IMG/VR virus record: IMGVR_UViG_3300045988_154888
Coordinates: 1-58,947 of that record
Reading direction: 5' to 3' (one strand)
Length of the DNA stretch: 58,947 nucleotides
DNA from: a virus
Part shown: positions 1 to 58,947 of the stretch, piece after piece
Layout of the letters: each line of letters begins with the position of its first letter
How positions within the stretch are numbered: position 1 is the stretch's first letter
Notes under the pieces: model-generated
Databases searched by the model: none
Seen by the model: the letters and a program-made list of their open reading frames with translations, nothing else
What the model was told of the DNA's origin: nothing
Translations under genes and position numbers: made by a program

Positions 1-56
1 ATACTACTCGTGCGTATAGCTGTCAATACAAAAAATACGAAATTTTGAACTTTTTA

Positions 57-93
57 CAAAAAAATTCGCCGTAGCGAATTTGCTACGGCGAAT
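57..93 (-). terminator. Rho-independent terminator ending the late (lysis) operon
   Basis: 12-bp stem attcgccgtagc/gctacggcgaat (64-75 / 82-93), followed on the minus strand by a U-run (A-run 58-64 on plus). Lies just downstream of the holin stop. Confidence 0.8.
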
Positions 94-97
94 CAGC

Positions 98-592
98 TTA
101 TTCAGGTTTCTTTTCAAGAGCGTTTTCAGCCTGTTTGCCATCTTCCAGCGAAAATCCATACTCAATGGCATCAAGCACTTTGTCGTTCATTTCTTTGACA
201 GCCGCTTCGATGAGGTCAACGTCTACCTCGTACCCAGCCGCAAGCAAGGCATCTTTAACATACTGCATTTTTTCAGAGCCTTTGCCAGCGCCAATGACCT
301 GTTCGGCGGCCTCAACCAGTTTTACAATGACATTCCACATGGCGTTGCGCTGTTCCGTGGTCGTTTTTTCTTCCAGCCACTTTTTCAAGGGAGGAACGAC
401 TTTCTTTCCAAGCCACGCGAGCAGGAAGTTGAAAATCAGACCGATGATAGCCACCACGATGCCAGTAAGATTGATGGTGACAGGCTGTACGGGGGGAACA
501 TGCGCAGCTTCCTCCGCGAAACCGACGAGGGGAAAAGCAGCGACGGTGAGAATCATCAGGGCAGCGAGAACCAGAGCAAAAAACTTCTTCAT
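98..592 (-). CDS. Holin (LL-H-like)
   Basis: 164 aa. N-terminal TM MKKFFALVLAALMILTVAAF and second TM GIVVAIIGLIFNFLLAWL, with a helical C-terminal part resembling LL-H holins. Last gene of the lysis cassette. Confidence 0.65.
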   Translation of the reverse strand: MKKFFALVLAALMILTVAAFPLVGFAEEAAHVPPVQPVTINLTGIVVAIIGLIFNFLLAWLGKKVVPPLKKWLEEKTTTEQRNAMWNVIVKLVEAAEQVIGAGKGSEKMQYVKDALLAAGYEVDVDLIEAAVKEMNDKVLDAIEYGFSLEDGKQAENALEKKPE

Positions 593-611
593 GATATGTT
601 CCTTTCCGGCC

Positions 612-962
612 TTATTTCAGGCCAATGTGAGTAAGTACGAAGGTGATGATGGCAGTGATGACCGCAGTTACGATGACGCTCGTAACGCCGTCCATCCGTT
701 TTGCGGGCTTGGTCTTGATTTCCTCCACATCATCAGACAGCGCATCAACCTTCTTTTCCGTCTGCTTCTGCGAAGATGCAAGCAGCTCGACGGAGGTAGC
801 GAGTTTGTGAACGGATTCTGTGAGCTTCGCGTTTTCATCAAGGCGATTAAAAATCGTCTTGATTTGCTCGCTCTGACGAGCAAGCGCTTCACGAATGAGC
901 TGCAAGGTTTCGTTATCAGTCGGCACTGGGTTCCACGTCCTTTCATTTCGCCCGTATCGCAA
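612..962 (-). CDS. xhlA: XhlA-like lysis/hemolysin-family membrane protein
   Basis: 116 aa. Coiled-coil N-terminal part and a single C-terminal TM (VIVTAVITAIITFVLTHIGL). Positioned between endolysin and holin. Confidence 0.5.
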   Translation of the reverse strand: MRYGRNERTWNPVPTDNETLQLIREALARQSEQIKTIFNRLDENAKLTESVHKLATSVELLASSQKQTEKKVDALSDDVEEIKTKPAKRMDGVTSVIVTAVITAIITFVLTHIGLK

Positions 963-990
963 CGGGCGGAATGCCCGTTTTTGACGGCGG

Positions 991-2562
991 TTAATCCTTG
1001 GAGATAATCACGCTATCGACCGCAGCAAGCGTACCTCCATATGCCAGTTGAACGGATTTCAAGGTTTCCTCAGCTCCTTCAATGATGAGGACATAGGCTG
1101 GCTTGCCGCCATCGTCAGGCGTGTCCGCGCCGTCATCAGGCTTCTTATCGTCGCCGGGCGTTTGCGCATCCAGCAGGGCTTTATAAGCCGAGGAATCGAA
1201 AACGCCGGTCGCATTCAGCGCGGCTTTCTCCTGCAAAGCCTTGACGGCAGCCTGTGTTTTGCTGCCGAATTTCCCATCAACGCCATTCTTTGCCTTGCCA
1301 TACGAGCCAAGGTCGTAGCCAAGCCAGACAAGGGCAGTTTGCAGTGCTGATACGTCATCGCCCTCATCGCCCTTCTGCAAGGTGCGGTCGCCAAGCTTAT
1401 AGGTCGGAATTTCCACGCTTCCGCTGACATAGGAAAGCATAGAAGCGGGGAGCTTGCCCCAGTTCGTCCAGCTTCCCTCAGTAACCTTGCGCTTTACGCA
1501 GTCCTTGACAAAGCCCTGCATTTCTACCGTATAGCCATTGCCGACATATACGCCGATATGGCCTGACTTCCATACGATGATGCCAGGAATGTCGGGAATC
1601 GTACCGATGGGGCCATTCTCTTTGCAGAGGCTGTACATGCCGTTGGCGCTTTTGTCCGGGCAGCCGTTCGCGCCGTACTTATTCGCACCGTCGAGCGAGC
1701 CGCTTTTCCAGAAAAAAGCCTTGATAATCCCAACGCAATCGGCACACATACAGCCGCCAGCAATATCCTTCTTATAGCCAGCTTCGCGGGCGCTGGTATA
1801 ATGGGCTGGATACTGCTTTTTCTTCGAATTGAACAGGCTCGTGGAGCATTTATAGCCGCACGTCCCGTACCAGTACACCCATTTTGCCGCATAAACTGCA
1901 AGGCAAAATTCAGCGAATTGAACATTGGTGAGCATCTTTTCATCGCCCCTTTCTTCCGGCGCTTTTTCGGTGAAATAGCCCAATGGCTTACGGCCAGTCA
2001 ACACATTGAGGTCAACGTTGCCTTTTATGCCGGCAAGACGGCCTTTGCTGGTATACTGCCAGATGTCATGCAGCCACTTGGGTTTTGCAGAATCGGCCGG
2101 TATTGCTCCATCATTTTTGCCCCAGTGCGGAATCCACATGATGTCGCACATACCGATGGCCGCCCCCGCCCACTTGTAGCGGGTGTTGATGTACAGGCCA
2201 ATCTTCGCGCAGCCGAGCTTTCGCAGTTCATCAAGGAACGCGACGCAAACCGGCTCTGTGGTCGTCTGCGTCTGAGCCTCATACTCAATATCGGCAACGA
2301 AAAAAGACGGCTGCTTTGCCGCCTTTTTCACACAGGACACGAAGAACCGAGCTTCTCTGCGAGCATCCTCAGCCGTTCCCGCCTTGACGTAGTGGTAAGC
2401 TCCGAACGGAACGCCATTCCGAACGCATCCATCGACATTACGCAGGTATTTGGTGTCCATGCTGTCCAGCCCGCAGGATGCTCTCAGGATGACAAATTCC
2501 AGTTCTTTGGAAGCCGTTTCCCAATCCACATTGCCCTGCCATTTGCTTATATCAGCAATCAT
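991..2562 (-). CDS. Multidomain endolysin (GH25 muramidase + NlpC/P60-like + PG-binding domain)
   Basis: N-terminal DISKWQGNVDW...FVILRAS (GH25-like). Central Cys/His pair CADCVG...GHIGVYVGNG (NlpC/P60-like). C-terminal VSALQTALVWLGYDLG...DGKFGSKT (PG_binding_1-like). Confidence 0.8.
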   Translation of the reverse strand: MIADISKWQGNVDWETASKELEFVILRASCGLDSMDTKYLRNVDGCVRNGVPFGAYHYVKAGTAEDARREARFFVSCVKKAAKQPSFFVADIEYEAQTQTTTEPVCVAFLDELRKLGCAKIGLYINTRYKWAGAAIGMCDIMWIPHWGKNDGAIPADSAKPKWLHDIWQYTSKGRLAGIKGNVDLNVLTGRKPLGYFTEKAPEERGDEKMLTNVQFAEFCLAVYAAKWVYWYGTCGYKCSTSLFNSKKKQYPAHYTSAREAGYKKDIAGGCMCADCVGIIKAFFWKSGSLDGANKYGANGCPDKSANGMYSLCKENGPIGTIPDIPGIIVWKSGHIGVYVGNGYTVEMQGFVKDCVKRKVTEGSWTNWGKLPASMLSYVSGSVEIPTYKLGDRTLQKGDEGDDVSALQTALVWLGYDLGSYGKAKNGVDGKFGSKTQAAVKALQEKAALNATGVFDSSAYKALLDAQTPGDDKKPDDGADTPDDGGKPAYVLIIEGAEETLKSVQLAYGGTLAAVDSVIISKD

Positions 2563-2583
2563 ACTCTCGGTGAATCCCCCTCT

Positions 2584-2853
2584 CTAAAGGTCAATGATTT
2601 CTCCGCTTTCGCACCACGAATCGAAGCGGGCGCGAATATCTTCTTCCAGCCCTTCCCACGGAATTACGCCGCGAACAACACGGATGCGGATGTCATATTC
2701 CCGAACGCCTAAATCCGTATCGTATTCGCAAAGAACGGGGGATAGGTAAACATCAACCGTTCCGTCCGGCTGTTCATCAATGGCATAGAATTTTCGGTCT
2801 TGCTCCGTGGGGCGGTCTCGTGGGTTGTAATGATGCGTGACGTTATCTATCAT
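2584..2853 (-). CDS. Hypothetical protein
   Basis: 89-aa ORF, same strand, 4-nt overlap with the upstream ORF. No recognisable motif. Confidence 0.4.
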   Translation of the reverse strand: MIDNVTHHYNPRDRPTEQDRKFYAIDEQPDGTVDVYLSPVLCEYDTDLGVREYDIRIRVVRGVIPWEGLEEDIRARFDSWCESGEIIDL

Positions 2854-3254
2854 TCTTCAGCACCAGCACTTCCCTTTTCAGCGGCAGGGCTCACAGGCCA
2901 CTGAATATCGAAGGGGAATCCTTCCTGCTTCGGCAGGTCGCGCAACGCCTGTCTGTATATCGCCCAATCGCCCGTAAGCGCCTCGCCAAGCGTGTGAAGG
3001 AAGCTCAGCCATGCGGTAAACGATGTGCCTGACGGAACAGTAAGCCCAAGCCTGTCAAGCGCGACTTCCGCATCGCTATCCCTAAGAAGCCGGTTTCGAA
3101 TCGTCCGCGCAATTTCAGCCGCAGTTTCCGCGTCTCCGTTGGCAATCGCCGTCCCAAGCGCCTGTTCTTGCATCTCCGGCAGTTCCGCAAGCTGCTTATT
3201 GGTCATGGCTTCCGCTCGTGCAATCCTTTTCTGCCATCCGACTACAACATTCAT
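2850..3254 (-). CDS. Hypothetical protein, possibly tail-fibre assembly/chaperone-like
   Basis: 134 aa. Overlaps the RT stop by 4 nt. The segment IRNRLLRDSD resembles the Caudovirales tail-fibre assembly protein motif. This is weak evidence. Confidence 0.35.
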   Translation of the reverse strand: MNVVVGWQKRIARAEAMTNKQLAELPEMQEQALGTAIANGDAETAAEIARTIRNRLLRDSDAEVALDRLGLTVPSGTSFTAWLSFLHTLGEALTGDWAIYRQALRDLPKQEGFPFDIQWPVSPAAEKGSAGAEE

Positions 3255-4342
3255 TTTTTCAATACCTCCCGAATCAATTTGTTGAGATAGGCTTCCATCT
3301 GAATAACAATGCCGTGCGTATTTCCACGCTCTGCATTGGCTTTCCAGCTTTGAAAATTTGTGCGCATATCATCCAGCGTGCATTTACCGTCAAGCACCCT
3401 CCGCTGGAGCTTTTTCAGCTTCCGGCGCTCTTTGGCAATGGATTGCTTGCTCATCCGGCGAACCACTTTACCGCTGCCGGTAAGGATGAAACGCCATTTG
3501 AGGAACATCACGCCCTGCTTGAGCGGATGGATATGCGTTTTTGCGTTCAGCGTAAGGCCAAGCCGCGCAAGCCTCTCCGTAATTTGCCGCAAACATTCTT
3601 CCAGAAATGCCTTGTCGCTGTGAATGAGGATGAAATCGTCCATATAGCGGATGTAATACTTTACGCCAAGGCGTTCCTTCACCCAATGGTCGAAGTCATC
3701 CAGCAAGGCCAGCTCCACAAGCTGTGAAACCTGACTGCCAAGGCCAATGCCTTTATCGCCGCCAAAACTGTCAATGATTTCTGCCGCACGGCGATATGCC
3801 TCATCATCTGGCACGCGCTTACGCACGGCAGCCTTTGCGTCCTCATGCCGGGTTTCGGCGAAGTAGTGATGGATGTCGCATTTCAGCACCCAGCCATTGG
3901 GGCCATGGTGGCGATAGTAGCGGTGCAGGTGCGTATCCATCCTGTTGAGCGCATCATCAACACCCTTCCCGCGCTGGCAAGCACAGTTGTCGCGTAAAAA
4001 GCTGCGCGTAATCTGCGGATAAAGGATGTTATCGCACAAGCTGCGTTGAAACTGCCTGTCTTTAATGCGTGTAGCGACAATTTCACGTTCCTTCGGCTCG
4101 TGAATCGTGAAATGTTGGTAGGCATCAATGGCGTATTTATCTGCCAGCAAACTGCGACGCAGCTTATAGGTGTTTTTCAGCGCATTGGCATGGTAAGTAG
4201 CGACGCTATCCTTCCATTTCACATTGCGGCTGCTCTTGCACAGGCCCTTATACAATTCGCCGAACGATATTGCGCTTTCGTACTCTTGTCCCATAAAAAG
4301 AACCGGCGTGGATAGCAGTAACAGCTCGAATGCTGACTGCAT
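3251..4342 (-). CDS. DGR reverse transcriptase
   Basis: 363 aa. Has the RT motifs, including the DGR-typical LGSQVSQL ([ILV]GxxxSQ) and the catalytic YMDD. Sits immediately downstream of the TR and avd. Confidence 0.9.
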   Translation of the reverse strand: MQSAFELLLLSTPVLFMGQEYESAISFGELYKGLCKSSRNVKWKDSVATYHANALKNTYKLRRSLLADKYAIDAYQHFTIHEPKEREIVATRIKDRQFQRSLCDNILYPQITRSFLRDNCACQRGKGVDDALNRMDTHLHRYYRHHGPNGWVLKCDIHHYFAETRHEDAKAAVRKRVPDDEAYRRAAEIIDSFGGDKGIGLGSQVSQLVELALLDDFDHWVKERLGVKYYIRYMDDFILIHSDKAFLEECLRQITERLARLGLTLNAKTHIHPLKQGVMFLKWRFILTGSGKVVRRMSKQSIAKERRKLKKLQRRVLDGKCTLDDMRTNFQSWKANAERGNTHGIVIQMEAYLNKLIREVLKK

Positions 4343-4410
4343 CGCCGGTATGTGTTCCCCCTTTCAAGCCGGGGAAGGTCGAACGCTCCTTGTGTGAGCG
4401 CACGGATTTC

Positions 4411-4435
4411 GGCGGCAGGGATTTCCCCTGCCGCC
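4411..4435 (-). other. 10-bp GC-rich hairpin in the TR-RT spacer (candidate structural part of the DGR RNA)
   Basis: ggcggcaggg-atttc-ccctgccgcc is a perfect inverted repeat with no U-run. Lies between the TR and the RT start. Confidence 0.6.
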
Positions 4436-4460
4436 TACTTTAAGCTGGCATTCTCACAAT

Positions 4461-4569
4461 CTGCGGCCGCGCCGTTACCGTTCGACGCATTGTTGTTGTT
4501 CAACGAGCCGTCCGGGTTGACGTTGCGCACGTTGTTCGCGTTCCACGGGTTGGGCGAGCGCATCCACCA
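4461..4569 (-). repeat. DGR template repeat (TR)
   Basis: 109 nt, non-coding, between avd and RT. Aligns without gaps to 5148-5256 and 35070-35175. The coding-strand reading is AAC-rich (WWMRSPNPWNANNVRNVNPDGSLNNNNASNGNGAAAA). Confidence 0.9.
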
Positions 4570-4605
4570 CGAGGCAGAATAGCTTACAGCGTTCGGCCTT
4601 ATGAT

Positions 4606-5070
4606 TCAATCACCCTGCGCGGGTGCGGAACCATCCATGACGGCGGCGGTTCTTCCTTCTCCAATGGATTTATAGCGTTCTCGGTCGCTCTTGCGCCAGC
4701 CTTTGAGCTTGTCCTCTACTTCAAGGATGAGGCCAGTCCAATATTCTACACGGTCAGATTCGATGCCCAATTCCGTATAGGCGATGTCAATCAAAGACAG
4801 CAACGCTTCTGCGTGGGAAAAGGCTTCGACCTGCTGACTGCGCCGGTAGGCATAGTCCTCCGGCTCAACAACCCTCACGGCGTTTGCCCTGCGAATGCAG
4901 GTCATAACGGCAAGCGCTTCGTTGACAATGGGCTGCGTGAGAATCCATCTATCGCGCTTTGGAAAGTTTTTCTCATTTTTGCAAATGGTGATGGTGTATG
5001 CGCACATTTCCCGCACCTTCGGCAGAATTTCAAACTTTCCGGGCTGACGCTTTGCTTTAATGACGCTCAT
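4606..5070 (-). CDS. avd: DGR accessory variability determinant (Avd, four-helix-bundle protein)
   Basis: About 154 aa, basic, with FPKRDRWILTQPIVNEAL... resembling the Avd / 23S-rRNA-IVS protein family. Located between the target gene and the TR. An alternative start at 5088 is possible. Confidence 0.75.
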   Translation of the reverse strand: MSVIKAKRQPGKFEILPKVREMCAYTITICKNEKNFPKRDRWILTQPIVNEALAVMTCIRRANAVRVVEPEDYAYRRSQQVEAFSHAEALLSLIDIAYTELGIESDRVEYWTGLILEVEDKLKGWRKSDRERYKSIGEGRTAAVMDGSAPAQGD

Positions 5071-5095
5071 AGAACTGCCTTTCTGCATTCAAAGC

Positions 5096-5124
5096 ACATC
5101 CGCGCCCTGAACGGGCACGGATGT
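5096..5124 (-). promoter_or_regulatory. GC-rich hairpin 3' of VR1 (DGR target-recognition cruciform candidate)
   Basis: acatccgcgccc / gggcacggatgt stem with 1 mismatch and a 5-nt loop. Starts about 24 nt beyond the VR1/IMH end. Confidence 0.6.
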
Positions 5125-5130
5125 TATGGA

Positions 5131-6342
5131 TTAGTAGATTACGCAAGCTGCGGCCGCGCCGTAACCGTTCGACGCAGTGCCGTAGTACAAAGAGCCGTCC
5201 GGGGTGACGATGCGCACGTTGCTCGCGTCCCACGGGCTGGGCGAGCGCATCCACCAATATCGTGCGGTAGACGGGCTGTCAACATCGTATTTAATGCGGT
5301 CAACCTGCGTCGCGCCATCGTAGAACGGAAGCACGGTTCCCTCTGCGATGGTATCGTTCTTGCCAAGGCCAAGCTCGGTCATACTGAGCAGGAATACCTT
5401 GTCGCGGGTGGTGTAGCTGCCGCCCAGCGTGTCGCTCGTTTCATAGACCGTATTTCTCGCGGTTACGATGTCCACCTCACCAAGCGCGGCGGCAAAGTCC
5501 GGGTCGATGCCGTTAAGGAAACCAGCGACGCTGGCATAGCTCGGGGCCATGTCGAAGATGGTCTGCCGCTGCCACCAGCCGCTTGCAGCGTCGCTGTTGA
5601 GCCATTGCCGGATAGCGCTTTCCTGCCAGTTGTTGCTTCCATAGGCACGGCGCATAATGGAATTGAAGCGGCCAACCGTGTGGACACAATCTGCCTTTGC
5701 GTTGCTGGCCGTGCCAAGGCTCGTACCGCCGCTTGCGGCAGTAACGACAATGCCGGTTTCAAGCACGCTGCCGTCCGCATTGTAGGTCGTGATGGTCGCG
5801 CCGGTAATATTGGCAACCTTGTAATCCGCTGCGTTGGCGTACCACGCTCCGACCTTCGGATGCGTCCAGCCGCCGCCAGCAGGGATAGGCTGCGCAATCG
5901 TAAACTGGTACGTGCCGTCCTCGTAGGTCTGACCGCTGTTGCTGCCCTTATACAAGGTGAAGTTATAGGTTCCAGCGGCCAAAGCGCTGTCGCTGTTATT
6001 TACCCAGAGCAACTCGCTGGCATCCACCTGACGACCGTAGATGACATCGTGCATCAGCAGCGTCATGGTGTGAGCAGTCAGGTCGTTCGGGTTTTTGTGC
6101 ACATCATGTGCAACGACATCAAACAGCAGGCTGCCGCCGCCATACGCCGTATGAGGCACGGAAAACTGTGTGCCAACGGGGAAATAGCGTTTGCCGCCGC
6201 CGCCCTTCACAATCTCCTGCACAGCCGCAAAGCTGTCGATGTTCCAGCCGCTTGCAAGCACCTTTACGAGCGAATTTTGCACTTTCAGCTCGTCAAGAAT
6301 CTGCTGCTGCGTACCCTCGGTGAAAATATTCAGGTCAGACAT
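5131..6342 (-). CDS. DGR variable protein 1 (C-type-lectin-fold, tail-fibre-associated receptor-binding candidate)
   Basis: Start chosen at ATG 6342 (GGAGG at 6351-6355), just after the upstream stop at 6347. The C-terminus WWMRSPSPWDASNVRIVTPDGSLYYGTASNGYGAAAACVIY carries VR1. Confidence 0.85.
   Translation of the reverse strand: MSDLNIFTEGTQQQILDELKVQNSLVKVLASGWNIDSFAAVQEIVKGGGGKRYFPVGTQFSVPHTAYGGGSLLFDVVAHDVHKNPNDLTAHTMTLLMHDVIYGRQVDASELLWVNNSDSALAAGTYNFTLYKGSNSGQTYEDGTYQFTIAQPIPAGGGWTHPKVGAWYANAADYKVANITGATITTYNADGSVLETGIVVTAASGGTSLGTASNAKADCVHTVGRFNSIMRRAYGSNNWQESAIRQWLNSDAASGWWQRQTIFDMAPSYASVAGFLNGIDPDFAAALGEVDIVTARNTVYETSDTLGGSYTTRDKVFLLSMTELGLGKNDTIAEGTVLPFYDGATQVDRIKYDVDSPSTARYWWMRSPSPWDASNVRIVTPDGSLYYGTASNGYGAAAACVIY
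5148..5256 (-). repeat. DGR variable repeat 1 (VR1)
   Basis: 109 nt aligned to the TR with 13 mismatches. 12 of them are at TR adenines on the coding strand (T on the plus strand). Confidence 0.9.
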
Positions 6343-6346
6343 TGAT

Positions 6347-8029
6347 TTATCCCTCCGTTTGTGCTGTCTGTTCCATCCCTGCGATGGTGTGCAGGGATTC
6401 GTTAATAGACGCAAGCTCCTGTGCAATGAGATTCGCCAGCGTCTTGGTGGCGAAAGTCGAAGTGGCGGTGTCCGTTTCGTCATCCGGGTTGACGTAGCTG
6501 ATAATCAGTTCGTCATTCTCGCCGCGAGAAAAGCTGAATCCGTTCAGGCTGCCGCTGCCACCCATGCCGTTTTCGACAAGCTGATTGAGCAGGGCAAGCT
6601 CCTGCTGCATGACGGCGAGAATCTGCTGCGCGGTAGGCTCTTTGGCGATACTCTGCACAAAGCCCTCCACGGCTTCCTGCGCTTCCTGTGCGGCAGACGC
6701 GGAGTTGGAAGCGGCGCTGGCGCTGCCCTCGGCGCTGGTGGCGCTGGTAGTAGCGGAATTCACCGCAGATGTAAGCGCAGCCTGACGGATGTTCTCCGTC
6801 GCAACGCGGTTGCTTTCCGCAGCGGCGCGTGCCTGTTCAGCTTGCGAACGAGCAGTTTCCGCGATTTCGCGGTCGCTCTCTGCATTCACGCGGGCGGTTT
6901 CGTTGGAAACTCGCGTTTCCTCTGCCGTATCGCGGGAGGTTTCGGCGGAAATGCGGGAGTTTTCCTTGGAAACGCGCTCAGATTCATCCTCAATGCGCTT
7001 GGTTTCCGCTGACTTTCTGGCATTTTCGTTCGCAACACGTTCCGCTTCGGCTGCAATTCGGGATTCTTCGTTTGCCTCACGAACAGTTTCGTTGCCGTCC
7101 TGCGCTATTTTCTTCAAATCGGCAGACGCGGCCTGAACCGCTGCCAGAATATCCTTTGCCGTAGGCTCTTTGGCAATGGTTTCGACCATCGCTTCAACGT
7201 CATCCTGCACAGCTTCGGCGGCAGCGGCGGCAGTCTGAGCATCCGTTGCGTGCTGGGCGGCTTCGTTCGCACTCGTAGCGGCAGCAGCAGCTTTGCTGGA
7301 AGCAGCAGACGCAGAATTTCCAGCGCTTGTGGCGCTGGACGCTGCGCCGGTTGCACTGGTTCCGGCATTCGTTTCGGACTTTTTCGCCGCATCACGAGCG
7401 GCCTCGGCGGCAGTTTTGGCCGACGCTGCATCGCCAAGATTCTTGACGGCGGTATCTGCCTTTTCAGCCGCTGTGGAAGCATCTTCTGCGGCATCATTTG
7501 CGGCAGTAGCGGCGCTATTCGCGCTCTGCGTAGCCGTGTTCGCAGAAGCAATCGCCGCGTTGGCATCCTTTACAGCTTGCTGTGCCGCCGTGGCTGCGGC
7601 CTCGCAGTCCTCCACTCGGCCAAGCAGCTCGTCAATGCTGGGAATCGTCTGTCCAGGGTCAACATACTGATTCGGCAGCGGCTCACGCACTGTGAAAAAG
7701 GATTCACAAGCCGACATGACCTCGCCGTCCTTTGCGATTTTGAGCACGCCGCGTAGCTGACCGGCAATCGCATAGCATTCCTGCGACAAGGTAACGCTGG
7801 CAACGTTCCCGGAAACCTGTCCAACGAGATAAACCGCATTGCCGTCATCGCGGGCAAACCATGCGTTGACGGTGCAGCCGGTCAAATCGACTGGCTGGCC
7901 GTTGTTCCTGACCTCGATTTCCCAAACGTGCGCCTTGCCGTCACCGGGAATCATCAGTGCTTCCTGCCAGACGTTTACATCAGGGAAGCCGCGAACAAGG
8001 TCAACCGCCTGTTTGATAGTCCAATTCAA
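6347..8029 (-). CDS. Tail fibre / baseplate upper protein (BppU-like N-domain, long Ala/Glu-rich coiled coil)
   Basis: 560 aa. The N-terminal ~120 aa resemble BppU_N. The remainder is low-complexity helical repeats typical of fibre shafts. Confidence 0.6.
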   Translation of the reverse strand: MNWTIKQAVDLVRGFPDVNVWQEALMIPGDGKAHVWEIEVRNNGQPVDLTGCTVNAWFARDDGNAVYLVGQVSGNVASVTLSQECYAIAGQLRGVLKIAKDGEVMSACESFFTVREPLPNQYVDPGQTIPSIDELLGRVEDCEAAATAAQQAVKDANAAIASANTATQSANSAATAANDAAEDASTAAEKADTAVKNLGDAASAKTAAEAARDAAKKSETNAGTSATGAASSATSAGNSASAASSKAAAAATSANEAAQHATDAQTAAAAAEAVQDDVEAMVETIAKEPTAKDILAAVQAASADLKKIAQDGNETVREANEESRIAAEAERVANENARKSAETKRIEDESERVSKENSRISAETSRDTAEETRVSNETARVNAESDREIAETARSQAEQARAAAESNRVATENIRQAALTSAVNSATTSATSAEGSASAASNSASAAQEAQEAVEGFVQSIAKEPTAQQILAVMQQELALLNQLVENGMGGSGSLNGFSFSRGENDELIISYVNPDDETDTATSTFATKTLANLIAQELASINESLHTIAGMEQTAQTEG

Positions 8030-8046
8030 AATTCATCGCCTCCGTT

Positions 8047-10512
8047 CTAATAATTGCCACCGCTATAAGAGGTGACAAACGTCTGCACAAAAAGATTGGC
8101 CTCGATTCTGGAAAGGCCATCAGGAATGATTTTGATTTCATGCCATGTTCCGCGCTGAATCTTTCCGTTGGAATCCTTGGAAAGATACTTCACAATATCC
8201 ATTTCATCCGCAGACAGGTCTGCCGCAGGAATATCCGTGCCATCTACGTTGATGGAAACGCTTTTAGCCGTGTTCCCCTCGTAAATGCCATAAATGATTT
8301 CGTGGGTGTGTCCCTGAATCGTAACCGTGTGCGAATGGTCTGGAATAGAAACGCTATGCGCGTGGCTCGGAACCTTGAGTGTAATCGCCGGAATCGTAAT
8401 CACAGCGACCACATTGTGACTATGGCTGAAATTGTGGACGTGTCGCATATCATGGGTATGCACGCCTCCATCGCCGGTGTTGTTCTTTATCGCGCCAGCA
8501 TAATAGGCATAGCCGGTATCGCTGGTTCCTCCTGCATTGGTAGTAAGGCTTTTCGACGATGTTTCAACGTTTCCACCTTCCGCAGTAGAGGTGTGCGCAT
8601 TGCCGGACGCATACACGGCGTTCCCGGTTAAGCCGCCGCCACCAGAGTTCGTAGTCAGGGCAGTCGAGCTTGTCTTCCCGGTTCCCGCAGAGCCTGTAGA
8701 GCCAGTACCAGCCGCGCCGGTTGTGCCGCTGATTTTCACCGTATGGGTGGCGTTTGTGGAAACGCCCTGCGAGGTTACGGTCGTGCCGCTTGCCTTGCAT
8801 GTGACCTTGTGCGTATGTCCGTTCGCAATACTTTGGCTGCCGGAAAAGCTGTGCGTGTGCGACGGGCCTGAATGCGTGTGGCTGGGGCCGCTATGCGTAT
8901 GCCCATCAATCGTGTGGGTGTGCACCGGAGCGGAATGATAATGCCCAAAAATATGGCTGTGAGAGCCTCCAGTATGGGAATGGGCATCAATCGTATGCGT
9001 ATGCGACGGACCCGGATGATGGTGCTGCATGGTGTGGTTATGGGCTGCGCATTCCCCAGTTTCAGGTTTGCTGTTGCCGTTATAATCACGGGCATAGCCT
9101 GTGTTGCCGCTGGTATCGCCTTGATGCCCGGCAATCGTACCGCCAGTCGAGGCTTCGGTCGTAACAACGCGCTGTTCAGCCGTAGCCGTCGTGGCGCCGC
9201 CAGCCGAGCTGGTTCTTTCACTTCCTCCACCGGCCGATGTAGTGGAAACGGACGCGCCGCCAGCGGAAGCGCCTGTCTCATAAGCTCGAAATGCGCTCAA
9301 CCGCCATGAAAGCAGCATCTTGTTGATTTTCTTGCACTCGGAAGGAACATAGACGCGCATGGATGCCGGATGGTTCGTATCTGCGTTGTCCGCAAACTGC
9401 TGGGCGTACAGATTGGTCGCGCCTTGCGAATACTGCGCCGTAATAGCGGCTCGCTTTGACAAATCCTCGATTGCGCTCGAAACGTCGGAGGACTTATTGC
9501 TGATGGTGATGTCCATATCCAGTGGGTCTCCATCGACATCAGATTTCGCCGCCTCGATAATCATCGCGTCGAGGTCGATGCCCTTTTCTTCATCAATCAG
9601 ATGGACGTATTTGCCCTCGTCGAACGAGTGCCAGTCCAGCCCCGTGATTTTGGAAAGGTCAATCGCCTTGGCCTTATAGGTGTAGCGGGGATGCTTGATT
9701 TCTTCCAGCACGGCACGGCCTTTGGCGAGCAGCGTTTCCGGCTCGGTGATTTGCAAATCAATGTAATGGCTGCACAGCACGCCATATAGGGAAATAGTGT
9801 CTGCGTCGATATACGGCCTGCCGCCATTCACTTCTGCGATGCCGACCTGATTTACACCCTCGCCGCTGCCTTTGCAGTACAGGCGCGTACACAATGCAGA
9901 CGAATCCTTTTCACGCTTGATTTGCTGCATGTTCCGCTTCCGGCGAATTTCACACGACCTGTCCTTATTCTGCCGGACAAGATTGACAGTCCACGGATAA
10001 GAATCCGTATCAAACGTCCAATGGTAATCGTCCGCAAAACAGGTCGGGATGGAATACAGCGCATCCAGCAGATTGGTGTTCTCCCATGAATACTGGAATT
10101 GATAGTTGAAATCACATTTTCCGAGCTTCCATCGCTTTACCGTCTGACGGGAAAGGATATTTTCAATAACGGCACGGGTTGAAACGCCCGTGCCGCCAAT
10201 CTCCAAATAGCCGTCAATCACATCGTTCAGCAGGAAAGCAATGACGTGTTCACAGGAATATTTCAGGAACTGCCCTGCGCCTGTAATATCAGTTTCCGGC
10301 TCATCGAGAATGCGGTACTTGCCCTTGCTGACTTCTCCATCAAACACATCAACGATGAAATGCGTGTCACACAGCGCCGTTTTCGGGTCATCATACGGAA
10401 GTTCAAACGAGGCCGTGAACAGGTCGTTGTGCGGGCGTACATAGCCGACAGCAGTCGCATTCTGCAAGATGCCGACCAGCTCCATGCTGCGGTTATAAAT
10501 TCTCGGTTTCAA
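8047..10512 (-). CDS. Tail-associated lysin/tail tip protein (prophage tail endopeptidase-like N-terminus) with His-x-His-rich C-terminal region
   Basis: 821 aa, directly after Dit. N-terminal region resembles siphovirus Tal. About 17 HxH motifs fall in aa 490-568 and 685-737. Confidence 0.7.
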   Translation of the reverse strand: MKPRIYNRSMELVGILQNATAVGYVRPHNDLFTASFELPYDDPKTALCDTHFIVDVFDGEVSKGKYRILDEPETDITGAGQFLKYSCEHVIAFLLNDVIDGYLEIGGTGVSTRAVIENILSRQTVKRWKLGKCDFNYQFQYSWENTNLLDALYSIPTCFADDYHWTFDTDSYPWTVNLVRQNKDRSCEIRRKRNMQQIKREKDSSALCTRLYCKGSGEGVNQVGIAEVNGGRPYIDADTISLYGVLCSHYIDLQITEPETLLAKGRAVLEEIKHPRYTYKAKAIDLSKITGLDWHSFDEGKYVHLIDEEKGIDLDAMIIEAAKSDVDGDPLDMDITISNKSSDVSSAIEDLSKRAAITAQYSQGATNLYAQQFADNADTNHPASMRVYVPSECKKINKMLLSWRLSAFRAYETGASAGGASVSTTSAGGGSERTSSAGGATTATAEQRVVTTEASTGGTIAGHQGDTSGNTGYARDYNGNSKPETGECAAHNHTMQHHHPGPSHTHTIDAHSHTGGSHSHIFGHYHSAPVHTHTIDGHTHSGPSHTHSGPSHTHSFSGSQSIANGHTHKVTCKASGTTVTSQGVSTNATHTVKISGTTGAAGTGSTGSAGTGKTSSTALTTNSGGGGLTGNAVYASGNAHTSTAEGGNVETSSKSLTTNAGGTSDTGYAYYAGAIKNNTGDGGVHTHDMRHVHNFSHSHNVVAVITIPAITLKVPSHAHSVSIPDHSHTVTIQGHTHEIIYGIYEGNTAKSVSINVDGTDIPAADLSADEMDIVKYLSKDSNGKIQRGTWHEIKIIPDGLSRIEANLFVQTFVTSYSGGNY

Positions 10513-11760
10513 TTACAACCACCTCGCACGGAAAGACACAGCCACGGCGACGGTCGCGGCTGTTCCAGACAGAATTTTGATTTTCTTTTCACCGTTCACA
10601 GACAGCATTGGGAAATCACCTGATTTAAGCCATTTAATGCCATCCTCCGCGCCTTTAGCTATTGCCCCTGACAAACTATCCACCGTGACAGCCTGACCGT
10701 TAGATAGGCTAAAGCCATTCGAATACAGACGCATGGTTTTCAGAGCGTTTTTCTCGTCGTAATACTGGATGCGCAGGTCTGTTATGGCCGTTGCACTCTT
10801 GTTGGTGACAGAAACGGTCAGCGGCGTAGCATATCCAATGCCATTGGAGAGAAGCGAGGAAAGGTTGATTTCCTTTGCCGTTCCGGCGCTCAAAACAAGG
10901 TTCTCGGCGCTGGCGCTGACAGTTACGTCGCTTGCGAAGGGTTGCAGCGTCATTTTCAGCTTGATGGAGCCATTTTCCCAGTCCTTTCGGCTCAGGCTTT
11001 GTTTTCCATCGACCTCCGCCTCATAATAGCGGCTGACATCGCTGTCAAGGATGAGCTGCGCTCTGCCGGAATTGCCGAGCCATGCGGCTACGCTGTGGAG
11101 TTTCTTGGTGATTTCTTCCTCGCTCATCAGCCCGTCGCTGGATTGCTTCACGAAATACAGCGTGCCGGACATGGATTTTTCTTCGTACAGAATCCCTTCG
11201 CCGGAATCATACCGAAGCGTGCCGCTTTGCCCTGCAATCTCATACTTGTTGACCTTGGCGGTCGGCACTGCGTCCATGCTGTCCATTACGAACACACAGC
11301 CCATATCATTCAGGCAATGCTTCCCGGCGAACGTGAAGTTGTTCATTTCGCTCGTAGCCGTCGTGATAGGCTGGTTGTTGTAGACGTTGTACAGTCTATT
11401 GTCGGCGCAGGTGAACACGACGGTAATGCGTGCGGAAGCGCCGCTGCGCTCCGGCGTTGAAACCGAAGTGCAGCGGGCAAGATAGTAATGGGTCGTATCG
11501 CGTTCGGCAAACAATTTCGCAGTTCCGGCTTCATACAGCCATTTGCCGATGTCCTTGAGCTTTTTGTCAACGTCCTTGACGGTGCTGCCTCTTGCAAGGA
11601 TGGTAGCTTCGATGCTCCGCATGGTGGGAACCTCTACCGCCGCGAGCAATCTGCCGCGATAGGAAAGCTCCTTGCGCTCAAAATCGGCGAAGATTTTGTT
11701 CTTCCAGCTCACCACCTTGCAATGCCCAAAGGACGAAAGATGGACGTTTCCGAAAATCAT
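10513..11760 (-). CDS. Distal tail protein (Dit, Sipho_tail family)
   Basis: 415 aa, located between the tape measure and Tal. The N-terminus is Sipho_tail-like. Confidence 0.7.
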   Translation of the reverse strand: MIFGNVHLSSFGHCKVVSWKNKIFADFERKELSYRGRLLAAVEVPTMRSIEATILARGSTVKDVDKKLKDIGKWLYEAGTAKLFAERDTTHYYLARCTSVSTPERSGASARITVVFTCADNRLYNVYNNQPITTATSEMNNFTFAGKHCLNDMGCVFVMDSMDAVPTAKVNKYEIAGQSGTLRYDSGEGILYEEKSMSGTLYFVKQSSDGLMSEEEITKKLHSVAAWLGNSGRAQLILDSDVSRYYEAEVDGKQSLSRKDWENGSIKLKMTLQPFASDVTVSASAENLVLSAGTAKEINLSSLLSNGIGYATPLTVSVTNKSATAITDLRIQYYDEKNALKTMRLYSNGFSLSNGQAVTVDSLSGAIAKGAEDGIKWLKSGDFPMLSVNGEKKIKILSGTAATVAVAVSFRARWL

Positions 11761-14700
11761 TATGCAATCACCCCCTGAGCGCTTCTGCCAGCAACCGTCT
11801 GGCGGGACTTCTTGGAAATCGTCTTACTGACGGGATTGCTGACCTTTTCACCAACCTTATCGCCATCCATGATGACATCGCCGTCCAATGCGCCGGATTC
11901 AATCAGCCTGTCGGCAATCACGCGGCCAATGGCTTCGGCTTTTTCATACAGGGACTGTTTTTCATTGCTCGCCTCTGCGGTCTGCTTCGCGGTCTGCCGG
12001 ATGGTATCGCCAGACGTATAGACGGTTCCTCTGGACGGGTCGCCCACAAGGAAGGAATCATGCAGAGAATCGGTCACGTCGCCAGCGGCCTTTTCGATAA
12101 GCTGTACCTTTCCGAGAACGCCCTTGGCAAGACCGGCATCCCACATCCAGCCGATTTCTCTCTCGGCCACGGTAGACGGGCTGTGAATGCCCAGCGAGGA
12201 TTTCGCCGCGCTCAACGCAGACTGCGCCGCGCTTCTGGCGGCGGCTCTGATGACGGAGGAACCGGCGCGAATGCCGTTCGCAATGCCTTGTGCGAAATTG
12301 TAGCCAATGCTGCTGCCAGCACCGTTCGTCAGCACGGAAGAAGCTGCGGAAACGGCAGCTCTGGCGGCATTATCAGCTTCGCTCGCAAGAGAACTCTTGC
12401 ACGAAGTAACGGCGCTCTTGATGGCGTTGACAAACTTTGTGCCGATTTCCTTGCCGTTCGTTTCACTCATATTGAGAATGAATTTTTTCACAACAGCATC
12501 GGACACCTCAAGGGCTGCGGCCTCGTTCGGAGCCTGTCCATCAAGGATGGAGGTTTCCATGCCGGCCATCGCCTCATTGGTGGTATCGGTAAATTCGGTA
12601 ACAATTGGTTCTACCGATGTCACGGCAGCATCAACCAATCCAGAGGCAGAGGCCTCTACATCAGGGACCGCTTTGTCTATTCCCGGACTAGTAGCTGAAC
12701 CGATTTCCTCGCCAGCTTCCTTTTGCGTTGTAACCGCTGCATCAATGTCTGATTGAGAGGCTTTAGCCGCTTCAGTAATAGCTTCCGCTGCTTCCTCAAC
12801 GGTCATCGTGCCTTTTGATAAACCGTCTGCCACACCTTGCGGTAGTGCCATACCGAGTAGGTCACCAGCCTCAACTCCCATTGCTTTGAGCTGTATTTCC
12901 AATTCGGCTTGCCACCCCTTAATGCTTGCAAGAGACGTATCAAACACACTATCCCACATTACGCTTGCTGCTTCCGGAATCTCAGCATCCGTATACAGTA
13001 CATTAGCTATCTGCGCAAGCATTGTGCGAACTTCTGCTTCCGTCAGCTCTCCACTTCCATCAATAGTTTCGCTAAAATTTCGGTACAGATAATCTCCAAT
13101 TCCAAGAACACCTTCTCCGATAGCACCTAGAAGGTCTGCGCGATTCAATGCATCAACGATGCCCTGCGGCACAGCCATACCAGCCTCTTCGTACTTCGAG
13201 CGCAGCGATTCGAGTGCCTCAATATCTGGTTCCATGGCATTATAAATATTACGAGCGCTTTCAACGAGCTCAGGGGCACATACGTCTATGGCTCGAGCAA
13301 GCCCTCCAAATCCTTTGACAAGCTGGCTTTTCGTCTCATCATATATTATGCCCATGTCAGGTATTTCGAGGGTGTTTGTCATAGCATTTAAAGCATTGTT
13401 CAGTCCTTCTAATCGGATTGAGGATAGCTGGTCGTTGATTCCCTGTTCAATTGTCGCAATATACCTTCGTGTCTCATTTGTATCCAATTCAAGCGCAGCA
13501 GCAGCCTGATATGCCAGCGTAATCGTTCTTTCGCCTGCAGTTTCCGCTGTCTGAGCAGCGTTTTCAACTTGCTCGCGAACGGTTTTCATAATATTATTGA
13601 TGCTCTTTTTATCTAAAACACCGCCGACATTTTCTGTTTGAATCCTTAGCAACTCTCCCTTAAGCTCAACGTTGGCTATTGCCTGTGCAACAGCATCGCT
13701 GTATTTTTGAGCGAGCACTTGTATTTTTGCAGCTTCCTCAGCCGAGATGCTTCCATCTGCCATGGCTGATGTCAACGCTTTTCTGGCTTCTGTACCAGCC
13801 GCATCTGCTTCGGCTTGAATCGCCTCAAAAAAAGGCTTAAATAATTCTTCTGAAACCTTTTGATAGTTTTCACCTTGCTCGCCCATAACAGTTTTTAGTG
13901 TCAGGTCGACTTCATACTCCTGTGCTTCAATGAGGCCAAGCCCAGTCTCAATGATGCCTTCAACCGTTTCTTTGAAATTTTCAGATTCATTCTCATCCAA
14001 CTGAATTTTGAGTTTGGCATTAAGAACCTGATTGTTGAGTTTCTCGGACAGCGTTGTAAGGCTCTCTGCAAGCGCATCAGAGTTTTCTTTGGCCGTTGCC
14101 AGTTCCTGCATTTTTAATGTTTCCGGCATGGCAAAATTACTTACGATTTTCTGCACGTCATCAACACTCAAAACGGTGTTATCAAGCGATGTGATAGCAT
14201 CTCGCAGCCAATTACATAAATCTTTACCAGCATCTGCCAGCGTATTCAACGCAGGAGTTAACTTGTCACCGATTTCAATGCATAAGTTGTTGAACGAGTT
14301 TTTCAGCGTTTCGACATTACTTTCAGTAGTCCCATATCGCTGCTCAGCCTCGTTGGTCAGAGCATTATTCTCAGTCCATGCGGTGTTCGCGCGCTTAATT
14401 GAGCTATCCATCATATCAGAGGCATTCGTAGCGCGGAGGATGGAATCGCGGAGCCTAACTTCGGTGATGCCCATATCGCCAAGCGTCACAATGGCAGAAC
14501 CGCCAGACGATTCAATATTAGCCAATCCGTTGATAAAAGACGAAACTGCGGCAGAAGGGTCGTTTTCAACCAAATTAGCAAATTCTTCGGCGGTTGTTCC
14601 GGTTACTTCGGCGAAGTTCTTCAGGTTATCGGCGTTTTCACACAGCGTTTTCAGTTCTTCGGAGGTCATGCCTAGACCATGGGCAATGGATTTGAAACTT

Positions 14701-15665
14701 TCACTATCCGTATCTGCCAGCATTGTCAAATCCCGTGCAGTATCGTCAAAAGTTGCCGCTGCGAGATTTTTTGCTTCTTCTGCAGTAACACCAACAGCAT
14801 CAGCAAACTCCTGTAAATCTGTGCACTTATTCGCTATTTCGCTCAACTCATCCGTTGTGATGCCGAGTTTTCCGGCAAATTCCTCGAACGCCTCTGGATT
14901 CAGCACTTCCGTCCATGAAATCAACACCATATCAGTTTTGATTTCATCAAGCTGCGTTAAAGCCGAAACGCCACTGTCAGCTGCTGTTTTCATTTTAATC
15001 ATCAGCTTTGAGAACGCCGTGCCACCTGCTTCAGCCTCAATACCAACGCTGGACAGCGAGGCCGAAAACGCCAAAATATCAGCCTCGCTCATACCAAGCT
15101 GCGTTCCTGCCGCAGCGATACGCATAGCCATTTCCATAATTGCGCTTTCAGTAGTCGCAGAATTATTGCCAAGGTCAACCAGAACGGAACCGAGTTCATC
15201 AAAATTTGAAAAATCCATGCCAGTAATGTTGGCAAATTGAGCGAACATTGTTGCCGCTGCTTCGCTGGTAAGATTTGTACTCACAGACAATGCAGCGATT
15301 GTTTCCGTAAACTCTTCCAAATTTTCCTTCGGCACGGCAAGCTGACCGCCCATTTCCATAATGCCAGCCAATTCCGTTGTTGTTTTTGGAATCGTTTCAG
15401 CCATTTCCTTGATGGAATCAGAAAGTCCCTGATACTCTGTTTCAGTCGCATCGACGGTTTTTCTTACGCCAGCAAATGCGCTCTCAAATTCAATGGATTG
15501 TCCTACAACGTATTGCGTTGCATCTCCGACTTTTTTGACTAATCCAAGCATTACAAGTTTTTTCGCGATTCCGTTACACGTCTCAAGAATCCCACTGAGG
15601 GACGTATTCATCTCGGTCGCATCAATTCCAAACGTTGCGTACAATTCGCCAACTTTTAATGCCAC
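11760..15665 (-). CDS. Tail tape measure protein
   Basis: About 1300 aa, helical and Ala/Glu-rich. Start taken at GTG 15665, 9 nt after GGAGG. The maximal ORF extends to 15695. Confidence 0.9.
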   Translation of the reverse strand: MALKVGELYATFGIDATEMNTSLSGILETCNGIAKKLVMLGLVKKVGDATQYVVGQSIEFESAFAGVRKTVDATETEYQGLSDSIKEMAETIPKTTTELAGIMEMGGQLAVPKENLEEFTETIAALSVSTNLTSEAAATMFAQFANITGMDFSNFDELGSVLVDLGNNSATTESAIMEMAMRIAAAGTQLGMSEADILAFSASLSSVGIEAEAGGTAFSKLMIKMKTAADSGVSALTQLDEIKTDMVLISWTEVLNPEAFEEFAGKLGITTDELSEIANKCTDLQEFADAVGVTAEEAKNLAAATFDDTARDLTMLADTDSESFKSIAHGLGMTSEELKTLCENADNLKNFAEVTGTTAEEFANLVENDPSAAVSSFINGLANIESSGGSAIVTLGDMGITEVRLRDSILRATNASDMMDSSIKRANTAWTENNALTNEAEQRYGTTESNVETLKNSFNNLCIEIGDKLTPALNTLADAGKDLCNWLRDAITSLDNTVLSVDDVQKIVSNFAMPETLKMQELATAKENSDALAESLTTLSEKLNNQVLNAKLKIQLDENESENFKETVEGIIETGLGLIEAQEYEVDLTLKTVMGEQGENYQKVSEELFKPFFEAIQAEADAAGTEARKALTSAMADGSISAEEAAKIQVLAQKYSDAVAQAIANVELKGELLRIQTENVGGVLDKKSINNIMKTVREQVENAAQTAETAGERTITLAYQAAAALELDTNETRRYIATIEQGINDQLSSIRLEGLNNALNAMTNTLEIPDMGIIYDETKSQLVKGFGGLARAIDVCAPELVESARNIYNAMEPDIEALESLRSKYEEAGMAVPQGIVDALNRADLLGAIGEGVLGIGDYLYRNFSETIDGSGELTEAEVRTMLAQIANVLYTDAEIPEAASVMWDSVFDTSLASIKGWQAELEIQLKAMGVEAGDLLGMALPQGVADGLSKGTMTVEEAAEAITEAAKASQSDIDAAVTTQKEAGEEIGSATSPGIDKAVPDVEASASGLVDAAVTSVEPIVTEFTDTTNEAMAGMETSILDGQAPNEAAALEVSDAVVKKFILNMSETNGKEIGTKFVNAIKSAVTSCKSSLASEADNAARAAVSAASSVLTNGAGSSIGYNFAQGIANGIRAGSSVIRAAARSAAQSALSAAKSSLGIHSPSTVAEREIGWMWDAGLAKGVLGKVQLIEKAAGDVTDSLHDSFLVGDPSRGTVYTSGDTIRQTAKQTAEASNEKQSLYEKAEAIGRVIADRLIESGALDGDVIMDGDKVGEKVSNPVSKTISKKSRQTVAGRSAQGVIA

Positions 15666-15758
15666 AAAAAGCACCTCCTCATTTTTAGGCAACAAAAAAG
15701 AGCTATTGTGTCATAGCTCTTTGTGTAGCCCATTATACGCTCCATTTGGAGCAACAAG

Positions 15759-16484
15759 TCATTCTATACCGCCATCAAATGTGATAAGACTTTCGAGAAG
15801 CACATTCTCGTCCGTCTCCATCGTCTTTATTTCGTAGGTGATATATAGCGGCTTATAATCACCGTCAATACTGGCGCTAAACAACATCGTATTCTGCCCT
15901 GTATGCATCGAATTTGAGGTGAGAAACCCTTTTATTTGTTTGCTGCCAACGTCATTAAAGCCATACGTCATGGCCTCAGCAGTCTCAAAATCGTACAATT
16001 CCGTATTCTGCCCTGCTTTATAAACTATCCTAAGCTGATATGATAGTACTTCATCGCGCCATGTGCGACCTTCTTCATCCTCATGGACGGACACGATAAA
16101 CTGTGCTAGTTTGTTTTCATTGTCAAGCAAGGTCCATGTTGCTGTATATCCACATTCGTTATTAACGATGTCGGGAATGCATTCAAACCTATGAGCGCCA
16201 TCAAGGTGCATAGCAATTTTATATGCCCGAAGAAGGCCACTATATCCGCTGTTTGATTCAGCTAACTTCATACTTTGCAATGCCATCTCGTATAATTTAA
16301 CGGCTTCCGTGTCTTCAATTCCGTCCCAATCGTTATGCTGCAACAGCGTCAGATTTATTGCATCGCGCAATTCCAGCAATTCCTCTGCTGACAATTTTGC
16401 CAAATCAACCTCGACAGCGTATGCCTCAACACACCCAAGGAAAAGCGACAAGACAAGGAAAAATACCAAGCACTTCTGTTTCAT
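15759..16484 (-). CDS. Secreted protein or lipoprotein (moron inserted in the tail operon)
   Basis: 241 aa. Signal peptide MKQKCLVFFLVLSLFLGCVEAYA (LGC lipobox-like / AYA cleavage). GGGAGG RBS. Local AT-rich composition. Confidence 0.7.
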   Translation of the reverse strand: MKQKCLVFFLVLSLFLGCVEAYAVEVDLAKLSAEELLELRDAINLTLLQHNDWDGIEDTEAVKLYEMALQSMKLAESNSGYSGLLRAYKIAMHLDGAHRFECIPDIVNNECGYTATWTLLDNENKLAQFIVSVHEDEEGRTWRDEVLSYQLRIVYKAGQNTELYDFETAEAMTYGFNDVGSKQIKGFLTSNSMHTGQNTMLFSASIDGDYKPLYITYEIKTMETDENVLLESLITFDGGIE

Positions 16485-16848
16485 CCGATTGGCCTCCCTT
16501 CTTTGAGCATTTTACCATAAATCAGCCTGGCGGGCAAGTGAACGCACGCTCATATCTCCCCACTGATTTTTTGCTTCTTCGCACACGGCGTTTAGAAGCC
16601 GTTTTAAGCCGCTTCTATTTTTACCCTTACAAATTCTCATCAAAGCATAAAGAACTGGCTTAATCCAGCGTTAAAGCCGTTAAAAATATGTTCTGGCTTC
16701 ATCAAGCCGCCAGCAAACCTTTTTGCCGTGTTTTACTTTTCTACTGGCTTTTCGTTTTCGCTGGAAAGGGGGATGCGCTGCGGCCATCCCCCTCACGCGC
16801 GTTAACTACATAGCATAGACTCTATACTGCTGTATATTCATAGTATAG

Positions 16849-16880
16849 AATAATATAATATATAATATGCTACTGCTACT
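16849..16880. repeat. AT-rich motif copy R1 (ATATATAATATGCTACTGC core)
   Basis: Shares a 17-19-nt core with 47464-47481 (same orientation) and 27061-27090 (inverted). Lies in a 528-bp non-coding gap. Confidence 0.6.
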
Positions 16881-16907
16881 TCTTTCTTTTGGTTCTTTTC
16901 TTTCTTT

Positions 16908-16963
16908 GTAATGCTCAAGTAATACGTAAGCATTACTCAAGCAATGCCTGAGCATTACTCAAG
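16908..16963. repeat. Iteron-like short repeats (gtaatgcTCAAGTAATAC / gcattacTCAAG x2)
   Basis: gcattactcaag occurs at 16930-16941 and 16952-16963. The related gtaatgctcaag, whose first 7 nt are the inverted complement of gcattac, is at 16908-16919. Confidence 0.5.
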
Positions 16964-17012
16964 TAATACTAATGTATTGCCATGCCATGAAGAACCGGCG
17001 AAAGGCACTTCG

Positions 17013-17635
17013 TCACACGGACACAATGGACGAAAAAAAGGCGTTTGCCGCCTGTTCATCCGTCTTTTCATCCGTGTTGTTCTTTTCTTTTTCAGCCTCG
17101 GCGCGAATCCTGACAGCGACCGCGCCCGTGGGGGACAGGTTATTGAGCAGGGCGAGGAAGAAGCGCCAGCTCATTGTGTCGATTTGCTCCATAAGAACGA
17201 TGTGGTAGTCGCGCAGAAAATCGGCCTCCACCGCATCCCAGATATGGAGCATGTTTACTTTTTTGCGCGCTTACCTTCGCCGGTCTGACGGCGGCTGTCA
17301 TCGTCCGTCAGTTCTTCCACCTCATCATCGTCATCGGCGGCGCCCTCGTTGATTTCCTTGAAAAGCTGCTGCACGAGCATAGCGAGGTTGGCTGCGCTCA
17401 GGCCGTCCGCACACATCTGGTTGACATTGGCTTCGCCAAACATCGCATCGGCGGCACGCATGACCATCCGCGTGTTGGCGGTGGGGTCGTTGGCGTTTTC
17501 GGCGCGAGCCATCATCACGGGAACAATGGCCGGAATCTCCATCGGAACGACGTATTCCTTGCCCATGACGGTGACGGAAATGGTTTCCTTCTTCTTCTCG
17601 GCCATGAAATTATCGAAATTCAGAATCTTACCCAC
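17013..17635 (-). CDS. Tail assembly chaperone G-T fusion product (via -1 frameshift)
   Basis: The ORF 17013-17252 is in the -1 frame relative to 17255-17635 and stays open across the junction (..KKVNMLHIWD..). Confidence 0.7.
17255..17635 (-). CDS. Tail assembly chaperone (gpG-like)
   Basis: 126 aa with an acidic C-terminus. Lies between the major tail protein and the tape measure region. Confidence 0.75.
   Translation of the reverse strand: MGKILNFDNFMAEKKKETISVTVMGKEYVVPMEIPAIVPVMMARAENANDPTANTRMVMRAADAMFGEANVNQMCADGLSAANLAMLVQQLFKEINEGAADDDDEVEELTDDDSRRQTGEGKRAKK
17258..17264 (-). promoter_or_regulatory. Programmed -1 ribosomal frameshift slippery heptamer A_AAA_AAG
   Basis: The coding strand reads GCA AAA AAG TAA at the end of the gpG-like ORF. 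The -1 frame continues into the gpT-like ORF. Confidence 0.75.
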
Positions 17636-17714
17636 GTTTTTACCCTCCTATCGAAATTGAAAAAGAAAGGGAAGGTGCGCGTTGCACCCTCCCATGGTCA
17701 GTTTGAGCAGCTTA

Positions 17715-18458
17715 TCAGCCGCCATTCTTTGCGCTGACGGTAACAGCAAGCGTCGCACGCTTGCCGCCATTGGCTGTGGTAACGGCAATGGTTGCAGTAC
17801 CGACCGCCATCGGCGTGATGGTGAAGCCATCCTCGGTGATGTTGGAAACGGACACGACGCTGCGCTTGTTGTTGGTCACCTTGAAGCGCTTATTGGAAGC
17901 ACCTTCGGGAGCAAACGCAACGGTGATGATTTTGGGCGTGCCACCCTCGGTGAGCGCAAGGGTGGTGACATCCGTGGAATCATCCTTAAGCGTCACGTCG
18001 GTGACCTGAACGTAGGGCAGAACTTCCACTTCGCCCACCTGCTCCAAATCCCACGACAGCGTAGTGCCGGAATCGTCACTGGAAGTTTCCTTGCCGGTGA
18101 CGATATAATCTCCAACCCACGCATGACCGTAGGGGTCAACGACCTTGAGCGTAGCGTCCGCATCACAGCCAGCGGCCTCGGCATAGCTGTTCAGCAGCTC
18201 CTGACCGGGGTCATTATCGCCGGTGGATTCGACAACGACTTCCTTGCCCTCAAGGGTGAGGCTGCCGCTGCGCTTGGTGACATACGGCTCACTCCACGTT
18301 TCGGTATCGGCAGAACCGTCCTCGGTTTCGCTGTCCGTGCTGCGGGTGAGGCTGTTCAGACCGAAAATCCGAACAAACTCATTGGTGGCGACATCAAGAA
18401 TATAGATGAGCCAATTCTTGATGTTTACAGGACAGCCGTTCTTACGACCTTTTGCCAT
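17715..18458 (-). CDS. Major tail protein with C-terminal Ig-like (Big_2-type) domain
   Basis: Start at ATG 18458, after GGAGGAA. The C-terminal VTDVTLKD...TATIAVTTANGGKRATLAVTV is Big_2-like. Confidence 0.75.
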   Translation of the reverse strand: MAKGRKNGCPVNIKNWLIYILDVATNEFVRIFGLNSLTRSTDSETEDGSADTETWSEPYVTKRSGSLTLEGKEVVVESTGDNDPGQELLNSYAEAAGCDADATLKVVDPYGHAWVGDYIVTGKETSSDDSGTTLSWDLEQVGEVEVLPYVQVTDVTLKDDSTDVTTLALTEGGTPKIITVAFAPEGASNKRFKVTNNKRSVVSVSNITEDGFTITPMAVGTATIAVTTANGGKRATLAVTVSAKNGG

Positions 18459-18491
18459 AGCTTGTTCCTCCATTCTCCCGCATCTGCGGGG

Positions 18492-18878
18492 TTAAAAATT
18501 GCAGTAATGCACAAGGTAATTGCTGGAATACAGCTCGCGCTTTTTGCCATCCGCGCCAAGACCAGCGGAAGCATTGAGGACGCGGATATGCGCGTCGGCT
18601 CCGTCTCCGGCAAGGTAACCATCGAACTCGGCCAGCTCATCTGCGATGGCCTGAGAAAGCTCGTAGGCTTCTTTCGTGGTTTTGGCTCGCACTACGACCT
18701 GAATCCGTGCGCCACTCTCCGAACCGCCATATCCGCTGTCCGTTGAAAAGACGCATATCGCCGTATCGGGCGCATCCGGCATCAAGCCCCAAAAGATATT
18801 GCCGTTCGTTTCCTTGTCGGCTACTGTTCCAAAGCCGCAAAACTCAATGTGCCTTGCGAATTGTTCAAGCAGATTCAA
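18492..18878 (-). CDS. Tail completion/terminator-type neck protein
   Basis: 128 aa, immediately upstream of the major tail protein. Called from gene order and size. Confidence 0.45.
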   Translation of the reverse strand: MNLLEQFARHIEFCGFGTVADKETNGNIFWGLMPDAPDTAICVFSTDSGYGGSESGARIQVVVRAKTTKEAYELSQAIADELAEFDGYLAGDGADAHIRVLNASAGLGADGKKRELYSSNYLVHYCNF

Positions 18879-18884
18879 GGCGTA

Positions 18885-19241
18885 TCACCCCATTTCGCTG
18901 CTGAATCCCTGCTGGGCGAGCTGCGCCATCTCCTGCTGCACTCCGCTATCAAATACGGGGTCTTCGAGATACTTCGCTTTTCGTCCGCGTTGGTGATTGA
19001 ATTTCAGATTTTCGTGCTGAATAACGGCGTAGGGCGTGTCATAGCTGACGGTTCCCTCGCTGCCGTCCTCATTCACGTCAACATAGCAGGAATTTTTCAG
19101 CGGCCCTTGGTCGAGCGGAACCTGCTGCTTACTTACGGCGGCCAGATGGTCCAGCGCCATCCATGTTGCCCGCTTGCTGCCGCTCTGCGTGACCTTTTTA
19201 ACGAGCGACTTGTCGATTTTGATTCGCACCTTTACGCTCAT
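18885..19241 (-). CDS. Head-tail joining protein (HK97 gp10-like / minor capsid family)
   Basis: 118 aa. Segment QVPLDQGPLKNS...YDTPYAVIQHE is typical of the gp10-like family. Confidence 0.5.
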   Translation of the reverse strand: MSVKVRIKIDKSLVKKVTQSGSKRATWMALDHLAAVSKQQVPLDQGPLKNSCYVDVNEDGSEGTVSYDTPYAVIQHENLKFNHQRGRKAKYLEDPVFDSGVQQEMAQLAQQGFSSEMG

Positions 19242-19552
19242 TCAAGGTACACCTCCAGATGGTCATCACGGAAGCCGCTCGCAACAAAGCACTTGATGAC
19301 GGTGTACTCGCGCCCCTCGAAGGAAACGACGCTGCGGTCAGGAATCGGCTCGCCCCGGCAAAACATCCGCGCATTGGCAAGAATCTGGTCAATCTGGCCG
19401 TCCGGGTCTTTGTAGGTGGTTTGCAGGTTGCAGCCGCGTTCCAGTCTGCACTTGCGCGTTTCCTCTCTGCCGTACACGGGTTCGCCGCCAGCAGTACGGA
19501 TGTAGGGCTTGATTTTCACCATCTGTTTCAGGAAAGCATCAATCAGCGCCAT
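19238..19552 (-). CDS. Head closure/adaptor protein
   Basis: 104 aa. Sits in the neck gene order and has a 4-nt overlap with the next gene. Confidence 0.4.
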   Translation of the reverse strand: MALIDAFLKQMVKIKPYIRTAGGEPVYGREETRKCRLERGCNLQTTYKDPDGQIDQILANARMFCRGEPIPDRSVVSFEGREYTVIKCFVASGFRDDHLEVYLE

Positions 19553-19553
19553 A

Positions 19554-19904
19554 TCAGTACGACCTTTCTACGCCCTTATAAAGCAAGCCCTCTCGGAGCA
19601 AAACGCCGTAGGCTGCCGGGCATACGGTTTTCTTGGTGAGCTGATTGCCCATTGCGCCGGTGTCGAAGGACATTTCAAACTCGCCAATGCGGAAGGATTC
19701 GGTTCCCTGCGGGATTTCATTGTCTCCGCATTGCGCCGCGATGGTTTTCTCGTGTGCAATCTGGTAAACGCAAGCCTTTTCGAAGGCTTCAATCTGTGAC
19801 GAACGGCTCGGATTGTTCGGGAAGATAAAAGCGCGAATTTTGTCGCGCATCATTTCCAGTTCTTCCTCTGTAGGCGCAGGGCAAACGATATGCACATCAG
19901 CCAT
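19554..19904 (-). CDS. Head-tail connector protein
   Basis: 116 aa. Position downstream of the capsid gene. Confidence 0.4.
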   Translation of the reverse strand: MADVHIVCPAPTEEELEMMRDKIRAFIFPNNPSRSSQIEAFEKACVYQIAHEKTIAAQCGDNEIPQGTESFRIGEFEMSFDTGAMGNQLTKKTVCPAAYGVLLREGLLYKGVERSY

Positions 19905-20128
19905 CAGCGCACCTTCCTTCTGACGGGCTTTCGCTTATTTACGACGGAAACGGGGGCAGGGCTTTCGCCGCTGCTCCCCTTCTGCTGCGCCTGAACATCT
20001 TCAACCCATACAGCCCTGCCGCTGGCGACAAGTCTTTCTTTGAAAGCGTCAGGCGCGTCCACCATCATGCCAGACGGAAGCACTCGCCCCATCACGGGCA
20101 CAGGCTTGATGAGTTTACACTTCTTCAA
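19904..20128 (-). CDS. Hypothetical protein
   Basis: 74-aa ORF between the capsid and connector genes. Confidence 0.4.
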   Translation of the reverse strand: MKKCKLIKPVPVMGRVLPSGMMVDAPDAFKERLVASGRAVWVEDVQAQQKGSSGESPAPVSVVNKRKPVRRKVR

Positions 20129-20143
20129 GCGTCAGCCCTCCCA

Positions 20144-21157
20144 TTAAGTCCCAGAGGGGTTATCTTCGCCGCCGCCAGCGTCCTTGCCGCCGTCAGCCTG
20201 CGCCGCCGCAGGAGTGAACACGGCGAAGGGATAGCGCGTGGCCTTGGTGGGGTTCACGCGGTTGACGGGATTGGGCAGCGCCCAACCGGCGCGGAACACG
20301 CAGCGCAGGGCGACCATATCCTGCTGGGCGAGGTTATATACAATTGCCTTGGTGGACGGGTCCTGAATGACGGCTTCACGCAGCAGCGTAGTGGTGATGT
20401 CGGAGCGGACAGCCCACACGGCCATGTTCCAGTCGCCGCCAATCAGCAGCGCCTGCGTCGCGTCCATCACTTCCGTCTTGGGGAACATGATGCTGTTGCC
20501 GTCCAGCTCATAAGCAGAACGGGAGCCAACGCCGTCACGATAGACAGCGCGGCCGAAAATCGGGAGGCCGTTAGCGTCCACGGAGCCGCGCAGCTTGGAG
20601 CGCATACCCACAGCGCCGACATAGCCGTTGGGGACGTAGCCATCTTCCTCAACCTTCGCAACAACGCCGTCCTCGCCCAGAAGCTGCTGATACAGGCTCT
20701 TGGTACTGTCCAGCGCCACATTGTTGCCAGCCGCAATCGCGCCGGGAACAATGCCAGCGGGGAAGTTGGCGGGCTTATTGGTGCCGAAGAGCACGGCCTT
20801 GTCGAAGGTCGCGCCGATAGCCTCGGTCAGACGCGGACGGACGTTCGCCCAAATGTCGTAATCGGAATCGTCCAGCACGTTCTGCGGAATGGGAACGATA
20901 CAGGCGATTTCCTCCGCATACAGCTTGACGTTTTCCCACGCCTGAGAGGTGGTCTGCTTGTAGCCGGTGTCGCCATCCACCCAGTACGCCATCGGGAGGC
21001 TGGAAAGGACGGGCAGCACGCGGGTCTTGGTGGACATATCCGGCAGACGGCGCATCAGCTGCATCGCCACGGACTGCTCAGGTACATGCTCGAAAATCTC
21101 CCGCGAATTCTCTTCCGGGATAAGGACATCAGCGCCAGTACGGTCAATGATAGCCAT
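20144..21157 (-). CDS. Major capsid protein (HK97 fold)
   Basis: 337 aa, following the scaffold gene. Sequence character is typical of SPP1/HK97-like capsid proteins. Confidence 0.8.
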   Translation of the reverse strand: MAIIDRTGADVLIPEENSREIFEHVPEQSVAMQLMRRLPDMSTKTRVLPVLSSLPMAYWVDGDTGYKQTTSQAWENVKLYAEEIACIVPIPQNVLDDSDYDIWANVRPRLTEAIGATFDKAVLFGTNKPANFPAGIVPGAIAAGNNVALDSTKSLYQQLLGEDGVVAKVEEDGYVPNGYVGAVGMRSKLRGSVDANGLPIFGRAVYRDGVGSRSAYELDGNSIMFPKTEVMDATQALLIGGDWNMAVWAVRSDITTTLLREAVIQDPSTKAIVYNLAQQDMVALRCVFRAGWALPNPVNRVNPTKATRYPFAVFTPAAAQADGGKDAGGGEDNPSGT

Positions 21158-21190
21158 AGTTCAATTCCTCCAATCGTTTGTTTTATCGTT

Positions 21191-21778
21191 TTACTGCGCC
21201 CGGCCAGCGGCCATACGAATGGCGGCGTTGGCATCGGCGCTGGAAGGTTGTTCCTTGCCACCCTGATTGCCGAGCGAGCCGCCAAAGCCGAAATTACCAT
21301 GCTGGCGGCCAGAATCGGTAAACAGGTAGCTGTCGGACTTCTTGATTTCTTCGACCTGCTCATTGAGGCCGACGAGCTTGCCGTCCTGCTCGCTGATGCT
21401 GTCCATCTTGAGCAGCGGCATCACCACATCGGCGTTCCGCACGTTCATGCCGCGCAGGGCTTCCTTGATGCGGTAGGTCAGGCCGAGCTTCGCAATCTGC
21501 TCATCGCGGGCGGTGACATCCGCGGTCAGCTTCTCAATCTGGGCAGTCAGCGAAGCAGTATCACCATTCTGCTGCTGCGCCTCCTGAAGCTGGGCAGTAA
21601 GCGTCGCAATCTGCTGGTTGAGCGTTTTCGCCTTGTCATTGGCATCGTCGAATTTGGCCTTGGGAACGAAGGAACCATCGGCGGTGTTGACAAGGGTAAC
21701 GCCCGTCGCGCCGTTCATTTTTTCGACAAACTGAGCAAACAGCTCGTCGCCGAGAATCGGTTTCAGGTACTCATACAT
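21191..21778 (-). CDS. Scaffolding protein (GP20-like)
   Basis: 195 aa with a coiled coil (LNQQIATLTAQLQEAQQQ...). Upstream of the capsid gene. Confidence 0.7.
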   Translation of the reverse strand: MYEYLKPILGDELFAQFVEKMNGATGVTLVNTADGSFVPKAKFDDANDKAKTLNQQIATLTAQLQEAQQQNGDTASLTAQIEKLTADVTARDEQIAKLGLTYRIKEALRGMNVRNADVVMPLLKMDSISEQDGKLVGLNEQVEEIKKSDSYLFTDSGRQHGNFGFGGSLGNQGGKEQPSSADANAAIRMAAGRAQ

Positions 21779-21935
21779 TGCAAAATTCCTCCTGCTTTGC
21801 GTTTTTTACCGGCTCGCTCCGGCTTGGCAGTCCGCAGATAACCTCTGCGGCAGGCAAAATATAAAAACGCCCCTGCAACCTGCAAAGACGCTTTTAGCAT
21901 GGTCGTTAAAGCTCTTAAAACTGCCGTAGGCAGCT

Positions 21936-22178
21936 TTATTTGCTCAGGACTTGCGGTAACTCATCTGCGGACAAGGCCGCATTGAGGCGGGCAAGGAACG
22001 CCGTCATTGCGCTTTGCACTTCATCGGGATGATTGGCGCAGTACGCCCTGTCCAGCATGTCAAAGGAAATGGTGATGTTCGTGTCTCCAAACGTAGCGCC
22101 GGAGGACAGCACCTCGGAACCATCGTCATTGACGGAGTTCACGCGAATCGACTTAGATTCATGCCTTTCTGTGAGCAT
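21936..22178 (-). CDS. Hypothetical protein
   Basis: 80-aa ORF on the operon strand. Confidence 0.4.
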   Translation of the reverse strand: MLTERHESKSIRVNSVNDDGSEVLSSGATFGDTNITISFDMLDRAYCANHPDEVQSAMTAFLARLNAALSADELPQVLSK

Positions 22179-22181
22179 CGT

Positions 22182-22445
22182 TTACACCTCCTTCGCCTTT
22201 TCGATAGCGTCTTTCAGGGTTTCATACGCATCGGCCACATCCTGCGCGTGGAAGGTGGCCTGAACGTGCTGCCTGAAATTCGCCGCCTGACAGGAATGAA
22301 AATGGAGTTCGGCCAGCTCCACATTGCGAAGCATCTGATACAGTGCTTCGGCATCCTGCAAAGGAATGGTAATGGTCGCGGGAGCCGCCTGTTTCTCGGC
22401 TGCGGCGGCTTTTTCTGCAATCTTTGCCATGTTCTCAACCTCCAA
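22182..22445 (-). CDS. Hypothetical protein
   Basis: 87-aa ORF on the operon strand. Confidence 0.4.
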   Translation of the reverse strand: MEVENMAKIAEKAAAAEKQAAPATITIPLQDAEALYQMLRNVELAELHFHSCQAANFRQHVQATFHAQDVADAYETLKDAIEKAKEV

Positions 22446-22448
22446 TCG

Positions 22449-23585
22449 TCATTTGGCGAGCTTTACGGGCGGCAGCCTCTTCGCTGCGGCGCTCAGCTTC
22501 ACGCGCCCGCCCTCACGCCAGTATTTTCTCGGCAGCCAGTCCACGGATGCCGGAGTTTCGCTGTTATACTTCTCACGCAGAGCGCGTATATCAGCCTGAT
22601 AGCGCCGTACCTTGGCGTATGCCTGTCTTTCTTCCTCTGGGGTGGTCGCAACGGCCATGCGCCGCTTCCAGCGCCGGATGGAGCGCTCATACTGCCGCTG
22701 GTGCATTCGAGCGAAATAGCCGGACGAAGGTTCCTGCACAGCGCGGGGCGCGGAACGAACGTCGCGGGAAATACCCTCGTAATACGTTGACAGATGGTGC
22801 AGACAGCGCGGATGAAACACGCCGTCGTTTTCCGCTTCCTCCAAGGACGGATACTCGTGGCTTTCGCCGGAAACAGAAACGACAACGCCCTCCCACGCGA
22901 CACAGAGCGGACAGGCTCCTGCGTGGGAGGAAATGACGGCCAAATCAAAGCCGTATGACCTCATGGTTTCTGTGTATCCCTCGACAGTGGCGCGTTCAAT
23001 GGCTGTAAGGGTCGCCATTTCCGCATAGGTGGACATTTCCCAATGCCGCCCGGCCTTATCGACGAAGGACGAAATGCCACGGTCTGCGAAGTCCTGCAAT
23101 TCGTCTTTCACAGCGTCGCGCACGGTGATTGTGCCGGTCGCCACCCTCGCGGACGCACGACCGACAATATCAGCATAAGCGTCGTTCGCCTGACGGAGTA
23201 TCATCCTGTCCGCAGCGTCCATCGATGTATCCAGCTCGGACAGAATCGCCGCAACCTTCGCGCTGTTGGGGGAAAGGTGGGCAATACCAGCCCATTCCGT
23301 AAACCGCTGCGCCTCATTGACAAATGCCTGAGCGCTGCCGTTGTAGGCCGTATTGATAAATTCCTCGGACATTTTACGGCGCTGCTTGCTCATGCCGCCC
23401 ACAATGCCGGATAATTCCTTGCGGACGGCGGCGGTTTCGGCGTACTTCTTTTCTGTCCATCCGGGAACAGTCACGCCCTTCGCCAGACGGGCGGCTACGC
23501 GGCCAAGCATTTTTGCCTCGGCCTGTTCATAAAGCGTGAGCATTTCACCGGCAAGGCGCTCGTATGCGGAAACAGCAATCGGCAT
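22449..23585 (-). CDS. Minor head/head morphogenesis protein (SPP1 gp7 / Mu F-like)
   Basis: 378 aa, directly after the portal. Contains a HAGACPLC...HPRCLH Cys/His cluster typical of the family. Confidence 0.7.
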   Translation of the reverse strand: MPIAVSAYERLAGEMLTLYEQAEAKMLGRVAARLAKGVTVPGWTEKKYAETAAVRKELSGIVGGMSKQRRKMSEEFINTAYNGSAQAFVNEAQRFTEWAGIAHLSPNSAKVAAILSELDTSMDAADRMILRQANDAYADIVGRASARVATGTITVRDAVKDELQDFADRGISSFVDKAGRHWEMSTYAEMATLTAIERATVEGYTETMRSYGFDLAVISSHAGACPLCVAWEGVVVSVSGESHEYPSLEEAENDGVFHPRCLHHLSTYYEGISRDVRSAPRAVQEPSSGYFARMHQRQYERSIRRWKRRMAVATTPEEERQAYAKVRRYQADIRALREKYNSETPASVDWLPRKYWREGGRVKLSAAAKRLPPVKLAK

Positions 23586-25123
23586 TATTTGTCACCTTCC
23601 TCGCCTCCATCGCCCTCGCCGTTGCCGGCATCGGGTTTCTCGTAATCGCCCATGAACAGGTTCGGCTCATCCACAGCCTGACCGCTCTCGGTCTTGACGC
23701 GCTCCACTTCCTCCGCAATCTGCTTCTTCGTCCAGTCAGGGTGAAGCATCTGCACTTTCAGCTCGGTGGAGATTGCGGCAGCACGGTTGAGCAGTTCCAG
23801 CGCCGTGGACGTGGTGGAGATGTCATTGGCCATGTTGTCGGCGAAATGCACCTTGACGGCATCCGCGCCCTCGCTGCCCTTTCCGGGATAGAGCGCCGCA
23901 TCCAGATGGACCATCGCCGTCATAATTTGCTCAAGGGGCGATTTCCAGTAGGTCTGCTTCTTACCCTGCGTGTTGAAGGACTTCTTTTCGCGGATGTGAA
24001 GCGCCGTGCCGGACTGTGCGTTTCCGTCGATACCGATGCCGAAGGTCTGCGGGGCGTAGCCCGCGATGGTGACAATGTTCCGTATCAGTTCCGCACAGGT
24101 GGCTGCATGTTCGGCAGAACGGATAGCGAACTGGCTGGGCGTGATGGGATTGCTCCCAGAATGTTCAGGGTCGATGTCCAGTGCGACCAGCGTTTCCACG
24201 TCCTCATCGAATTCGTAGGTGTACTGGTTGTCCTTGAACATATCCGAAGCCTTGCGGCGCAGATACTCGGCAGGAACAATGAGCCGAGCCTTAGCCAGCC
24301 GCACATCGCGCATCCAGCTCGAATAGGTTTCATCCAGCGAATCCATCAGGCCGCGAAGGCCATCGCAGTCTGACCGCCCGTGGACGCTGGTTCTGTCCAT
24401 GCGGTTCGGCCTGATGTTCGGAATATGAACCGCCATCATATCCGCGATGGGCGTTTTCATCTCAGGCTCGAAGCCGAGCTGTTCCAGCATTCCCGTGCCA
24501 TCCTCCGTGCCAAGGTCGGAGGACGAGCCTTTGAACACGGCCATCGTGATTTTGCCGCGCTCGTAGCGCTCGTAAATGCGCCAGACGATATTTTTCTGCG
24601 TATCCCTTTTCAGGATGTCGAAAAAGTGGATGCACTTGAGCACGCCCAGCACATATTCAGGCCACGCGCAATCGCCCTGCGTGATGGTGAGAATAGGGTG
24701 GTCTACATCGTCCGGGCGGCTGCTCAGCTTGAAATACACATCGCCAAGGACGGCGCAAGTTTCGGCGGCCTCGTTCAAGAGGCCATGCACGTTGTTGAGC
24801 GAAATCAGTTCGTCGAGGCGACGCTGCTTATCGCTGCCATCGTCCTCGGTTTCCTCATCGAAACAGGTGAAGCGCGGTTCCTCGCTGAACAGGAGGTCGG
24901 AGGACGTTGCCGCAATATCGGCGGCAATAGGAACGTGGATTCTGCATTTCCCGTTCCGATACCAGAAGGAGCCTCCCTCTGCCGTGGCCGCAAGCTCTGC
25001 GCGGCCTCCGCTGTAAACGGCTGAATACTTGTGGTAATACCTCGCCTCGTAGGTTCGCAGCTCGTCCCACGCCTGTTTCGGAGTGAGGAACGCGGAAAGG
25101 CTGTTGTCCTGTACGGTTTCCAT
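23585..25123 (-). CDS. Portal protein (SPP1 gp6-like)
   Basis: About 512 aa, after terL. Start at ATG 25123, preceded by GGAGGTG. Confidence 0.8.
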   Translation of the reverse strand: METVQDNSLSAFLTPKQAWDELRTYEARYYHKYSAVYSGGRAELAATAEGGSFWYRNGKCRIHVPIAADIAATSSDLLFSEEPRFTCFDEETEDDGSDKQRRLDELISLNNVHGLLNEAAETCAVLGDVYFKLSSRPDDVDHPILTITQGDCAWPEYVLGVLKCIHFFDILKRDTQKNIVWRIYERYERGKITMAVFKGSSSDLGTEDGTGMLEQLGFEPEMKTPIADMMAVHIPNIRPNRMDRTSVHGRSDCDGLRGLMDSLDETYSSWMRDVRLAKARLIVPAEYLRRKASDMFKDNQYTYEFDEDVETLVALDIDPEHSGSNPITPSQFAIRSAEHAATCAELIRNIVTIAGYAPQTFGIGIDGNAQSGTALHIREKKSFNTQGKKQTYWKSPLEQIMTAMVHLDAALYPGKGSEGADAVKVHFADNMANDISTTSTALELLNRAAAISTELKVQMLHPDWTKKQIAEEVERVKTESGQAVDEPNLFMGDYEKPDAGNGEGDGGEEGDK

Positions 25124-25281
25124 CGTCCGCACCTCCAAATCACTAATAATTCAAAATAGCTCGCCTTGAATCGCGCACAGGCGCGAGAAAGCAACAAAGA
25201 AGCCCCCATGCGCGACAGGCGAGCGCCCCACGCAAGGAGTGAAACGCAAGGCCGAATCTTATAGATTCTTATCGAAGCAAG

Positions 25282-26592
25282 CTAAATAATGTATCTGCGA
25301 AGCGGATAGAAGGAATACTCGGCGCTGTCCAGACAGTCCACAGGGTAGGAACCGTCGTCCACGCGCACCCAGTCGCCCTTTGCGAATTCATCCTCTGACC
25401 ACGTTGCCATCTGGTAGGCCTCGTGCCACTTCGCCATGCCGGAGTTGATTTTGTATCGCCCCTGTGCCAGCAGCATGGAGGCCATTTCAATGCGTTCAAG
25501 GATGCCGTCCGACTTGTCAAAGCCGCGCACATCGAATCGGCTCATGCCTCGCCGGATAAGCTCGTTTTTCAGGCCGCGAGTGAACAACTTGGCGGCTGAA
25601 TCCACATAGATGGTGCCGATGCGCGGGTAAACTCGCGTCCACGGGATGAGCCATTCGACAATCATCTTGGCATAGAGCTGCTCGTCCATCTTGTTGTCGA
25701 TGCCCTGCTTGTGGTACATCCCGTCGATGTGGACGATTTTCTCAAAGCCCTGCGTAATGCCGGTGAGCGTGGCGACGGTCGCGTCCGTACCGCCAACGTC
25801 CACGCCGACCGTCAGCTCGGCAAAGTTCATGCGCCGGATTTTCTCTGGGGAAATGGCCACATCCTTGAAATTATAGGACGTATAGATGCGCCCGCTGGCG
25901 CTGGTGCGCTTGCCCAGAATATCCCGCTGATACCAGATGGATGCACGGTCGTATTTGGACAGCGCGTCTCGAAGGGCATCCTGCGGAATGGATTTATTGT
26001 CGAGGATGGTGAAGTGGCCATAATTATAGCCGTCGTTCTTCCCCTGCGCCTTGAGCGTGTCCTGATAATCCAGAAACTCGGCATAGAACCAATGAGACGG
26101 CGGCTTGGGGTTCAAATCGAAAAAGAGCTGGCGCTTACTGCTGGCCAGCGTTCTGTCGATGACCTCCTGAAAGAAGGTCTTATGGCACTCGTTCACCTCG
26201 GTAATATAGGCCGTACCGTAGGAATGGCCTTTGATGAGGCTCGCGCTGCGGGAATCGCCGCCGCCAGCGATGATGACAACCTTCTCGCCGGTGGACGAAT
26301 GGATGATGAGCGCGTCGCGCCCATTGTACTGCCCCATTTTGCAGCGCCCGGCAAAGAACCACTCAAGGCCGAAGCCGTCGCTGTCGATGATATTCATCTT
26401 CGCGGATGACTGCGACACGCCAGCGGCGAGGTGCAGCCTGTCCGGGTGCTTATCCAGCGCCATCGCCCAGCAGATGAGGTTGATGATGTTCTTGCCAGCG
26501 CGTTTACCGCCCTCGGCCACGTTGAGCCATGAACCCTTGGAGCGGCAGATGTACTCTGCCTGGCGCTGACTGAACGGCGCGTAGTTTATCAT
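25282..26592 (-). CDS. terL: Terminase large subunit (PBSX-type)
   Basis: 436 aa. Walker-A-like GGKRAGKN and a C-terminal nuclease-like region. Overlaps the terS stop. Confidence 0.85.
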   Translation of the reverse strand: MINYAPFSQRQAEYICRSKGSWLNVAEGGKRAGKNIINLICWAMALDKHPDRLHLAAGVSQSSAKMNIIDSDGFGLEWFFAGRCKMGQYNGRDALIIHSSTGEKVVIIAGGGDSRSASLIKGHSYGTAYITEVNECHKTFFQEVIDRTLASSKRQLFFDLNPKPPSHWFYAEFLDYQDTLKAQGKNDGYNYGHFTILDNKSIPQDALRDALSKYDRASIWYQRDILGKRTSASGRIYTSYNFKDVAISPEKIRRMNFAELTVGVDVGGTDATVATLTGITQGFEKIVHIDGMYHKQGIDNKMDEQLYAKMIVEWLIPWTRVYPRIGTIYVDSAAKLFTRGLKNELIRRGMSRFDVRGFDKSDGILERIEMASMLLAQGRYKINSGMAKWHEAYQMATWSEDEFAKGDWVRVDDGSYPVDCLDSAEYSFYPLRRYII

Positions 26593-26972
26593 GAGCCGTC
26601 ACCATCCTCGTCCGGCACAAGCACGTCCTCAATCTCAAGATTCGGCACAGGGTTGTTGATGAGGTCTGCAAGGGACTGAACCTGCTCGTTTGCCCGCTTG
26701 GCAGTCTCGTCGTCGCTGTTGTCGGGATAATCCGACTGGCCGAGAATGTTTTTTCCCAAAAAGATGGCCATTGCCGCCGATTTTTCTGCAAGCCTGAACT
26801 GCATTCGCCGGAGAGATATTTTGCCGCCAGACTTCTTTTCGGCGTAAACTTGGGAATATTCTTTCCCATACGTCCGCTTGCACCATCGTGTAAGCGTTTT
26901 ATGGTCAACCTCAAGAAAATCGCATATTTCCTGCTGTGTGCATTGCAGCGCGCACAGCTTTTCGAACTCCAT
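26589..26972 (-). CDS. terS: Terminase small subunit (HTH)
   Basis: 127 aa. HTH segment CTQQEICDFLEVDHKTLTRW. 4-nt overlap with terL. Confidence 0.6.
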   Translation of the reverse strand: MEFEKLCALQCTQQEICDFLEVDHKTLTRWCKRTYGKEYSQVYAEKKSGGKISLRRMQFRLAEKSAAMAIFLGKNILGQSDYPDNSDDETAKRANEQVQSLADLINNPVPNLEIEDVLVPDEDGDGS

Positions 26973-27060
26973 CTTCTTGATTTCCTTCTTTGGCCGACCG
27001 GCCTTTCCGCCTGCCGTAAAGCATCCCTCCTTTCTGTAAGACTGTCTCTGTAAGTAGTAT

Positions 27061-27090
27061 ATTATATATTATTATATATACTGACTACAG
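27061..27090. promoter_or_regulatory. AT-rich motif copy R2 upstream of terS (candidate late promoter/regulator site)
   Basis: The minus strand reads tatatataataatatataatatactactta, about 55 nt upstream of the terS RBS. It shares its core with R1 and R3. Confidence 0.45.
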
Positions 27091-27114
27091 GATAGTTACT
27101 GTACTGCTCGGTTG

Positions 27115-28080
27115 TCAGATGAAGAACGGGTCTTTCGTACCCTGCGCAAGCATTTTCAGGTAGCCATTTGGCGCTGTAAGGCGGCAGGGAACATCGCAGG
27201 TACTTTTATCGGTTTTGGCCGCAGCGTGCTTTTCCAGAATGTCCTCATCCATCACATGCCCGATGATTTGATAGGGCTTATGGCAGCAATGCATGATATT
27301 CCCTTTTTCGTTCATGGCTATCTGCGCCCAATGTGCGAGACAGGAGGAACAGAAATCCTCAATCATGCGCCACTTGAAATTCAGCACGACGCGCTTATCC
27401 TTTTCGGCGATGGCCTGAATGAGCGCGATGCACTTTTTCGCGTTTCCCTTGGCTTCCTCGGAGGCATAAAAGCTGCCAGCCGTACTCTCCATCGGGCGAA
27501 GCGCCATATAGTCAAAGGGCAAATCCTTATTGGCCTCATAGAACGGCAGGATGTCCTCAAACCGTGCGACCACCTTCTGTACGCCAAGGGACGTAAGCGG
27601 CGCGTTTTTCTTTCGCCATGCATCGTACTGGATGATATTCTCCCTGACCTTCCGATACGCTCTCACGCCGCGGCAGGCCTCGTAGCTGTCCTCGTCCCAG
27701 CCGTCAAGGCTCACCTTGAGATAATCGGGCGCACAGTATTTCAAGACGTTCAAGTTGGTGTTTACGCCATAATGCAGATGATTTTCTTCCAGCCACGCCG
27801 CAATCGCCTCAAAGTCGGGAGTAATCATCGGTTCTCCGCCGCCCGTCAGGATAAAGCCGAGAACGCCCAACTCTTTCAGCCGTGTGGCGTACCGCACGAA
27901 TTCATCCCTCGTCATGGCGTAAGCGCCCTTGTCCAGCTCCCAGCGGTGATAAACGCAATAGGGGCAGTTATTGTTGCAGTAGTTATTCAGGAACACATCA
28001 GCCGTAATCGGTCGATGGTCTCCGGCGACGCGCTCTGGATGAAACATGAGCTTGCTGCCGTTGATGTTGCTCTCCATCAT
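27115..28080 (-). CDS. Radical SAM enzyme with Cys-rich (SPASM/twitch-like) C-terminus
   Basis: CNNNCPYC (CxxxCxxC) and GGGEPM motifs. C-terminal cysteines CSSC...HCCH...CDVPC. Start at 28080, after the upstream stop. Confidence 0.8.
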   Translation of the reverse strand: MMESNINGSKLMFHPERVAGDHRPITADVFLNNYCNNNCPYCVYHRWELDKGAYAMTRDEFVRYATRLKELGVLGFILTGGGEPMITPDFEAIAAWLEENHLHYGVNTNLNVLKYCAPDYLKVSLDGWDEDSYEACRGVRAYRKVRENIIQYDAWRKKNAPLTSLGVQKVVARFEDILPFYEANKDLPFDYMALRPMESTAGSFYASEEAKGNAKKCIALIQAIAEKDKRVVLNFKWRMIEDFCSSCLAHWAQIAMNEKGNIMHCCHKPYQIIGHVMDEDILEKHAAAKTDKSTCDVPCRLTAPNGYLKMLAQGTKDPFFI

Positions 28081-28085
28081 TCGTG

Positions 28086-28943
28086 TTACACTTCCTTTCG
28101 CCAGCGCTGGTTCAGAATCTTCGGAACGCAGCACGTCCAGTTGATTTTGTGGTGAATGCGCTTATGCGCGGAATTGAGCATTTCCACCCTGACGGCGCTG
28201 GGCATGGACATGACGGAATAAAAAGACTTGAGGAAGGTTCCACCGTCCGCGTATGCTTCCGACATCCCCCCCTTGGTGCCCTGCGTGGCCGCCTGAATGA
28301 TGGCGCAATCGGTAATGGACATAATCAGCGCCCCTCGGCTGCCCAGCGTGGTGTACATGGTCACGTCCTCGTTCATCGTGCCGACAAACTGGAACGGCCT
28401 GTCCGTGCGGCAGAAAAAGGTGTTCATCGCCTTGCGAATCACCTTCTCGCCAAACCGCTTGCCGTTTACGCCGCCGATGAAATCACCAGCCTGACAAAAG
28501 GCGACGGTGAGCGCGTCCGAGCTTTCCAGAAATTCAATCATGTCCGTGAACAGCCGGTCAAGCTGCGTACACTTCTTCGCCTTGAGATGACCGTTCTCAA
28601 TAAAACGATGATGGAGGCCGGTATAATCGTCATCCAGCATCAGGAAGTACTTGAGGCCAAGGTCACGGGCGATGTAGAAGGACTGATTGCGGGCGTAAAT
28701 AATGGCGCGGTGCTCATGGAAGGTATCTGCGGTGTCCGTCCAATCGTCCACGGCCTGTTTGTCGAAGATGACAACGTGTTCCCGGCCATAGCGCCTGATA
28801 TACTCGTCTGCCTGTTCGTCCTCGTTATCCAGCACCATATACCATTTGCCGGTATAATTTCCAGCCTGAAGAACGCCCTTCATGGTAACAACCTTATCGG
28901 CGCGTCCGTGCGTGAGAATCAAAACCGCGAAATCATCACGCAT
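28086..28943 (-). CDS. Putative GT-A-type glycosyltransferase-like protein (possibly TET-associated/GREB1-like GT family)
   Basis: 285 aa. N-terminal beta-strand FAVLILTHGR and an FLMLDDDY (DxD) motif. The family assignment is from memory only. Confidence 0.4.
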   Translation of the reverse strand: MRDDFAVLILTHGRADKVVTMKGVLQAGNYTGKWYMVLDNEDEQADEYIRRYGREHVVIFDKQAVDDWTDTADTFHEHRAIIYARNQSFYIARDLGLKYFLMLDDDYTGLHHRFIENGHLKAKKCTQLDRLFTDMIEFLESSDALTVAFCQAGDFIGGVNGKRFGEKVIRKAMNTFFCRTDRPFQFVGTMNEDVTMYTTLGSRGALIMSITDCAIIQAATQGTKGGMSEAYADGGTFLKSFYSVMSMPSAVRVEMLNSAHKRIHHKINWTCCVPKILNQRWRKEV

Positions 28944-29676
28944 CGTCTTCGTCCTCCATCATCGCCATGATGTCGTCTGACAGCTTGGCATAGCCGTTCG
29001 CAATGGCATCGTCCACATCGATGATGACCAGCGCGTTTTTCTCCATCAGGCGCTGCATTTCCGGCGTGGCATGGGCGTAATACTCGGCAATATTGCGATA
29101 ATTAAAAACATTATGGCGGCGGGAAGCCTGAATCAGAAACTGCTTTTCCTCGTCGGTGATGCCCTCCGCGCTTTCAATCTCCGCGATGAGCGCGTCAGCC
29201 TTGTCAGAATCCAGCATATCGGCAAAGTTCGGTTCATCCCCCGTAATCTCGTACTGGGGAATATTGACCTTGAGGGTGTACTTGTCATCGTCCTGCTCGT
29301 CATCCTCTAATTCAAAACCGAACTGCTCCATGTCGATATTCAGGATACGCGCAAGCTCTTGGTCGAGCTTCTCATCGTCCCAATCGGCAAATTCGCCGGT
29401 CTTGTTGTCGGCAAGGCGATAAGCCGCCGCCTGTTCGTCCGAGAGGCTTTCGGCAACCACGCATGGAAACTCATCCCAGCCGAGCTTTTTCGCGGCCTTA
29501 TAGCGCGTGTGACCGGCGATGATGACATGATTGCGGTCAACGATGATGGGGGATTGCGGGCCAAAGGCGCTCAGAGAAGCCGCAACCTTGTCAACGGCAT
29601 CGTCGTTTTTCCGTGGGTTATTCTCATAGGGCTTGATGTCCTTGAGAGGCAGATACACCATTTGCTGTTTCTGCAT
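28936..29676 (-). CDS. ParB-like nuclease/DNA-binding domain protein
   Basis: N-terminal ParB/Srx motifs (LKDIKPYENNPRKND, IIVDRNHVIIAGHTRYKAAKKLG) and an acidic C-terminal half. Confidence 0.75.
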   Translation of the reverse strand: MQKQQMVYLPLKDIKPYENNPRKNDDAVDKVAASLSAFGPQSPIIVDRNHVIIAGHTRYKAAKKLGWDEFPCVVAESLSDEQAAAYRLADNKTGEFADWDDEKLDQELARILNIDMEQFGFELEDDEQDDDKYTLKVNIPQYEITGDEPNFADMLDSDKADALIAEIESAEGITDEEKQFLIQASRRHNVFNYRNIAEYYAHATPEMQRLMEKNALVIIDVDDAIANGYAKLSDDIMAMMEDEDDA

Positions 29677-29700
29677 GATTCTTCGCTCCTTTTTCTTCGT

Positions 29701-30114
29701 TCAGGCGTTCAACTCGATAAAAGCGTCCGTGAGCTGCTTGACGGTGAAAGCGCCGTGCGGCTTTCGCCATTCGCAGTCGGTATCGTCCGCTTTGCGCTTA
29801 TAATAAATTTCTCTGACGGAGCAATCTTTGAGGTGGACGTCCTGATTCGCATCCTCCACACCATGCTCGGCAATGATGGCGATAGCGTCCTTGCCGCTGG
29901 CTCTGAAATCGTCCACAAAGCGCTGCAGCAGCAGACGCTGGCCGGTCGGCACATCCTTGGACTTTCCCTTGACCTCGACGAAGATTCTTGCCCTGTCCTT
30001 GTACTCAATCGTCGCGTCGATGTCGGTCGGCGTGATATTGCCGTACTGCATTCCATCGAACAGCAGAAGCTGACGGGCACGCGCCGGGTGCCTGTATACG
30101 CCTCGTTCCTCCAA
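29701..30114 (-). CDS. PD-(D/E)xK nuclease-like protein (VRR-NUC-like)
   Basis: 137 aa with a TTG start after AGAGGTGGG. Motif DIDATIEYKDRARIFVEVKGK...TGQ. Confidence 0.45.
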   Translation of the reverse strand: MEERGVYRHPARARQLLLFDGMQYGNITPTDIDATIEYKDRARIFVEVKGKSKDVPTGQRLLLQRFVDDFRASGKDAIAIIAEHGVEDANQDVHLKDCSVREIYYKRKADDTDCEWRKPHGAFTVKQLTDAFIELNA

Positions 30115-30137
30115 CGCCGCCCACCTCTTTTCTGCAA

Positions 30138-30168
30138 AGAAAAAGCAGACAGATGAATTTCTGTCTGC
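30138..30168 (-). terminator. Rho-independent terminator (downstream of the TA pair, just upstream of gene 30114)
   Basis: gcagacag / ctgtctgc stem with an 8-nt loop, followed on the minus strand by TTTTTCTTT. Confidence 0.7.
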
Positions 30169-30306
30169 TGAATTCGGTTATTCTAATTATACATCCGAAA
30201 TTTTGAATTGAAAAGGGGGCAAATCCGGTGCAACGGGGGGTGCAAATGCGAAATCATGAATATTCTGCAAAAAGCCGCGCAGGATTTCCCCCGCGCAGCC
30301 TTTTCT

Positions 30307-30627
30307 TCACTTGTCCAGCAGGTCGCTGTGCGTTCCCGTTCGGGTCAGGGTCAGAACCAGCACATTTTCTTCAATACGGTAAATCAGCAGCCAATCCGGC
30401 AGAACGTGACATTCCCGATGCCCAATCCAGTTGCCTGACAGGCTGTGGTCGCGGTTCTTTTCCGGCAGCGCTTCACCCTTGGCAAGCAGGGTGACAATTT
30501 CCGCGAGAGCTTCCATTTTCAGGCCGCGCTTCTTCGCCAGCTTGTAGTCCTTCCGAAACTGCGCGGTGACTGCAAGGTCGTACTTCGTGCACTCGTTGTC
30601 GAGGCCATCCAGAAAGCTCTTACTCAT
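30307..30627 (-). CDS. yafQ: Type II toxin, YafQ/RelE family mRNA interferase
   Basis: 106 aa. Motif DHSLSGNWIGHRECHVLPDWLLIYRIE is YafQ-like. Confidence 0.75.
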   Translation of the reverse strand: MSKSFLDGLDNECTKYDLAVTAQFRKDYKLAKKRGLKMEALAEIVTLLAKGEALPEKNRDHSLSGNWIGHRECHVLPDWLLIYRIEENVLVLTLTRTGTHSDLLDK

Positions 30628-30911
30628 TCCTCGTCATCCTCCAAATCGGAGAACAGCTCCTTGACGCTGTGGTAGCGCTTTGCATTGGGGTCTTTTGCAA
30701 TCCTCTCTGCTTCCAGCAGCGCAGCCATCGTTTCCCGATTGGGGCGGTCATCCAGCCGAACATCGAACGGGAAGCCGCCAGCACGAATGGACTTGCGCAG
30801 GAATACATTGATGGCAGTAGAGAGGTTCATGCCCAAAGCTCCGTAAATCCCTTCGCATTCCCGCTTTACGTCGGAATCCATCCGAACAGTGACGTTAGTG
30901 CTTGTGCTCAT
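30624..30911 (-). CDS. dinJ: Type II antitoxin, RelB/DinJ family
   Basis: 95 aa. VTVRMDSDVKRECEGIYGALGMNLSTAINVFL is DinJ-like. 4-nt overlap with the toxin gene. Confidence 0.7.
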   Translation of the reverse strand: MSTSTNVTVRMDSDVKRECEGIYGALGMNLSTAINVFLRKSIRAGGFPFDVRLDDRPNRETMAALLEAERIAKDPNAKRYHSVKELFSDLEDDEE

Positions 30912-30988
30912 GATTATCAGCTCCTTTCTGCACTATATTATACAGCGTTTGCACATATAATGCAATACTTTTGAAGTAATTTTTTGCA

Positions 30989-31492
30989 TTATTCGGCCAT
31001 CTGATAGATTTTCTCCATCGCACGCTGTTTGAGGCGCTTCAAGGAATCCTTTGACGTTTCCTCCTGAAAAGCAGTCTTGAACTTGCAGACGACCTCTTTC
31101 CAGTATTCCCCGTCGATGACCTGATGTTCCACAATCCAGCGTTCCCGCTCGGGCAAACCGTTCAGCCATGCCGAAACGAACAGCACGGTGAAATACCTTT
31201 GTTCATGCTCCTGCCGGGTTTCTTTCAGCTCGGCCTGCATTTCCAGAATATCATCCGGCACCCAGCCAGAGGCGAGCATGATACCCAGCTTCTCGGTTGG
31301 GTTTCCCACGGTCGTTCCGTGCGGCATACCAGACAACTGCTGCGGCCTGACGGCGGTCACGTCCTCATCCATGGTCGCCATCGCCTGTCGGATGGCCTTT
31401 TCAAGCTGGCTGATTTCCGCTTCCAGATGACCGCAACGTCCAACCTCGAAACGGTACGCTTTCAGCATTTCGTCAACCTTTTCGCGTGTCAT
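30989..31492 (-). CDS. Sigma-70 region-4-like phage transcriptional regulator (ArpU/RinA/DUF1492-type late activator candidate)
   Basis: 167 aa. C-terminal LPERERWIVEHQVIDGEYWKEV...LKRLKQRAMEKI resembles sigma region 4. Confidence 0.5.
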   Translation of the reverse strand: MTREKVDEMLKAYRFEVGRCGHLEAEISQLEKAIRQAMATMDEDVTAVRPQQLSGMPHGTTVGNPTEKLGIMLASGWVPDDILEMQAELKETRQEHEQRYFTVLFVSAWLNGLPERERWIVEHQVIDGEYWKEVVCKFKTAFQEETSKDSLKRLKQRAMEKIYQMAE

Positions 31493-31550
31493 GCTCTACC
31501 CCTCCATACCTCAGTTTCAATCCGCATCCCCTCAAATGGGGGAAGCCGCC

Positions 31551-31976
31551 TTAGAACGGCAGCTCGTCGTCATCCACCTGTACAAAACCGTTCGCATCCG
31601 GCTGATGAGCGGGCGCAGCGGTGCTCGCGTCAGGAGCATAATCCTCGGTTGGTTCGCTGGGCTGGCTGCGCGGCGTTAAAAACTCCACGTCGTTGGTCAG
31701 CACCTCGGTGACATAGACCTTTCGACCGTCCTTCTCATAATTGCGCGTGCGCAGTTCGCCGCAGACTGCAACTTTCCTGCCCTTGGCAAGGTACTTGGCG
31801 CAGTTTTCGGCCTGCGCCCGCCATGTCTGCACGGTGATATAATCCGCCTGGACAACGCCGTCCTTGTTCTTTGGGCGATTGACGGCAATAGTGAACTGAC
31901 AGGAGGCAAGACCACTGTTCGTCTGCCGAAGCTCCGGGTCGCGGGTGAGGTTGCCGACCAGAAAAACCTTGTTCAT
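31551..31976 (-). CDS. ssb: Single-stranded DNA-binding protein
   Basis: OB-fold N-terminus MNKVFLVGNLTRDPELR and an acidic tail DDDELPF. Confidence 0.9.
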   Translation of the reverse strand: MNKVFLVGNLTRDPELRQTNSGLASCQFTIAVNRPKNKDGVVQADYITVQTWRAQAENCAKYLAKGRKVAVCGELRTRNYEKDGRKVYVTEVLTNDVEFLTPRSQPSEPTEDYAPDASTAAPAHQPDANGFVQVDDDELPF

Positions 31977-32096
31977 AGCTATCCCTCCGTATTAACCGAT
32001 ATTTCCCGTTTAGGCGGCTCCCGCTTCCGGCCTTCCACTTCCTCATGTGTGAGCAAATAGCCGTACGGAAGCCGCGTTCAAGCCGTTAAAGTATCA

Positions 32097-32726
32097 TCAG
32101 CACACCTTGTTACCGTGCTTATAGGGGCGGCTCTTGTTGTAGTTGTGCTTTTCGAGAATTAGCGTCTCAGCGTCGATGCCCTGCTTCACAATCCAGTAGA
32201 TAATCATGGCGGCAACCGTCATGAGAATCTGCCCGGCCTTTTCCGCGTTATCCGCGCCGTAGGCCTCGGATACGATGTAGTGCAGGAGGCAGAGAAAATC
32301 GGGGAATTTCTGTTCGCAATCCGCTCTGCGCGTTTCCGGCATGTCTGCCAGCAGCTCTGTGACGGTGGTGACATTCTCCAAATGCCCGCCAATCGCGCCG
32401 ATGAAATCAAAGATACGAATCACAGCATCGGCCAGCTCCACGGCGATGCCCTCCGGCTTGTGCCCACGGTACTTGCACTCGTTTTCCCTGCCAAAATTGA
32501 GGCACTCGTTTTCGTCCTTAGGGTCGCAAATATGAATTTCGCCGGTCTGCGCTTCCTCACAGGCATACCAGATGTTCGGACGGGCGGCGCGATATTCTTC
32601 CAGCGCCTCAGACAGCTCCGAATGAATCAGGGACAGGATTTCGCCGGTCGAGCGTTCCTCATCCCACCAGCCGTGTCGGTCTGAATTGTCGTGTACTTCT
32701 CCGAAAAACTCATTGAGATTAAGCAT
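32097..32726 (-). CDS. mazG: MazG-like nucleotide pyrophosphohydrolase
   Basis: Start at ATG 32726 (ATGCTTAA overlap with the upstream stop). EILSLIHSELSEALEEYR and ELADAVIRIFD helices are typical of MazG. Confidence 0.6.
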   Translation of the reverse strand: MLNLNEFFGEVHDNSDRHGWWDEERSTGEILSLIHSELSEALEEYRAARPNIWYACEEAQTGEIHICDPKDENECLNFGRENECKYRGHKPEGIAVELADAVIRIFDFIGAIGGHLENVTTVTELLADMPETRRADCEQKFPDFLCLLHYIVSEAYGADNAEKAGQILMTVAAMIIYWIVKQGIDAETLILEKHNYNKSRPYKHGNKVC

Positions 32727-33138
32727 CGTTTTTGTCCTCTCTTTCCGTAATGCGGTCGCTGACGACCTCGTTGAAATCAATCTGCAAGCCGATTTTCTGC
32801 CACACCTCTTCGATGGTCTCCATACTGGTGAGGGAAAACAGGATTTTCTCATCAACCAGATTGAGAACATCCTTGCAGCGCTTCATGCCAAAGCCGTGCA
32901 GCTCGTTGAGCGCGAGGCATACGGCGGCGTAGCAGGTCTTGATGACGGGCCCGGAAGCAACGGCGAATCCGGCTTCATAGCCCTTGTTATAGTTTTCTTC
33001 AAGGTCTTTTATCGTGATGCCGTTCTTGACAAGCGCATCCATGCGCTGTTGCTTGGTCATCCGCAGATACTGCGGCTGTTTCGGCTTGGGCTGTCCTCTC
33101 TGCGCTTTCTTCTGAGCGCGTCTCTGTTCTCGGTTCAT
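32719..33138 (-). CDS. Hypothetical protein
   Basis: 139-aa ORF. The true start may be the internal ATG at 33060, because the N-terminus overlaps the upstream ORF. Confidence 0.45.
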   Translation of the reverse strand: MNREQRRAQKKAQRGQPKPKQPQYLRMTKQQRMDALVKNGITIKDLEENYNKGYEAGFAVASGPVIKTCYAAVCLALNELHGFGMKRCKDVLNLVDEKILFSLTSMETIEEVWQKIGLQIDFNEVVSDRITEREDKNDA

Positions 33139-33370
33139 TCAGCAGCACCCTTTCAAGCGAATTAACAGCAGTCCTAAGAATCTGATTTTCGAGCTGCAAA
33201 GCGTGATAATCTTGTGCCAGAAGAACATGGCGGCCTTGCAGGAAGCGGATGCGCCGCGCGTAGCGCTCACGGTCGTGCGCGGCCTTTTCCAGCTTACGGC
33301 GCGTTTCCCGATGCGCCTTTCGCTCCATGTCAAGCAGGGCGATGAGACGCGAAACCGTATCGCCGCTCAT
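32999..33370 (-). CDS. Hypothetical coiled-coil protein (3' extent uncertain)
   Basis: 123-aa ORF. Overlaps the next ORF by about 140 nt. Confidence 0.35.
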   Translation of the reverse strand: MSGDTVSRLIALLDMERKAHRETRRKLEKAAHDRERYARRIRFLQGRHVLLAQDYHALQLENQILRTAVNSLERVLLNEPRTETRSEESAERTAQAETAAVSADDQATAHGCACQERHHDKRP

Positions 33371-33621
33371 TATCGGTAGTTCCTTCCCGTGCGCCTGTCC
33401 CTGACCTCTACGCGGGCGGTCAGTTCAAACCCGGCGAGGTCGATGAGGGTCTTGATGGACTTAATCAGACGGTTACAGCGCAAGTCGGCCTCGTCCAATT
33501 CGAGCTGCTTGTCCCGCATGACGTTGGTGAGCGCGTCATGCGCGGTCAAATCCATATAGCCCTCGGTATTGCGCAGCGGAACGCGCATTTCGTCGCTCAT
33601 CCTCGGATACACCTCCCGCAA
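33370..33621 (-). CDS. Hypothetical protein
   Basis: 83-aa ORF on the operon strand. Confidence 0.4.
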   Translation of the reverse strand: MREVYPRMSDEMRVPLRNTEGYMDLTAHDALTNVMRDKQLELDEADLRCNRLIKSIKTLIDLAGFELTARVEVRDRRTGRNYR

Positions 33622-34142
33622 GATTCAAGCTCGTGACATACGCCGCCGTGCCACAGGCAATTTGGAACCAGAAACTCGGCGATTTCAGGCATGACCTTAG
33701 CCACTTCATCGCACATCATCCCGGCGACCTCCCGCGTCTTTGCGCTGGCCTTGCTGCACAGCCGCTTATTGGCGACGGTCATGAGTTCCTCCGCATTGCA
33801 GAAGAAAATCATATCCACAGGAGTATTTCGGGGCGCTTCGTCGCCGTTCATGCGGTCTTGCCGGTCGTTGCGCAGGCTGGAAACGAACGGGACGGCGTGG
33901 ACATGGCGGGCAAAGTGCGTCGCCGTGTTCGAGGGAATGTTCTCAATCAAAAACGCGAAATTCAGCACGCGCACGGGTGAATGGCGGGCATTGAGAACAT
34001 CCCGCAGGAGCTTCGAGGACGGAGCGGAGACAGGCGCTTCGGTCTTTCCCATCGTAACCCAGATGCAGCGCTTGAACAGCATCAGCTCCCGTTCCTCCGG
34101 CCAATAGATGAGCGTTACCTTGATTTCGGGCTTATTTTCCAC
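33597..34142 (-). CDS. Divergent ThyX-like (flavin-dependent thymidylate synthase fold) protein
   Basis: GTG start at 34142, 6 nt after AAAGGAGGG. HSPVRVLNFAFLIENIPSNTATHFARHVHAVPFVSSLRNDR aligns with the ThyX HETPFEH..F.F....RHRxxS...S.RY region, but the RHR motif is degenerate. Confidence 0.45.
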   Translation of the reverse strand: MENKPEIKVTLIYWPEERELMLFKRCIWVTMGKTEAPVSAPSSKLLRDVLNARHSPVRVLNFAFLIENIPSNTATHFARHVHAVPFVSSLRNDRQDRMNGDEAPRNTPVDMIFFCNAEELMTVANKRLCSKASAKTREVAGMMCDEVAKVMPEIAEFLVPNCLWHGGVCHELESCGRCIRG

Positions 34143-34143
34143 G

Positions 34144-34353
34144 TCAAGCCCTCCTTTCGTATCGCTGAATGGTGCCGTCATTAAATTCGACGGTGATATG
34201 CGGCGGGTACTTCGCACAGACCTTTCGCGGTTTGAACTGTACGGCCTTGATGCGTTTGGGCGTAACATGCTGCTTTTCGCATTCGTCGCACTCTTTTTTA
34301 TCGGCGTAAAGCGTGCCGCAAAACTCGCACTTGTACTGCGTAATTTCCTGCAT
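34144..34353 (-). CDS. Small zinc-ribbon protein
   Basis: 69 aa with CEFCG...CDECEKQH. Confidence 0.5.
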   Translation of the reverse strand: MQEITQYKCEFCGTLYADKKECDECEKQHVTPKRIKAVQFKPRKVCAKYPPHITVEFNDGTIQRYERRA

Positions 34354-34356
34354 GGT

Positions 34357-34716
34357 TCATCCCTCCACGGGCGGCTTTTTCATGTTGCCGCTTTGATTCC
34401 TCCACATATGCAAGCAATGGGGATGGAGATTGACGTACTCAGATTCCTTCGGATGGAACTGAACGCATTCTTCTTCGGGGTAAAAGAACATCCGTTTGAC
34501 CTCGCACATTTCAGCCCAAGTCGGGTCGCGGCTGGGCAAGGCGACGGAAACATGCTCCCACACTTCACCAGCACCGTCCCGTTCGATAGACCAGATGACG
34601 GAGGCCATTTTCTCCTTGCCGGTGGCGCGAAGCATCACCCTCGCCACGCCTCCGCGAGCATCGGCCTGTCCGACGAGCGTTCTTGGAAGCTGCAAAATCT
34701 CATTCAGCGTTTTCAT
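34357..34716 (-). CDS. Hypothetical protein
   Basis: Start at the internal ATG 34716, avoiding overlap with the upstream gene. The maximal ORF extends to 34749. Confidence 0.45.
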   Translation of the reverse strand: MKTLNEILQLPRTLVGQADARGGVARVMLRATGKEKMASVIWSIERDGAGEVWEHVSVALPSRDPTWAEMCEVKRMFFYPEEECVQFHPKESEYVNLHPHCLHMWRNQSGNMKKPPVEG

Positions 34717-34729
34717 ACCTTCACCCTCT

Positions 34730-34993
34730 TCAAAGCCACGATTCGACAACGCATGGCGCGTCTTTCACGGAGCGCTTAAAGCACACCAACCCGGCAGGGA
34801 CGCAGGCACGCGCCTCGCTCAAGGACTTGGCAAGCGCACAGTACGGCGTTCCAGCTGAGCCATAAAACAGGCGCACGACGAAGTGATTGGGAAAGTCGGT
34901 CGGCTTATCGAAAATGACAAACAGCGCAGGAACCTTCGCGTTGCGGTTCCATACAGTATTGAAATCCCTGACAATTTTGGATTGAACGTTCAT
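34730..34993 (-). CDS. Hypothetical protein
   Basis: 87-aa ORF with an AAAGGATG RBS region. Confidence 0.45.
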   Translation of the reverse strand: MNVQSKIVRDFNTVWNRNAKVPALFVIFDKPTDFPNHFVVRLFYGSAGTPYCALAKSLSEARACVPAGLVCFKRSVKDAPCVVESWL

Positions 34994-35019
34994 CCTTTCA
35001 CACCTCCGTGCCGGTTATC

Positions 35020-35042
35020 TCCGCGCCCTGTACGGGCGCGGA
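35020..35042 (-). promoter_or_regulatory. GC-rich hairpin 3' of VR2 (DGR target-recognition cruciform candidate)
   Basis: tccgcgccc-tgtac-gggcgcgga. Starts about 28 nt beyond the VR2 end. Analogous to the hairpin after VR1. Confidence 0.6.
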
Positions 35043-35055
35043 TTGCCGGATTCTT

Positions 35056-35853
35056 TCAGATGACGCAAGCTGCGGCCGCGCCGTAACCGCCCGACGCATA
35101 GTTGCTGTTCAACGAGCCGTCCGGAGTGACGTAGCGCACGAAGTACGCGTACCACGGGATGGGCGAGCGCATCCAGTAGCAGGATTCGTCGCCGCTGGGG
35201 GAATCGGTCTTTTTGCGATTCTCAGGATTTTCGTAGAACGGATACGTCGCGCCCTCATCCTTGATATTGTCGCCGGTAAAGCCCAGCTCGGAAGCGGACA
35301 GAAGGAACAGCTTGTCCTGCGTCGTATACGCTTCGCCGCCCTCATCATCATTGCGGTAGGTGGTCTTTTCGACCCGGCGCATAGCTTCACGGTCGGCCTC
35401 CGGGAAGCCGGAAAGGAAATACTTGTTCAACCAGTTCCGCAGATTGCAGGTATCCCACGCATTGTGGCCCCAGCAGTATTTCTTGCTTGGCGTATCAAAG
35501 GGAAGGTACATATCGTCCAGCACATTGGTCATATGCAGCGTGACGGTCTGGCGCTTCTTCCCGACCTCCTGCCCATCTATGCCAACGCCAATTACCGTCC
35601 AGTCAATATTGCCGAAACGGTTGTGGTGCGAAATGATGCGGTCGCCTACTTTGAGATTGATGCTGCCATCATCCAGCAGGCTGCTCATTTCGGCAAGGCT
35701 CTTGCAGTACACGCAGTCCCAAGCCTTCTGGGCGATTTCAGGCTCTTTCAGCGCTTCAACGCCCTGCCGGAGCGAATGGAGGTTCTGCTCCAAGCCGGAG
35801 ATTTTTTCAAGCATGACCTCTTTGACCTGCTCAATGCTCATCATACTTTCCAT
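35056..35853 (-). CDS. DGR variable protein 2 (small C-type-lectin-fold protein, remote target)
   Basis: 265 aa. The C-terminus YWMRSPIPWYAYFVRYVTPDGSLNSNYASGGYGAAAACVI carries VR2. The central region (NLRNWLN...LFLLSASELG) is paralogous to target 1. Confidence 0.85.
   Translation of the reverse strand: MESMMSIEQVKEVMLEKISGLEQNLHSLRQGVEALKEPEIAQKAWDCVYCKSLAEMSSLLDDGSINLKVGDRIISHHNRFGNIDWTVIGVGIDGQEVGKKRQTVTLHMTNVLDDMYLPFDTPSKKYCWGHNAWDTCNLRNWLNKYFLSGFPEADREAMRRVEKTTYRNDDEGGEAYTTQDKLFLLSASELGFTGDNIKDEGATYPFYENPENRKKTDSPSGDESCYWMRSPIPWYAYFVRYVTPDGSLNSNYASGGYGAAAACVI
35070..35175 (-). repeat. DGR variable repeat 2 (VR2)
   Basis: 106 nt aligned without gaps to TR 4461-4566. 13 mismatches, 12 of them at TR adenines on the coding strand. 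Confidence 0.9.
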
Positions 35854-35887
35854 GGTTGTTCCTCTCTTTCTCGCGCTTTCCGGCGCG

Positions 35888-36286
35888 TTAATCCTTCTCT
35901 GTAATCACCCTGCATTCGGGAACGGCTTCGCCGCCCCAAGGGTAAGGCTCGTCATAGCAGACGCCCCAACCGCCTTTGGGATTGTCGTGCCATGCAAGGC
36001 AATGGCGCAGCGCGGCGTAAATGTTCCATGCCCGATGATGCAAAGCGTCCTTTTTGCACTCAGGCGTGCCGTAGGCCGTGCGGCCAAAGATGACGCAGGC
36101 GACGATTTGAAGCAAAGCAGCAGCCGTATCTCTGCGCTCGCAATAATTCTCCGCGTCGCGCACATCAAGCATCATTTCGACGATGCGCTCAAACTGGCCA
36201 ATTCTCAGGCGGGCATACAATTCGCAAGCGTCCTCGACCATCTGCGCCTGTTCTCTGGCCAAGGTCAGAACCACTTTTTCAGCCAT
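35888..36286 (-). CDS. Hypothetical protein
   Basis: 132-aa ORF on the operon strand. Confidence 0.45.
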   Translation of the reverse strand: MAEKVVLTLAREQAQMVEDACELYARLRIGQFERIVEMMLDVRDAENYCERRDTAAALLQIVACVIFGRTAYGTPECKKDALHHRAWNIYAALRHCLAWHDNPKGGWGVCYDEPYPWGGEAVPECRVITEKD

Positions 36287-36581
36287 CCTCCGTTCCTCCC
36301 TCCGGCTGAAAATTATCCTTCATGTTCGCGTTCCTACGGCAGCAGGAGCATTTCTGATGCCGCTTTCCAAGCCATGCACAGCCCACGCATGGAAGCGTGC
36401 CTTGCAGCTCAACCGGCAGGGTAGCCGCTTTATCAATCAGGCGCTGCACGGATTCAAAAGCAGCCATCGCCGCAACGGAGGTGGCGTTCCTTTTGCCTCG
36501 CCCAAGCCTGTCATGCATCTGCACGACCTTACGCCGCAGATAACTCGCGTCAACAGGGCGAATCCTGCTCACATTTACCAC
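36279..36581 (-). CDS. Hypothetical Cys-rich protein
   Basis: 100-aa ORF with CVGC...CSCC. Confidence 0.4.
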   Translation of the reverse strand: MVNVSRIRPVDASYLRRKVVQMHDRLGRGKRNATSVAAMAAFESVQRLIDKAATLPVELQGTLPCVGCAWLGKRHQKCSCCRRNANMKDNFQPEGGTEDG

Positions 36582-36757
36582 CTCCGCAGCTTGTAAAACG
36601 CAACGGCGAGCCAGTTGCCAAAGGCCGTGAGCGGGTAAAGCACCAGCATGGCCGGCATGATGCAGCAGTAAGCTGCAAACCTCTTGAGAAAACGCAGCGC
36701 TCCCCAGCGGCGATATTGACGCGCCTGAATCCTGAAATCATACTCGTACATGCTCAT
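36575..36757 (-). CDS. Small membrane protein
   Basis: Start near MSMYEYD, after AAGGAG. Hydrophobic segment FAAYCCIMPAMLVLYPLTAFGNWLAVAF. Confidence 0.4.
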   Translation of the reverse strand: MSMYEYDFRIQARQYRRWGALRFLKRFAAYCCIMPAMLVLYPLTAFGNWLAVAFYKLRRW

Positions 36758-36905
36758 TTCTCCTTGCCTTTCAAGCGCTTGGCGATTCCGTTCGAAATTC
36801 CAGCGACCAGAGACAACAGGCAGAATGCCGCGACCACGCAAAGGCAAAAGCCCAGCGCCACGAAGAAGCCCTTCGCACCGAGCAACAGCATCGCTCTGAC
36901 ATCAA

Positions 36906-37295
36906 TCACCTTGAACCCCTCCTGTTCGTTTTTACGTCGGAATACTTTTTCAGATATTGAGAAGCCATTTCTCCGAAACGCTGCTCAACAAATGCAACTT
37001 TGTTCTTGCCGTTTCTCCACTTACAGCCCAGCCATTTCCGGCTTTCTTCATCGCGGCATGGGCGCGGGCCCTGCAAATCGCAGTCGCGGCAGTCTGCAAT
37101 GCGGTCTTGAACGAGGTTGGCGCTGTTCAGCGACGCACGGTCTGCGGTCAGCTCCCGCAGCGTAATAAGGCGGCATTTTCTGTCAAAGGCGGCCAGCTCT
37201 GCATCGTCGGCATGAGCGGCAACGGCAGCCGACAACCATTGGCAGAAATCGCACAGCGCGTCAAGCTCTGCATCGCGTTTATGCCCATACCTCAC
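36906..37295 (-). CDS. Hypothetical protein
   Basis: 129-aa ORF on the operon strand. Confidence 0.4.
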   Translation of the reverse strand: MRYGHKRDAELDALCDFCQWLSAAVAAHADDAELAAFDRKCRLITLRELTADRASLNSANLVQDRIADCRDCDLQGPRPCRDEESRKWLGCKWRNGKNKVAFVEQRFGEMASQYLKKYSDVKTNRRGSR

Positions 37296-37310
37296 TCAGA
37301 CCGCCTCCGG

Positions 37311-37724
37311 CTACATATCGAAAATCGAAACGTCCATTCTGGGCATATCGTCGTACCGTTTGGAAATCTCCGTGTATACGATTTGCCGGTCATCGTTGTA
37401 CGCAACGCCGTTGAGCGCATCGGCAACCACCTTGCATACGTTATCAATATCAGGCTTCTTGGCCGGGCGAATCTCTCCGTCTTTCATCCGCTGCCGCTTT
37501 GCCTTGCTGACAGACTTCGGGATGGAGAAATACGCGGTCACACGCAGCCCAATTTCCCGTTCACCAAAGGAAAGACCAGATTGGCGCTCATACTCGACCT
37601 TGATGAGATTCTCATAGGAGACCGTTTTGCCCGGCGTGTAGGCCGTGACAAAGGAACCCTGCCGGGAGAATCGCGGTCTGCCTTTTCCGACCGGCTCTCC
37701 GGGAACCGTAAAATGAACCTCCAT
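37311..37724 (-). CDS. rusA: RusA-family Holliday junction resolvase
   Basis: VPGEPVGKGRPRF...KKPDIDNVCKVVADALNGVAYNDDRQI matches the RusA hallmarks. Confidence 0.85.
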   Translation of the reverse strand: MEVHFTVPGEPVGKGRPRFSRQGSFVTAYTPGKTVSYENLIKVEYERQSGLSFGEREIGLRVTAYFSIPKSVSKAKRQRMKDGEIRPAKKPDIDNVCKVVADALNGVAYNDDRQIVYTEISKRYDDMPRMDVSIFDM

Positions 37725-37745
37725 TGCCTTTGCACCTCTTTTCCG

Positions 37746-39131
37746 TTACGCTTCTGCATTTCGTTCAATCGGGTAATACCGCATGTGCTTGGAATCGAAC
37801 AGCACACAGGCTTTGCCCACCGCGCCCTGACGCTGTTTTGCCACGCCGATGCAGATATAAGTGAGTTCGCGCTGTTCGTACAGGTCGAAATACTCTCTGT
37901 CTCTTGGGTCAACGTAGGGGTCTTGCGAGCTGGATGGGCGGTGCAGGAAAATCACGCCGTCTGCATCCTGCTCAATATCGCCGGACGCTTTCAGGGATTT
38001 CAGCGTCGGCATTTGTCCGTCCGTATCGCGGTTGACCTGCGCCAGCGCGATGATGGGAATATTGAAATCCGTCGCCATGTCCTTGAGCGACTTGGATATA
38101 TAACCCACACGAAGGTGTTCTTCCTTGATGTTCTTCGCAGTGTGCATGAGTTGCAGATAGTCCACGATGAGCATGTCCAGCTCGCCTTTTTCGACCATAC
38201 GCTGGCACTCCCGGCGTAAATCCTCCACCGTGCGGGTGGTGAACAGAAACTGAATGGGCAGGTTGGCCAGCGGCGAAACCACGTCGGCGATGCTGCACCA
38301 ATCTTCTTCGGTCAGTTCGGCGCGGCGCAGCTTCATTCCATCAATCAGCGCTTCGTGAGAAATCATGCGCTGGCCAAACTGCACGTCCGTCATTTCGCGG
38401 GAAACGACGGCAACCTTGAAGCCCTTTTTCGCGGCTTCCAGCGCGATATTTGCGCCGAACGCAGATTTGCCAACGGACGGGCGAGCGCCGATGACGGTAA
38501 GCTCGCCGCCAAAGAAACCGCCGATGAGCGCATCCACATTGGAAATGCCTGTGGTGATGGATTTTTCTTCGCCCTTTGCCCGCCGCTCAAGGTAGTCATA
38601 GGTCGCCATCATCACATCGACCATCGTCTCGACCTTATGCCCGCCAAGCTCGATGTTTCGGCTTTCGGTGCGGAGCTTTTCAAGCACGGCGTTCAAATCC
38701 TGCGACGGGTCACGAAGCTGGTTGATGACTTCTTCCACCGAGCGAATACTTTGCCGTCGAGCAGACAGCTCTTTCACGATTCGAATATAGCTTTCGATGT
38801 TCTGAAAGCTGAAACTCCCATGGAGACATGCCAGCATAGCGTTGGAAACCGCAGCGCTCTCGGAAGCGAAAAGCTCTGAAATGGTCGCGTCAACCGTAAC
38901 AAGGTCAACCTGCAAGCCCTTGGTAACTGTCGCTTGAATGGCGCGGAATACCTTCCCGTACTCAGGGTAGTAAAAATCGCCCTCGGAAATCTGGGACAGG
39001 ACGGACGAAACGTCCTCGCCCTTCGTCAGCAGGGAATACAGAACGCTTTCCTCCGCTTCCTGCGATGCAAAGTTTTTGCCACCGGCCAGCATGACCTGTT
39101 CGGCGACATAATTGTTATCGGCCATTTTCAA
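37746..39131 (-). CDS. dnaB: Replicative DNA helicase (DnaB family)
   Basis: 461 aa. Walker A GARPSVGKSAF plus DnaB N- and C-domains. Confidence 0.9.
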   Translation of the reverse strand: MKMADNNYVAEQVMLAGGKNFASQEAEESVLYSLLTKGEDVSSVLSQISEGDFYYPEYGKVFRAIQATVTKGLQVDLVTVDATISELFASESAAVSNAMLACLHGSFSFQNIESYIRIVKELSARRQSIRSVEEVINQLRDPSQDLNAVLEKLRTESRNIELGGHKVETMVDVMMATYDYLERRAKGEEKSITTGISNVDALIGGFFGGELTVIGARPSVGKSAFGANIALEAAKKGFKVAVVSREMTDVQFGQRMISHEALIDGMKLRRAELTEEDWCSIADVVSPLANLPIQFLFTTRTVEDLRRECQRMVEKGELDMLIVDYLQLMHTAKNIKEEHLRVGYISKSLKDMATDFNIPIIALAQVNRDTDGQMPTLKSLKASGDIEQDADGVIFLHRPSSSQDPYVDPRDREYFDLYEQRELTYICIGVAKQRQGAVGKACVLFDSKHMRYYPIERNAEA

Positions 39132-39139
39132 GCCCTCCG

Positions 39140-39931
39140 TTACCAGAATTTCCCTCGAATGGCGGGCGGCTCAGAACCAACATTGCCGTCCTGCCGCTTT
39201 TTCCAGTTTTCAGCCCTGCGGTCATGTTCCAGCGTAGCCGCATGGGCTTGTTCAAGCGTTTTAACGCCAAGCTCTGCCCATTTTTTGAGGATGGCAAGGA
39301 TAAACCTTTCGGGGTTATCTGGGTGCGCCAGATTGGTTTCCTCTACGGCCTTGCACATCACATCCGCGCCAAGCTCATTGTAGTAATCCTCAAGGAGCTG
39401 GCCGCTTTTACTGCCTCCATGCGGAATCAAGCCGATGTTCTGCTCATAGGTCTGGACAAACCGAACCCAGTCCGGGTCAAGGCCGTCGATGGAGAACATA
39501 TCCTCCGGCTCGTTCTTCGGCTTCTCCGATTCAGACGCGGCCTTTCGCTTCGCCCAGCGGGCATTGACAGCCTTTTGCGCTTTTTCAGACCGCTCTCTGG
39601 CTTTCTGAGCCACCTCATCAAAACGGCGATTGAATGATTCACTCCAAAACCGTTCGCCATCTGTTTGGAACAGGCCAACCTCGATGCACTTGTCAATAAA
39701 TTCCTTCACATCGAGGCTGCTGCGAAGGTCGTATGTAATCGCGTCGAACTGCTCCTGTGAATAATCAAGACTGTGGCCGTTGCCACTTTCTGACGAGAAC
39801 ATTTCCAGCATGGCGAAATAACAACCGTAACCCTCCATGCCATACTTTGCCCGCAGCTTCATCACTTTCGGGTCGTTCCGCGCATCCTCATCGTGACTGA
39901 AATATACAGCTTTCACGGTTCGCCCCTCCAT
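39140..39931 (-). CDS. Replication initiation/replisome organiser (DUF4373-like N-terminus + DnaD-like C-terminus)
   Basis: 263 aa. N-terminal YFSHDEDARNDPKVMKL. The C-terminal FILAILKKWAELGVKTLEQ is DnaD-domain-like. Upstream of dnaB. Confidence 0.6.
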   Translation of the reverse strand: MEGRTVKAVYFSHDEDARNDPKVMKLRAKYGMEGYGCYFAMLEMFSSESGNGHSLDYSQEQFDAITYDLRSSLDVKEFIDKCIEVGLFQTDGERFWSESFNRRFDEVAQKARERSEKAQKAVNARWAKRKAASESEKPKNEPEDMFSIDGLDPDWVRFVQTYEQNIGLIPHGGSKSGQLLEDYYNELGADVMCKAVEETNLAHPDNPERFILAILKKWAELGVKTLEQAHAATLEHDRRAENWKKRQDGNVGSEPPAIRGKFW

Positions 39932-39968
39932 CAGGCTGGGAGGGGGAAACCCTCCCAGCCGCCTTTCT

Positions 39969-40757
39969 TTACGCCATCACGACCACGTTACAGCCGTACA
40001 GTCCATTCTTGAGATATTCGGCAATTCGCGCAACCGCCGTATTCTTCCAAGCGCCGCCGTCTGCTTCAAACAGCGCGGCATTCGCCTGTTCGTCGATGCG
40101 CAGGGTGAAATTGCTCTCCGGCTGGTCAACCTCGGCAAAAGTGCGCATGGGCTTGAGGGGGACGGGGTTCTGAAACTGCGTATTGCTGGCGAGCGTAATG
40201 CCCTGCTTAACGGTGATGTTCTGAGAAACGCCGTCATCGCCAACGTTGCAGCTCTGCTCCTTGGTCATGGACTTCATCACCTTGAACAGCTCCGCACGGG
40301 CGGGCGTGTCGATGAAGGTGGAAAGCAGCATGGTATTGAACCGCTCTGTATCCTGATAGCGCCCGAACGTGATTTCCGGGGTATGCGCTCCGCACGAGGC
40401 AATCACATGGCGTTCCTTCTGGTACTTGGAGGGCTTGCCGAGCAGGGCGACGCTCTTTTCGTCCTCCACCATGACGATGAGCTTTTCACCGTCCGGAATC
40501 AACCCTTCAACGTTCTCGTTGATATAGGCGATGAAACCGTCGAGGGTGAAGAAATCAAGCGGCGCGGGCACAGGCTCATCGTCGGGAATGGGCGGCGTGA
40601 TGCGCTCCCACGCCCTGCGATGGCTATTCCAGAACATCTTCGCGCCGTCCACTTCGATGACGGCCTGCTCGTTCTTGTCGTTCGCTTCCTGAATTTCCTT
40701 GCCAATGCCGACGAGCTGTTCAACCAGCTCAGGCGCTCCGTTGAAGAATCCATCCAT
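39969..40757 (-). CDS. Hypothetical protein
   Basis: 262-aa ORF in the recombination/replication block. Confidence 0.5.
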   Translation of the reverse strand: MDGFFNGAPELVEQLVGIGKEIQEANDKNEQAVIEVDGAKMFWNSHRRAWERITPPIPDDEPVPAPLDFFTLDGFIAYINENVEGLIPDGEKLIVMVEDEKSVALLGKPSKYQKERHVIASCGAHTPEITFGRYQDTERFNTMLLSTFIDTPARAELFKVMKSMTKEQSCNVGDDGVSQNITVKQGITLASNTQFQNPVPLKPMRTFAEVDQPESNFTLRIDEQANAALFEADGGAWKNTAVARIAEYLKNGLYGCNVVVMA

Positions 40758-40777
40758 TTTCGTATACCTCCTGCATT

Positions 40778-41158
40778 TTACTGAGCTTCCTGTTCGCGCG
40801 AGAATCTCATCACGCGGGGAATAGGCGCTTCGTTCCCTTCGATGTCAATCTGGCCGGGAAGCTGGTTCGTGCGCTCGGTGGCAATGATGCTGCCATCATC
40901 GCCGAAATTCAGCATGACGGTCTGGCTCAGTTCGCACTTGGCCGCCAGCTTCGAAGTGCAGCTCACCTTGAAATCGCAGGAATCCCTGCGCTCGTTGGGA
41001 ACGATTTTCACCTTCAAAGTGACCTCACGGGCTGTCTTTGCCGGGGTGTTGGGGTCGCACACGTTATCCCAAACCCGTTCAAGCTCCTGATTGAAGCGCT
41101 CTTCCACGCCGCCGTCCATCAGGTCGGACAGGCTTTTAATCGGGCGCTGATTTGCCAT
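40778..41158 (-). CDS. Hypothetical protein
   Basis: Start at ATG 41158, after GAAGGAGG. Confidence 0.45.
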   Translation of the reverse strand: MANQRPIKSLSDLMDGGVEERFNQELERVWDNVCDPNTPAKTAREVTLKVKIVPNERRDSCDFKVSCTSKLAAKCELSQTVMLNFGDDGSIIATERTNQLPGQIDIEGNEAPIPRVMRFSREQEAQ

Positions 41159-41175
41159 AATGGTTCGTACCTCCT

Positions 41176-41919
41176 TCAAAACGGAATCAGTTCGAGGGGA
41201 ATGCTCATGCCGTTTGCTGCCGCTACAGTCTCGACATGGGTCTGTTCTGTAATCTCCCGCACCATGCGCCGCTCGTCGCTCCGGCTGTCAGACATGTGAA
41301 CAAGGACAATCTTTACGGCCTTGGACAAGTCGTTTGCCGCGAGCGCTTCCTTCAACCGGCGAAGCGACATGTGCGATTCAAGGAGCCGGTTTCTGAGGCC
41401 GGCATCCAGTTTGCCACTCTGCAATGCTTCGTTCATCACTTCGTCGCAGTAATTGCACTCGACCAACCAATAATGCACGCCGGGGAATGTGTACCGCAGA
41501 TAGTAGGTGTCCGTGGCATAGAGCAGCGTTTCGCCGGTGGTCTCATAGCGGACGAGAAAGCCAAGGGGTTCTGCCGCGTCGTGCTGCGTCTCAAAGCCCA
41601 TGACGGTAAATCCTCCAACCCGCATCGGTTGCAGCGGTCTGACGAGCTTTAATTGCGTTAAATAGATATTGTCGTCAAGGGCTTGCTTGGTTCCTGCGCT
41701 GCAATACACAGGAACGCCCCGCCTGACCAATTCCAGAACGCCTCGCGCATGGTCGCCGTGCTCATGGGTGACAAGACAACCAACCACGGAACGGAAGTCC
41801 TTGATGTATGGGAGCATCTTCCTGACGGGAAGCCCTGCATCAAGAATGAGGACTTCCGTTCCGGCTTCCAGCAGGTAGCAATTCGCGCCGCTGCCCGTAG
41901 AAATCACCTGTAGCCGCAT
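41176..41919 (-). CDS. MBL-fold metallo-hydrolase (putative nuclease)
   Basis: HEHGDHARG (HxHxDH) motif. 247 aa. Confidence 0.75.
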   Translation of the reverse strand: MRLQVISTGSGANCYLLEAGTEVLILDAGLPVRKMLPYIKDFRSVVGCLVTHEHGDHARGVLELVRRGVPVYCSAGTKQALDDNIYLTQLKLVRPLQPMRVGGFTVMGFETQHDAAEPLGFLVRYETTGETLLYATDTYYLRYTFPGVHYWLVECNYCDEVMNEALQSGKLDAGLRNRLLESHMSLRRLKEALAANDLSKAVKIVLVHMSDSRSDERRMVREITEQTHVETVAAANGMSIPLELIPF

Positions 41920-42758
41920 CAGAATCCTGGGTCCATATCCTCATCGTAAATTACTGCGGCGGCGGGAGGAGCGGCAGGTGCAGCGGCTTCATGGACAAGA
42001 GCGGCCTCAAGCGCAGGGGCAGCGCTGGTGGGCAGGACTATCGGCTGACCGTTGGCATTCTGCGCGACTTCCGCTTCTATGCGGTCATCGACGGAATCAT
42101 TGGCAATCGTATTGGCGAACTCGACGGACATCACACCGTACTTGGAGATAATGGTCTTGAGGACAGTTTTCAGCGCCATCGCGTCGAAATTGGTATGCCA
42201 TGGGGAATCGGCCTTGCTCCATGCCTTGCTGTAGCGCTTGGCGTGCGCTTCGACCTTTTCCCGCGTCCAGTACACGCACTTTTCAAAGCCGTTCAGGAGC
42301 TGGAAGTAGGCAAAATAGCCAACAGGCGTTTCGCTCTTTGCCGTTCCGCTGATTTCCAACATGCCCGTGATGCGGTTGTAATTCACCAATTCGCCCTCGC
42401 AAACCACGTCGGCGTTGATGTAGCGGTACTGGCCGCTGCGCTGGGCAAGCTGGATAAGGCCGCGGAAGCCGAGCTGGAAAGTGGGAACGTTGTTATAGGG
42501 GATGATGTAAGCGAAGCCGAGCTGCTTATTGATGGGGAGCTTGAGCGTCGCGGCTTTCAGGGCTTCCAGAACAACCCTGTTCGGGTCGCACTTCTGCAAA
42601 GCTCCGTCACTCTGGTACAGCTCGATGATGCTCGCCATGAACGCGCCCGCATTCTCCGCGAGGATGTTGCGAAAATTCTGCTGCATCGTTTCGTTGTTCA
42701 AGATACCTTTCAGCTTGGCAAGGCTGTTGGTCTTGAGGGTAACTTGAGTTTCAGCCAT
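41919..42758 (-). CDS. recT: RecT-family single-strand annealing recombinase
   Basis: Start at ATG 42758, after CAGGAGGTG. RecT-like core (GFAYIIPY...GYFAYFQL). Confidence 0.8.
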   Translation of the reverse strand: MAETQVTLKTNSLAKLKGILNNETMQQNFRNILAENAGAFMASIIELYQSDGALQKCDPNRVVLEALKAATLKLPINKQLGFAYIIPYNNVPTFQLGFRGLIQLAQRSGQYRYINADVVCEGELVNYNRITGMLEISGTAKSETPVGYFAYFQLLNGFEKCVYWTREKVEAHAKRYSKAWSKADSPWHTNFDAMALKTVLKTIISKYGVMSVEFANTIANDSVDDRIEAEVAQNANGQPIVLPTSAAPALEAALVHEAAAPAAPPAAAVIYDEDMDPGF

Positions 42759-42780
42759 CCTTGGCACCTCCTGTAATATT

Positions 42781-44733
42781 TCACGCCTCGCGGACGGAAA
42801 GGGATTCGTCCGTGCTGACGTAGAGTTCGATTGTCTGAGAATCCATCTCAGGAAGTGAATTGCAGCGTTCGGCGTTGTCAATGAACAGCGGGAGGCTGAC
42901 ATCGTAATGCCGGGAAAGCACGTCAATAATTTCGCAGTCGGCGTGTACCTGTGCAGCAGTATTCGCGCTCTCATAGGCCACAAGCCCGCTGTCGCACGGA
43001 ATCATACAGGTGCAAACATCCACAATGCCGCCGTTGATTTGGATGTCGAACAGCTTCCAGCGGACAGAGGGGAACCGAGCGTTGATGGACGCTTCCAGCG
43101 CACTGCACCTGTCCTGCACAAACTTCTCGCACAGGGCGATGAGGCTTTCAATCTCGCTGACGCGAGCGCCAGAATCCTTCTGCTGCGCTTCCAGCGCGGC
43201 AATGCGTTTTTCTGTTTCAAGCCCAGCGTCGCGGCGAGCAAGAACGGCGCGGTTGCGGTCAATGATGGCCTGAAGCTCGGCTTTGCGGTTCTCATACCCT
43301 CGGATTTTCTCATCCGGCGAGGCTTTCAGCTCCTGCCGTTCTTGCGTAAGCTCCTGTTCCACATCCGCAATGCGCGGCTCGCTGGCAGCATAATCAGGTT
43401 CGGCGGGATAGGCGTTGACTTTGGCAAAAGCCGCATCGCGTTCCGACATGGCCGCGTTTGCTTTGCCCGTAAGCTCATCAACTGCCTGCATGGCCTCCTG
43501 TACAGAGGTTTCGCAGCGTTCAACGGTTTCGGAAGCGGCCTTTCCTTCCAGCTTGATGGCGGCAAGCTCCGCTCGCTTCGCGTCAGCCATTTTCGACCGG
43601 GCGGCTTCGATGGCTTCCTGCGGCAAGCTCTGCCCGCAGCAGGGGCAAACGGTTTCAGCCTCCGCAACAGGCGTATCGCGCACAGCCGTGAATTTCTCGC
43701 GGAGCTTATCCCTCGCAGCCGTTGCATCTGCCAGCGCTGCGTAATCCTTTTCCAGCTTCTTCTTGGCATCTGCCAAAGATGCGGAAGCGGAACGGAACGC
43801 TGCGGAAGCTGCATCGGCCTCAGCCTGCAGGAGCCGCTTGCCAGAAAGATGCTCGTCGGCAACGCGGCGTTTGAGCGAAACAAGCTCCTGTTCCAGCGCC
43901 AGCACCTTCATCCGGGCATTTCCGGCGCCATTTTGCGCCTTGGCTTCGGCAATGTAGCCGTCTATGCGCTCAATGTCCTTGAGGCTGTCCGCAACAAGAT
44001 ATTCCGCATCAGTAATCTCGCGGGGCGTGAAGCTCGGAAGGGCTTTTCTCGCCTCGTCAATGCGGACAGGAATCATGCGCAGTTCTTCATTCGTGCGCTT
44101 TCGCTGGTCAACGAGGTACTTGCGCAAGCCGTCGATGCTGATATTGCGCTGGGCGCATTCATCGGCGAGCGGGCGATATTCGGCGCGGGCAAGCAGCTCG
44201 CCGTCCACATCGCTGCCGGACAAGGAAAGCAACTGCTCCCGGCGCTTTTTCCAGTCCATTGCATTGAACGCGGACAGACTGGCAATCAGCCGAAACAAAT
44301 CCTCGCTGGCAATCTGAGAAATACGCGCTTTGAAATCGGACAGCTTGGTTTCAACATCGTTAATCCAGTAGGTTGAGGCATTCCCCTGATACACGGCATC
44401 TGCGGAGCCGCGCTTTTTCACCCAGTTTTCCCGCTGCGTCCTGCGCAGGTTGAAGGGCTGGCCGTCCAGCTTGCAGGTAAGCTCAACGGTCGTGTCAAGA
44501 TAGTGAATCTCCCTGCCGTCCTCATCCAAGGGCTTGTCCCTGAAAGCATCAGAGCCGGGGGCGTTGCCGTGGCTGTCCTTGTTCCACATGCACCATGCAA
44601 AAGCATCCGCAATGGTGGTCTTGCCAACGCCGTTCATGCCAAACAGGCGGGTACGACTTTCGGAAAAATCAACCTCGATATGGCGGCAACCCTTGAAATT
44701 CTCAATGCGGATGCGGTCAAGTATCAGACGCAT
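42781..44733 (-). CDS. SMC/Rad50/SbcC-like AAA ATPase with coiled coil and CxxC hook
   Basis: Walker A GMNGVGKTT, a long coiled coil with central CPCCGQ, and a C-terminal signature/Walker B region. Start at MRLILDR. Confidence 0.7.
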   Translation of the reverse strand: MRLILDRIRIENFKGCRHIEVDFSESRTRLFGMNGVGKTTIADAFAWCMWNKDSHGNAPGSDAFRDKPLDEDGREIHYLDTTVELTCKLDGQPFNLRRTQRENWVKKRGSADAVYQGNASTYWINDVETKLSDFKARISQIASEDLFRLIASLSAFNAMDWKKRREQLLSLSGSDVDGELLARAEYRPLADECAQRNISIDGLRKYLVDQRKRTNEELRMIPVRIDEARKALPSFTPREITDAEYLVADSLKDIERIDGYIAEAKAQNGAGNARMKVLALEQELVSLKRRVADEHLSGKRLLQAEADAASAAFRSASASLADAKKKLEKDYAALADATAARDKLREKFTAVRDTPVAEAETVCPCCGQSLPQEAIEAARSKMADAKRAELAAIKLEGKAASETVERCETSVQEAMQAVDELTGKANAAMSERDAAFAKVNAYPAEPDYAASEPRIADVEQELTQERQELKASPDEKIRGYENRKAELQAIIDRNRAVLARRDAGLETEKRIAALEAQQKDSGARVSEIESLIALCEKFVQDRCSALEASINARFPSVRWKLFDIQINGGIVDVCTCMIPCDSGLVAYESANTAAQVHADCEIIDVLSRHYDVSLPLFIDNAERCNSLPEMDSQTIELYVSTDESLSVREA

Positions 44734-45130
44734 TGTCCTCATCCTCTCCATCGTCATCGTCGAAGATAGCATCAATCAAGCTGGCCAACATTTCCTTGGG
44801 GGACGGTTTGCTCTTTTCCGGCGCGTCCTCTTCTGCCGCGCGGCGCTTTACGGCTTCCTCGCACACCTTGATAACCTCGGCGCTTCCGTTCTCGACCGCC
44901 TTGCTGAAAATCGAATTGGCGATGCTGAACTTGCTATCCAGCAGCTCCCGCATCGTCCCGGCAAGAGCGATGCAATCAGGGTGAATGAAGAGCGGGTCGG
45001 CTCCGGCAATATAGGTGCAGACCCTACCGTCCTTTACGGCGATGATGAGAGCGGCTCCAACCGTCTTGGGCAGATGCTCGGCGGCGTGGGCAAGCAGTTC
45101 GGGGGTCTTGAGAATGTTGCTTTCCTTCAT
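44717..45130 (-). CDS. Hypothetical protein with acidic C-terminus
   Basis: Start at the MKESNILK ATG 45130. Tail DDDDGEDEDNASDT. Confidence 0.45.
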   Translation of the reverse strand: MKESNILKTPELLAHAAEHLPKTVGAALIIAVKDGRVCTYIAGADPLFIHPDCIALAGTMRELLDSKFSIANSIFSKAVENGSAEVIKVCEEAVKRRAAEEDAPEKSKPSPKEMLASLIDAIFDDDDGEDEDNASDT

Positions 45131-45162
45131 GGTGTATACTTCCTTTCTCTGGTCGTTGGTCG

Positions 45163-45522
45163 TTATCCGAAAATCAATCTGCAAATCGCCATGCACAGAA
45201 GCACAATGACGAACATTGCCACAAACACGCAGGAAGCCATCTTGGCATTTTCGTAGCGCTTCTTGCGTTCATCCTCGCGCTGCTTTGCGCGGAGAGCGTC
45301 ATAGTAGAGCTTCTTGAAGCGTTCGTAGCTCGCACGCTCATGGGCGAGCAGCTCATCTGCGCGGTTTAGGTCGCGCCGCATGGAATCCAAGCGCTGCAAG
45401 ACCTCGTTGAAATCTCCCTGCAAATCCTCCCTGACAAGCCCCTGCATGATAGCCTGCCGGAGCCTTTCTTCGCCGTGACCGCGAAGCACAGTAACGGTAG
45501 CGCGCTGTTCCTGTTCAGCCAT
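45163..45522 (-). CDS. Coiled-coil protein with C-terminal TM anchor
   Basis: 119 aa. C-terminal CVFVAMFVIVLLCMAICRLIF. Confidence 0.45.
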   Translation of the reverse strand: MAEQEQRATVTVLRGHGEERLRQAIMQGLVREDLQGDFNEVLQRLDSMRRDLNRADELLAHERASYERFKKLYYDALRAKQREDERKKRYENAKMASCVFVAMFVIVLLCMAICRLIFG

Positions 45523-45576
45523 TTTGGGTCATCCTCCATCCATTCTCGCCAATAGGCGGCACAATCTAACGCCCTA

Positions 45577-46041
45577 TTACGGGGCCTTTGGGGTGTCTGC
45601 TCCCTCCAAGGCGAGCAGGTTGTTCACGCGCTGCGTACTTTGAAGCAGCTCGGTAACAGCTTTCGAAAACCTTTGTGTAAGGGCTGCATCGTCAAGCTGC
45701 CCGTTCGCTCCATCCCGCATGACGGCGGCCTCAATATCCCGGATTTCAGCAACCACGCCATACAGCGACATGATTGAACCCTTGAGGTCGAAGGCTGGCT
45801 GTGCAGGATGAACGCGCCCATAGCTCATGGGGTATTCCGTCCGCATCCAGTCGTACCACTTCGAAGCGTCTCCGAGCGCGAGGCAGATTTCATACATCAC
45901 GTCCGGGTTCGGCTTGAGCTTGCCGTTTTCGTAGCGGTAAATGGTCGTGGTGTCGCAGGAAATGCGTTCCGCGAGGTCTGCGGCGCTTATTCCCTGCGTT
46001 TCTCGCCACTTTTTGAGGTCAATCCCTGCGAACACCGCCAT
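45577..46041 (-). CDS. XRE-family HTH regulator
   Basis: LKKWRETQGISAADLAERISCDTTTIYRYENGK. Confidence 0.7.
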   Translation of the reverse strand: MAVFAGIDLKKWRETQGISAADLAERISCDTTTIYRYENGKLKPNPDVMYEICLALGDASKWYDWMRTEYPMSYGRVHPAQPAFDLKGSIMSLYGVVAEIRDIEAAVMRDGANGQLDDAALTQRFSKAVTELLQSTQRVNNLLALEGADTPKAP

Positions 46042-46042
46042 T

Positions 46043-46489
46043 TCACGCGCCCCGACTTTCGTTTAGAATAACCTCAGATAGATTGAACGCGGCACCTTCC
46101 AAGTGCTCCATGTAACGCACCAAGGTGTTGCGCCACATCTCTCGCACCCACTCGCCGACGCTTGAATAGCCAAAGGCGAGGATGGCCTTACGGAGCGCGG
46201 CGGCTTCCTCGGCAGAGAGCCACTTGCCAAGCTCCGAATCCTGCGGCTGGCTGGCCGCTGCCTCATCGGAAAACAAGGAAGGGAGGTCAACGTCTGTGGC
46301 ATCATACAAATCAGCCGGGGAACATCCGAGCCGGGAGCACATTTCTTTCAAGCACTCTGGTGTCGGAAGCGCCTTGCCGTTGGCGATATATGAAACAATC
46401 GCGGGGTTGCAGTCCTCAACACAGTCTGCAAGAGCTTTTGCCGACATACCGCGTTCAGCGAGAACTGCTTTGATTCTGTTCCGTGCCAT
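46043..46489 (-). CDS. XRE-family HTH regulator
   Basis: IKAVLAERGMSAKALADCVEDCNPAIVSYIANGK. Confidence 0.65.
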   Translation of the reverse strand: MARNRIKAVLAERGMSAKALADCVEDCNPAIVSYIANGKALPTPECLKEMCSRLGCSPADLYDATDVDLPSLFSDEAAASQPQDSELGKWLSAEEAAALRKAILAFGYSSVGEWVREMWRNTLVRYMEHLEGAAFNLSEVILNESRGA

Positions 46490-46501
46490 GCGCGGACCTC
46501 C

Positions 46502-46738
46502 TTATTCCGAAAAGACTTTTTCGCGCAGGAAGTTGTGCGCATCGCAATTGAGGAAATCGGCAATTCGCAGGGCAATGTCAACGTTCGGCATCTGCAATCC
46601 CTTCTCGATGCGATTGTAGAACGTCTCGGAACAACCGGCAGCGTCCGCGACTTCCTTCTGCGTCTTGTTACTGACACGGCGGGCTTTCTCAAGCCAAGTT
46701 CTGTCGCGCACAATCTTGCGCACCTCGCTGGTAGCCAT
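46502..46738 (-). CDS. cro: Cro-like HTH regulator
   Basis: Start at MATSEV (46738). LEKARRVSNKTQKEVADAAGCSETFYNRIEKG. Divergent from the repressor gene. Confidence 0.7.
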   Translation of the reverse strand: MATSEVRKIVRDRTWLEKARRVSNKTQKEVADAAGCSETFYNRIEKGLQMPNVDIALRIADFLNCDAHNFLREKVFSE

Positions 46739-46920
46739 CGTAAACTCTCCTTTCTGCAAAGCTAAACTATTGTTTGGTTGCTTAATTTGTGGTAGAATGA
46801 AGATGGCTACTTGCATTCAGCCGGAAATCAAGCTGTACAAGAGGCTGGAAAGCCTGAACGGATGATGCTTCGCGTTTCAAAATCTCGTATGCGATTGCAC
46901 ATCTCGTATCTTGTAGCTTG

Positions 46921-46966
46921 ATTTTACTACGGATAATTGAACTTGTCAATATGCAAAATTCATAAT
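46921..46966. promoter_or_regulatory. Divergent overlapping switch promoters (leftward P-cro; rightward P-repressor candidate)
   Basis: Minus strand: TTGACA (46944-46949), 17 nt, TAAAAT (46921-46926). Plus strand: TTGAAC (46937-46942), 18 nt, CATAAT (46961-46966). Confidence 0.6.
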
Positions 46967-47005
46967 TTTGAATTTTTCTTGTGTTTCGTGAAAGGATGGT
47001 AAGCC

Positions 47006-47407
47006 ATGACAATCTCTGCCCGTATCTCCAATGCCCTGAAGGAAAAGGGCATTCCTCAGAAAGCCATCGCCGAAGCGGTAGACGTGGCCGCTTCCACGGT
47101 AAGCACTTGGATGAAATCGAACGGCGACAACATTCCGTCCGGCTACATCATGCCGATTTGCCGGTTGTTGGACATGCAGCCGGAAGAACTGCTTGAAGGA
47201 GCCGAGCACAGGGACGTTATCGAAATCATCCCGGATGACTATGTGCAGCTCTCCAAGGCCGAACAGCGCCTCCTGAATATTTTCCGTGGTCTGGACGAGG
47301 AAAGCCAGATTGTCGTTCTCAATGCTGCCGTTATGGAGAAGCGGGCCTCTTCTGCGCAGGGGAATGACGGCGCTCATGAGGGCAAAGAAAATATGGGGGC
47401 AGGCTGA
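47006..47407 (+). CDS. CI-like repressor (XRE HTH)
   Basis: ISNALKEKGIPQKAIAEAVDVAASTVSTWMKSNG. One of the few plus-strand genes, divergent from cro. Confidence 0.75.
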   Translation: MTISARISNALKEKGIPQKAIAEAVDVAASTVSTWMKSNGDNIPSGYIMPICRLLDMQPEELLEGAEHRDVIEIIPDDYVQLSKAEQRLLNIFRGLDEESQIVVLNAAVMEKRASSAQGNDGAHEGKENMGAG

Positions 47408-47457
47408 CATCCTGCGCCCCATATAGGTAAGCTAGTGTAGCTTATACTAGGTACTTA

Positions 47458-47484
47458 GATTATATATATAATAGCTACTGCAGC
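47458..47484. repeat. AT-rich motif copy R3
   Basis: gattatatatataatagctactgcagc shares ATATATAATA-GCTACTGC with R1. About 145 nt upstream of the gene at 47629. Confidence 0.55.
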
Positions 47485-47628
47485 TTATATATTTACTTTA
47501 ATTTAATTGGTATTTCCAAGTATTACTCGTTCGATACAAGCGTAGATACGCTTGCTTTACATGGGTAATTCTATCGTAATACGTGAGTATTACCTTAGCA
47601 TTTCTACGAAGAAGGAGGAAATAAACAA

Positions 47629-48072
47629 ATGGGCAGCGCATGGTGTACAGGCTGCAAAACAGATGTCCCTATCGCCTCTGCTGTCAAAGGATTGCCATGC
47701 CCTCAATGCGGTAAGACAGAGTACGTTATCCTCGCAAGCGACGATGAATCCTCCATCGCCATCAGCGATGCAAAGGCCGAGTTGCTCATGCAGCGTGGGC
47801 AATGGGACGAGGCTGCAAGCGCTTATCGCTCCTGCTTGCCACTCGAACCATCGGAATTGAATCTTCGCATGGCCACGCTTCAATGGCGACGCGACTGTGC
47901 GCAATACATAGACCGGGTGCTGGAAGCGCCCATTCCTCTGCCAGTTTTCAGGCAGGACATTCTCGACCGCTACGATACGTTTGTGGCAGACTGGATAGTG
48001 CAAAGCTATCGTGGCATTCAGCTCGTACCAGATGGGAACACATACAACGTTGTAAGGAGGAACAACCCATGA
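47629..48072 (+). CDS. Zinc-ribbon protein of unknown function (lysogeny-side moron)
   Basis: 147 aa. CTGC...CPQCG. Strong RBS GAAGGAGGAA. The stop overlaps the next ATG (ATGA). Confidence 0.6.
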   Translation: MGSAWCTGCKTDVPIASAVKGLPCPQCGKTEYVILASDDESSIAISDAKAELLMQRGQWDEAASAYRSCLPLEPSELNLRMATLQWRRDCAQYIDRVLEAPIPLPVFRQDILDRYDTFVADWIVQSYRGIQLVPDGNTYNVVRRNNP

Positions 48073-48215
48073 AGAAGATGCTCGCTCTGCTGCTCACGTT
48101 CTCCGTTGTGCAATATGGCTTAATTTTCGGCCAAATTTTCGGGGGGGGGGGGGTACATTCTTCGCCTCAGCCCTCGCTGAAACAGACGTGGAGGAATTTG
48201 AGCTTTCAAGCATGA
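48069..48215 (+). pseudogene. Signal-peptide-encoding 5' fragment of a poly-G-interrupted secreted protein gene
   Basis: MKKMLALLLTFSVVQYGLIFGQIFGGGG. After the G13 tract the frame is lost and the ORF stops at 48215. Confidence 0.6.
48141..48153 (+). repeat. Homopolymeric G13 tract (slipped-strand phase-variation candidate)
   Basis: 13 consecutive G inside the coding sequence. Adding 1 G or removing 2 G fuses 48069 to 48943 in frame. Confidence 0.9.
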
Positions 48216-48943
48216 CTTTAGAGCAACTGAACCAGTTGAAAGCTGCTATTGACGATGAAATCCGCATCAATCACACACCTGACAACGTTGGAAAAGAGGC
48301 TATCCTTGATGCCACAAAGGACATCGTTGAAAAGGCCTTTGCCAATAGGGGCATTACTGTTTCGTGGGCATGGGTTGACTATAAATACACCAAGGATTGG
48401 GATTCATACACGCTTGCTACGCACATCGACTACTACGATGCCAGCAGCGCAAAGGTGAAGCCAGATGTATATGCAGAGGGAAACGTCGTTGACGGCATAT
48501 GCAATCTGACCTTTGTCCAAGTCGGGGATGAAGTGCTGCTCAGCCCGTCATCCCCAGTTCCAAATACGACAACGGGTACGGAGGAAGCGACGGAATCTCA
48601 GCAGGAAAAAGCGATTTCGCTGCAATACGGCGAGCTGTTATCCCTCCATGAACAGGACGGCATCGCTGTTGTAAAAGCAAAAATCGCGCCTTCCTTCTCG
48701 AATAGTGCGACCGTATCCCAGAACTATTACAACATTGAAGCGCTTGTCAAAAAGCATGGCTTCGACAAATACGACGAAGTTCAATACTGGGCAGTTGCGG
48801 ATATGACAGACGGGAGTGAACAAAAAGTGATTTCTTTTACTGTTCCGCACGATGTTCTCACCAAAATAGCTGCCGGGAAGCTGGCTATCAATCAGCTTGG
48901 CAGCTATGTGACTGACCTGTGGGTGCATCAGTCCCTCAGATAA
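48188..48943 (+). CDS. Body of the poly-G-interrupted secreted protein (unknown function)
   Basis: 251-aa ORF (GTG 48188). Its frame is open upstream back through the G tract (..GGGGTFFASALAETDVEEF..). Confidence 0.6.
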   Translation: MEEFELSSMTLEQLNQLKAAIDDEIRINHTPDNVGKEAILDATKDIVEKAFANRGITVSWAWVDYKYTKDWDSYTLATHIDYYDASSAKVKPDVYAEGNVVDGICNLTFVQVGDEVLLSPSSPVPNTTTGTEEATESQQEKAISLQYGELLSLHEQDGIAVVKAKIAPSFSNSATVSQNYYNIEALVKKHGFDKYDEVQYWAVADMTDGSEQKVISFTVPHDVLTKIAAGKLAINQLGSYVTDLWVHQSLR

Positions 48944-48946
48944 GAC

Positions 48947-50191
48947 GTGGCATCCCTCAACTCAACGTCCAAGCGTAAACGGAAAGGAGAGAGGAAAGAC
49001 GGTTTAATTCAGGTATCGCTCCAAATCGGCAGAAAGCCCGATGGCAAGCCAGACCGACGATACTTCTATGGGAAAACCCGTGCTGAAGCGGAACAGAAGC
49101 GTGATGCGTTTAAGGCCAGCCTTTCGCGTGGTATATCTATCGAGCAGTCCATGACCGTCGAGGAATGGTTGAACACCTTCAAGGCCACATACCGCGAAGG
49201 CGTGAACAAGGCATACATCACCAACGACAACGTGCCGTACAATCGCCTTGCGGCAGCCATTGGCAAGATGAAGATTGCAGACGTTAGGGAGGCACATCTG
49301 CAATCGGCGTTGAACCAAACGGCTGGGATGTCATCCTCGACCGTCACGAAGTATCTAAGCGTCATCAAGCGCGTATTCCGTAAGGCAAGGAAGAACCGGC
49401 TCATTGCTGAAGACCCGTCTGAGGACTTAGCTCGCCCTCCATCCGTCAAGGGCAGCCATCGCGCATTGGAGCGCTGGGAGGTTGACCTCATTCTCGAACA
49501 TTGGCATGATTACGGAGTACGTGCAGGGCTATGGGTGTTGCTAATGCTGCTCTGTGGGCTACGGCGCGGTGAAGTCATTGCTCTGCATTGGGAAAGCATC
49601 AACCTCGCAGATAAAACGCTCAAGGTCTGCGAAACGGCGGTGGTCATTGGCAACAAAACAACCATCGAGCAGCGTGCCAAGACGGATGCCGGCCTTCGCA
49701 CACTGCCCATATGCCAGATGCTGTATGACGCATTGCTCACGGTTCCGCAAGAGGAACGGCATGGACTTGTGTGTTTATCGGCAAGGGGTACGCTTCTGAC
49801 GGAAAGTGCGTTCCTGCGTGGCTTCGAATCTTTCACACGGGCAATGGAGCGAATCGCAAACGGCGAGCCGCCCATGCAGCAAGGCCGCAGGACAGACAAA
49901 GAAACGCAGTCCTCCGAATCGGAGAACCGCGTAAGGGTTTCCTTCCTTCCGCACGACATGCGTCACAGCTTCGCAACAGCGCTCTATGACGCGGGCGTGC
50001 CAGTAAAGGCTGCTCAGTATTTTCTTGGACACTCGGACTTGAAAATCACCCTTGAGCTATATACACACCTTTCAAGGGAACGTGCAGCGGCTTCCAACTT
50101 GCAAATGGTTTCTTATCTCGACAACTGGTTGGAGATGAAGAACCTCGACGCTGTGAAAAACGCAGCTTTGGAGGGCGAAATCGAGCTATAA
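48947..50191 (+). CDS. int: Tyrosine integrase
   Basis: 414 aa. The C-terminal catalytic region HDMRHSFATALY...LGHSDLKITLELYTH supplies the R..HxxR..Y residues. Confidence 0.9.
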   Translation: MASLNSTSKRKRKGERKDGLIQVSLQIGRKPDGKPDRRYFYGKTRAEAEQKRDAFKASLSRGISIEQSMTVEEWLNTFKATYREGVNKAYITNDNVPYNRLAAAIGKMKIADVREAHLQSALNQTAGMSSSTVTKYLSVIKRVFRKARKNRLIAEDPSEDLARPPSVKGSHRALERWEVDLILEHWHDYGVRAGLWVLLMLLCGLRRGEVIALHWESINLADKTLKVCETAVVIGNKTTIEQRAKTDAGLRTLPICQMLYDALLTVPQEERHGLVCLSARGTLLTESAFLRGFESFTRAMERIANGEPPMQQGRRTDKETQSSESENRVRVSFLPHDMRHSFATALYDAGVPVKAAQYFLGHSDLKITLELYTHLSRERAAASNLQMVSYLDNWLEMKNLDAVKNAALEGEIEL

Positions 50192-50201
50192 TTTCGCTCT
50201 C

Positions 50202-50223
50202 TGTGGTAAAAATGTGGTAGTAG
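50202..50223 (+). repeat. attP arm-type direct repeat, copy 1
   Basis: tgtggtaaaaatgtggtagtag compared with 50484-50506 tgtggtaaatgtgtggtagtaag. The two copies flank the tRNA-like core. Confidence 0.55.
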
Positions 50224-50319
50224 CTCAAGCGGACGAATAGAAACAGCAGGTTTCCAGACTTTTATTCAATGGTATGAGCCGTTTTTCAGGCTTGTGTGCA
50301 TAAAACGCACATACTGCGT

Positions 50320-50370
50320 GCTTGAATGGGGTTCAAGAGGCCGGAAGTTCGAATCTTCTCACCCAGACCA
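50320..50370 (+). other. tRNA 3' fragment (T-arm, acceptor 3' strand, CCA): probable attP core
   Basis: GGAAG-TTCGAAT-CTTCT T-arm, then CACCCAG-A-CCA ending at 50370. No matching 5' acceptor strand lies upstream. Confidence 0.6.
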
Positions 50371-50376
50371 GCGAAA

Positions 50377-50420
50377 AGACTTGATAGGACAGCGAAAAGC
50401 CTGAATATCAAGTCTTTTTT
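50377..50420 (+). terminator. Rho-independent terminator following the tRNA fragment
   Basis: agacttgata / tatcaagtct stem followed by TTTTTT. Confidence 0.6.
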
Positions 50421-50483
50421 GTTTCCGTTCGGAATACGCAGACAGTTCTCAACGGTGCCAATGCCCGCTTAATGCTCGCTTCG

Positions 50484-50506
50484 TGTGGTAAATGTGTGGT
50501 AGTAAG
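50484..50506 (+). repeat. attP arm-type direct repeat, copy 2
   Basis: See copy 1. The shared context is tcgct(c/t)..tgtggtaaa. Confidence 0.55.
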
Positions 50507-50712
50507 TTTCCTCTGCCCAGCCGCATCAGAAATTCAAATTCTCGTAGACTGTTCAGATTTTCGTTCTGAGCCGTTTCTCTTTTTACCCCTCCACTTATTC
50601 ACGATTGCGCACAGGCAGGCAGGAGCATAGCGTTAAATCCGTTAAAGGTGTGCTTATTCCTTGTGGGCAACGACGGTTGTAATATCGTCCAGCATCAATC
50701 CGCTCCGAGCAA

Positions 50713-51090
50713 TCATTTAGGCCTCTCGGAAACGTTCCAGTCCATGTCATTCTGACAGCCGCAGAAAGTTTGGCTGAAATCAATCAGCCCGGCGCTATCA
50801 ATCTCGGCGCTGTTCCCATGCGAGCAGGTCATGCCTTTCGCAACACCAAACAAACGGCAGACCATCGGACGCACAGAATAGATGGCGCATTTTCTCTGAG
50901 CATCATCCCGAAATACGCACTGCAACGGTTCGTGTTTCCGACGCACCACTTCGCGGGCATAGGAATTGCCCTGCAAATAGTTGCTGATGCGGGCGTAGTC
51001 ATCAATCGTAATCGGCACGGGCCCACAGCACTCGCCGCAATTCACACAACGGGTGTGAGGCGGGATGTAGCGCACATTTACGTCACCCAT
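50713..51090 (-). CDS. YkgJ-like Cys-cluster (zinc/iron-chelating) protein
   Basis: CVNCGECCGP plus further Cys residues. Start at MGDVNVRY. Confidence 0.5.
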   Translation of the reverse strand: MGDVNVRYIPPHTRCVNCGECCGPVPITIDDYARISNYLQGNSYAREVVRRKHEPLQCVFRDDAQRKCAIYSVRPMVCRLFGVAKGMTCSHGNSAEIDSAGLIDFSQTFCGCQNDMDWNVSERPK

Positions 51091-51451
51091 CGTTTTCGCC
51101 CTCCTGTCCAGCATCCATCTTCGCGCCGCACTCACAGCAGTATTTGCTTGTGGGCTTTTCCCAGCTTCCTTCGGTGTGGATTATTTCACCGCAAACCGTG
51201 CAACTCCACTCATCGCCGCCCAAATGCTGCCACCGCCCATGACGTATTTCTTCGCTCTTTGCCAGCATCAAACAGTTCTTGTGATAATTCATTGGCACAA
51301 CGTCCACTGCAGGTATTTTGTCAATGCACTCAACCACAGCTTGGACGATTTTTTGCACACACTCAATATAAAGCGTCTGTATGCCTTCCGGCGCTCTGTC
51401 TGTTCCCTTTGTAACCATTGATTTCAGCACATCCGCATCAATCAGCTTCAT
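51083..51451 (-). CDS. Hypothetical zinc-ribbon protein
   Basis: Start at MKLIDADV, after GCAGGAGG. CTVCG...CCECG. Confidence 0.45.
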   Translation of the reverse strand: MKLIDADVLKSMVTKGTDRAPEGIQTLYIECVQKIVQAVVECIDKIPAVDVVPMNYHKNCLMLAKSEEIRHGRWQHLGGDEWSCTVCGEIIHTEGSWEKPTSKYCCECGAKMDAGQEGENDG

Positions 51452-51687
51452 CGTTTTGCCTCCTGCTTCTGAACGAATTTGTTCCAAACGGCGATGTTCT
51501 CATCCCAGCCACCGAAAATCGAATAGCTCATTCCCCAGCTTGGGGAAAGGCCACAATGCGGGCAGCGAAACCGTCCTTGCACAACAGGATAACCACCGTC
51601 AGCCAGTTTTCCGAGCATAACGCTTCGCATTTCCTTGACAGGGAGTGTGCCGCAAAGGCACGGGGCAATGTTTTCTTCTTCACTCAA
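51448..51687 (-). CDS. Small Cys-rich protein, possibly Lar-like restriction alleviation
   Basis: TTG start at 51687, after AGGAGGGAG. CLCG...CPHCG. Weak assignment. Confidence 0.3.
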   Translation of the reverse strand: MSEEENIAPCLCGTLPVKEMRSVMLGKLADGGYPVVQGRFRCPHCGLSPSWGMSYSIFGGWDENIAVWNKFVQKQEAKR

Positions 51688-52565
51688 AACAGCTCGCTCC
51701 CTCCTACAATCCACGGAAATTCCTGACGGAAGCCGTCTCGCATCAGGTCGCGCAAGCTATCTTTCATGAACACGGGCGTTCCGTATTCCTTGCAGACCTT
51801 CACAATTTCTTCCACCCATTCCCTTTTGGGGACAGTCTTGTGCTTTGAGTTGCCTGTTTCCGCGCCAATGACAACCCATTCCCACCGCCGAAACGTGCTG
51901 TAATCTCCGTTGCTTCCGCTTGCGCTTATGAACCATTCCGGCTCGATAGGCTCAAGAATAGGTTCGACGGATACCCATTCAGCATTGGATTTATACGCGA
52001 CAGCCATCATGGCATCATCAGTCGCAGATGCACCAAACATCATAACCGGCCTGCTTTTTTCGAGATACATTTCCTCCCACGAAGGCATCAAGGATGAGAT
52101 TTTCTCGTATCTGGAGGGAGCTTTCGTTAGGAACAGATACCGATGTTGTGGAGCAGCATCGCACGCTTTCAGGACTTCTGCAATCCACTCGTCTGGCACC
52201 CAATAGCCGAACAGGTCAGCCATGCTGCACACGAAGATGTTGCGCGGCTTCTTCCAACTCTGCGGCTCGTCCAGCCGGTAGCGATGGAAGGTTGGGGAAA
52301 ATCCAAACGGGTACGCAGCGTTAGTTATACTTCCGTCCTTGTTCTTCTGTTCCCACGGATAATCAAGTTCTAACGGTTTTCCCGTTCCTGTCAGCATCCC
52401 ACGCTCAATCAGGTGCCGTTGGCATTGGCATTCTGGGTCATATATTTCTCTCGCCCCAAAACGCTCCGCAATCCTCCGCACATAGCAGTATTCACAGCCA
52501 TGCAGACAGCCGGTGACTGGATTCCAGCTCGCATCGCACCAGTCGATTTTTGTTCTGCTTCCCAT
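51684..52565 (-). CDS. Phage Gp37/Gp68 family protein (DUF5131) with radical-SAM-like CxxxCxxC
   Basis: N-terminal KIDWCDASWNPVTGCLHGCEYCY matches the DUF5131 hallmark. Confidence 0.7.
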   Translation of the reverse strand: MGSRTKIDWCDASWNPVTGCLHGCEYCYVRRIAERFGAREIYDPECQCQRHLIERGMLTGTGKPLELDYPWEQKNKDGSITNAAYPFGFSPTFHRYRLDEPQSWKKPRNIFVCSMADLFGYWVPDEWIAEVLKACDAAPQHRYLFLTKAPSRYEKISSLMPSWEEMYLEKSRPVMMFGASATDDAMMAVAYKSNAEWVSVEPILEPIEPEWFISASGSNGDYSTFRRWEWVVIGAETGNSKHKTVPKREWVEEIVKVCKEYGTPVFMKDSLRDLMRDGFRQEFPWIVGGSELF

Positions 52566-52609
52566 AGCAGCCCCTTTCTGCCCGTGTAGCCGGTAGCACA
52601 GCGTTGTCT

Positions 52610-53500
52610 TTATTCTTCCTCGGTATCTTCCTGCTCGCCCAGAATCAGCCGGATAGCCTTTTCTGCACGACCTGCCGCGCTCACAATCAACCGCTTGTCA
52701 TTTTTCAATGCAGAAAGCCAGCTCTGAATGTAGGCGGCATTGTTGCGGAAGCTCTTTGCAGTTTCAAGCCCAAGCTCATGGAGAATGCCACAGGCTCCGA
52801 TTTCTGCGACCAGTTCTTCCTTGGAATAGCTTTCGCTCCCGAATGCAGCGGCGCCATCGTTTTCAGAGAAACGATTGAGCAGGCTTTTATGTCCGGTACT
52901 ATGCGTAAGCTCATGGAAGGTCGTTGCGTAATATCCAGCGCTGTTCTCGAATTGTTCCATTACCGGGAGACTGACAAGATGTCGGCTGGGACTGTAGAAG
53001 GCTCGGTTCTGCTTGCTGTGCTCGATGGTGAGCTTTGCCCTGCCGGAATATTCCGCGATGATTTCTTCGGCACGTTCAACCGGGGAGGCGGTCGCCGGAA
53101 GATGTTCGGCAGTATATTTCGGCTGGATGCCATCGCAATCGTCGATGTGGAATACGTTATAATAGCGGAGCATCGGAATTGGGTCATCTACCGGCAGACC
53201 GTTTTCATCCCGAATGACGTTGCCGCTCGCGTCCTTCTTTTCACGGTGCAGCACCTTCCAGAATACAACCATCTTGGACTTTGCGCCCTTCTTGACCTTG
53301 CCGCCCTCATCCTTGCATTGCTTGAAGGTGAGATACTCGCCGGGCTTGCCGAGCAAAAGCTGGTTGATGAGGCTGTACGGCTTGCCATTGCTGCGGCGAA
53401 TTGCGCCCTCGGAAACTCCTGACCACGGCCTGTTCCACGGAATGATGCCAGATTCAAGCTCCGCAATGATACGGTCGGTAACTGCTGCGAAAATATCCAT
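52610..53500 (-). CDS. ardC: ArdC-like antirestriction protein (ssDNA-binding N-domain + HExxH metalloprotease)
   Basis: Start at MDIFAAV, after GAAGGAGGG. IIPWNRPW motif and FHELTHSTGH. Confidence 0.75.
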   Translation of the reverse strand: MDIFAAVTDRIIAELESGIIPWNRPWSGVSEGAIRRSNGKPYSLINQLLLGKPGEYLTFKQCKDEGGKVKKGAKSKMVVFWKVLHREKKDASGNVIRDENGLPVDDPIPMLRYYNVFHIDDCDGIQPKYTAEHLPATASPVERAEEIIAEYSGRAKLTIEHSKQNRAFYSPSRHLVSLPVMEQFENSAGYYATTFHELTHSTGHKSLLNRFSENDGAAAFGSESYSKEELVAEIGACGILHELGLETAKSFRNNAAYIQSWLSALKNDKRLIVSAAGRAEKAIRLILGEQEDTEEE

Positions 53501-53533
53501 CAAAAGCCCCTCCTTCATGCCGTTCACAACTTA

Positions 53534-53809
53534 TCAAATCTCAATGCCGCCGTAGAGGTTCGCTTCGCTGCGGTACCAGTCGTGGCCGTCGCTCAGGGTT
53601 TTTGAAAAACGGTAAGTAACCTCGGTACCCATGTTCTCACGGTGGTTCGTAACCTTCTTGCCAAACTTGGATGTGCTTTCGGTCAGACGAACGCGGATGC
53701 TCTTGGCGTTTACCTTGATAATCTCTCCGTTCCATTCAGTGCTCTGAATCAAAATACCAATGCAGCTGCCCGTATAAGCCTTTACCTTCATTCCAACCTG
53801 CGCTTTCAT
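53534..53809 (-). CDS. Hypothetical protein
   Basis: 91 aa. First gene after the promoter copy at 53849-53877. AAGGAGGAT RBS. Confidence 0.5.
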   Translation of the reverse strand: MKAQVGMKVKAYTGSCIGILIQSTEWNGEIIKVNAKSIRVRLTESTSKFGKKVTNHRENMGTEVTYRFSKTLSDGHDWYRSEANLYGGIEI

Positions 53810-53848
53810 AGCTCGTATCCTCCTTGTTGCTTTCCTTTTGACATCTTG

Positions 53849-53877
53849 ATTATACTACTCGTGCGTATAGCTGTCAA
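53849..53877 (-). promoter_or_regulatory. Consensus sigma70 promoter (TTGACA-17-TATAAT), early cassette 3
   Basis: Minus strand: TTGACA at 53872-53877, 17-nt spacer, TATAAT at 53849-53854. Part of a 90-nt repeat (53817-53906), identical apart from 1 mismatch to 58883-58947 plus 1-55. Confidence 0.8.
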
Positions 53878-53925
53878 TACAAAAAATACGAAATTTTGAA
53901 CTTTTTTCAAGATTTCGTATTTAAT

Positions 53926-53961
53926 AAAAAGTGCCTGTGTTTTGAGCACGGGCACTTTTTT
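53926..53961. terminator. Bidirectional rho-independent terminator
   Basis: gtgcctgtg / cacgggcac stem flanked by an A5 run and a T6 run. Lies right after the stop of gene 53964. Confidence 0.75.
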
Positions 53962-53963
53962 GC

Positions 53964-54197
53964 TTATTCCTTTGTCGGCGATTCCTGCGGCTGGTCAGTC
54001 TTTCCGTACTTCTCCCGCCAGCCGGTATATTTCCCGCTGCGCACTCGATTGTCGATGAGCGGTTCATCCTCGTCGATAATCCAGTCTCGCCCCATCTTTG
54101 TGGCAGTCTTGAAGCCATTGCGAATGGCTTTCTGCCGTAGCACGGTAGGGTTTCGGCCATGCCGCAGCGCGTATTCTTTGAGCGTTATCATCGCCAT
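53964..54197 (-). CDS. Small DNA-binding (HTH-like) protein
   Basis: 77 aa. ITLKEYALRHGRNPTVLRQKAIRNG. Confidence 0.4.
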   Translation of the reverse strand: MAMITLKEYALRHGRNPTVLRQKAIRNGFKTATKMGRDWIIDEDEPLIDNRVRSGKYTGWREKYGKTDQPQESPTKE

Positions 54198-54245
54198 TGC
54201 TGTATCACCTCACAATTGCCATTGTAACACGCAAACGTAGCTTTG

Positions 54246-54452
54246 TCAATTTTCGTGATTGGCATCAACCAGTTCATATTCCGCAATTTCGACATCAGTC
54301 AATTTACGAGAATACTCAGCATAACCCCAAGCCGGTCTGCCGATTTCTTCGACAAGGGGACGCTCATCGAGAAAAACAACCTCTGACGCGCCTCTGGGAA
54401 TGCAGCCAGGCATCGGCGGGCGCTGAGTTGCATAATACCGATAAGCCATCAA
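54246..54452 (-). CDS. Small protein, AYRYY family (paralog of 55055-55288)
   Basis: MMAYRYYATQRPPMPGCIP...YSRKLTDVEIAEYEL. Confidence 0.45.
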   Translation of the reverse strand: MMAYRYYATQRPPMPGCIPRGASEVVFLDERPLVEEIGRPAWGYAEYSRKLTDVEIAEYELVDANHEN

Positions 54453-54862
54453 AGTACCCCCTTCTGGATAGCCGCATTCAGGTCGCCCACTGCACGCAGC
54501 ACACTTTTCCCAAGTTTTGAAGCAATCGCCTCAGCTTCTTCCTTGCTGAGCCAGTCGGTATGCATTCCATCTTCCATACGAACATTCCGCATAATCAAAG
54601 CGTTGCCTACAATGGGCTGACCATGCTCGTGCGAACCGTAGAGGTAGCTGGCGAAGATATTCAGCATCGGCTTGTCCCTGAGAAGCCCTTCTTCGTCAAC
54701 TACCATGCAATAAGGCTCATTCAGTCCTTTAGGGAAGACAACCTCGATGATGTCGCAGCCAATCGCGCGATAGCAGAACGCGAGAAGCGATTCATCTTCG
54801 CGTCGTTTGACAATTTCAATGAGCAGACCCTTATCGCTCAGTTTTACGCCGTAATCATTCAT
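54449..54862 (-). CDS. DUF3846-like protein
   Basis: 137 aa. CMVVDEEGLLRDKPMLN...IVGNALIM pattern. Confidence 0.5.
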   Translation of the reverse strand: MNDYGVKLSDKGLLIEIVKRREDESLLAFCYRAIGCDIIEVVFPKGLNEPYCMVVDEEGLLRDKPMLNIFASYLYGSHEHGQPIVGNALIMRNVRMEDGMHTDWLSKEEAEAIASKLGKSVLRAVGDLNAAIQKGVL

Positions 54863-55055
54863 GGTTCGAACCCTCTATTTCTGCCAAGGCTGTTTCACTT
54901 TTTGCCGCTTCATCCAGCGTGCGAAGAACCGCCGCGACGCTGCGCGTTCTCTTTGCAAGCGTGGTATTTGGATTGCTCATCCTGTCGTAGCGCTCCTGCA
55001 AAACCCAAGCCGCAAACGCAAAGTCGCTCATTTCATTGATTTGTTTTCCTGTCAT
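54855..55055 (-). CDS. Hypothetical protein
   Basis: 66-aa ORF. Confidence 0.4.
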   Translation of the reverse strand: MTGKQINEMSDFAFAAWVLQERYDRMSNPNTTLAKRTRSVAAVLRTLDEAAKSETALAEIEGSNHE

Positions 55056-55288
55056 CAGATTGCCTCCTGTATCATAATGGGCTGCTGGACAACGTTCGCA
55101 GGGAAAAGGCCGTAGATGTTCATTTCGGCCATCGACAACTGTCTTGAGTAATCTACTGTGCCGTAAACAATGCCGCCAAGGTCAGGCAGATAAGGGCGAC
55201 TGCCCCAAACGCGATATGCCACCATATCAGGAGGCATATGCTTCGCAAGCGGTCTGCTGTTCATGCAATAATACCTGTACGCAAGCAT
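55055..55288 (-). CDS. Small protein, AYRYY family (paralog of 54246-54452)
   Basis: Start at MLAYRYYCMNSRP, after AGAAGGTGAG. ...YSRQLSMAEMNIYGL. Confidence 0.45.
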   Translation of the reverse strand: MLAYRYYCMNSRPLAKHMPPDMVAYRVWGSRPYLPDLGGIVYGTVDYSRQLSMAEMNIYGLFPANVVQQPIMIQEAI

Positions 55289-55382
55289 GTTTCTCACCTT
55301 CTTTTTTCGCAAATTCCTTCCATCGCGCATTATTGCGGCGCTCCATTTCGGCCATAAACCGCAGCTTTTCCTTGATGCTCAT
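55227..55382 (-). CDS. Possible small protein
   Basis: MSIKEKLRFMAEMERRNNARWKEF..., preceded by GGAGGG 7 nt upstream. Overlaps the next gene by about 60 nt. Confidence 0.3.
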   Translation of the reverse strand: MSIKEKLRFMAEMERRNNARWKEFAKKEGEKHACVQVLLHEQQTACEAYAS

Positions 55383-55431
55383 TGTCCAACCCTCCTGCCG
55401 GGGGCTGCTTTGCCCCCGGCTTGATTTCTTC

Positions 55432-55779
55432 TCATTCGGCTTCGAAAACGCGCTTGAATGCTCGCTCAAGCCTTGCCAGCTTTTCCCGTGCTTCCTCAAG
55501 CTCTTTCCGAACCTTGATACTTTCATCAAACTGCGCCCGGTAGAATTTGAGGCTTTCTTCCTGCTCCTCGATTTTTGCAAGGTACTCGGCCTGCATTTGC
55601 TCTGCGCTCTTTCGGAAGGAAAGTTCTCGCGCCCAATGGCCGTCCTTGAAGTCCTTCTTCCACTGCTTGCAGAACGCATCCTTATCGCCATCAAAATGGT
55701 AATAGCTTTCCTCAATATGGCTGTACTCTTCATGGCTGGGCTGGTAACCGGTGCGCTCAATGAACTCGCTCATCATCAT
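55432..55779 (-). CDS. Hypothetical protein (coiled-coil C-terminus)
   Basis: 115 aa. First gene after the promoter at 55827-55855. Confidence 0.5.
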   Translation of the reverse strand: MMMSEFIERTGYQPSHEEYSHIEESYYHFDGDKDAFCKQWKKDFKDGHWARELSFRKSAEQMQAEYLAKIEEQEESLKFYRAQFDESIKVRKELEEAREKLARLERAFKRVFEAE

Positions 55780-55826
55780 GGTGTGTTTCCTCCTGTAAGT
55801 AGCTCTTTTTGCTCTTGACAGTGTTG

Positions 55827-55855
55827 ATTATAATACTTTTACGTATATAAGTCAA
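55827..55855 (-). promoter_or_regulatory. Near-consensus sigma70 promoter (TTGACT-17-TATAAT), early cassette 2
   Basis: Minus strand: TTGACT at 55850-55855 and TATAAT at 55827-55832. A similar upstream A/T box (TTTCAAATTATCGTA) is present. Confidence 0.75.
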
Positions 55856-55916
55856 TATGTAAATACGATAATTTGAAATTATTTTCAATCTAATTCAAAT
55901 TTACGTACTCGCAAGG

Positions 55917-55948
55917 CAAAAAAGAGCGGCAGCCAGCCAATAGCCGCT
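55917..55948 (-). terminator. Rho-independent terminator ending early cassette 1
   Basis: agcggc / gccgct stem followed on the minus strand by CTTTTTTG. Confidence 0.6.
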
Positions 55949-56171
55949 ATTGCAGCATGATTGCAAATTGCTCAAACCAAGCCGCTGCGACATTCAGAAA
56001 AGAACAGCCCGTTACATCAGCAAGATAGAAATCGCACCCATCGTCAAACGGCATAATACCAAGAAACTGGAACTGGCGGCGACTCCCATCTGTATTGCCA
56101 ACCTCAAATATCAGGCCGGGGGAAAGGACGAAACTTTTTCCGGCTCTGTCCGTTACTGTAACGTTCTCCAT
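55947..56171 (-). CDS. Hypothetical protein
   Basis: 74-aa ORF after the methyltransferase gene. Confidence 0.45.
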   Translation of the reverse strand: MENVTVTDRAGKSFVLSPGLIFEVGNTDGSRRQFQFLGIMPFDDGCDFYLADVTGCSFLNVAAAWFEQFAIMLQ

Positions 56172-56174
56172 GTG

Positions 56175-57866
56175 TCACCCCTCCATTCCAGACGCGAGCA
56201 TGAGCGGTTGCTGTGCGCCGGTATCCAGATAATAGTCCGCATGGGACATGACGTATTCGTAGCGTTCACGGCCTTGAAAGCTGTCTACGACGTGCTGTTC
56301 TTCTGCATTCATATCGGCGTATTTCTTCTTGCCGTAGCTTGGAGGAAGCCAGCCTTTTTTCTGCCCGGCAAACAGGTTGAATTTTTCCAGCAATTCCATG
56401 TCTTTGAAAACAAGATGCGCCGTGCCCTTTTTGAAAAAAGTTACCATGAAATACTTGGTGTCGATGTTTCGGGTATTCTGAGTGGTTTCGGCGATGCGAA
56501 AAACGTTCTCTATATCGCCGGGCCAGTCCGTGCGCCCGCTGTCCAGAAAATCAAAGACCTTTTCGATGTCCCGGAACTTCGACGCGACCCGCCATAAGCT
56601 GAACCGCTTGTCCCAGCTACTGAAAGCGTCGTAGAAGGGAATAATGACCTTTTTACCAACGGAAAAACAATCGTTTGTTTTCCAACCGTCATAATAATGC
56701 CGGTTAGGGCTATCCTCATTCCAGCAGCGAGCGGTCCATTCGTCAAAGAGCTGCACAATGGTATCCTCTACGCCGTTGATGACCTTCCCGTTCATTTTGA
56801 TGACCAGCGTGAGAATGTTATACACCGAAAAATCATAGTCCATAAGGGCATTGACTGAATCGTGAAGCTCGTTGATGAGATTGCTGGTGAGCCGCTGGGT
56901 AATGCTCTCCTGCTGGAATATCATACTCCAATATTTCCTGCGAGTTTGCCGGATATAGGCATTGATTCGCGCATCGTGGTCATGACCGCCAGCATGGAGT
57001 TTCAGCTCTAAAATAGGGCTGGCATACTTATCGCTTGGCCTATCCAGAATGTGAGGAATCATAGCCTCGTATTCTTCAATCAGCCGGATGCCGCAAGCCA
57101 CTTCGTAATTATAGCGATTGACCCATTCTTCAATCTGATTGTATCGCACGATTTCAGCGTATTCCTGCGGTGTTTCTTGCGTCTTGTAGGTTGGAGCCTT
57201 GCGCATATCTTCCATGATAGTGCTGTCAGGCTTCTTCCGGGCAACGGTTTTGTGAACGATAGCAATCTCAACGCCGGAGGACCGCTCTGCATCCGCAAAC
57301 GCACCCGATACATACTCAATACTGCTGTCCGTTTCTAACGCTTTGAGCAGCCGTTGACGCGCAGGGGTGCATGGATTTCGGATGGTTTCAGCATTCAGAA
57401 TGCAGCGCACGGTCCCTCCATGTTCGATAAGCTCCAAGGCATGAAGCAGGTGTTCCGCACCTCGGTCGAACGGCGGGTTCATCAAAATCAGGTCGTAGCG
57501 CTTTTGCGTTTCAAAGGTCAGAAAATCATCATGCACCACGCGGAAGCCAGTATTCTCCAACTGGCTGCGCAAAAACGAATCAATTTCCACGCAGTCGATG
57601 TCGGCCTGTTCCAGCGCTTCCCGTTTGGAATGCTCATCGTAGACAGGGAAGCCTCTGCGGGCTTTGTACATTTTGTTGGCTGCAACACGGGCGAGGTCGC
57701 CTTTTCCTGCGCTGGGTTCCAGCACGCTTTGGGCGAAATTCCAGTCGATGCCCTGCGTCAGCTTGTCGGCCAATGCGGGCGGCGTGGGGTAAAAGTTCTT
57801 CCGGGCATTCTCGTTTTCAATCGAAGCAAGGTTCATCGTGCGCATTTCGCTCATCCTTTCCGCCAT
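56175..57866 (-). CDS. Orphan N6-adenine DNA methyltransferase with large C-terminal (DUF4942-like) domain
   Basis: Motif I VLEPSAGKGDL and motif IV NPPF. No restriction endonuclease gene was recognised nearby. Confidence 0.8.
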   Translation of the reverse strand: MAERMSEMRTMNLASIENENARKNFYPTPPALADKLTQGIDWNFAQSVLEPSAGKGDLARVAANKMYKARRGFPVYDEHSKREALEQADIDCVEIDSFLRSQLENTGFRVVHDDFLTFETQKRYDLILMNPPFDRGAEHLLHALELIEHGGTVRCILNAETIRNPCTPARQRLLKALETDSSIEYVSGAFADAERSSGVEIAIVHKTVARKKPDSTIMEDMRKAPTYKTQETPQEYAEIVRYNQIEEWVNRYNYEVACGIRLIEEYEAMIPHILDRPSDKYASPILELKLHAGGHDHDARINAYIRQTRRKYWSMIFQQESITQRLTSNLINELHDSVNALMDYDFSVYNILTLVIKMNGKVINGVEDTIVQLFDEWTARCWNEDSPNRHYYDGWKTNDCFSVGKKVIIPFYDAFSSWDKRFSLWRVASKFRDIEKVFDFLDSGRTDWPGDIENVFRIAETTQNTRNIDTKYFMVTFFKKGTAHLVFKDMELLEKFNLFAGQKKGWLPPSYGKKKYADMNAEEQHVVDSFQGRERYEYVMSHADYYLDTGAQQPLMLASGMEG

Positions 57867-58225
57867 TAAAAGATGCCATGGTTCACAAACAATGCTGTAT
57901 CGTTATCCCAGCAAACCGGCTCCCCAGAATCTTCAAACGCCTTGAATTCTTCATAGCGTTTTCTGTGAAACTCAAGGTTGTATTCGAACAGGTTCTTGAG
58001 TGCGACATTTGCCGTCGCTTCCACGCATGGGAGAAGCTGATAGCGTCCGGCAGCCCTTGAGCAGTAGCGAACGACCGCGCATGGGATGCCTTTCTTCGAC
58101 GTATACAGCCGCTCAACGATTGCCGCTCTGAAAATCCAACCGTTCCAGCCATGCCGCAGGGGTGCGAAACAGATGCACGGGAACTGAACAATGTCACCGA
58201 CCTTGATGTTCTTTGCGTTTTTCAT
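57866..58225 (-). CDS. Hypothetical protein
   Basis: Start at MKNAKNIK, after GGAGGGCAAAAGACT. Confidence 0.45.
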   Translation of the reverse strand: MKNAKNIKVGDIVQFPCICFAPLRHGWNGWIFRAAIVERLYTSKKGIPCAVVRYCSRAAGRYQLLPCVEATANVALKNLFEYNLEFHRKRYEEFKAFEDSGEPVCWDNDTALFVNHGIF

Positions 58226-58272
58226 AGTCTTTTGCCCTCCATTGCCCTCGTAACCTCCGGGTCGGGATACTG

Positions 58273-58425
58273 TTATGCCTGATTGAATGCCACCCAGTAG
58301 CCAATCAATACGAATCCGTCTTTCTTGAGGTCTTCCTCCATCGCCTTGGCGCTTTCCCAACGTCCTTCAAGCGTGAACGTCATGCCGCTTTCCAAACTAA
58401 CGACCTTCGCTTCGTACTTCGTCAT
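58273..58425 (-). CDS. Small hypothetical protein
   Basis: Start at MTKYEAKV. 50 aa. Confidence 0.35.
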   Translation of the reverse strand: MTKYEAKVVSLESGMTFTLEGRWESAKAMEEDLKKDGFVLIGYWVAFNQA

Positions 58426-58474
58426 CGTCGTTTCCTTTCTGCCAGGGATTGGCCGCCCCGGCGCGGTTTTATCG

Positions 58475-58657
58475 TTATTTCCTGTTGAGAAACTCCCAAT
58501 CGTACACTTCATGGTCTTGTTTGTTGCCTTTCCAAACCTTCAGGACTTTGAATCCGTTGCATCGGAGGTCGGCAGCAAATTCAACATTGGTCTTATAGTC
58601 GTCATACCTCATGATTTTCAGGTTTCCGTTCCGGTCTCTTACAAGCGCGGTTCTCAT
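58475..58657 (-). CDS. Small hypothetical protein
   Basis: 60-aa ORF. Confidence 0.4.
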   Translation of the reverse strand: MRTALVRDRNGNLKIMRYDDYKTNVEFAADLRCNGFKVLKVWKGNKQDHEVYDWEFLNRK

Positions 58658-58675
58658 ATAACGTAGTCCTTTCTA

Positions 58676-58873
58676 TTACATCAAATCTTCTACGCTTTCA
58701 AGGTACTGATTGAAACAATTTAAGGCTGCGGCATGGCTAAAAGCATACATTCCTTGCTCACGCTTTCCATTCACAAGCAGTTCAACATACTCGCAATGGC
58801 TTTTCGAAAAACACTTCCATACAATTTCAACATCAAGGCCGCCGATTACTTTTTGCACGTGCCTCCATACCAT
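58676..58873 (-). CDS. Small hypothetical protein
   Basis: 65 aa. First gene after the promoter at 58915-58943, with the same AAGGAGGAT RBS context as 53809. Confidence 0.45.
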   Translation of the reverse strand: MVWRHVQKVIGGLDVEIVWKCFSKSHCEYVELLVNGKREQGMYAFSHAAALNCFNQYLESVEDLM

Positions 58874-58914
58874 GTTTGCTTCATCCTCCTTATTGCTTTC
58901 CTTTTGACATCTTG

Positions 58915-58943
58915 ATTATACTACTCGTGCGTATAGCTGTCAA
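58915..58943 (-). promoter_or_regulatory. Consensus sigma70 promoter (TTGACA-17-TATAAT), early cassette 1
   Basis: Minus strand: TTGACA at 58938-58943 and TATAAT at 58915-58920. Its upstream A/T box continues at nt 31-55 after circular closure. Confidence 0.8.
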
Positions 58944-58947
58944 TACA

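Follow-up and report, generated by a model that had tools for sequence, protein, structure and literature searches.

Does the minus-strand cassette in this stretch of viral DNA constitute a complete and genuine diversity-generating retroelement (DGR), and which proteins would such an element diversify? The window, that is, the whole stretch of 58,947 nt analysed here, represents an uncultured temperate siphovirus whose hosts are gut Clostridia. The original prediction had described, in this order on the minus strand, a target gene, a GC hairpin, an Avd-like gene, a template repeat (TR), a structured spacer and a reverse transcriptase (RT). All of these parts are present in that order, either exactly where they had been placed or off by a few bases (Table 1). 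The proposed location of the DGR within the tail-fibre module holds for the cassette and target 1, but not for a second target, which is found 30.6 kb off in the replication module; the prediction had covered VR1 alone, its label hinting at another VR, and VR2 is added here. We assign a probability of about 0.93 to the reading that the locus is a complete, genuine DGR of a temperate gut phage with two target genes.

Table 1. Coordinates of the DGR, its two targets and neighbouring tail genes in the window.
Feature	Position	Strand	Remarks
RT gene	3251-4342	-	DGR RT, 363 aa; RVT_1, E 1.4e-13; PHROG 1423, E 9e-94
Spacer TR-RT	4343-4456	-	predicted hairpins; Sp-like part of the DGR RNA
3' end of TR	4449-4474	-	GC tract CGGCGCGGCCGC, then AGATTGTGAGAATG (IMH*-like)
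TR	4457-4569	-	non-coding; 113-nt ungapped direct repeat with 5144-5256, 88% identical
avd	4606-5070	-	Avd by PHROG and predicted fold, 154 aa; four-helix bundle
Hairpin/cruciform 3' of VR1	5096-5124	-	12-bp GC-rich stem with one G-T pair; 5-nt loop GTTCA
Target 1	5131-6342	-	large DUF6273 protein, 403 aa; distal end of the tail module
IMH-like 3' end of VR1	5136-5161	-	CGGCGCGGCCGC + AGCTTGCGTAATCT; common with VR2, unlike TR
VR1	5144-5256	-	last 37 codons of target 1; 13 mismatches to TR
BppU_N gene	6347-8029		upstream of target 1
Prophage_tail (Tal-type) gene	8047-10512		upstream of target 1
Hairpin 3' of VR2	35020-35042	-	9-bp stem TCCGCGCCC/GGGCGCGGA; loop GTACA
Target 2	35056-35853	-	265 aa; N-terminal helical segment + DUF6273
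IMH-like 3' end of VR2	35058-35083	-	CGGCGCGGCCGC + AGCTTGCGTCATCT
VR2	35066-35178	-	last codons of target 2; 30,609 nt from TR

The TR sits between avd and the RT gene, and its repeat with VR1 is slightly longer than the 109-nt alignment originally proposed. On the coding strand, 12 of the VR1 mismatches fall at TR adenines and the remaining one is G65>T, which bears out the predicted adenine-specific pattern (hypergeometric P 6.8e-8). VR2 differs from the TR at 16 positions, 13 of them TR adenines (P 3.5e-7) and three of another kind, including C53>T. Both VRs end just before a stop codon, VR1 11 nt short of that of target 1 and VR2 8 nt short of that of target 2. Of the 28 adenines among the 113 nt of the TR, 27 occupy the first two positions of 12 AAY codons (11 AAC and one AAT in the VR frame), plus ATG, GAC and GAT; in this frame the TR translates as WWMRSPNPWNANNVRNVNPDGSLNNNNASNGNGAAAD, and VR1 as WWMRSPSPWDASNVRIVTPDGSLYYGTASNGYGAAAA.

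Past the GC tract, the 3' end of the TR departs from both VRs. All that the sites of VR1 and VR2 have in common is the GC tract, an IMH-like sequence of ~14 nt and, at a fixed distance, a hairpin: AGCTTGCGTMATCT and the hairpin occur at both VRs and are absent from the TR, the two hairpins being near-identical in sequence and located 27-28 nt past the GC tract. The VR1 hairpin is without a T tail, was not flagged as terminator-like and is kept in the four closely related contigs described below, while the VR hairpins of two divergent phages, L046 and L049, exhibit compensatory stem variants with the layout kept. Judging from the sequence, we regard the GC tract, the IMH-like sequence and the hairpin as candidate marks of the retrohoming target at both VRs. 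The spacer is predicted to fold with -25.2 kcal/mol (z -2.8) into hairpins at 4411-4435 (10-bp GC stem), 4380-4404 and 4355-4376, and its sequence is kept in relatives save one loop change; by analogy with BPP-1, it may have a role in priming.

The two motifs ascribed to the RT were both located, LGSQVSQ at aa 201-207 and the catalytic YMDD at aa 233-236, and the former aligns with IGSLTSQ of bRT. The closest solved structure is likewise bRT, from the Bordetella-phage DGR ribonucleoprotein (8ub7_A; E 1.6e-19, residues 54-351), followed by 8bgj (9.7e-9) and a group II maturase (6.4e-7). The relatives obtained with tblastn are RTs of nd12, nd4, FP_Brigit, FP_Toutatis, Lelie and Bordetella phages, in all of which DGRs have been reported. 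The PDB matches and the [ILV]GxxxSQ and YxDD motifs thus support a place of this enzyme among the DGR RTs. As regards the predicted Avd-like gene, its product matches PHROG 3206 (‘Avd protein of DGR’, E 6.8e-24), and its AlphaFold2 model (pLDDT 85.5) is matched by Foldseek to the BPP-1 Avd fold (4dwl_D, TM 0.84; 8ub7_E, TM 0.80; probability 1.0). The Pfam bAvd (3e-4) and NCBIfam DivGenRetAVD (4.6e-5) matches are both under the curated cutoffs, and a PDB search with the sequence yielded no sequence-level match. Assignment as Avd is thus supported by the PHROG match and the predicted fold; the start at 5070 is supported because homologues begin with MSVIKAKR.

Variation was assessed in a population sample comprising contigs L001, L003, L004 and L005, which are ~97-98% identical (range 96.6-98.5%; background divergence 1.5-3.4%). 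The TR is identical at 113/113 positions in these contigs, where ~11 changes would be expected from the background. The VR alleles are all distinct (5/5 for VR1, from five near-identical genomes, and 4/4 for VR2), and 24 of the 31 columns that vary over the nine VRs are TR adenines (Fisher P 1.8e-14), in line with the A-restricted polymorphism proposed at the outset; for the individual TR/VR pairs, P values for A-specificity range from 1.5e-4 to 3e-10. At repeat position 109, the TR carries A and all nine VRs carry C. In 10 protein alleles, a mean of 5.4 distinct residues is found at the 12 columns encoded as Asn in the TR, vs 1.12 in the other 391, and the clusters at 90% identity comprise 289 distinct sequences for target 1 and 241 for target 2. 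Differences at positions other than adenines comprise, besides G65>T in VR1 and C53>T in VR2, further ones in the relatives, and require ordinary mutation or low-level non-A errors. The VR alleles of these near-identical genomes indicate that the DGR is evidently active, and diversification ongoing, in natural populations.

Might the RT nonetheless be of a different kind, from a group II intron, a retron or an Abi/DRT defence system, with the repeat being an unrelated duplication of a gene's 3' end? The NCBIfam top match is indeed a group II RT/maturase (TIGR04416), albeit with 87 bits vs a cutoff of 300 bits, and PADLOC yields Drt3a as the best specific model (65 bits) along with UG4 (64 bits), the generic RT model scoring 114 bits. 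The NCBIfam scores for Drt3a (48 bits vs a cutoff of 200) and Retron St85 (28 bits vs 235) likewise remain far below family level. PDB matches to group II, retron and Drt RTs are 6.4e-7 or weaker, bRT is the best PDB match by 10 orders of magnitude, and the SQ-bearing motif aligns with that of bRT; the RT is directly preceded by an avd gene and a TR, no Rfam family, including group II intron RNA, reaches its gathering score anywhere in the window, and mismatches restricted to adenines are unexpected under plain duplication. We thus consider this origin practically negligible: neither profile nor PDB matches assign the RT to any of these classes, in agreement with the original prediction. It is likewise very improbable that the locus is a fossil, that is, a dead element with recognisable parts and old VR differences. 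The non-A mismatches (one in VR1, three in VR2) could be read as decay, and read mapping on related two-target phages revealed no activity, with no peak of VR variation for Lelie nor, from limited data, for the prophages Lagaffe_CP and CP11 (PMC11792537). Yet nine VR alleles from genomes of such high identity all differ, almost exclusively at TR adenines and with zero changes in the TR; moreover, all four ORFs (RT, Avd and the two targets) are intact, as are the cis elements of VR1 and VR2.

Having thus retained the reading as a genuine DGR, we turn to what it diversifies. Target 1 contains a DUF6273 domain (PF19789; E 7.8e-25, 88.1 bits vs a gathering threshold of 23.5), and its AlphaFold2 model (pLDDT 94.5) presents the VR as β-strands (residues 363-402). 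The sole Foldseek match of this model in the PDB is the DUF6273 N-terminal domain of an IgA peptidase (9qa6, E 9e-10), with C-type lectins being weak (probability <=0.2) and neither Mtd, TvpA nor any other solved CLec DGR target being retrieved. The tail genes are arranged as TMP, Dit, Tal, BppU-like fibre and, as the last one, target 1, with a tail-assembly-chaperone-like gene after the cassette, so that the predicted position behind a BppU-like fibre and a Tal is correct. Target 1 is probably the receptor-binding tip and, since it follows Dit, Tal and BppU, the DGR may serve to reprogramme host range. Alternatively, target 1 might not bind the host receptor at all, and its diversification might concern adhesion to mucus or environmental ligands, or some other function. 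DUF6273 occurs also in Hoc-like/tentaclin decoration proteins (target 1 matches PHROG 10993, ‘Hoc-like’, over the DUF6273 part only) and in an IgA peptidase secreted by a bacterium (9qa6; PMC12402451), and authors working on related systems have left the function open (PMC10743442, PMC11792537). We judge this alternative to be unlikely, though of appreciable weight: against it stand the terminal position in the tail gene series, the collagen-like fibre segments (collagen repeats) to which some of the 1376 homologues of target 1 are fused, and the tail-collar fibre and receptor-binding proteins among its BFVD matches. Tentaclins proper consist of an N-terminal C-lec/DUF6273 domain carrying the VR and at least one Ig-like domain, and end in a consensus anchor domain (PMC10743442). 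Neither target is built in this way, as DUF6273 and the VR are C-terminal in both and no Pfam Ig-like domain was found in target 1 or target 2.

Target 2 also contains DUF6273 (PF19789; E 4e-24, 85.8 bits vs 23.5), shares 39% identity with target 1 over the C-terminal 173 aa, and is flanked by RusA/DnaB on one side and ThyX on the other. Its family (~255 aa; clusters of >200 members) is located in the early/replication region in all three phage lineages examined: the homologue in L049 occupies the RusA-ThyX gap as here, and that in the unrelated prophage L046 lies directly past the repressor/HTH switch. Because of this early-region position, the helical N-terminus, the lack of a signal peptide as judged by eye, and the IMH-like sequence and hairpin of its own, it is tempting to speculate that target 2 could be a non-virion binding protein expressed early or in the lysogen and diversified by the DGR, although we consider this, on balance, rather improbable.

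The following mechanism can be envisaged. The avd-TR-RT unit would be transcribed, and the RT, in complex with an Avd oligomer, would reverse-transcribe the TR RNA with misincorporation opposite template adenines. The mutagenised cDNA would then replace the homologous VR where the GC tract, the IMH-like sequence and the downstream hairpin mark the site, and two genes offer such sites, target 1 directly upstream and the remote target 2. Because 27 of the 28 TR adenines are at codon positions 1-2 of the VR frame, up to ~12 surface residues per target could be randomised without generating stop codons. Both cDNA synthesis and retrohoming are steps that we infer for this element.

The DGR closely resembles that of BPP-1 (mtd-avd-TR-brt) with respect to (i) the gene order target, avd, TR and RT, (ii) the AAC-rich TR with A-specific differences, (iii) the GC tract with an IMH/IMH*-type 3' difference and a hairpin past the VR, and (iv) the Avd fold and the RT, for which bRT is the best solved relative. 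It differs from BPP-1 in that the target is a DUF6273 protein for which neither sequence searches nor Foldseek detected similarity to Mtd, in that the carrier is a siphovirus infecting Gram-positive anaerobes of the gut, and in having a second, remote target. Furthermore, the BPP-1 hairpin has an 8-bp stem and a 4-nt loop, whereas stems of 9-12 bp and 5-nt loops are found here.

DUF6273 DGRs with two targets, one of them small and remote, have been described for the Faecalibacterium phages Lelie, CP11 and Toutatisvirus, with adenine-specific variation at both VRs across cognate genomes for CP11 (PMC11792537; bioRxiv 10.1101/2024.10.15.618418). As here, a single TR supplies two DUF6273 proteins, a large one and a small one, each with its VR at the C-terminus of the domain, the small target being 16 kb from the cassette in Lelie, 17.5 kb in Toutatisvirus and 30.6 kb in the present phage. 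Lelie, however, is a myovirus in which the genes are arranged as avd-TR-RT-target and the large target is tentaclin/Hoc-like, whereas the present DGR combines the BPP-1 order with a large target at a siphovirus tail tip; the two RTs share 36.5% identity, and the small target of Lelie has no BLASTP similarity to target 2 (E 1.1). The gut phages nd4 and nd12 (PMC10743442) likewise possess a DGR with two DUF6273 (C-lec-like) targets, and their RTs are 36% and 41% identical, respectively, to that studied here. Their ‘target2’ type has the VR at the 3' end, as do both of our targets, whereas in their target1 the VR is near the 5' end and followed by Ig-like domains, an architecture that neither of our targets shares. 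In nd4, moreover, a DUF6273-similar region lies ~70 nt past the RT and not 30 kb off, which is a single case.

The two-target DUF6273 DGR is thus a published type of which this element is another case. Specialists will not be surprised, since gut phages very commonly carry DGRs, and this arrangement has been described since 2023-2024. Our finding adds a siphovirus with BPP-1 gene order to the growing number of gut phages in which one TR diversifies two DUF6273 proteins, one large and one small, and, because all cis elements can be read at each of two distinct target sites, provides a good natural case for studying what marks retrohoming target DNA. The function of the small target in the early region is an acknowledged question in the literature on these systems. 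If target 2 indeed had its role inside the cell or in relation to the lysogen, such as the recognition of a factor that varies in hosts or competitors, the DGR would diversify a non-structural phage protein.

A repeat search of the window recovers an ungapped 113-nt direct repeat (88% identity), consisting of a non-coding template repeat (TR) and a variable repeat (VR1) which ends a 403-aa DUF6273 gene (target 1; see table). On the minus (coding) strand, the copies differ at 13 positions, namely at 12 template adenines and by a single G>T change; with 28 adenines in the 113-nt template, 12 of 13 differences at A corresponds to a hypergeometric P of 6.8e-8. All parts of the diversity-generating retroelement (DGR) listed in the original prediction are present in this region. 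Translation in the upstream gene's frame gives WWMRSPNPWNANNVRNVNPDGSLNNNNASNGNGAAAD for TR and WWMRSPSPWDASNVRIVTPDGSLYYGTASNGYGAAAA for VR1; TR contains 11 AAC codons and one AAT codon, and 27 of its 28 adenines occupy codon positions 1 or 2. Such an AAY-type design, with adenines at the first two positions, affords the greatest amino-acid diversity without generating stop codons.

Scanning the whole window for TR-like segments, with changes at A tolerated, revealed a third copy of the repeat (VR2), located 30,609 nt from TR and differing from it by 16 mismatches, 13 of which are at TR adenines; two of the non-A differences, which every VR2 copy shares as fixed changes, lie at the 5' edge. 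VR2 forms the end of a second DUF6273 ORF (target 2; E 4e-24), whose 39% identity with target 1 is restricted to the C-terminal 173 residues. Its gene resides in the replication module, not in the structural module, of the phage.

Coordinates of DGR components and of other features in the window
Feature	Position	Strand	Remark
Tail-assembly-chaperone-like gene	2850-3254		follows the cassette
Reverse transcriptase (RT)	3251-4342	minus	
TR	4457-4569	minus	non-coding
Avd	4606-5070	minus	
VR1 hairpin	5096-5124		ACATCCGTGCCC-GTTCA-GGGCGCGGATGT
Target 1	5131-6342	minus	403 aa
VR1	5144-5256	minus	
Tal-type protein	8047-10512	minus	
ThyX	33597-34268		target 2 neighbourhood
VR2 hairpin	35020-35042		TCCGCGCCC-GTACA-GGGCGCGGA
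Target 2	35056-35853		265 aa
VR2	35066-35178	minus	
RusA	37311-37724		target 2 neighbourhood
DnaB	37746-39131		target 2 neighbourhood
RecT	41919-42983		target 2 neighbourhood
DUF5131 protein	51684-52565		
ArdC-like/zincin fusion	52610-53527	minus	
~90-nt repeat, one copy	53817-53906		
DUF4942/methyltransferase gene	56175-57866		
~90-nt repeat, other copy	58883-58947		runs on into 31-55

Polymorphism confined to template adenines, which had been named beforehand as the decisive check, is seen at both targets. Public collections were scanned with VR patterns carrying N at each TR adenine; the contigs recovered, one from IMG/VR and several from ENA metagenomes, match the window at 96.6-98.5% identity. 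In all four relatives covering TR, the repeat is identical at 113 of 113 positions, while about 11 substitutions are expected at the background divergence. Among the five VR1 and four VR2 alleles no two are alike; changes number 6-16 at the adenines of TR and 0-3 at all other positions. Taken together, the nine VRs exhibit 31 variable columns, 24 of which are TR adenines (Fisher P 1.8e-14), so that 24 of the 28 TR adenines, spanning repeat positions 6 to 94, vary. In the translated sequences, ten protein alleles of target 1 exhibit on average 5.4 different residues at the 12 TR-Asn columns and 1.12 at the other 391 columns; variation is also found at M365 and D382, which match the adenines of an ATG and a GAC codon. 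These alleles were drawn from the 289-member 90%-identity cluster of target 1 (with P0001, one of its alleles), and the clusters of the small target, with 241, 228 and 244 members, are similarly swollen. The count of 289 is raised somewhat by a clustering oddity, in that the target 1 cluster also lists sequences of the neighbouring 560-aa BppU-like fibre, which were taken out before variability was counted. A 28-nt pattern scan of metagenomes yielded seven further loci (L006, L007, L009-L013), but at the applied threshold no TR-like 113-mer was present in any of them. The alleles P0001 and P0247 of target 1 contain one extra residue in a run of four consecutive Asn codons (404 versus 403 aa), which suggests TR/VR length polymorphism among close relatives.

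The RT matches RVT_1 (E 1.4e-13), and PADLOC assigns as best match only its generic RT model; scores against group II, retron and Drt models are far below the curated cutoffs. Chain A of 8ub7 ranks first among all solved structures (E 1.6e-19, residues 54-351) and is identified as the Bordetella phage enzyme bRT since the entry is titled 'Diversity-generating retroelement (DGR) ribonucleoprotein reverse transcriptase'; the next matches follow at 9.7e-9 and, for a group II maturase, 6.4e-7. In this alignment LGSQVSQ (aa 201-207) is placed over IGSLTSQ of bRT, and YMDD (aa 233-236) over YMDD. A tblastn search of deposited phages returns RTs from phages reported with DGRs, i.e., nd12 (41%), FP_Brigit (37%), Lelie (36.5%) and Bordetella phages, and within species-representative genomes the nearest relatives, at 53-62% identity, come from MAGs that carry the labels Clostridia, Acutalibacteraceae, Oscillospiraceae and Ruminococcus. 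For Avd, matches to Pfam bAvd (3e-4) and NCBIfam DivGenRetAVD (4.6e-5) are weak and below cutoff, and sequence and profile searches of the PDB gave no match, 4DWL not being recovered; PHROG 3206 ('Avd protein of DGR') matches with E 6.8e-24. It was fold comparison alone that succeeded against the PDB: the AlphaFold model (pLDDT 85.5) comprises four long helices and superposes on the Avd from Bordetella phage BPP-1 (4dwl_D) with a TM-score of 0.84 and an r.m.s.d. of 2.4 Å; superposition on 8ub7_E, also an Avd chain, gives a TM-score of 0.80.

TR, VR1 and VR2 have the GC tract CGGCGCGGCCGC in common, after which both VRs read AGCTTGCGT(A/C)ATCT and TR reads AGATTGTGAGAATG; at repeat position 109, TR has A and all nine VRs examined have C. 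In BPP-1, the asymmetry between IMH (at the 3' end of VR) and IMH* (its counterpart in TR) renders retrohoming one-directional, and the difference encountered here is of this kind. A GC-rich hairpin is located 27 or 28 nt past the GC tract at each VR, the two sequences being almost alike. Plain intrinsic terminators were considered and rejected for these hairpins, as neither has a T tail and neither was flagged as terminator-like by the scan. The layout recurs in divergent phages with small-target homologues, where the stems differ yet are complementary (TCAGCGCCC/GGGCGCTGA in locus L046, TCTGCCCCA/TGGGGCAGA in L049), the changes thus being compensatory; the small-target genes of both loci keep the GC tract, GCTTGYGTAATC and the hairpin. 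The TR-RT spacer contains three predicted hairpins (z -2.8) and may act in priming. No known RNA family was detected when the window was scanned against Rfam.

The window begins and ends with the same 30 nt (1-30 and 58918-58947), and L001, a contig from a relative, crosses the junction without a break; hence, the window represents an assembly of 58,917 unique bp that is closed into a circle (or overlaps at its termini). The presence of an integrase along with terminase, SPP1-type portal, capsid, tape measure, Dit, Tal-type protein, BppU-like fibre and GH25 endolysin indicates a temperate siphovirus; when the cassette was compared by megablast with 50,697 deposited phages, no match emerged at the DNA level. 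Tape measure, Dit, Tal and BppU genes precede target 1, an order that fits, without proving, a tail-tip receptor-binding protein. The AlphaFold model of target 1 (pLDDT 94.5, pTM 0.91) places the VR residues in a run of short β-strands (363-402). A Foldseek search of the whole model against the PDB yields one significant match, an IgA peptidase from Thomasclavelia ramosa (9qa6, E 8.9e-10), whose matched part has been named the DUF6273 N-terminal domain (PMC12402451); Mtd, TvpA and other CLec targets were not recovered in this search, and C-type lectin matches were weak. Among predicted viral structures, the model matches many DUF6273 proteins, one tail-collar fibre protein and one receptor-binding protein.

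Several features of the genome deserve mention in their own right. In the ~97% identical relative L004, ~540 non-aligning nt (6313-6854, versus 2798-3262 of the window) replace the chaperone-like gene directly downstream of RT, which is a local mosaic swap adjoining the cassette. The Tal-type protein has a long C-terminal region rich in His-x-His and HTH repeats (e.g., HTHTIDAHSHTGGSHSHIFGHYHSAPVHTHTIDGHTHSGPSHTHSGPSHTHSF), reminiscent of the metal-binding HxH repeats of phage fibres. A ~90-nt direct repeat (98.9% identity) flanks ~5 kb including the DUF4942/methyltransferase gene; it might represent a regulatory region that was duplicated, or delimit a cassette that was inserted. A zincin metallopeptidase to which an ArdC-like anti-restriction N-terminal domain is fused adjoins the DUF5131 protein, and this region (51684-53527, minus strand) may carry counter-defence cargo.

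Throughout the lineages examined, proteins of the small-target family (~255 aa) are encoded in the early region. In loci L049 and L050 the homologue lies between RusA and ThyX, as in the window, and in the unrelated prophages L046-L048 directly after the HTH repressor switch, ahead of the replication genes; the homologues in L046 (10001-10771) and L049 (10001-10786), from divergent prophages, share 39-54% identity with target 2. The N-terminus of target 2 is a helical segment, a hydrophobic N-terminus not being apparent by eye. The literature treats the function of the small target as open (PMC11792537), and a non-virion, early-expressed role is conceivable, if rather unlikely.

Cassette order (target-avd-TR-RT) and all cis features are the same as in BPP-1. 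DGRs whose two targets are one large and one small DUF6273 protein were described for Lelie and CP11, both Faecalibacterium phages (PMC11792537), as well as for Toutatisvirus, in which the second target is 17.5 kb from TR (bioRxiv 10.1101/2024.10.15.618418). In Lelie, we located TR at 24482-24610 and two VRs, one within orf31 (26511-26639) and the other 16 kb away within the 215-aa orf58 (40449-40555). Lelie is, however, a myovirus with another gene order, and its large target is a tentaclin, whereas that of the present siphovirus is a tail protein with a C-terminal VR. BLASTP detects no similarity between target 2 and the small target of Lelie, and we therefore claim no orthology with published small targets. 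These differences are of membership, not of kind, and novelty is modest, since the two-target DUF6273 arrangement was already published for other gut phages. Our analysis confirms the DGR as an observation and supports its interpretation: it extends to a second, remote target, with population evidence, and may, by inference, undergo retrohoming and reprogram the host range of the phage.

Follow-up and report, generated by a model that had tools for sequence, protein, structure and literature searches.

A ParB, TAGT-family glycosyltransferase and radical SAM gene cassette upstream of the terminase genes of a gut prophage, a candidate DNA glycosylation module

Glycosylation of phage DNA is known only on hydroxymethyl- or hydroxy-pyrimidines made by dedicated enzymes. 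The Pfam family TAGT (TET-associated glycosyltransferase, PF20691), defined on DNA-modifying phage enzymes, includes the T2/T6 beta-glucosyl-HMC-alpha-glucosyltransferase, which adds glucose to glucosyl-hmC in DNA (PMC13216743; PMC13390438). T-even phages make hmC at the nucleotide level and use TAGT to add a second glucose on top of an alpha- or beta-GT product, whilst 'solitary' TAGTs, found in 288 of 753 phages, were left explicitly unexplained (PMC13216743). A second related group is the post-replicative 5mYOX (phage TET/JBP) hypermodification clusters, including the ParB-dependent thymine dioxygenases (PMC8256090; bioRxiv 10.1101/2023.12.21.572611; PMC13229309), in which ParB proteins lacking an HTH have been shown to activate a phage DNA dioxygenase on dsDNA, and in which glycosyltransferase (31%), ParB (27%) and terminase (19%) genes are the commonest neighbours (PMC13229309). 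ParB domains are also found fused to phage DNA methyltransferases (phrog_498; PADLOC MTase_II PDLC03229; PMC12704722), fusions which are enriched in prophages. Radical SAM enzymes that act on sugars or nucleosides include DesII, the TDP-4-amino-4,6-dideoxy-D-glucose deaminase, as well as BlsE, viperin and MoaA. None of the 5mYOX papers mentions radical SAM, and a literature search found nothing relevant that linked radical SAM, glycosyltransferase and ParB in phages, or that characterized ynaK, an E. coli gene of the pair described below.

The window analyzed here is the whole 58,947-nt stretch of IMG/VR virus record IMGVR_UViG_3300045988_154888 (positions 1 to 58,947). A first-pass annotation had placed a ParB-like, a GT-A-like and a radical SAM gene directly upstream of the terminase genes and proposed a candidate DNA or virion modification module that matched no described pathway. 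The observation was confirmed, with all three ORFs lying on the minus strand where they had been placed:

28936..29676, minus strand, acidic ParB-CTPase-fold protein without an HTH domain (246 aa)
28086..28943, minus strand, TAGT-family GT-A glycosyltransferase (285 aa), the presumed catalytic core
27115..28080, minus strand, radical SAM enzyme with a twitch/SPASM-like C-terminal cysteine cluster (321 aa)
26589..26972, minus strand, terminase small subunit, directly downstream of the cassette (context, not a component)
25282..26592, minus strand, terminase large subunit (context)

The genes are tightly packed, with the ParB stop codon overlapping the TAGT start by 8 nt, and 5 nt separating the TAGT stop from the radical SAM ATG, with AGGAAG just upstream. 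The mechanically called radical SAM ORF runs back to a GTG at 28134, but all homologues start at the ATG at 28080. No near-identical DNA was found in GenBank phages.

The glycosyltransferase is a confident member of TAGT, scoring 149.3 bits against a cut-off of 27.5 (E 1.8e-43) and covering profile positions 1–205 of 205, and it also matches phrog_842 (E 5e-64). The DDD motif (D104–D106) is invariant in 27 homologues, and an AF2 model (pLDDT 73.9) has a GT-A fold, for which the best BFVD hits are TAGT-domain proteins (4e-27) and the best PDB hits are the GT-A enzymes K4CP and SpsA (7e-5). The search returned 2631 relatives (clusters at 90% identity) with E ≤ 1e-5. The protein therefore shares its Pfam and PHROG family with the T2/T6 enzyme, but differs in that this phage is temperate, that the enzyme is coupled to ParB, and that no hmC pathway and no alpha- or beta-GT is seen. 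Among 47 window ORFs scanned with Pfam, no TET/JBP, C5-methyltransferase or ThyA-type hydroxymethylase was reported, nor was any annotated in the complete genome of phage phi jlb1, which carries the ParB–TAGT pair. The genomic association that gives the family its name is thus not seen among the ORFs scanned, although it is not universal among TAGTs (PMC13216743).

The ParB protein matches Pfam ParB_N (PF02195; 38.2 bits, cut-off 26.3, E 1.5e-9), contains the box II/III-like motifs GHTRYKAA and LADNK, and matches phrog_620 over its full length (E 3.8e-61). Only residues 2–95 match solved ParB/Noc/Spo0J structures, and nothing beyond residue ~121 does. The N-domain is closest to the ParB domains fused to phage DNA methyltransferases (phrog_498, 2e-40; PADLOC PDLC03229, 1e-22), but here the ParB is a separate polypeptide with its own conserved acidic C-terminal domain, and its partner is a glycosyltransferase. 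It does not fit a canonical chromosome or plasmid partition ParB, as it lacks a recognizable central HTH domain, scores 41.8 bits against 58.45 for TIGR00180, has a C-terminal half with a net charge of −17, and has no ParA hit among the 47 window ORFs scanned. The whole protein is extremely acidic (pI 4.27, net charge −30), and 35 homologues have a median pI of 4.43. The C-terminal motifs YTxKxxIPQYEPTG and RHxVFNYxxIAEYYAH...SALVIID are conserved from a Haloarcula virus to E. coli. The architecture resembles that of the ParB in ParB-dependent 5mYOX systems (N-terminal NTP-binding domain plus a C-terminal domain), but no cognate dioxygenase was found among the ORFs scanned.

These properties of the ParB raise the possibility that the cassette glycosylates a protein rather than DNA, with candidates being ParB itself (at the invariant PQYEPTG motif), the terminase or a virion protein, and with the radical SAM enzyme modifying the sugar or the peptide. 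The product would then work in packaging, in virion surface chemistry, or as an injected DNA-mimic anti-restriction protein. In its favor, the ParB partner family is uniformly very acidic (median net charge −26), lacks an HTH, and has a strictly conserved Tyr/Thr-containing motif after an acidic linker. In one related locus, L012, a radical SAM homologue (52% identical) and a GT2-like glycosyltransferase sit inside the head-gene block, between MuF and the major capsid gene. Weak sequence and fold hits of the radical SAM protein include peptide-modifying SPASM enzymes. Glycogenin, a self-glucosylating GT-A, is among the TAGT fold hits, but only at the level of the general fold, and virion glycosylation occurs in mycobacteriophages. 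Against it stand the DNA-modifying definition of TAGT, the grouping of the ParB N-domain with those fused to DNA methyltransferases, and the occurrence of the radical SAM enzyme with other glycosyltransferases and no ParB, meaning that ParB is not its obligatory substrate. No protein-glycosylation signature stands behind this alternative, and we consider it unlikely, though the strongest of the alternatives.

The radical SAM protein matches Pfam Radical_SAM (PF04055; 48.4 bits, cut-off 29.5, E 1.5e-12), and the motif C35-x3-C39-x2-C42 is invariant in alignments of 37 and of 19 sequences. Five C-terminal cysteines (C247, C265, C266, C295, C299) are also invariant, in a pattern C247-x12-G260-x4-C265-C266 ... 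C295-x3-C299 that fits the SPASM/twitch motif (CX9-15GX4C ... further Cys), although no SPASM Pfam hit was obtained and N_Twi_rSAM scores only 28 bits against a cut-off of 170, so that binding of an auxiliary Fe-S cluster is inferred from sequence and fold alone. NCBIfam and PDB sequence searches gave only generic N-terminal matches far below the cut-offs, and no curated subfamily was reached. In an AF2 model (pLDDT 89.4), the best solved fold is DesII (E 1.2e-12, TM 0.63), with SuiB, anSME, MoaA, BlsE and viperin also high, whilst spore photoproduct lyase is absent from the top 50. Similarity to DesII is a resemblance and not membership, as identity is only 15–18%, the sequence hit is weak (E 0.07), and the protein is shorter than DesII and has a five-cysteine twitch-like tail. 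The fold and the weak family hits fit peptide-modifying SPASM enzymes (SuiB, anSME, PqqE) as well as sugar enzymes. A prokaryotic viperin was ruled out, as PADLOC pVip scores 27.8 bits over residues 30–114 only and viperins lack the C-terminal cysteine tail. The family is small and discrete, with 67 representatives at E ≤ 1e-30 among 1.84 billion. A sister radical SAM family of ~350 aa in environmental viral contigs does not sit next to ParB or TAGT by tblastn and was set aside, and P0370, an apparent TAGT::rSAM fusion that lacks the CX3CX2C region and looks like a deletion product, was not used as evidence.

In related loci, a ParB hit lies beside 78 of 78 distinct TAGTs, and the ParB–TAGT pair nearly always sits directly upstream of the terminase genes, behind late-regulator-like genes. 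The terminase families, however, differ. In this phage the small subunit matches phrog_309 and phrog_606, and the large subunit Pfam Terminase_3 and Terminase_6N and phrog_2, whereas across related loci the cassette precedes terS of at least four PHROG families (phrog_57, 51, 309, 606), plus a protein in the terS position that matches phrog_2412, and terL of phrog_979, 2, 3717, 15 and 9. The same pair occurs in cultured Lactobacillus, E. coli (ynaK), Nocardia, Porphyromonas and Haloarcula viruses, and thus across bacterial phyla and in an archaeal virus. The radical SAM gene is optional, accompanying 51 of the 78 TAGTs, but 60 of 63 distinct loci with this gene also hold ParB and TAGT, and two of the other three pair it with a different GT-A glycosyltransferase. 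An AT-rich imperfect palindrome lies between the cassette and terS (27048–27090), but nothing comparable recurs in 76 related loci, giving no support for a parS- or pac-like site. The position in front of the terminase could simply reflect the start of the late operon. The head of the late operon is also an insertion hot spot, and with unrelated terminase families downstream it could be supposed that ParB is a packaging or partition factor and the other two genes are unrelated morons. That the three are functionally unrelated is very unlikely given the counts above, the overlapping or nearly abutting reading frames, the divergence of the three proteins that tracks across clades, and the persistence of the pair across bacterial phyla and into an archaeal virus.

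Other elements of the first-pass annotation held up less well. The gene described as PD-(D/E)xK nuclease-like (29701–30114) matches no family in Pfam, PHROGs, NCBIfam or PADLOC and is conserved only in the two closest relatives. The divergent ThyX-like protein matches Thy1 only over its last ~50 residues, and the orphan adenine methylase (56175–57866) lies beyond the integrase (48947–50191), next to ArdC, and is therefore probably outside the prophage. A nucleotide-level pathway in which MazG removes the canonical dNTP and the ThyX-like protein makes a modified pyrimidine, as this context suggested, has in its favor that a MazG-like pyrophosphatase (phrog_3301, 5e-35) and the ThyX-like gene lie 2.4–4.6 kb upstream, and that MazG-like genes recur a few genes upstream in several related loci. 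The ThyX-like gene is, however, missing from the upstream flank examined in the next-closest relative, which has 86–95% identical ParB and TAGT, and is absent from nearly all other loci, phi jlb1 has neither gene annotated, and no kinase or hydroxymethylase was found. This pathway is therefore very doubtful, and MazG, the ThyX-like gene, the 137-aa gene and the methylase, which do not travel with the cassette, are not part of the module.

The radical SAM enzyme appears to follow glycosyltransferases rather than ParB. Besides the 60 loci with TAGT, related loci L116 and L121 pair it with GT8, and L012 and L261 with a GT2-like glycosyltransferase. Genes for sugar nucleotides accompany some variants, although this window encodes none of its own. 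L116 has NDP-heptose-type genes (GmhA-like, GHMP kinase and NTP-transferase-HAD), and a further locus, L238, has a UDP-GlcNAc 4,6-dehydratase (2gn4, 1e-94) and a DegT sugar aminotransferase (3e-67) beside ParB–rSAM–GT, which are the enzymes that would make a DesII-type substrate, as DesII acts on an NDP-4-amino-4,6-dideoxyhexose. Tandem or extended TAGTs in some loci fit oligosaccharide building. These findings suggest that the radical SAM enzyme is a sugar or nucleotide-sugar tailoring enzyme, and not a base-modifying one of the thymidine-hypermodification type.

An alternative is that the radical SAM enzyme is an oxygen-independent stand-in for the 5mYOX dioxygenases, oxidizing the C5-methyl of thymine (or 5mC) in DNA with the help of ParB, with water supplying the oxygen and the auxiliary cluster taking the second electron, so that TAGT would glycosylate the resulting 5hmU/5hmC in an anaerobic base-J-like pathway. 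The gene does occupy the slot next to ParB and a glycosyltransferase in front of the terminase, a twitch-type auxiliary cluster suits two-electron oxidations, and no other source of an acceptor was seen. It was also found only in phages and prophages of strict anaerobes (Blautia, Muriventricola, Clostridium, Lachnospiraceae, Phascolarctobacterium) and in one GenBank phage record, from human feces, and O2-dependent dioxygenases cannot work in such hosts. However, 27 of 78 ParB–TAGT pairs lack the radical SAM gene, including those of gut phages and cultured phages of E. coli, Lactobacillus, Porphyromonas and Nocardia, and no 5mYOX-like gene stands out among the conserved neighbors read; the transferase therefore does not need this gene. 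Homologues also pair with GT8 or GT2-like enzymes without ParB, next to NDP-sugar genes, the nearest folds are sugar or nucleotide enzymes rather than the DNA-acting spore photoproduct lyase, and ParB-dependent 5mYOXs go with kinases and amino-acid transferases rather than glycosyltransferases (PMC13229309). We therefore regard this reading as improbable.

The interpretation that this is a candidate DNA or virion modification module outside any described pathway is supported. The best reading, to which we give a probability of roughly 0.45, is of a late-gene cassette that glycosylates the phage's own DNA after replication, around the time of packaging. In this view TAGT, as a GT-A, DXD-type nucleotide-sugar transferase, would transfer the sugar, and the ParB-fold protein would act as its partner or activator on DNA, by analogy with the ParB-dependent thymine dioxygenases and the ParB-methyltransferase fusions, despite its acidity and lack of a recognizable DNA-binding domain. 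The radical SAM protein would use its SAM cluster and an auxiliary twitch-type Fe-S cluster to remodel the sugar by oxidation, deamination, deoxygenation or epimerization, acting either on the NDP-sugar donor, as DesII does, or on the glycan once attached, and the DNA would then carry a non-standard sugar that sugar-specific host nucleases or glycosylases do not recognize. Whilst the family memberships, folds, conserved motifs, gene coupling, synteny and host range are results of the analysis, the transfer of sugar to DNA, the role of ParB, the radical SAM chemistry and the anti-defense purpose are all inferred, with no step shown biochemically and no nucleoside data for any member. As neither this phage nor phi jlb1 has an annotated route to the known acceptors of TAGT-type enzymes (5hmC, 5hmU, glucosyl-hmC), a new acceptor must be assumed. 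A more speculative version, unlikely but compatible with the evidence, is that ParB–TAGT writes a sugar directly onto canonical DNA without a hydroxymethyl- or hydroxy-pyrimidine precursor, and that in anaerobe phages the radical SAM enzyme supplies or matures an unusual deoxy, keto or amino sugar, which would be a precursor-independent kind of DNA glycosylation.

The cassette is very common in human-gut prophages, and its core pair sits in 889–1580 of 5426 complete E. coli genomes (as ynaK plus an unnamed gene), or roughly a sixth to a quarter. It is built around a transferase of the DNA-glycosylating family, yet no enzyme that makes the usual precursor was found with it. Finding its product would answer what 'solitary' TAGTs do, a question raised in 2026 (PMC13216743), and would show what HTH-less ParBs do for DNA-modifying enzymes, as well as bringing a radical SAM, oxygen-free step into DNA hypermodification chemistry. 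Unrecognized bulky DNA adducts in gut phages affect restriction and CRISPR sensitivity, sequencing signals and phage engineering.

The window is a temperate siphovirus-like prophage transcribed mostly on the minus strand, with its integrase at 48947-50191 and HTH regulators at 45577-46816. Replication genes (DnaB, RusA and an SMC-like ATPase) lie at 37-45 kb and structural genes at 0-25 kb, and the sequence is 99% identical to IMG/VR contig 3300045988_150752. The gene order around the cassette is given below.

Genes of the cassette region, in order along the minus strand.
30989-31492 (-), late-regulator-like gene
30307-30911 (-), two small overlapping genes (95 and 106 aa)
29701-30114 (-), ORF with no family match (137 aa)
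28936-29676 (-), ParB (246 aa)
28086-28943 (-), glycosyltransferase (285 aa)
27115-28080 (-), radical SAM enzyme (321 aa)
26589-26972 (-), terS
25282-26592 (-), terL
23585-25138 (-), portal

The stop of ParB overlaps the start of the glycosyltransferase by 8 nt, and the radical SAM ATG follows the glycosyltransferase stop by 5 nt, with AGGAAG upstream. The radical SAM ORF as listed starts at a GTG at 28134, but 36 homologues all begin at the position of the ATG at 28080. Read by eye, the two small genes at 30307-30911, between the late regulator and the cassette, resemble a RelB/DinJ-YafQ/RelE toxin-antitoxin pair. Just upstream of the 137-aa gene, at 30144-30214 on the minus strand, a promoter-like site (TTTTCA-17-TATAAT, 10 of 12 matches) is followed by a terminator-like hairpin with a T-run, and this could be the regulated start of the late operon, although these are consensus matches only. 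An AT-rich imperfect palindrome with 15-nt arms and a 13-nt spacer (27048-27090) lies in the 142-nt gap between the radical SAM stop and the terS start, where local GC is 0.42 against 0.55 for the locus, but it is not conserved in 76 related loci.

Elsewhere in the window (3251-5256, minus strand) there is a diversity-generating retroelement, with a reverse transcriptase (3251-4342; RVT_1 1.4e-13), a 113-nt template repeat (4457-4569) and a variable repeat (5144-5256) at the end of an upstream gene near the tail genes; 12 of the 13 mismatches between the repeats fall on template adenines. Beyond the integrase, at 50200-58900, lie ArdC/MPTase (52610-53527), a DUF5131 gene resembling radical SAM mobile pair A (51684-52565, also matching PADLOC PDC-M41B) and a DUF4942 methyltransferase (56175-57866), which look like a second mobile element rather than phage genes.

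The middle protein of the cassette is a full-length member of Pfam PF20691, TAGT (149 bits against a cut-off of 27.5), and of phrog_842, with an invariant DDD motif. An AlphaFold2 model (pLDDT 73.9) is a GT-A fold, the best viral matches of which are TAGT-domain proteins and the best solved matches K4CP and SpsA. TAGT is the family of the T2/T6 beta-glucosyl-HMC-alpha-glucosyltransferase, which adds a second glucose to glucosyl-hmC in DNA (PMC13216743; PMC13390438).

The ParB protein has a ParB-CTPase N-domain (residues 2-95) resembling Noc/Spo0J, with no HTH or other match beyond it. This N-domain is closest to the ParB domains fused to phage DNA methyltransferases (phrog_498, 2e-40; PADLOC MTase_II, 1e-22). 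The protein is very acidic, with a pI of 4.27 and a net charge of -30, of which the linker carries -13 and the C-terminal domain -17, and the same holds for 35 homologues, with a median charge of -26 and a range of -16 to -53. The conserved, helical C-terminal half carries the motifs YTxKxxIPQYEPTG, RHxVFNYxxIAEYYAH and SALVIID, which are conserved from Haloarcula virus HHTV-2 to E. coli and Nocardia phages. This is odd for a presumed DNA-loading factor, and could point to a DNA mimic or to a modification site. Glycosylation of a protein rather than DNA, with the acidic ParB and its invariant PQYEPTG motif or virion proteins as the target, cannot be excluded.

The radical SAM enzyme has an invariant CX3CX2C motif plus five invariant C-terminal cysteines in a twitch/SPASM-like pattern, but it reaches no curated subfamily threshold. 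Its model (pLDDT 89.4) is closest to DesII (E 1.2e-12), followed by SuiB, anSME, MoaA, BlsE and viperins.

Searches with TAGT in IMG/VR returned 80 loci, every one of which had ParB immediately upstream. Across all loci collected at that stage there were 78 distinct TAGT sequences, and all 78 have ParB, whilst 51 have the radical SAM gene and 27 do not. The cassette sits directly upstream of the terminase genes, which belong to at least four annotated terS families (phrog_57, 51, 309 and 606), plus a protein in the terS position matching the unnamed phrog_2412, and to five terL families. It lies downstream of diverse small proteins that look like late regulators, judged by position and by reading of the sequences only. 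The pair was also found without the radical SAM gene in cultured viruses, as listed below.

Cultured viruses carrying ParB and TAGT but no radical SAM gene, by host.
Lactobacillus gasseri: phi jlb1
L. delbrueckii: c5, phiLdb, Ld17, LL-Ku, PMBT4
E. coli / Salmonella: lambdoid phages
Nocardia: NTR1
Porphyromonas: phage005
Haloarcula: HHTV-2 (here the pair lies about 3 kb upstream of terL)

In E. coli the ParB gene is named ynaK. The pair matches 1580 of 5426 complete genomes, 889 of them at 80% coverage or more, and a literature search found no functional study.

Starting instead from the radical SAM gene, in IMG/VR, GTDB genomes and metagenomes, 63 distinct loci had enough flank to judge.

Genomic context of the radical SAM gene in 63 distinct loci.
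ParB-TAGT-rSAM: 54
ParB-rSAM-TAGT: 4
ParB and TAGT on the opposite strand (divergent): 2
GT8 partner: 1
GT2-like partner: 1
Solitary: 1

The named hosts are strict anaerobes, namely Blautia, Muriventricola aceti, Clostridium, Lachnospiraceae, Clostridia MAGs and Phascolarctobacterium, and only one GenBank phage record, from human faeces, has the gene. Cultured lysogens carrying the full trio include Blautia sp. MSJ-19, Muriventricola aceti H5_61 and Clostridium sp. OF09-36. The family is small and discrete, with 67 representatives at E<=1e-30 among 1.84 billion.

All of the exceptions point to sugar chemistry. In locus L116, from a rumen MAG, a GT8 glycosyltransferase overlaps a 45%-identical radical SAM gene, and the pair lies next to, and on the opposite strand from, a SIS isomerase, a GHMP kinase and an NTP-transferase-HAD fusion (L116 3099-7954), a complete gene set of the NDP-heptose pathway (GmhA/HddA/GmhB/HddC). 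The GT8-rSAM pair is repeated in a second locus, L121 (877-2717). This chromosomal pair in rumen and gut bacteria is a non-phage use of the same radical SAM family. In two further loci, L012 and L261, the gene sits with a GT2-like transferase. In L012 (5372-9275) it is embedded in the head-gene block, in the order portal, MuF, radical SAM, 212-aa ORF, major capsid, GT2-like GT, which raises the possibility of virion rather than DNA glycosylation in that lineage.

More distant cassettes, L238 (3819-10260) and L237 (2839-8857), have a short ParB with a different C-terminal domain (…NYIVLYFDN..DW…), divergent GT-A genes, the radical SAM gene and terminase genes. The order in L238 is terS-like, short ParB, radical SAM (44% identical), a GT-A-like protein with an FLMMDDD motif, a PseB-like UDP-GlcNAc 4,6-dehydratase (PDB 2gn4, 1e-94) and a DegT-type sugar aminotransferase (3e-67). 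A 4,6-dehydratase plus an aminotransferase make NDP-4-amino-4,6-dideoxyhexoses, which is the substrate class of DesII in desosamine biosynthesis, and DesII is the best structural match of the radical SAM enzyme. The order in L237 is short ParB, two GT-A-like genes, radical SAM, terS, terL. Additionally, some loci have tandem or N-terminally extended TAGTs.

That the radical SAM enzyme is an oxygen-free substitute for 5mYOX is an attractive alternative, given the restriction to anaerobes, the position next to ParB and a GT, and the putative auxiliary cluster. It is weakened, however, because 27 of 78 pairs, including those of gut phages, lack the gene, and because the gene follows GTs of three families into ParB-free, sugar-gene contexts.

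The weak point of a DNA glycosylation model is the acceptor. Among the 47 ORFs of the window that were scanned there is no TET/JBP, C5-MTase or ThyA-type enzyme, and the complete 38-kb genome of phi jlb1 has no annotated candidate. Its one unannotated gap (1.4 kb, 11350-12746), just upstream of ParB, holds no ORF longer than 73 aa, and the short translations look tRNA-like by eye. Either canonical DNA is glycosylated at a new position, or the target is not DNA. A nucleotide-level pathway involving MazG and ThyX is not supported. The ThyX-like gene (33597-34268) encodes a 223-aa basic protein that matches ThyX only over its last ~50 residues, carries RHVH...S where the ThyX RHR...S motif would be, and is absent from the flank examined of the next-closest relative.

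ParB-GT-terminase neighbourhoods and TAGT itself are already known from bioinformatics and, for 5mYOX-linked clusters, from experiments, and solitary TAGTs have been flagged as unexplained (PMC13216743). No paper linking a radical SAM enzyme to phage DNA glycosylation was found in the literature searched, and the key papers do not mention radical SAM.

That DNA is the acceptor is inferred from three things, namely the TAGT family; the type of ParB domain, together with published evidence that HTH-less ParBs activate a phage DNA dioxygenase on dsDNA (PMC13229309); and the late, terminase-linked position, for which Burke et al. cite Aravind's idea that ParB directs modification enzymes during packaging (PMC8256090). 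The cassette is widespread and experimentally tractable. It is concluded that ParB and TAGT form a self-sufficient core and that the radical SAM enzyme is an accessory tied to the glycosyltransferase, which most likely remodels the donor NDP-sugar or the attached sugar.

Follow-up and report, generated by a model that had tools for sequence, protein, structure and literature searches.

Evidence for an active remote target of a phage DGR encoded among replication genes

Several phage DGRs are already known to have a target away from the cassette, and the novelty implied by the earlier note on the DNA analyzed here is reduced accordingly. In passages of their 2018 catalogue, Wu et al. (PMC5758913) report "many examples" in which a prophage DGR has a non-adjacent target, within 50 kb, in addition to an adjacent one. 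Those passages, unlike the present analysis, draw no link with any one protein family or with an early gene block; A-to-N-only differences, the criterion used in them, are also found at the target described below. The Faecalibacterium phages Lelie and Toutatis and the candidate prophage CP11 encode small remote DUF6273 targets (PMC11792537; bioRxiv 10.1101/2024.10.15.618418). As in our case, one DGR has two DUF6273 targets, the large one beside the cassette and the small one at a distance (16-23 kb), with the VR in the C-terminal part of DUF6273 and a function stated as unknown by the authors. For CP11, A-specific variation at both VRs has been reported among cognate genomes (Gulyaeva et al. 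2024, PMC11792537; Egorov & Atkinson 2024, bioRxiv 10.1101/2024.10.15.618418). Similarly, target 2 of nd4 and nd12 (Baykov et al. 2023, PMC10743442) is a protein of 234-294 aa with a single C-lec-like DUF6273 domain and short flanking helices, a VR at the 3' end, a TR common to the larger target, and a VR that differs from the other VR of the same genome; an Mtd-like receptor-binding role was assumed for it. Quimbyvirus ("Quimbyviridae", Bacteroides phages; Benler et al. 2021, PMC8008677) likewise has one DGR for two C-lectin targets; the first follows the tail-fibre genes, and the second lies distal to the structural module. The distal target was read as non-structural, with a possible part in phage-host conflict, and the suggestion of such a role in the earlier note had therefore been anticipated. 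Mtd of Bordetella phage BPP-1, the prototype DGR variable protein, has a C-type-lectin fold, which is probable for target 2 as well; common to the BPP-1 system and our locus are a C-terminal VR, an IMH followed by a GC hairpin, and a TR rich in AAC codons, from which stop codons cannot arise by mutation.

The window, by which we mean the whole 58.9-kb stretch of DNA analyzed here, resembles a temperate siphovirus genome carrying one DGR. Its cassette lies at 3.2-6.3 kb in the order target-avd-TR-RT, unlike that of Lelie, a myovirus with the order TR-RT-target; the CP11 repeat coordinates, with TR before the adjacent VR, suggest a Lelie-like order there as well. Target 1 neighbors a BppU-like tail protein (6347-8029) and a tail-fibre assembly chaperone, and its VR1 differs from TR at 12 positions, 11 of them adenines. 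The features of the cassette and of the remote target, target 2, are as follows.

3251-4342, minus strand: DGR reverse transcriptase, intact, with IGLGSQVSQ and YMDD motifs (Pfam RVT_1; PHROG 1423 at 9e-94)
4455-4569, minus strand: TR, lying between avd and RT, with its core at 4461-4566 and a 3'-terminal IMH*
4606-5088, minus strand: Avd accessory protein (PHROG 3206, "Avd protein of DGR", 2.9e-24; weak match to Pfam bAvd)
5096-5124, minus strand: VR1 hairpin (DNA fold)
5131-6342, minus strand: target 1, tail-module DUF6273 protein, with its ATG at 6342 and a length of about 403 aa
5148-5253, minus strand: VR1, within target 1
35020-35042, minus strand: GC-rich hairpin/cruciform element of VR2 (DNA fold), 9-bp stem and 5-nt loop GTACA
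35056-35853, minus strand: target 2 gene, 265 aa (ORF list, Pfam, AlphaFold2, hhalign)
35064-35082, minus strand: IMH-like 3' end of VR2, GGCGCGGCCGCAG-C-TTG-C-G, with two differences from the IMH* of TR at the same positions as in VR1
35070-35175, minus strand: VR2, codons 227-262 of 265; homology, including the IMH, runs on to 35064

An ungapped scan placed TR 4461-4566 on 35070-35175 as the single best register, with 93 of 106 positions identical, the next best register reaching 46. The alignment is gapless, as the earlier note had claimed, and its 13 mismatches comprise one C>T and 12 changes at TR adenines (A>T at 8 sites, A>G at 3, and A>C at 1). Because adenines make up only 27 of the 106 TR bases, this bias is far beyond chance. 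The peptide quoted in the earlier note, IPWYAYFVRYVTPDGSLNSNYASGGYG, corresponds to residues 232-258 of target 2. Homology ends upstream at TR 4567. On the downstream side, the two VRs have GCGGCCGCAG-C-TTG-C-G in place of the ...A-TTG-T-G of TR, the pattern of an IMH versus an IMH*, and beyond the IMH the VR flanks diverge (VR1 CTTGCGTAATC, VR2 CTTGCGTCATC). The boundary alignment and the DNA fold thus agree with the earlier note in giving VR2 a 3' flank in common with VR1 and a hairpin of its own. This hairpin begins 21 nt past the end of homology, in a 62-nt gap before the next gene, and the 65-nt stretch that contains it folds at -16.3 kcal/mol (z = -2.95 versus shuffles). It was considered as an intrinsic terminator and rejected, being without a T-run and unlisted in the terminator scan. 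For BPP-1, Guo et al. (2011, PMC3240598) showed the need for a hairpin/cruciform with a GC-rich stem of 7-10 bp and a loop of the 4-nt GRNA type, placed 4-34 bp past the VR. The VR2 hairpin fits this requirement in stem and distance, but its loop has 5 nt and is not GRNA; the VR1 hairpin has the loop GTTCA. That a 5-nt loop works is implied only by the diversification observed.

The target 2 ORF has a good ribosome-binding site, and its product has DUF6273 as its sole Pfam domain (4e-24), with a weak match to PHROG 9958 (1e-6). An AlphaFold2 model (pLDDT 90.7) shows a helix at residues 7-34, in which a heptad pattern is seen, a disordered linker at 36-45, and a globular body at 47-265, in keeping with the short protein of coiled-coil-like N-terminal segment and lectin-like body that the earlier note had described. 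In hhalign, residues 50-265 align to residues 35-403 of target 1 with a probability of 99.9%, and the target 2 body is the target 1 body minus the insertions of the latter. The protein ends 4 residues past VR2. No signal peptide, transmembrane segment, or known virion-attachment domain was detected in target 2 by Pfam or in the AlphaFold2 model; in the model, a beta-prism or beta-sandwich attachment domain is absent and only the helix and linker precede the head. The product is probably a small oligomeric binder built of helix, linker, and lectin-like head. Its helix of about 30 residues, its place 30 kb off among early genes, and its 5-nt loop in place of the 4-nt GRNA loop all set target 2 apart from Mtd.

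Lelie orf58 lies 15.9 kb from TR among methylase, regulator, and replication-initiator genes, but hhalign against the target 2 family aligns the VR segment only, with a probability of 32%; the match to PHROG 9958 is at 1e-86 in Lelie versus 1e-6 here; and about 40 more residues follow the VR in Lelie where 4 follow it in the window protein. By these comparisons, the target 2 family is of the same kind, with the same Pfam domain, as orf58 but forms a separate subfamily. The distance from VR2 to TR, 30.6 kb, also differs from those in Lelie and CP11. The phages nd4 and nd12 are, unlike the window, myoviruses whose large target is "tentaclin," with a VR near the N-terminus. Identity between nd4 and target 2 is low, the sole tblastn match in nd4 being tentaclin (23%). 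We located VR2 of nd4 at 31387-31492, 11.7 kb from TR and beside PolIII-alpha-like, SSB, and DnaC-like genes, that is, in an early block.

Target 2 is 30 kb from the tail module, inside the early/replication block and co-oriented with the replication operon. Around it are DnaB (37746-39131), RusA (37311-37724), and small unannotated genes, and downstream follow a Thy1-like fragment, MazG, and SSB, neighbors that bear out the location assigned by the earlier note. No promoter or terminator of its own was found beside it by consensus scan; the candidate limits of the operon are listed here.

46921-46949, minus strand: candidate early-operon promoter, TTGACA-17-TAAAAT (11/12), the best sigma-70-like match on the coding strand (consensus scan alone)
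30144-30169, minus strand: candidate early-operon end, a terminator-like hairpin with T-run, 4.9 kb downstream of target 2 (consensus scan alone)

HTH regulators lie just downstream of the candidate promoter. The label "early" for target 2 is drawn from gene order and from consensus promoter and terminator scans only. PADLOC, Pfam, and PHROG gave no defence, anti-defence, or structural annotation for target 2 and its small neighbors. Quimbyvirus differs in host phylum and phage family, and its distal target lies on the opposite strand in a defence/counter-defence island, whereas target 2 is co-oriented in the replication operon with no defence-related neighbors.

The 90%-identity cluster of target 2 holds 241 distinct sequences, and 51 homologues were found. 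In 18 close relatives, entropy is 2.18 bits at 16 A-containing codons, 0.09 bits at 21 other VR codons, and 0.13 bits outside the VR (Fisher p = 6.5e-4). Invariance of VR2 among relatives, the outcome that the earlier note had set against its own reading, is thus the opposite of what these sequences display. Only about 15 codons at the C-terminal face of DUF6273 are rewritten, and the remainder is strongly conserved.

One might suppose that VR2 is the relic of a duplicated target domain, at which the DGR is now inactive and where the A-bias records past activity. Past and present activity cannot be told apart from one genome, the VR2 hairpin loop deviates from the GRNA consensus (PMC3240598), and true fossils do occur among members of the target 2 family (L001-3, L008-11). 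However, the 241 distinct sequences within 90% identity speak against a relic, and near-identical relatives, with bodies 93-95% identical, contradict it, since each has a different VR2 with changes at A-containing codons. The closest IMG/VR relative also differs in VR2 content, and there is an intact IMH and hairpin together with an intact RT and Avd. We regard a fossil copy as extremely improbable. Another account has the DGR home into VR1 only, with VR2 varying through gene conversion between repeats of about 110 bp. It draws on the relative IMGVR_UViG_3300045988_150752, in which VR2 is nearer to VR1 (97/105) than to TR (92/105) and several A-to-N substitutions are common to both VRs. In the window, though, VR1 and VR2 are identical at only 87 of 106 positions, and of the 4 sites mutated in both, 2 carry the same substitution, about the chance expectation. 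VR1 and VR2 differ at 16-19 of 105 positions in a second lineage with the two-target layout, one genome of which has an almost TR-like VR2 (4 changes) that differs from VR1 at 19. Gene conversion would also have no need of a separate IMH and hairpin, both of which VR2 has retained. Such an indirect route is very unlikely, and VR2 diversifies independently of VR1. The variation specific to A-containing codons, together with the presence of the IMH and hairpin, upholds the view of the earlier note that VR2 is a competent homing site and not a decayed copy; the gene that carries it is almost certainly an active remote DGR target.

Target 2 belongs to a family of proteins of about 250-265 aa with an N-terminal helix, a DUF6273 head, and the C-terminal end GAAAACVI. 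One homologue, P0016 (374 aa), has an extra N-terminal domain without a Pfam match. The 144-aa "members" of one 90% cluster were rejected as an unrelated downstream gene brought in by a clustering artefact. In 8 contexts with recognizable flanks, the family member lies between lysogeny/replication genes and the terminase (TerL), and in none of them in the tail module; in one prophage lineage (L004-type) it is the third gene of an operon divergent from a cI-like repressor. No partner gene is conserved beside the family across lineages. The second lineage with a two-target layout encodes a short protein only about 40% identical to target 2, and its VR matches a TR about 22-23 kb off. Mismatches there are at A only in three contigs (11/11, 15/15, and 4/4), and 14 of 15 are at A in a fourth. 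A GC stem with a GRNA-type loop (GGAA, GATA, or GGTA) is found in members from five more lineages. Members lacking the hairpin (the L001-3 and L008-11 sequences named above) are nearly invariant across samples and serve as natural controls. Family members with IMH and hairpin are hypervariable, and those without the hairpin are frozen.

The 33-38 kb region had no match by blastn ("distant") among 50,697 phage records, tblastn of target 2 against phage records returned only 5 weak records, and by these searches no cultured close relative was found among the phage records. No 20-mer of the window occurred in the prophage contigs of PMC11792537, a probably incomplete set that was compared to see whether the window is CP11. 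Among GTDB representative genomes there were 4 distant loci only, from MAGs of Oscillospiraceae, Clostridiales, and Faecalibacterium and, as a weak match, from Clostridium. When IMG/VR was scanned for the exact pattern of the adenine-masked TR, one contig was found, the pattern being too strict for collecting VR1/VR2 pairs.

The gene at 35056-35853 is a second target of the one DGR, served in trans. In the explanation we prefer, by analogy with the established BPP-1 mechanism, RT and Avd would copy TR RNA into cDNA with misincorporation at adenines, and this cDNA would replace VR2, 30.6 kb from the cassette, guided by the common IMH and the downstream GC hairpin. Target 2 would be a second, independently tunable ligand-binding head acting outside the cell and most likely serving as an accessory protein in receptor binding or adhesion, once recruited to the virion via the N-terminal helix, despite being encoded in the early/replication operon. 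Several observations favor an extracellular role. Target 1, with a body homologous to that of target 2, sits in the tail module; elsewhere, DUF6273 is a domain of tail or "Hoc-like" proteins of phages and of multi-repeat proteins of very large size; and the sole solved DUF6273 domain comes from a secreted IgA peptidase, probably cell-wall-anchored. Mtd of BPP-1, the only phage DGR target studied experimentally, is a virion protein, and surveys annotate most viral DGR targets as tail proteins (PMC8144416, PMC10743442). We put a virion-borne or extracellular role for target 2 at a little short of an even chance, and the explanation as a whole, a trans-served second target that is also an extracellular binder, at about an even one.

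The other role to be weighed is that of a non-structural early binder that stays in the cytoplasm, its hypervariable face binding a variable protein of the host or of a rival phage in counter-defence, takeover, or superinfection sensing; the DGR would let the phage follow polymorphism of an intracellular partner. The early-block placement of the family in 8 contexts, and likewise of the small targets, distinct from it, in Lelie and nd4, counts for this role and against a virion one, as does the lack of a signal peptide and of a virion-attachment domain. The lack of a transmembrane segment is also in its favor. A virion role is further weakened by the lack of an own promoter or terminator and by the N-terminal helices of the two targets: alike helices would suggest a shared docking module, and none was found, the comparison giving no detectable similarity. 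A cytoplasmic binder would also suit the immediate-early position in the L004-type prophage, the retention of the protein with a frozen VR in lineages apparently without an active target site, and the Toutatis-like phages, of which only 68% carry the DGR while the remote target is core (bioRxiv 10.1101/2024.10.15.618418). Precedents are the non-structural target proposed for Quimbyvirus (PMC8008677) and the cytoplasmic DGR-diversified sensors reported for bacteria (PMC10907252). On the other hand, PADLOC gave no match to a defence or anti-defence model, no partner gene is conserved across lineages, DUF6273 domains of known localization are extracellular or virion-associated, the body is homologous to that of a tail-module protein, and "early" has the limited basis given above. 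We consider this role possible but doubtful.

The locus documents well a clearly active DGR acting in trans over 30 kb inside a phage genome, and it defines a coherent protein family as a dedicated DGR target, with natural controls inside the family in which presence of the hairpin goes with hypervariability and its absence with a frozen VR. A large metagenome survey of DGRs could not, by its own statement, detect remote targets (PMC8144416), and such targets are therefore probably under-counted. New here is the early-block placement, observed in 8 contexts of the target 2 family and for the small targets of Lelie and nd4, both of which are treated in the papers on them as possible structural or receptor-binding proteins (PMC11792537, PMC10743442). 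It is a rather unlikely prospect that small DUF6273 DGR targets form a recurrent class of early, non-virion, cytoplasmic binders, rewritten to track a polymorphic intracellular partner; if they did, the class would be the phage-side mirror of bacterial DGR-diversified immune sensors. The consistent encoding of small diversified binders among early/replication genes bears on whether host recognition is the only use of phage DGRs or intracellular conflict is another.

An ungapped scan of the DGR template repeat (TR, core 4461-4566) against positions 35000-35300 found a single outstanding register, 35070-35175, with 93/106 identities. The earlier note had identified this segment, VR2, as a variable repeat within a remote 265-aa gene, designated target 2 (35056-35853, minus strand); its ungapped alignment to TR with 13 mismatches, 12 of them at TR adenines, is borne out, and its description of the open reading frame, encoded peptide and neighboring genes agrees with ours. 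Correct also are its claims of a 3' end common to VR2 and VR1, the variable repeat of the tail-module DUF6273 gene (target 1), and of a GC hairpin belonging to VR2. Both repeats end in GGCGCGGCCGCAG-C-TTG-C-G, where the TR equivalent is ...A-TTG-T-G. The VR2 hairpin has 9 bp and lies exactly at 35020-35042, the homology ending 21 nt earlier; its VR1 counterpart has 12 bp (5096-5124). The loops are both of 5 nt, GTACA for VR2 and GTTCA for VR1. VR2 is a second target site with all recognizable cis features.

The DGR of the window is intact, and its canonical cassette is flanked by genes for a tail protein and a tail-fibre assembly chaperone:

2850-3254, tail-fibre assembly chaperone, flanking the cassette
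3251-4342, minus strand, reverse transcriptase (RT) with IGLGSQVSQ and YMDD motifs
about 4455-4569, minus strand, TR
4606-5088, minus strand, accessory protein Avd
5131-6342, minus strand, target 1, with DUF6273 at its C-terminus
6347-8029, BppU-like tail protein, flanking the cassette

The longest reading frame for target 1, 450 aa from 6483 (5131-6483), would extend about 137 nt into the BppU-like gene. The true start is likely the ATG at 6342, giving about 403 aa; this codon has a ribosome-binding site and lies 5 nt past the BppU-like stop codon. By the BPP-1 paradigm, TR RNA would give rise to adenine-mutagenized cDNA, which would home into VR2 in trans.

Natural variation among relatives demonstrates that VR2 is in use. 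At 90% identity, target 2 falls in a cluster with 241 distinct sequences. Such sizes are to be read with some caution, because the cluster of the homologous protein P0034, built at the same identity, has a clustering artefact: its 125-144-aa "members" (e.g. P0082) belong to an unrelated protein that the adjacent downstream gene apparently encodes. Across an alignment of 18 relatives, 85-95% identical overall, residues 1-227 are nearly invariant, while the variable columns are the codons with A in TR: thirteen AAC/AAT, plus ATG (M/V/L) and GAC (D/G). The A-containing codons have a mean entropy of 2.18 bits, against 0.09 for the remaining codons of the repeat and 0.13 for the rest of the protein. 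This is natural, A-specific hypervariation independent of VR1. The earlier note's view of VR2 as a live homing site stands, since the invariance of VR2 that the note named as its refutation is not observed among these 18 relatives, and it is highly improbable that VR2 is a fossil. We also regard as improbable a VR2 diversified only through gene conversion from VR1; the two repeats of the window are identical at 87/106 positions, and their common substitutions are no more than chance predicts.

A close relative of the window phage, IMGVR_UViG_3300045988_150752, has a VR2 (about 10686-10790 in locus L007) closer to its VR1 (97/105; 10407-10511 in locus L024, with TR at 11094-11198) than to TR (92/105). 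By our reading of the sequences, 4/5 A-to-N substitutions of VR1 recur in VR2. Gene conversion between the two VRs could explain this likeness, as could the homing of related cDNAs or convergent selection toward a single ligand; between the window repeats, common substitutions are not in such excess.

Short and large DUF6273 targets occur together in six IMG/VR contigs. In the lineage of locus L004, the short protein has a VR that pairs with the TR next to the large target over a distance of about 22-23 kb; mismatches fall exclusively at A in three contigs (11/11, 15/15, and 4/4) and 14/15 at A in a fourth. The L004 cassette follows the order of the window (target, Avd, TR, RT, a 134-aa ORF at the position of the chaperone, then probable lysis genes), and the position of the BppU-like gene is taken by a 336-aa ORF in which no Pfam domain was found.

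Five further lineages have a hairpin downstream of the family gene, with a GC stem and a loop of GGAA, GATA, or GGTA. These loops follow the GRNA consensus; for BPP-1, the need for the hairpin was shown experimentally, and its 4-nt GRNA loop is critical (PMC3240598). In the L004 lineage, the target hairpin (about 10779-10804 in L004) has a 6-nt loop. Since the window lineage and the L004 lineage are hypervariable despite loops of 5 and 6 nt, loop requirements may differ between DGR lineages. Two lineages, L001-3 and L008-11, show no downstream GC hairpin, and their VRs are nearly identical between independent samples: the L001-3 protein (gene end about 10774 in L001) is identical on 24 contigs and forms a cluster of 3 sequences, while the L008-11 VR differs by at most 2 nt across IMG/VR contigs from four samples. 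Judged from loci of +/-10 kb, these members look like frozen former DGR targets whose genes are still intact. Hypervariability with a hairpin and a frozen VR without one form a natural contrast that fits the experimental hairpin need (PMC3240598), and shows that the family protein is retained even where diversification has ceased. The L001 phage, which encodes PolIII-alpha, also has a TnpB/IS605 OrfB-type gene (6139-7248) inserted in its early region.

All homologs of target 2 (36-94% identity) share a length of about 250-265 aa, an N-terminal helix, and the C-terminal end GAAAACVI(G). Each context type examined places the gene past lysogeny or replication genes and ahead of TerL, and none places it among tail genes:

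Window type: tyrosine integrase, RecT/SbcC, DnaB, RusA
L001 type: PolIII-alpha, primase-helicase, PDDEXK
L004 type: serine recombinase, cI-like repressor, two small genes, target 2 homolog, then DUF3102/ORF6C/DnaB_2
Further types: L008, L019, L020/L055, L021/L054, L022

On the coding strand of the window, a single site is strongly promoter-like (46949-46921). Downstream of target 2, a sigma-like regulator and a RelE-like gene precede the first terminator-like site (30169-30144). Neither kind of site was found flanking target 2 itself in the window, so that its assignment as a probable early gene rests on gene order. The RelE-like toxin gene (PHROG 7251, 1e-34) and its small upstream partner (PHROG 2737) occupy 30307-30911 and close the putative early operon. 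Directly after the toxin gene come that terminator-like hairpin and a promoter-like site (30214-30186); the region 30144-30214 possibly marks the early/late boundary. Immediately upstream of target 2, gene 35888-36286 has an N-terminal motif of about 35 residues in common with PHROG 36225, annotated "transcriptional regulator". Phage Lelie encodes a full-length member of this PHROG (41459-41950 in locus L053) three genes past its small DGR target. The association could be coincidence or point to a weak conserved linkage.

The far end of the window reads:

48947-50191, plus strand, tyrosine integrase
within 50200-58947, minus strand, PHROG 2045 gene, beyond the integrase
52610-53527, minus strand, anti-restriction-like gene, beyond the integrase
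56175-57866, minus strand, large methyltransferase-like gene, beyond the integrase

The target 2 protein of the window recurs on contigs of 58.5-62.4 kb; the window is therefore probably a whole phage genome in circularly permuted form, not phage plus host flank. The match of a 223-aa ORF (33597-34268) to the Pfam profile Thy1 (ThyX; 1e-10) is confined to the final ~50 profile positions; the ORF would encode a divergent thymidylate-synthase-like protein or else be a remnant.

DUF6273 is the only Pfam domain of target 2. The AlphaFold2 model, from a 33-sequence alignment, is confident (pLDDT 90.7) and consists of a helix with heptad-like hydrophobic spacing (7-34), a disordered linker (36-45), and a single globular domain (47-265). 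Profile comparison aligns residues 50-265 to residues 35-403 of target 1 with 99.9% probability; target 1 has two insertions, and target 2 is thus the same body in minimal form. The best PDB match by Foldseek is 9qa6 (E = 7e-8), the DUF6273 N-terminal domain of the Thomasclavelia ramosa IgA peptidase, a secreted enzyme (PMC12402451). Classical C-type lectins match weakly, and BFVD matches are DUF6273 proteins from many phages, some short and some labeled tail proteins. A profile search of 1.84 billion representatives found 16,802 DUF6273 relatives; the best 150 of these include about 30 full-length short forms and many proteins of 2,000-7,000 aa with several matched stretches.

We tentatively favor, at somewhat less than even confidence, an extracellular binder that joins the virion via its N-terminal helix, because target 2 has the body of the tail-module target 1, because DUF6273 is otherwise known from tail-associated proteins of phages and from a bacterial peptidase that is secreted and probably anchored to the cell wall, and because the helix-plus-head layout appears to resemble that of the small receptor-binding proteins that, in lactococcal phages, plug into BppU-type baseplates. 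The main rival, an early cytoplasmic binder, is supported by the remarkably constant early-block address of the family; we consider it rather unlikely, and keep the extracellular binder as our provisional reading.

Wu et al. 2018 list many DGRs of prophages that have, within 50 kb, a non-adjacent target besides an adjacent one (PMC5758913). For the Faecalibacterium phages Lelie and CP11, Gulyaeva et al. 2024 reported a "large" and a "small" type of DUF6273 target, whose function they called intriguing and unknown (PMC11792537). In the Toutatis-like phages of Egorov & Atkinson 2024, the remote target lies 17,480 nt from TR and is core, in 98.8% of phages, with a DGR in 68% (bioRxiv 10.1101/2024.10.15.618418). 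The nd4/nd12 "target 2" of Baykov et al. 2023 is a single C-lec DUF6273 domain plus short helices, with an Mtd-like role assumed (PMC10743442). Benler et al. 2021 argued that the second Quimbyvirus DGR target, distal to the structural module, is non-structural and related to phage-host conflict (PMC8008677). Roux et al. 2021 stated that remote targets were beyond detection in their own survey (PMC8144416). Two published cases were inspected directly. The small target of Lelie (VR 40430-40556) is surrounded by methylase, regulator, and replication-initiator genes, and VR2 of nd4 (31387-31492), in a 234-aa gene 11.7 kb from TR, adjoins PolIII-alpha-like, SSB, and DnaC-like genes; the early-block address generalizes to both. 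Target 2 differs from the Lelie small target in subfamily, and the window cassette differs from that of Lelie in order, with CP11 repeat coordinates pointing the same way. Target 2 with its VR2 is a distinct subfamily within a kind described several times since 2018, and a non-structural interpretation was already proposed in 2021. New in this analysis are the population proof of VR2 activity, the definition of the target 2 family, the contrast between hairpin-bearing hypervariable and hairpin-less frozen members, and the generality of the early-block address, nd4 and Lelie included.
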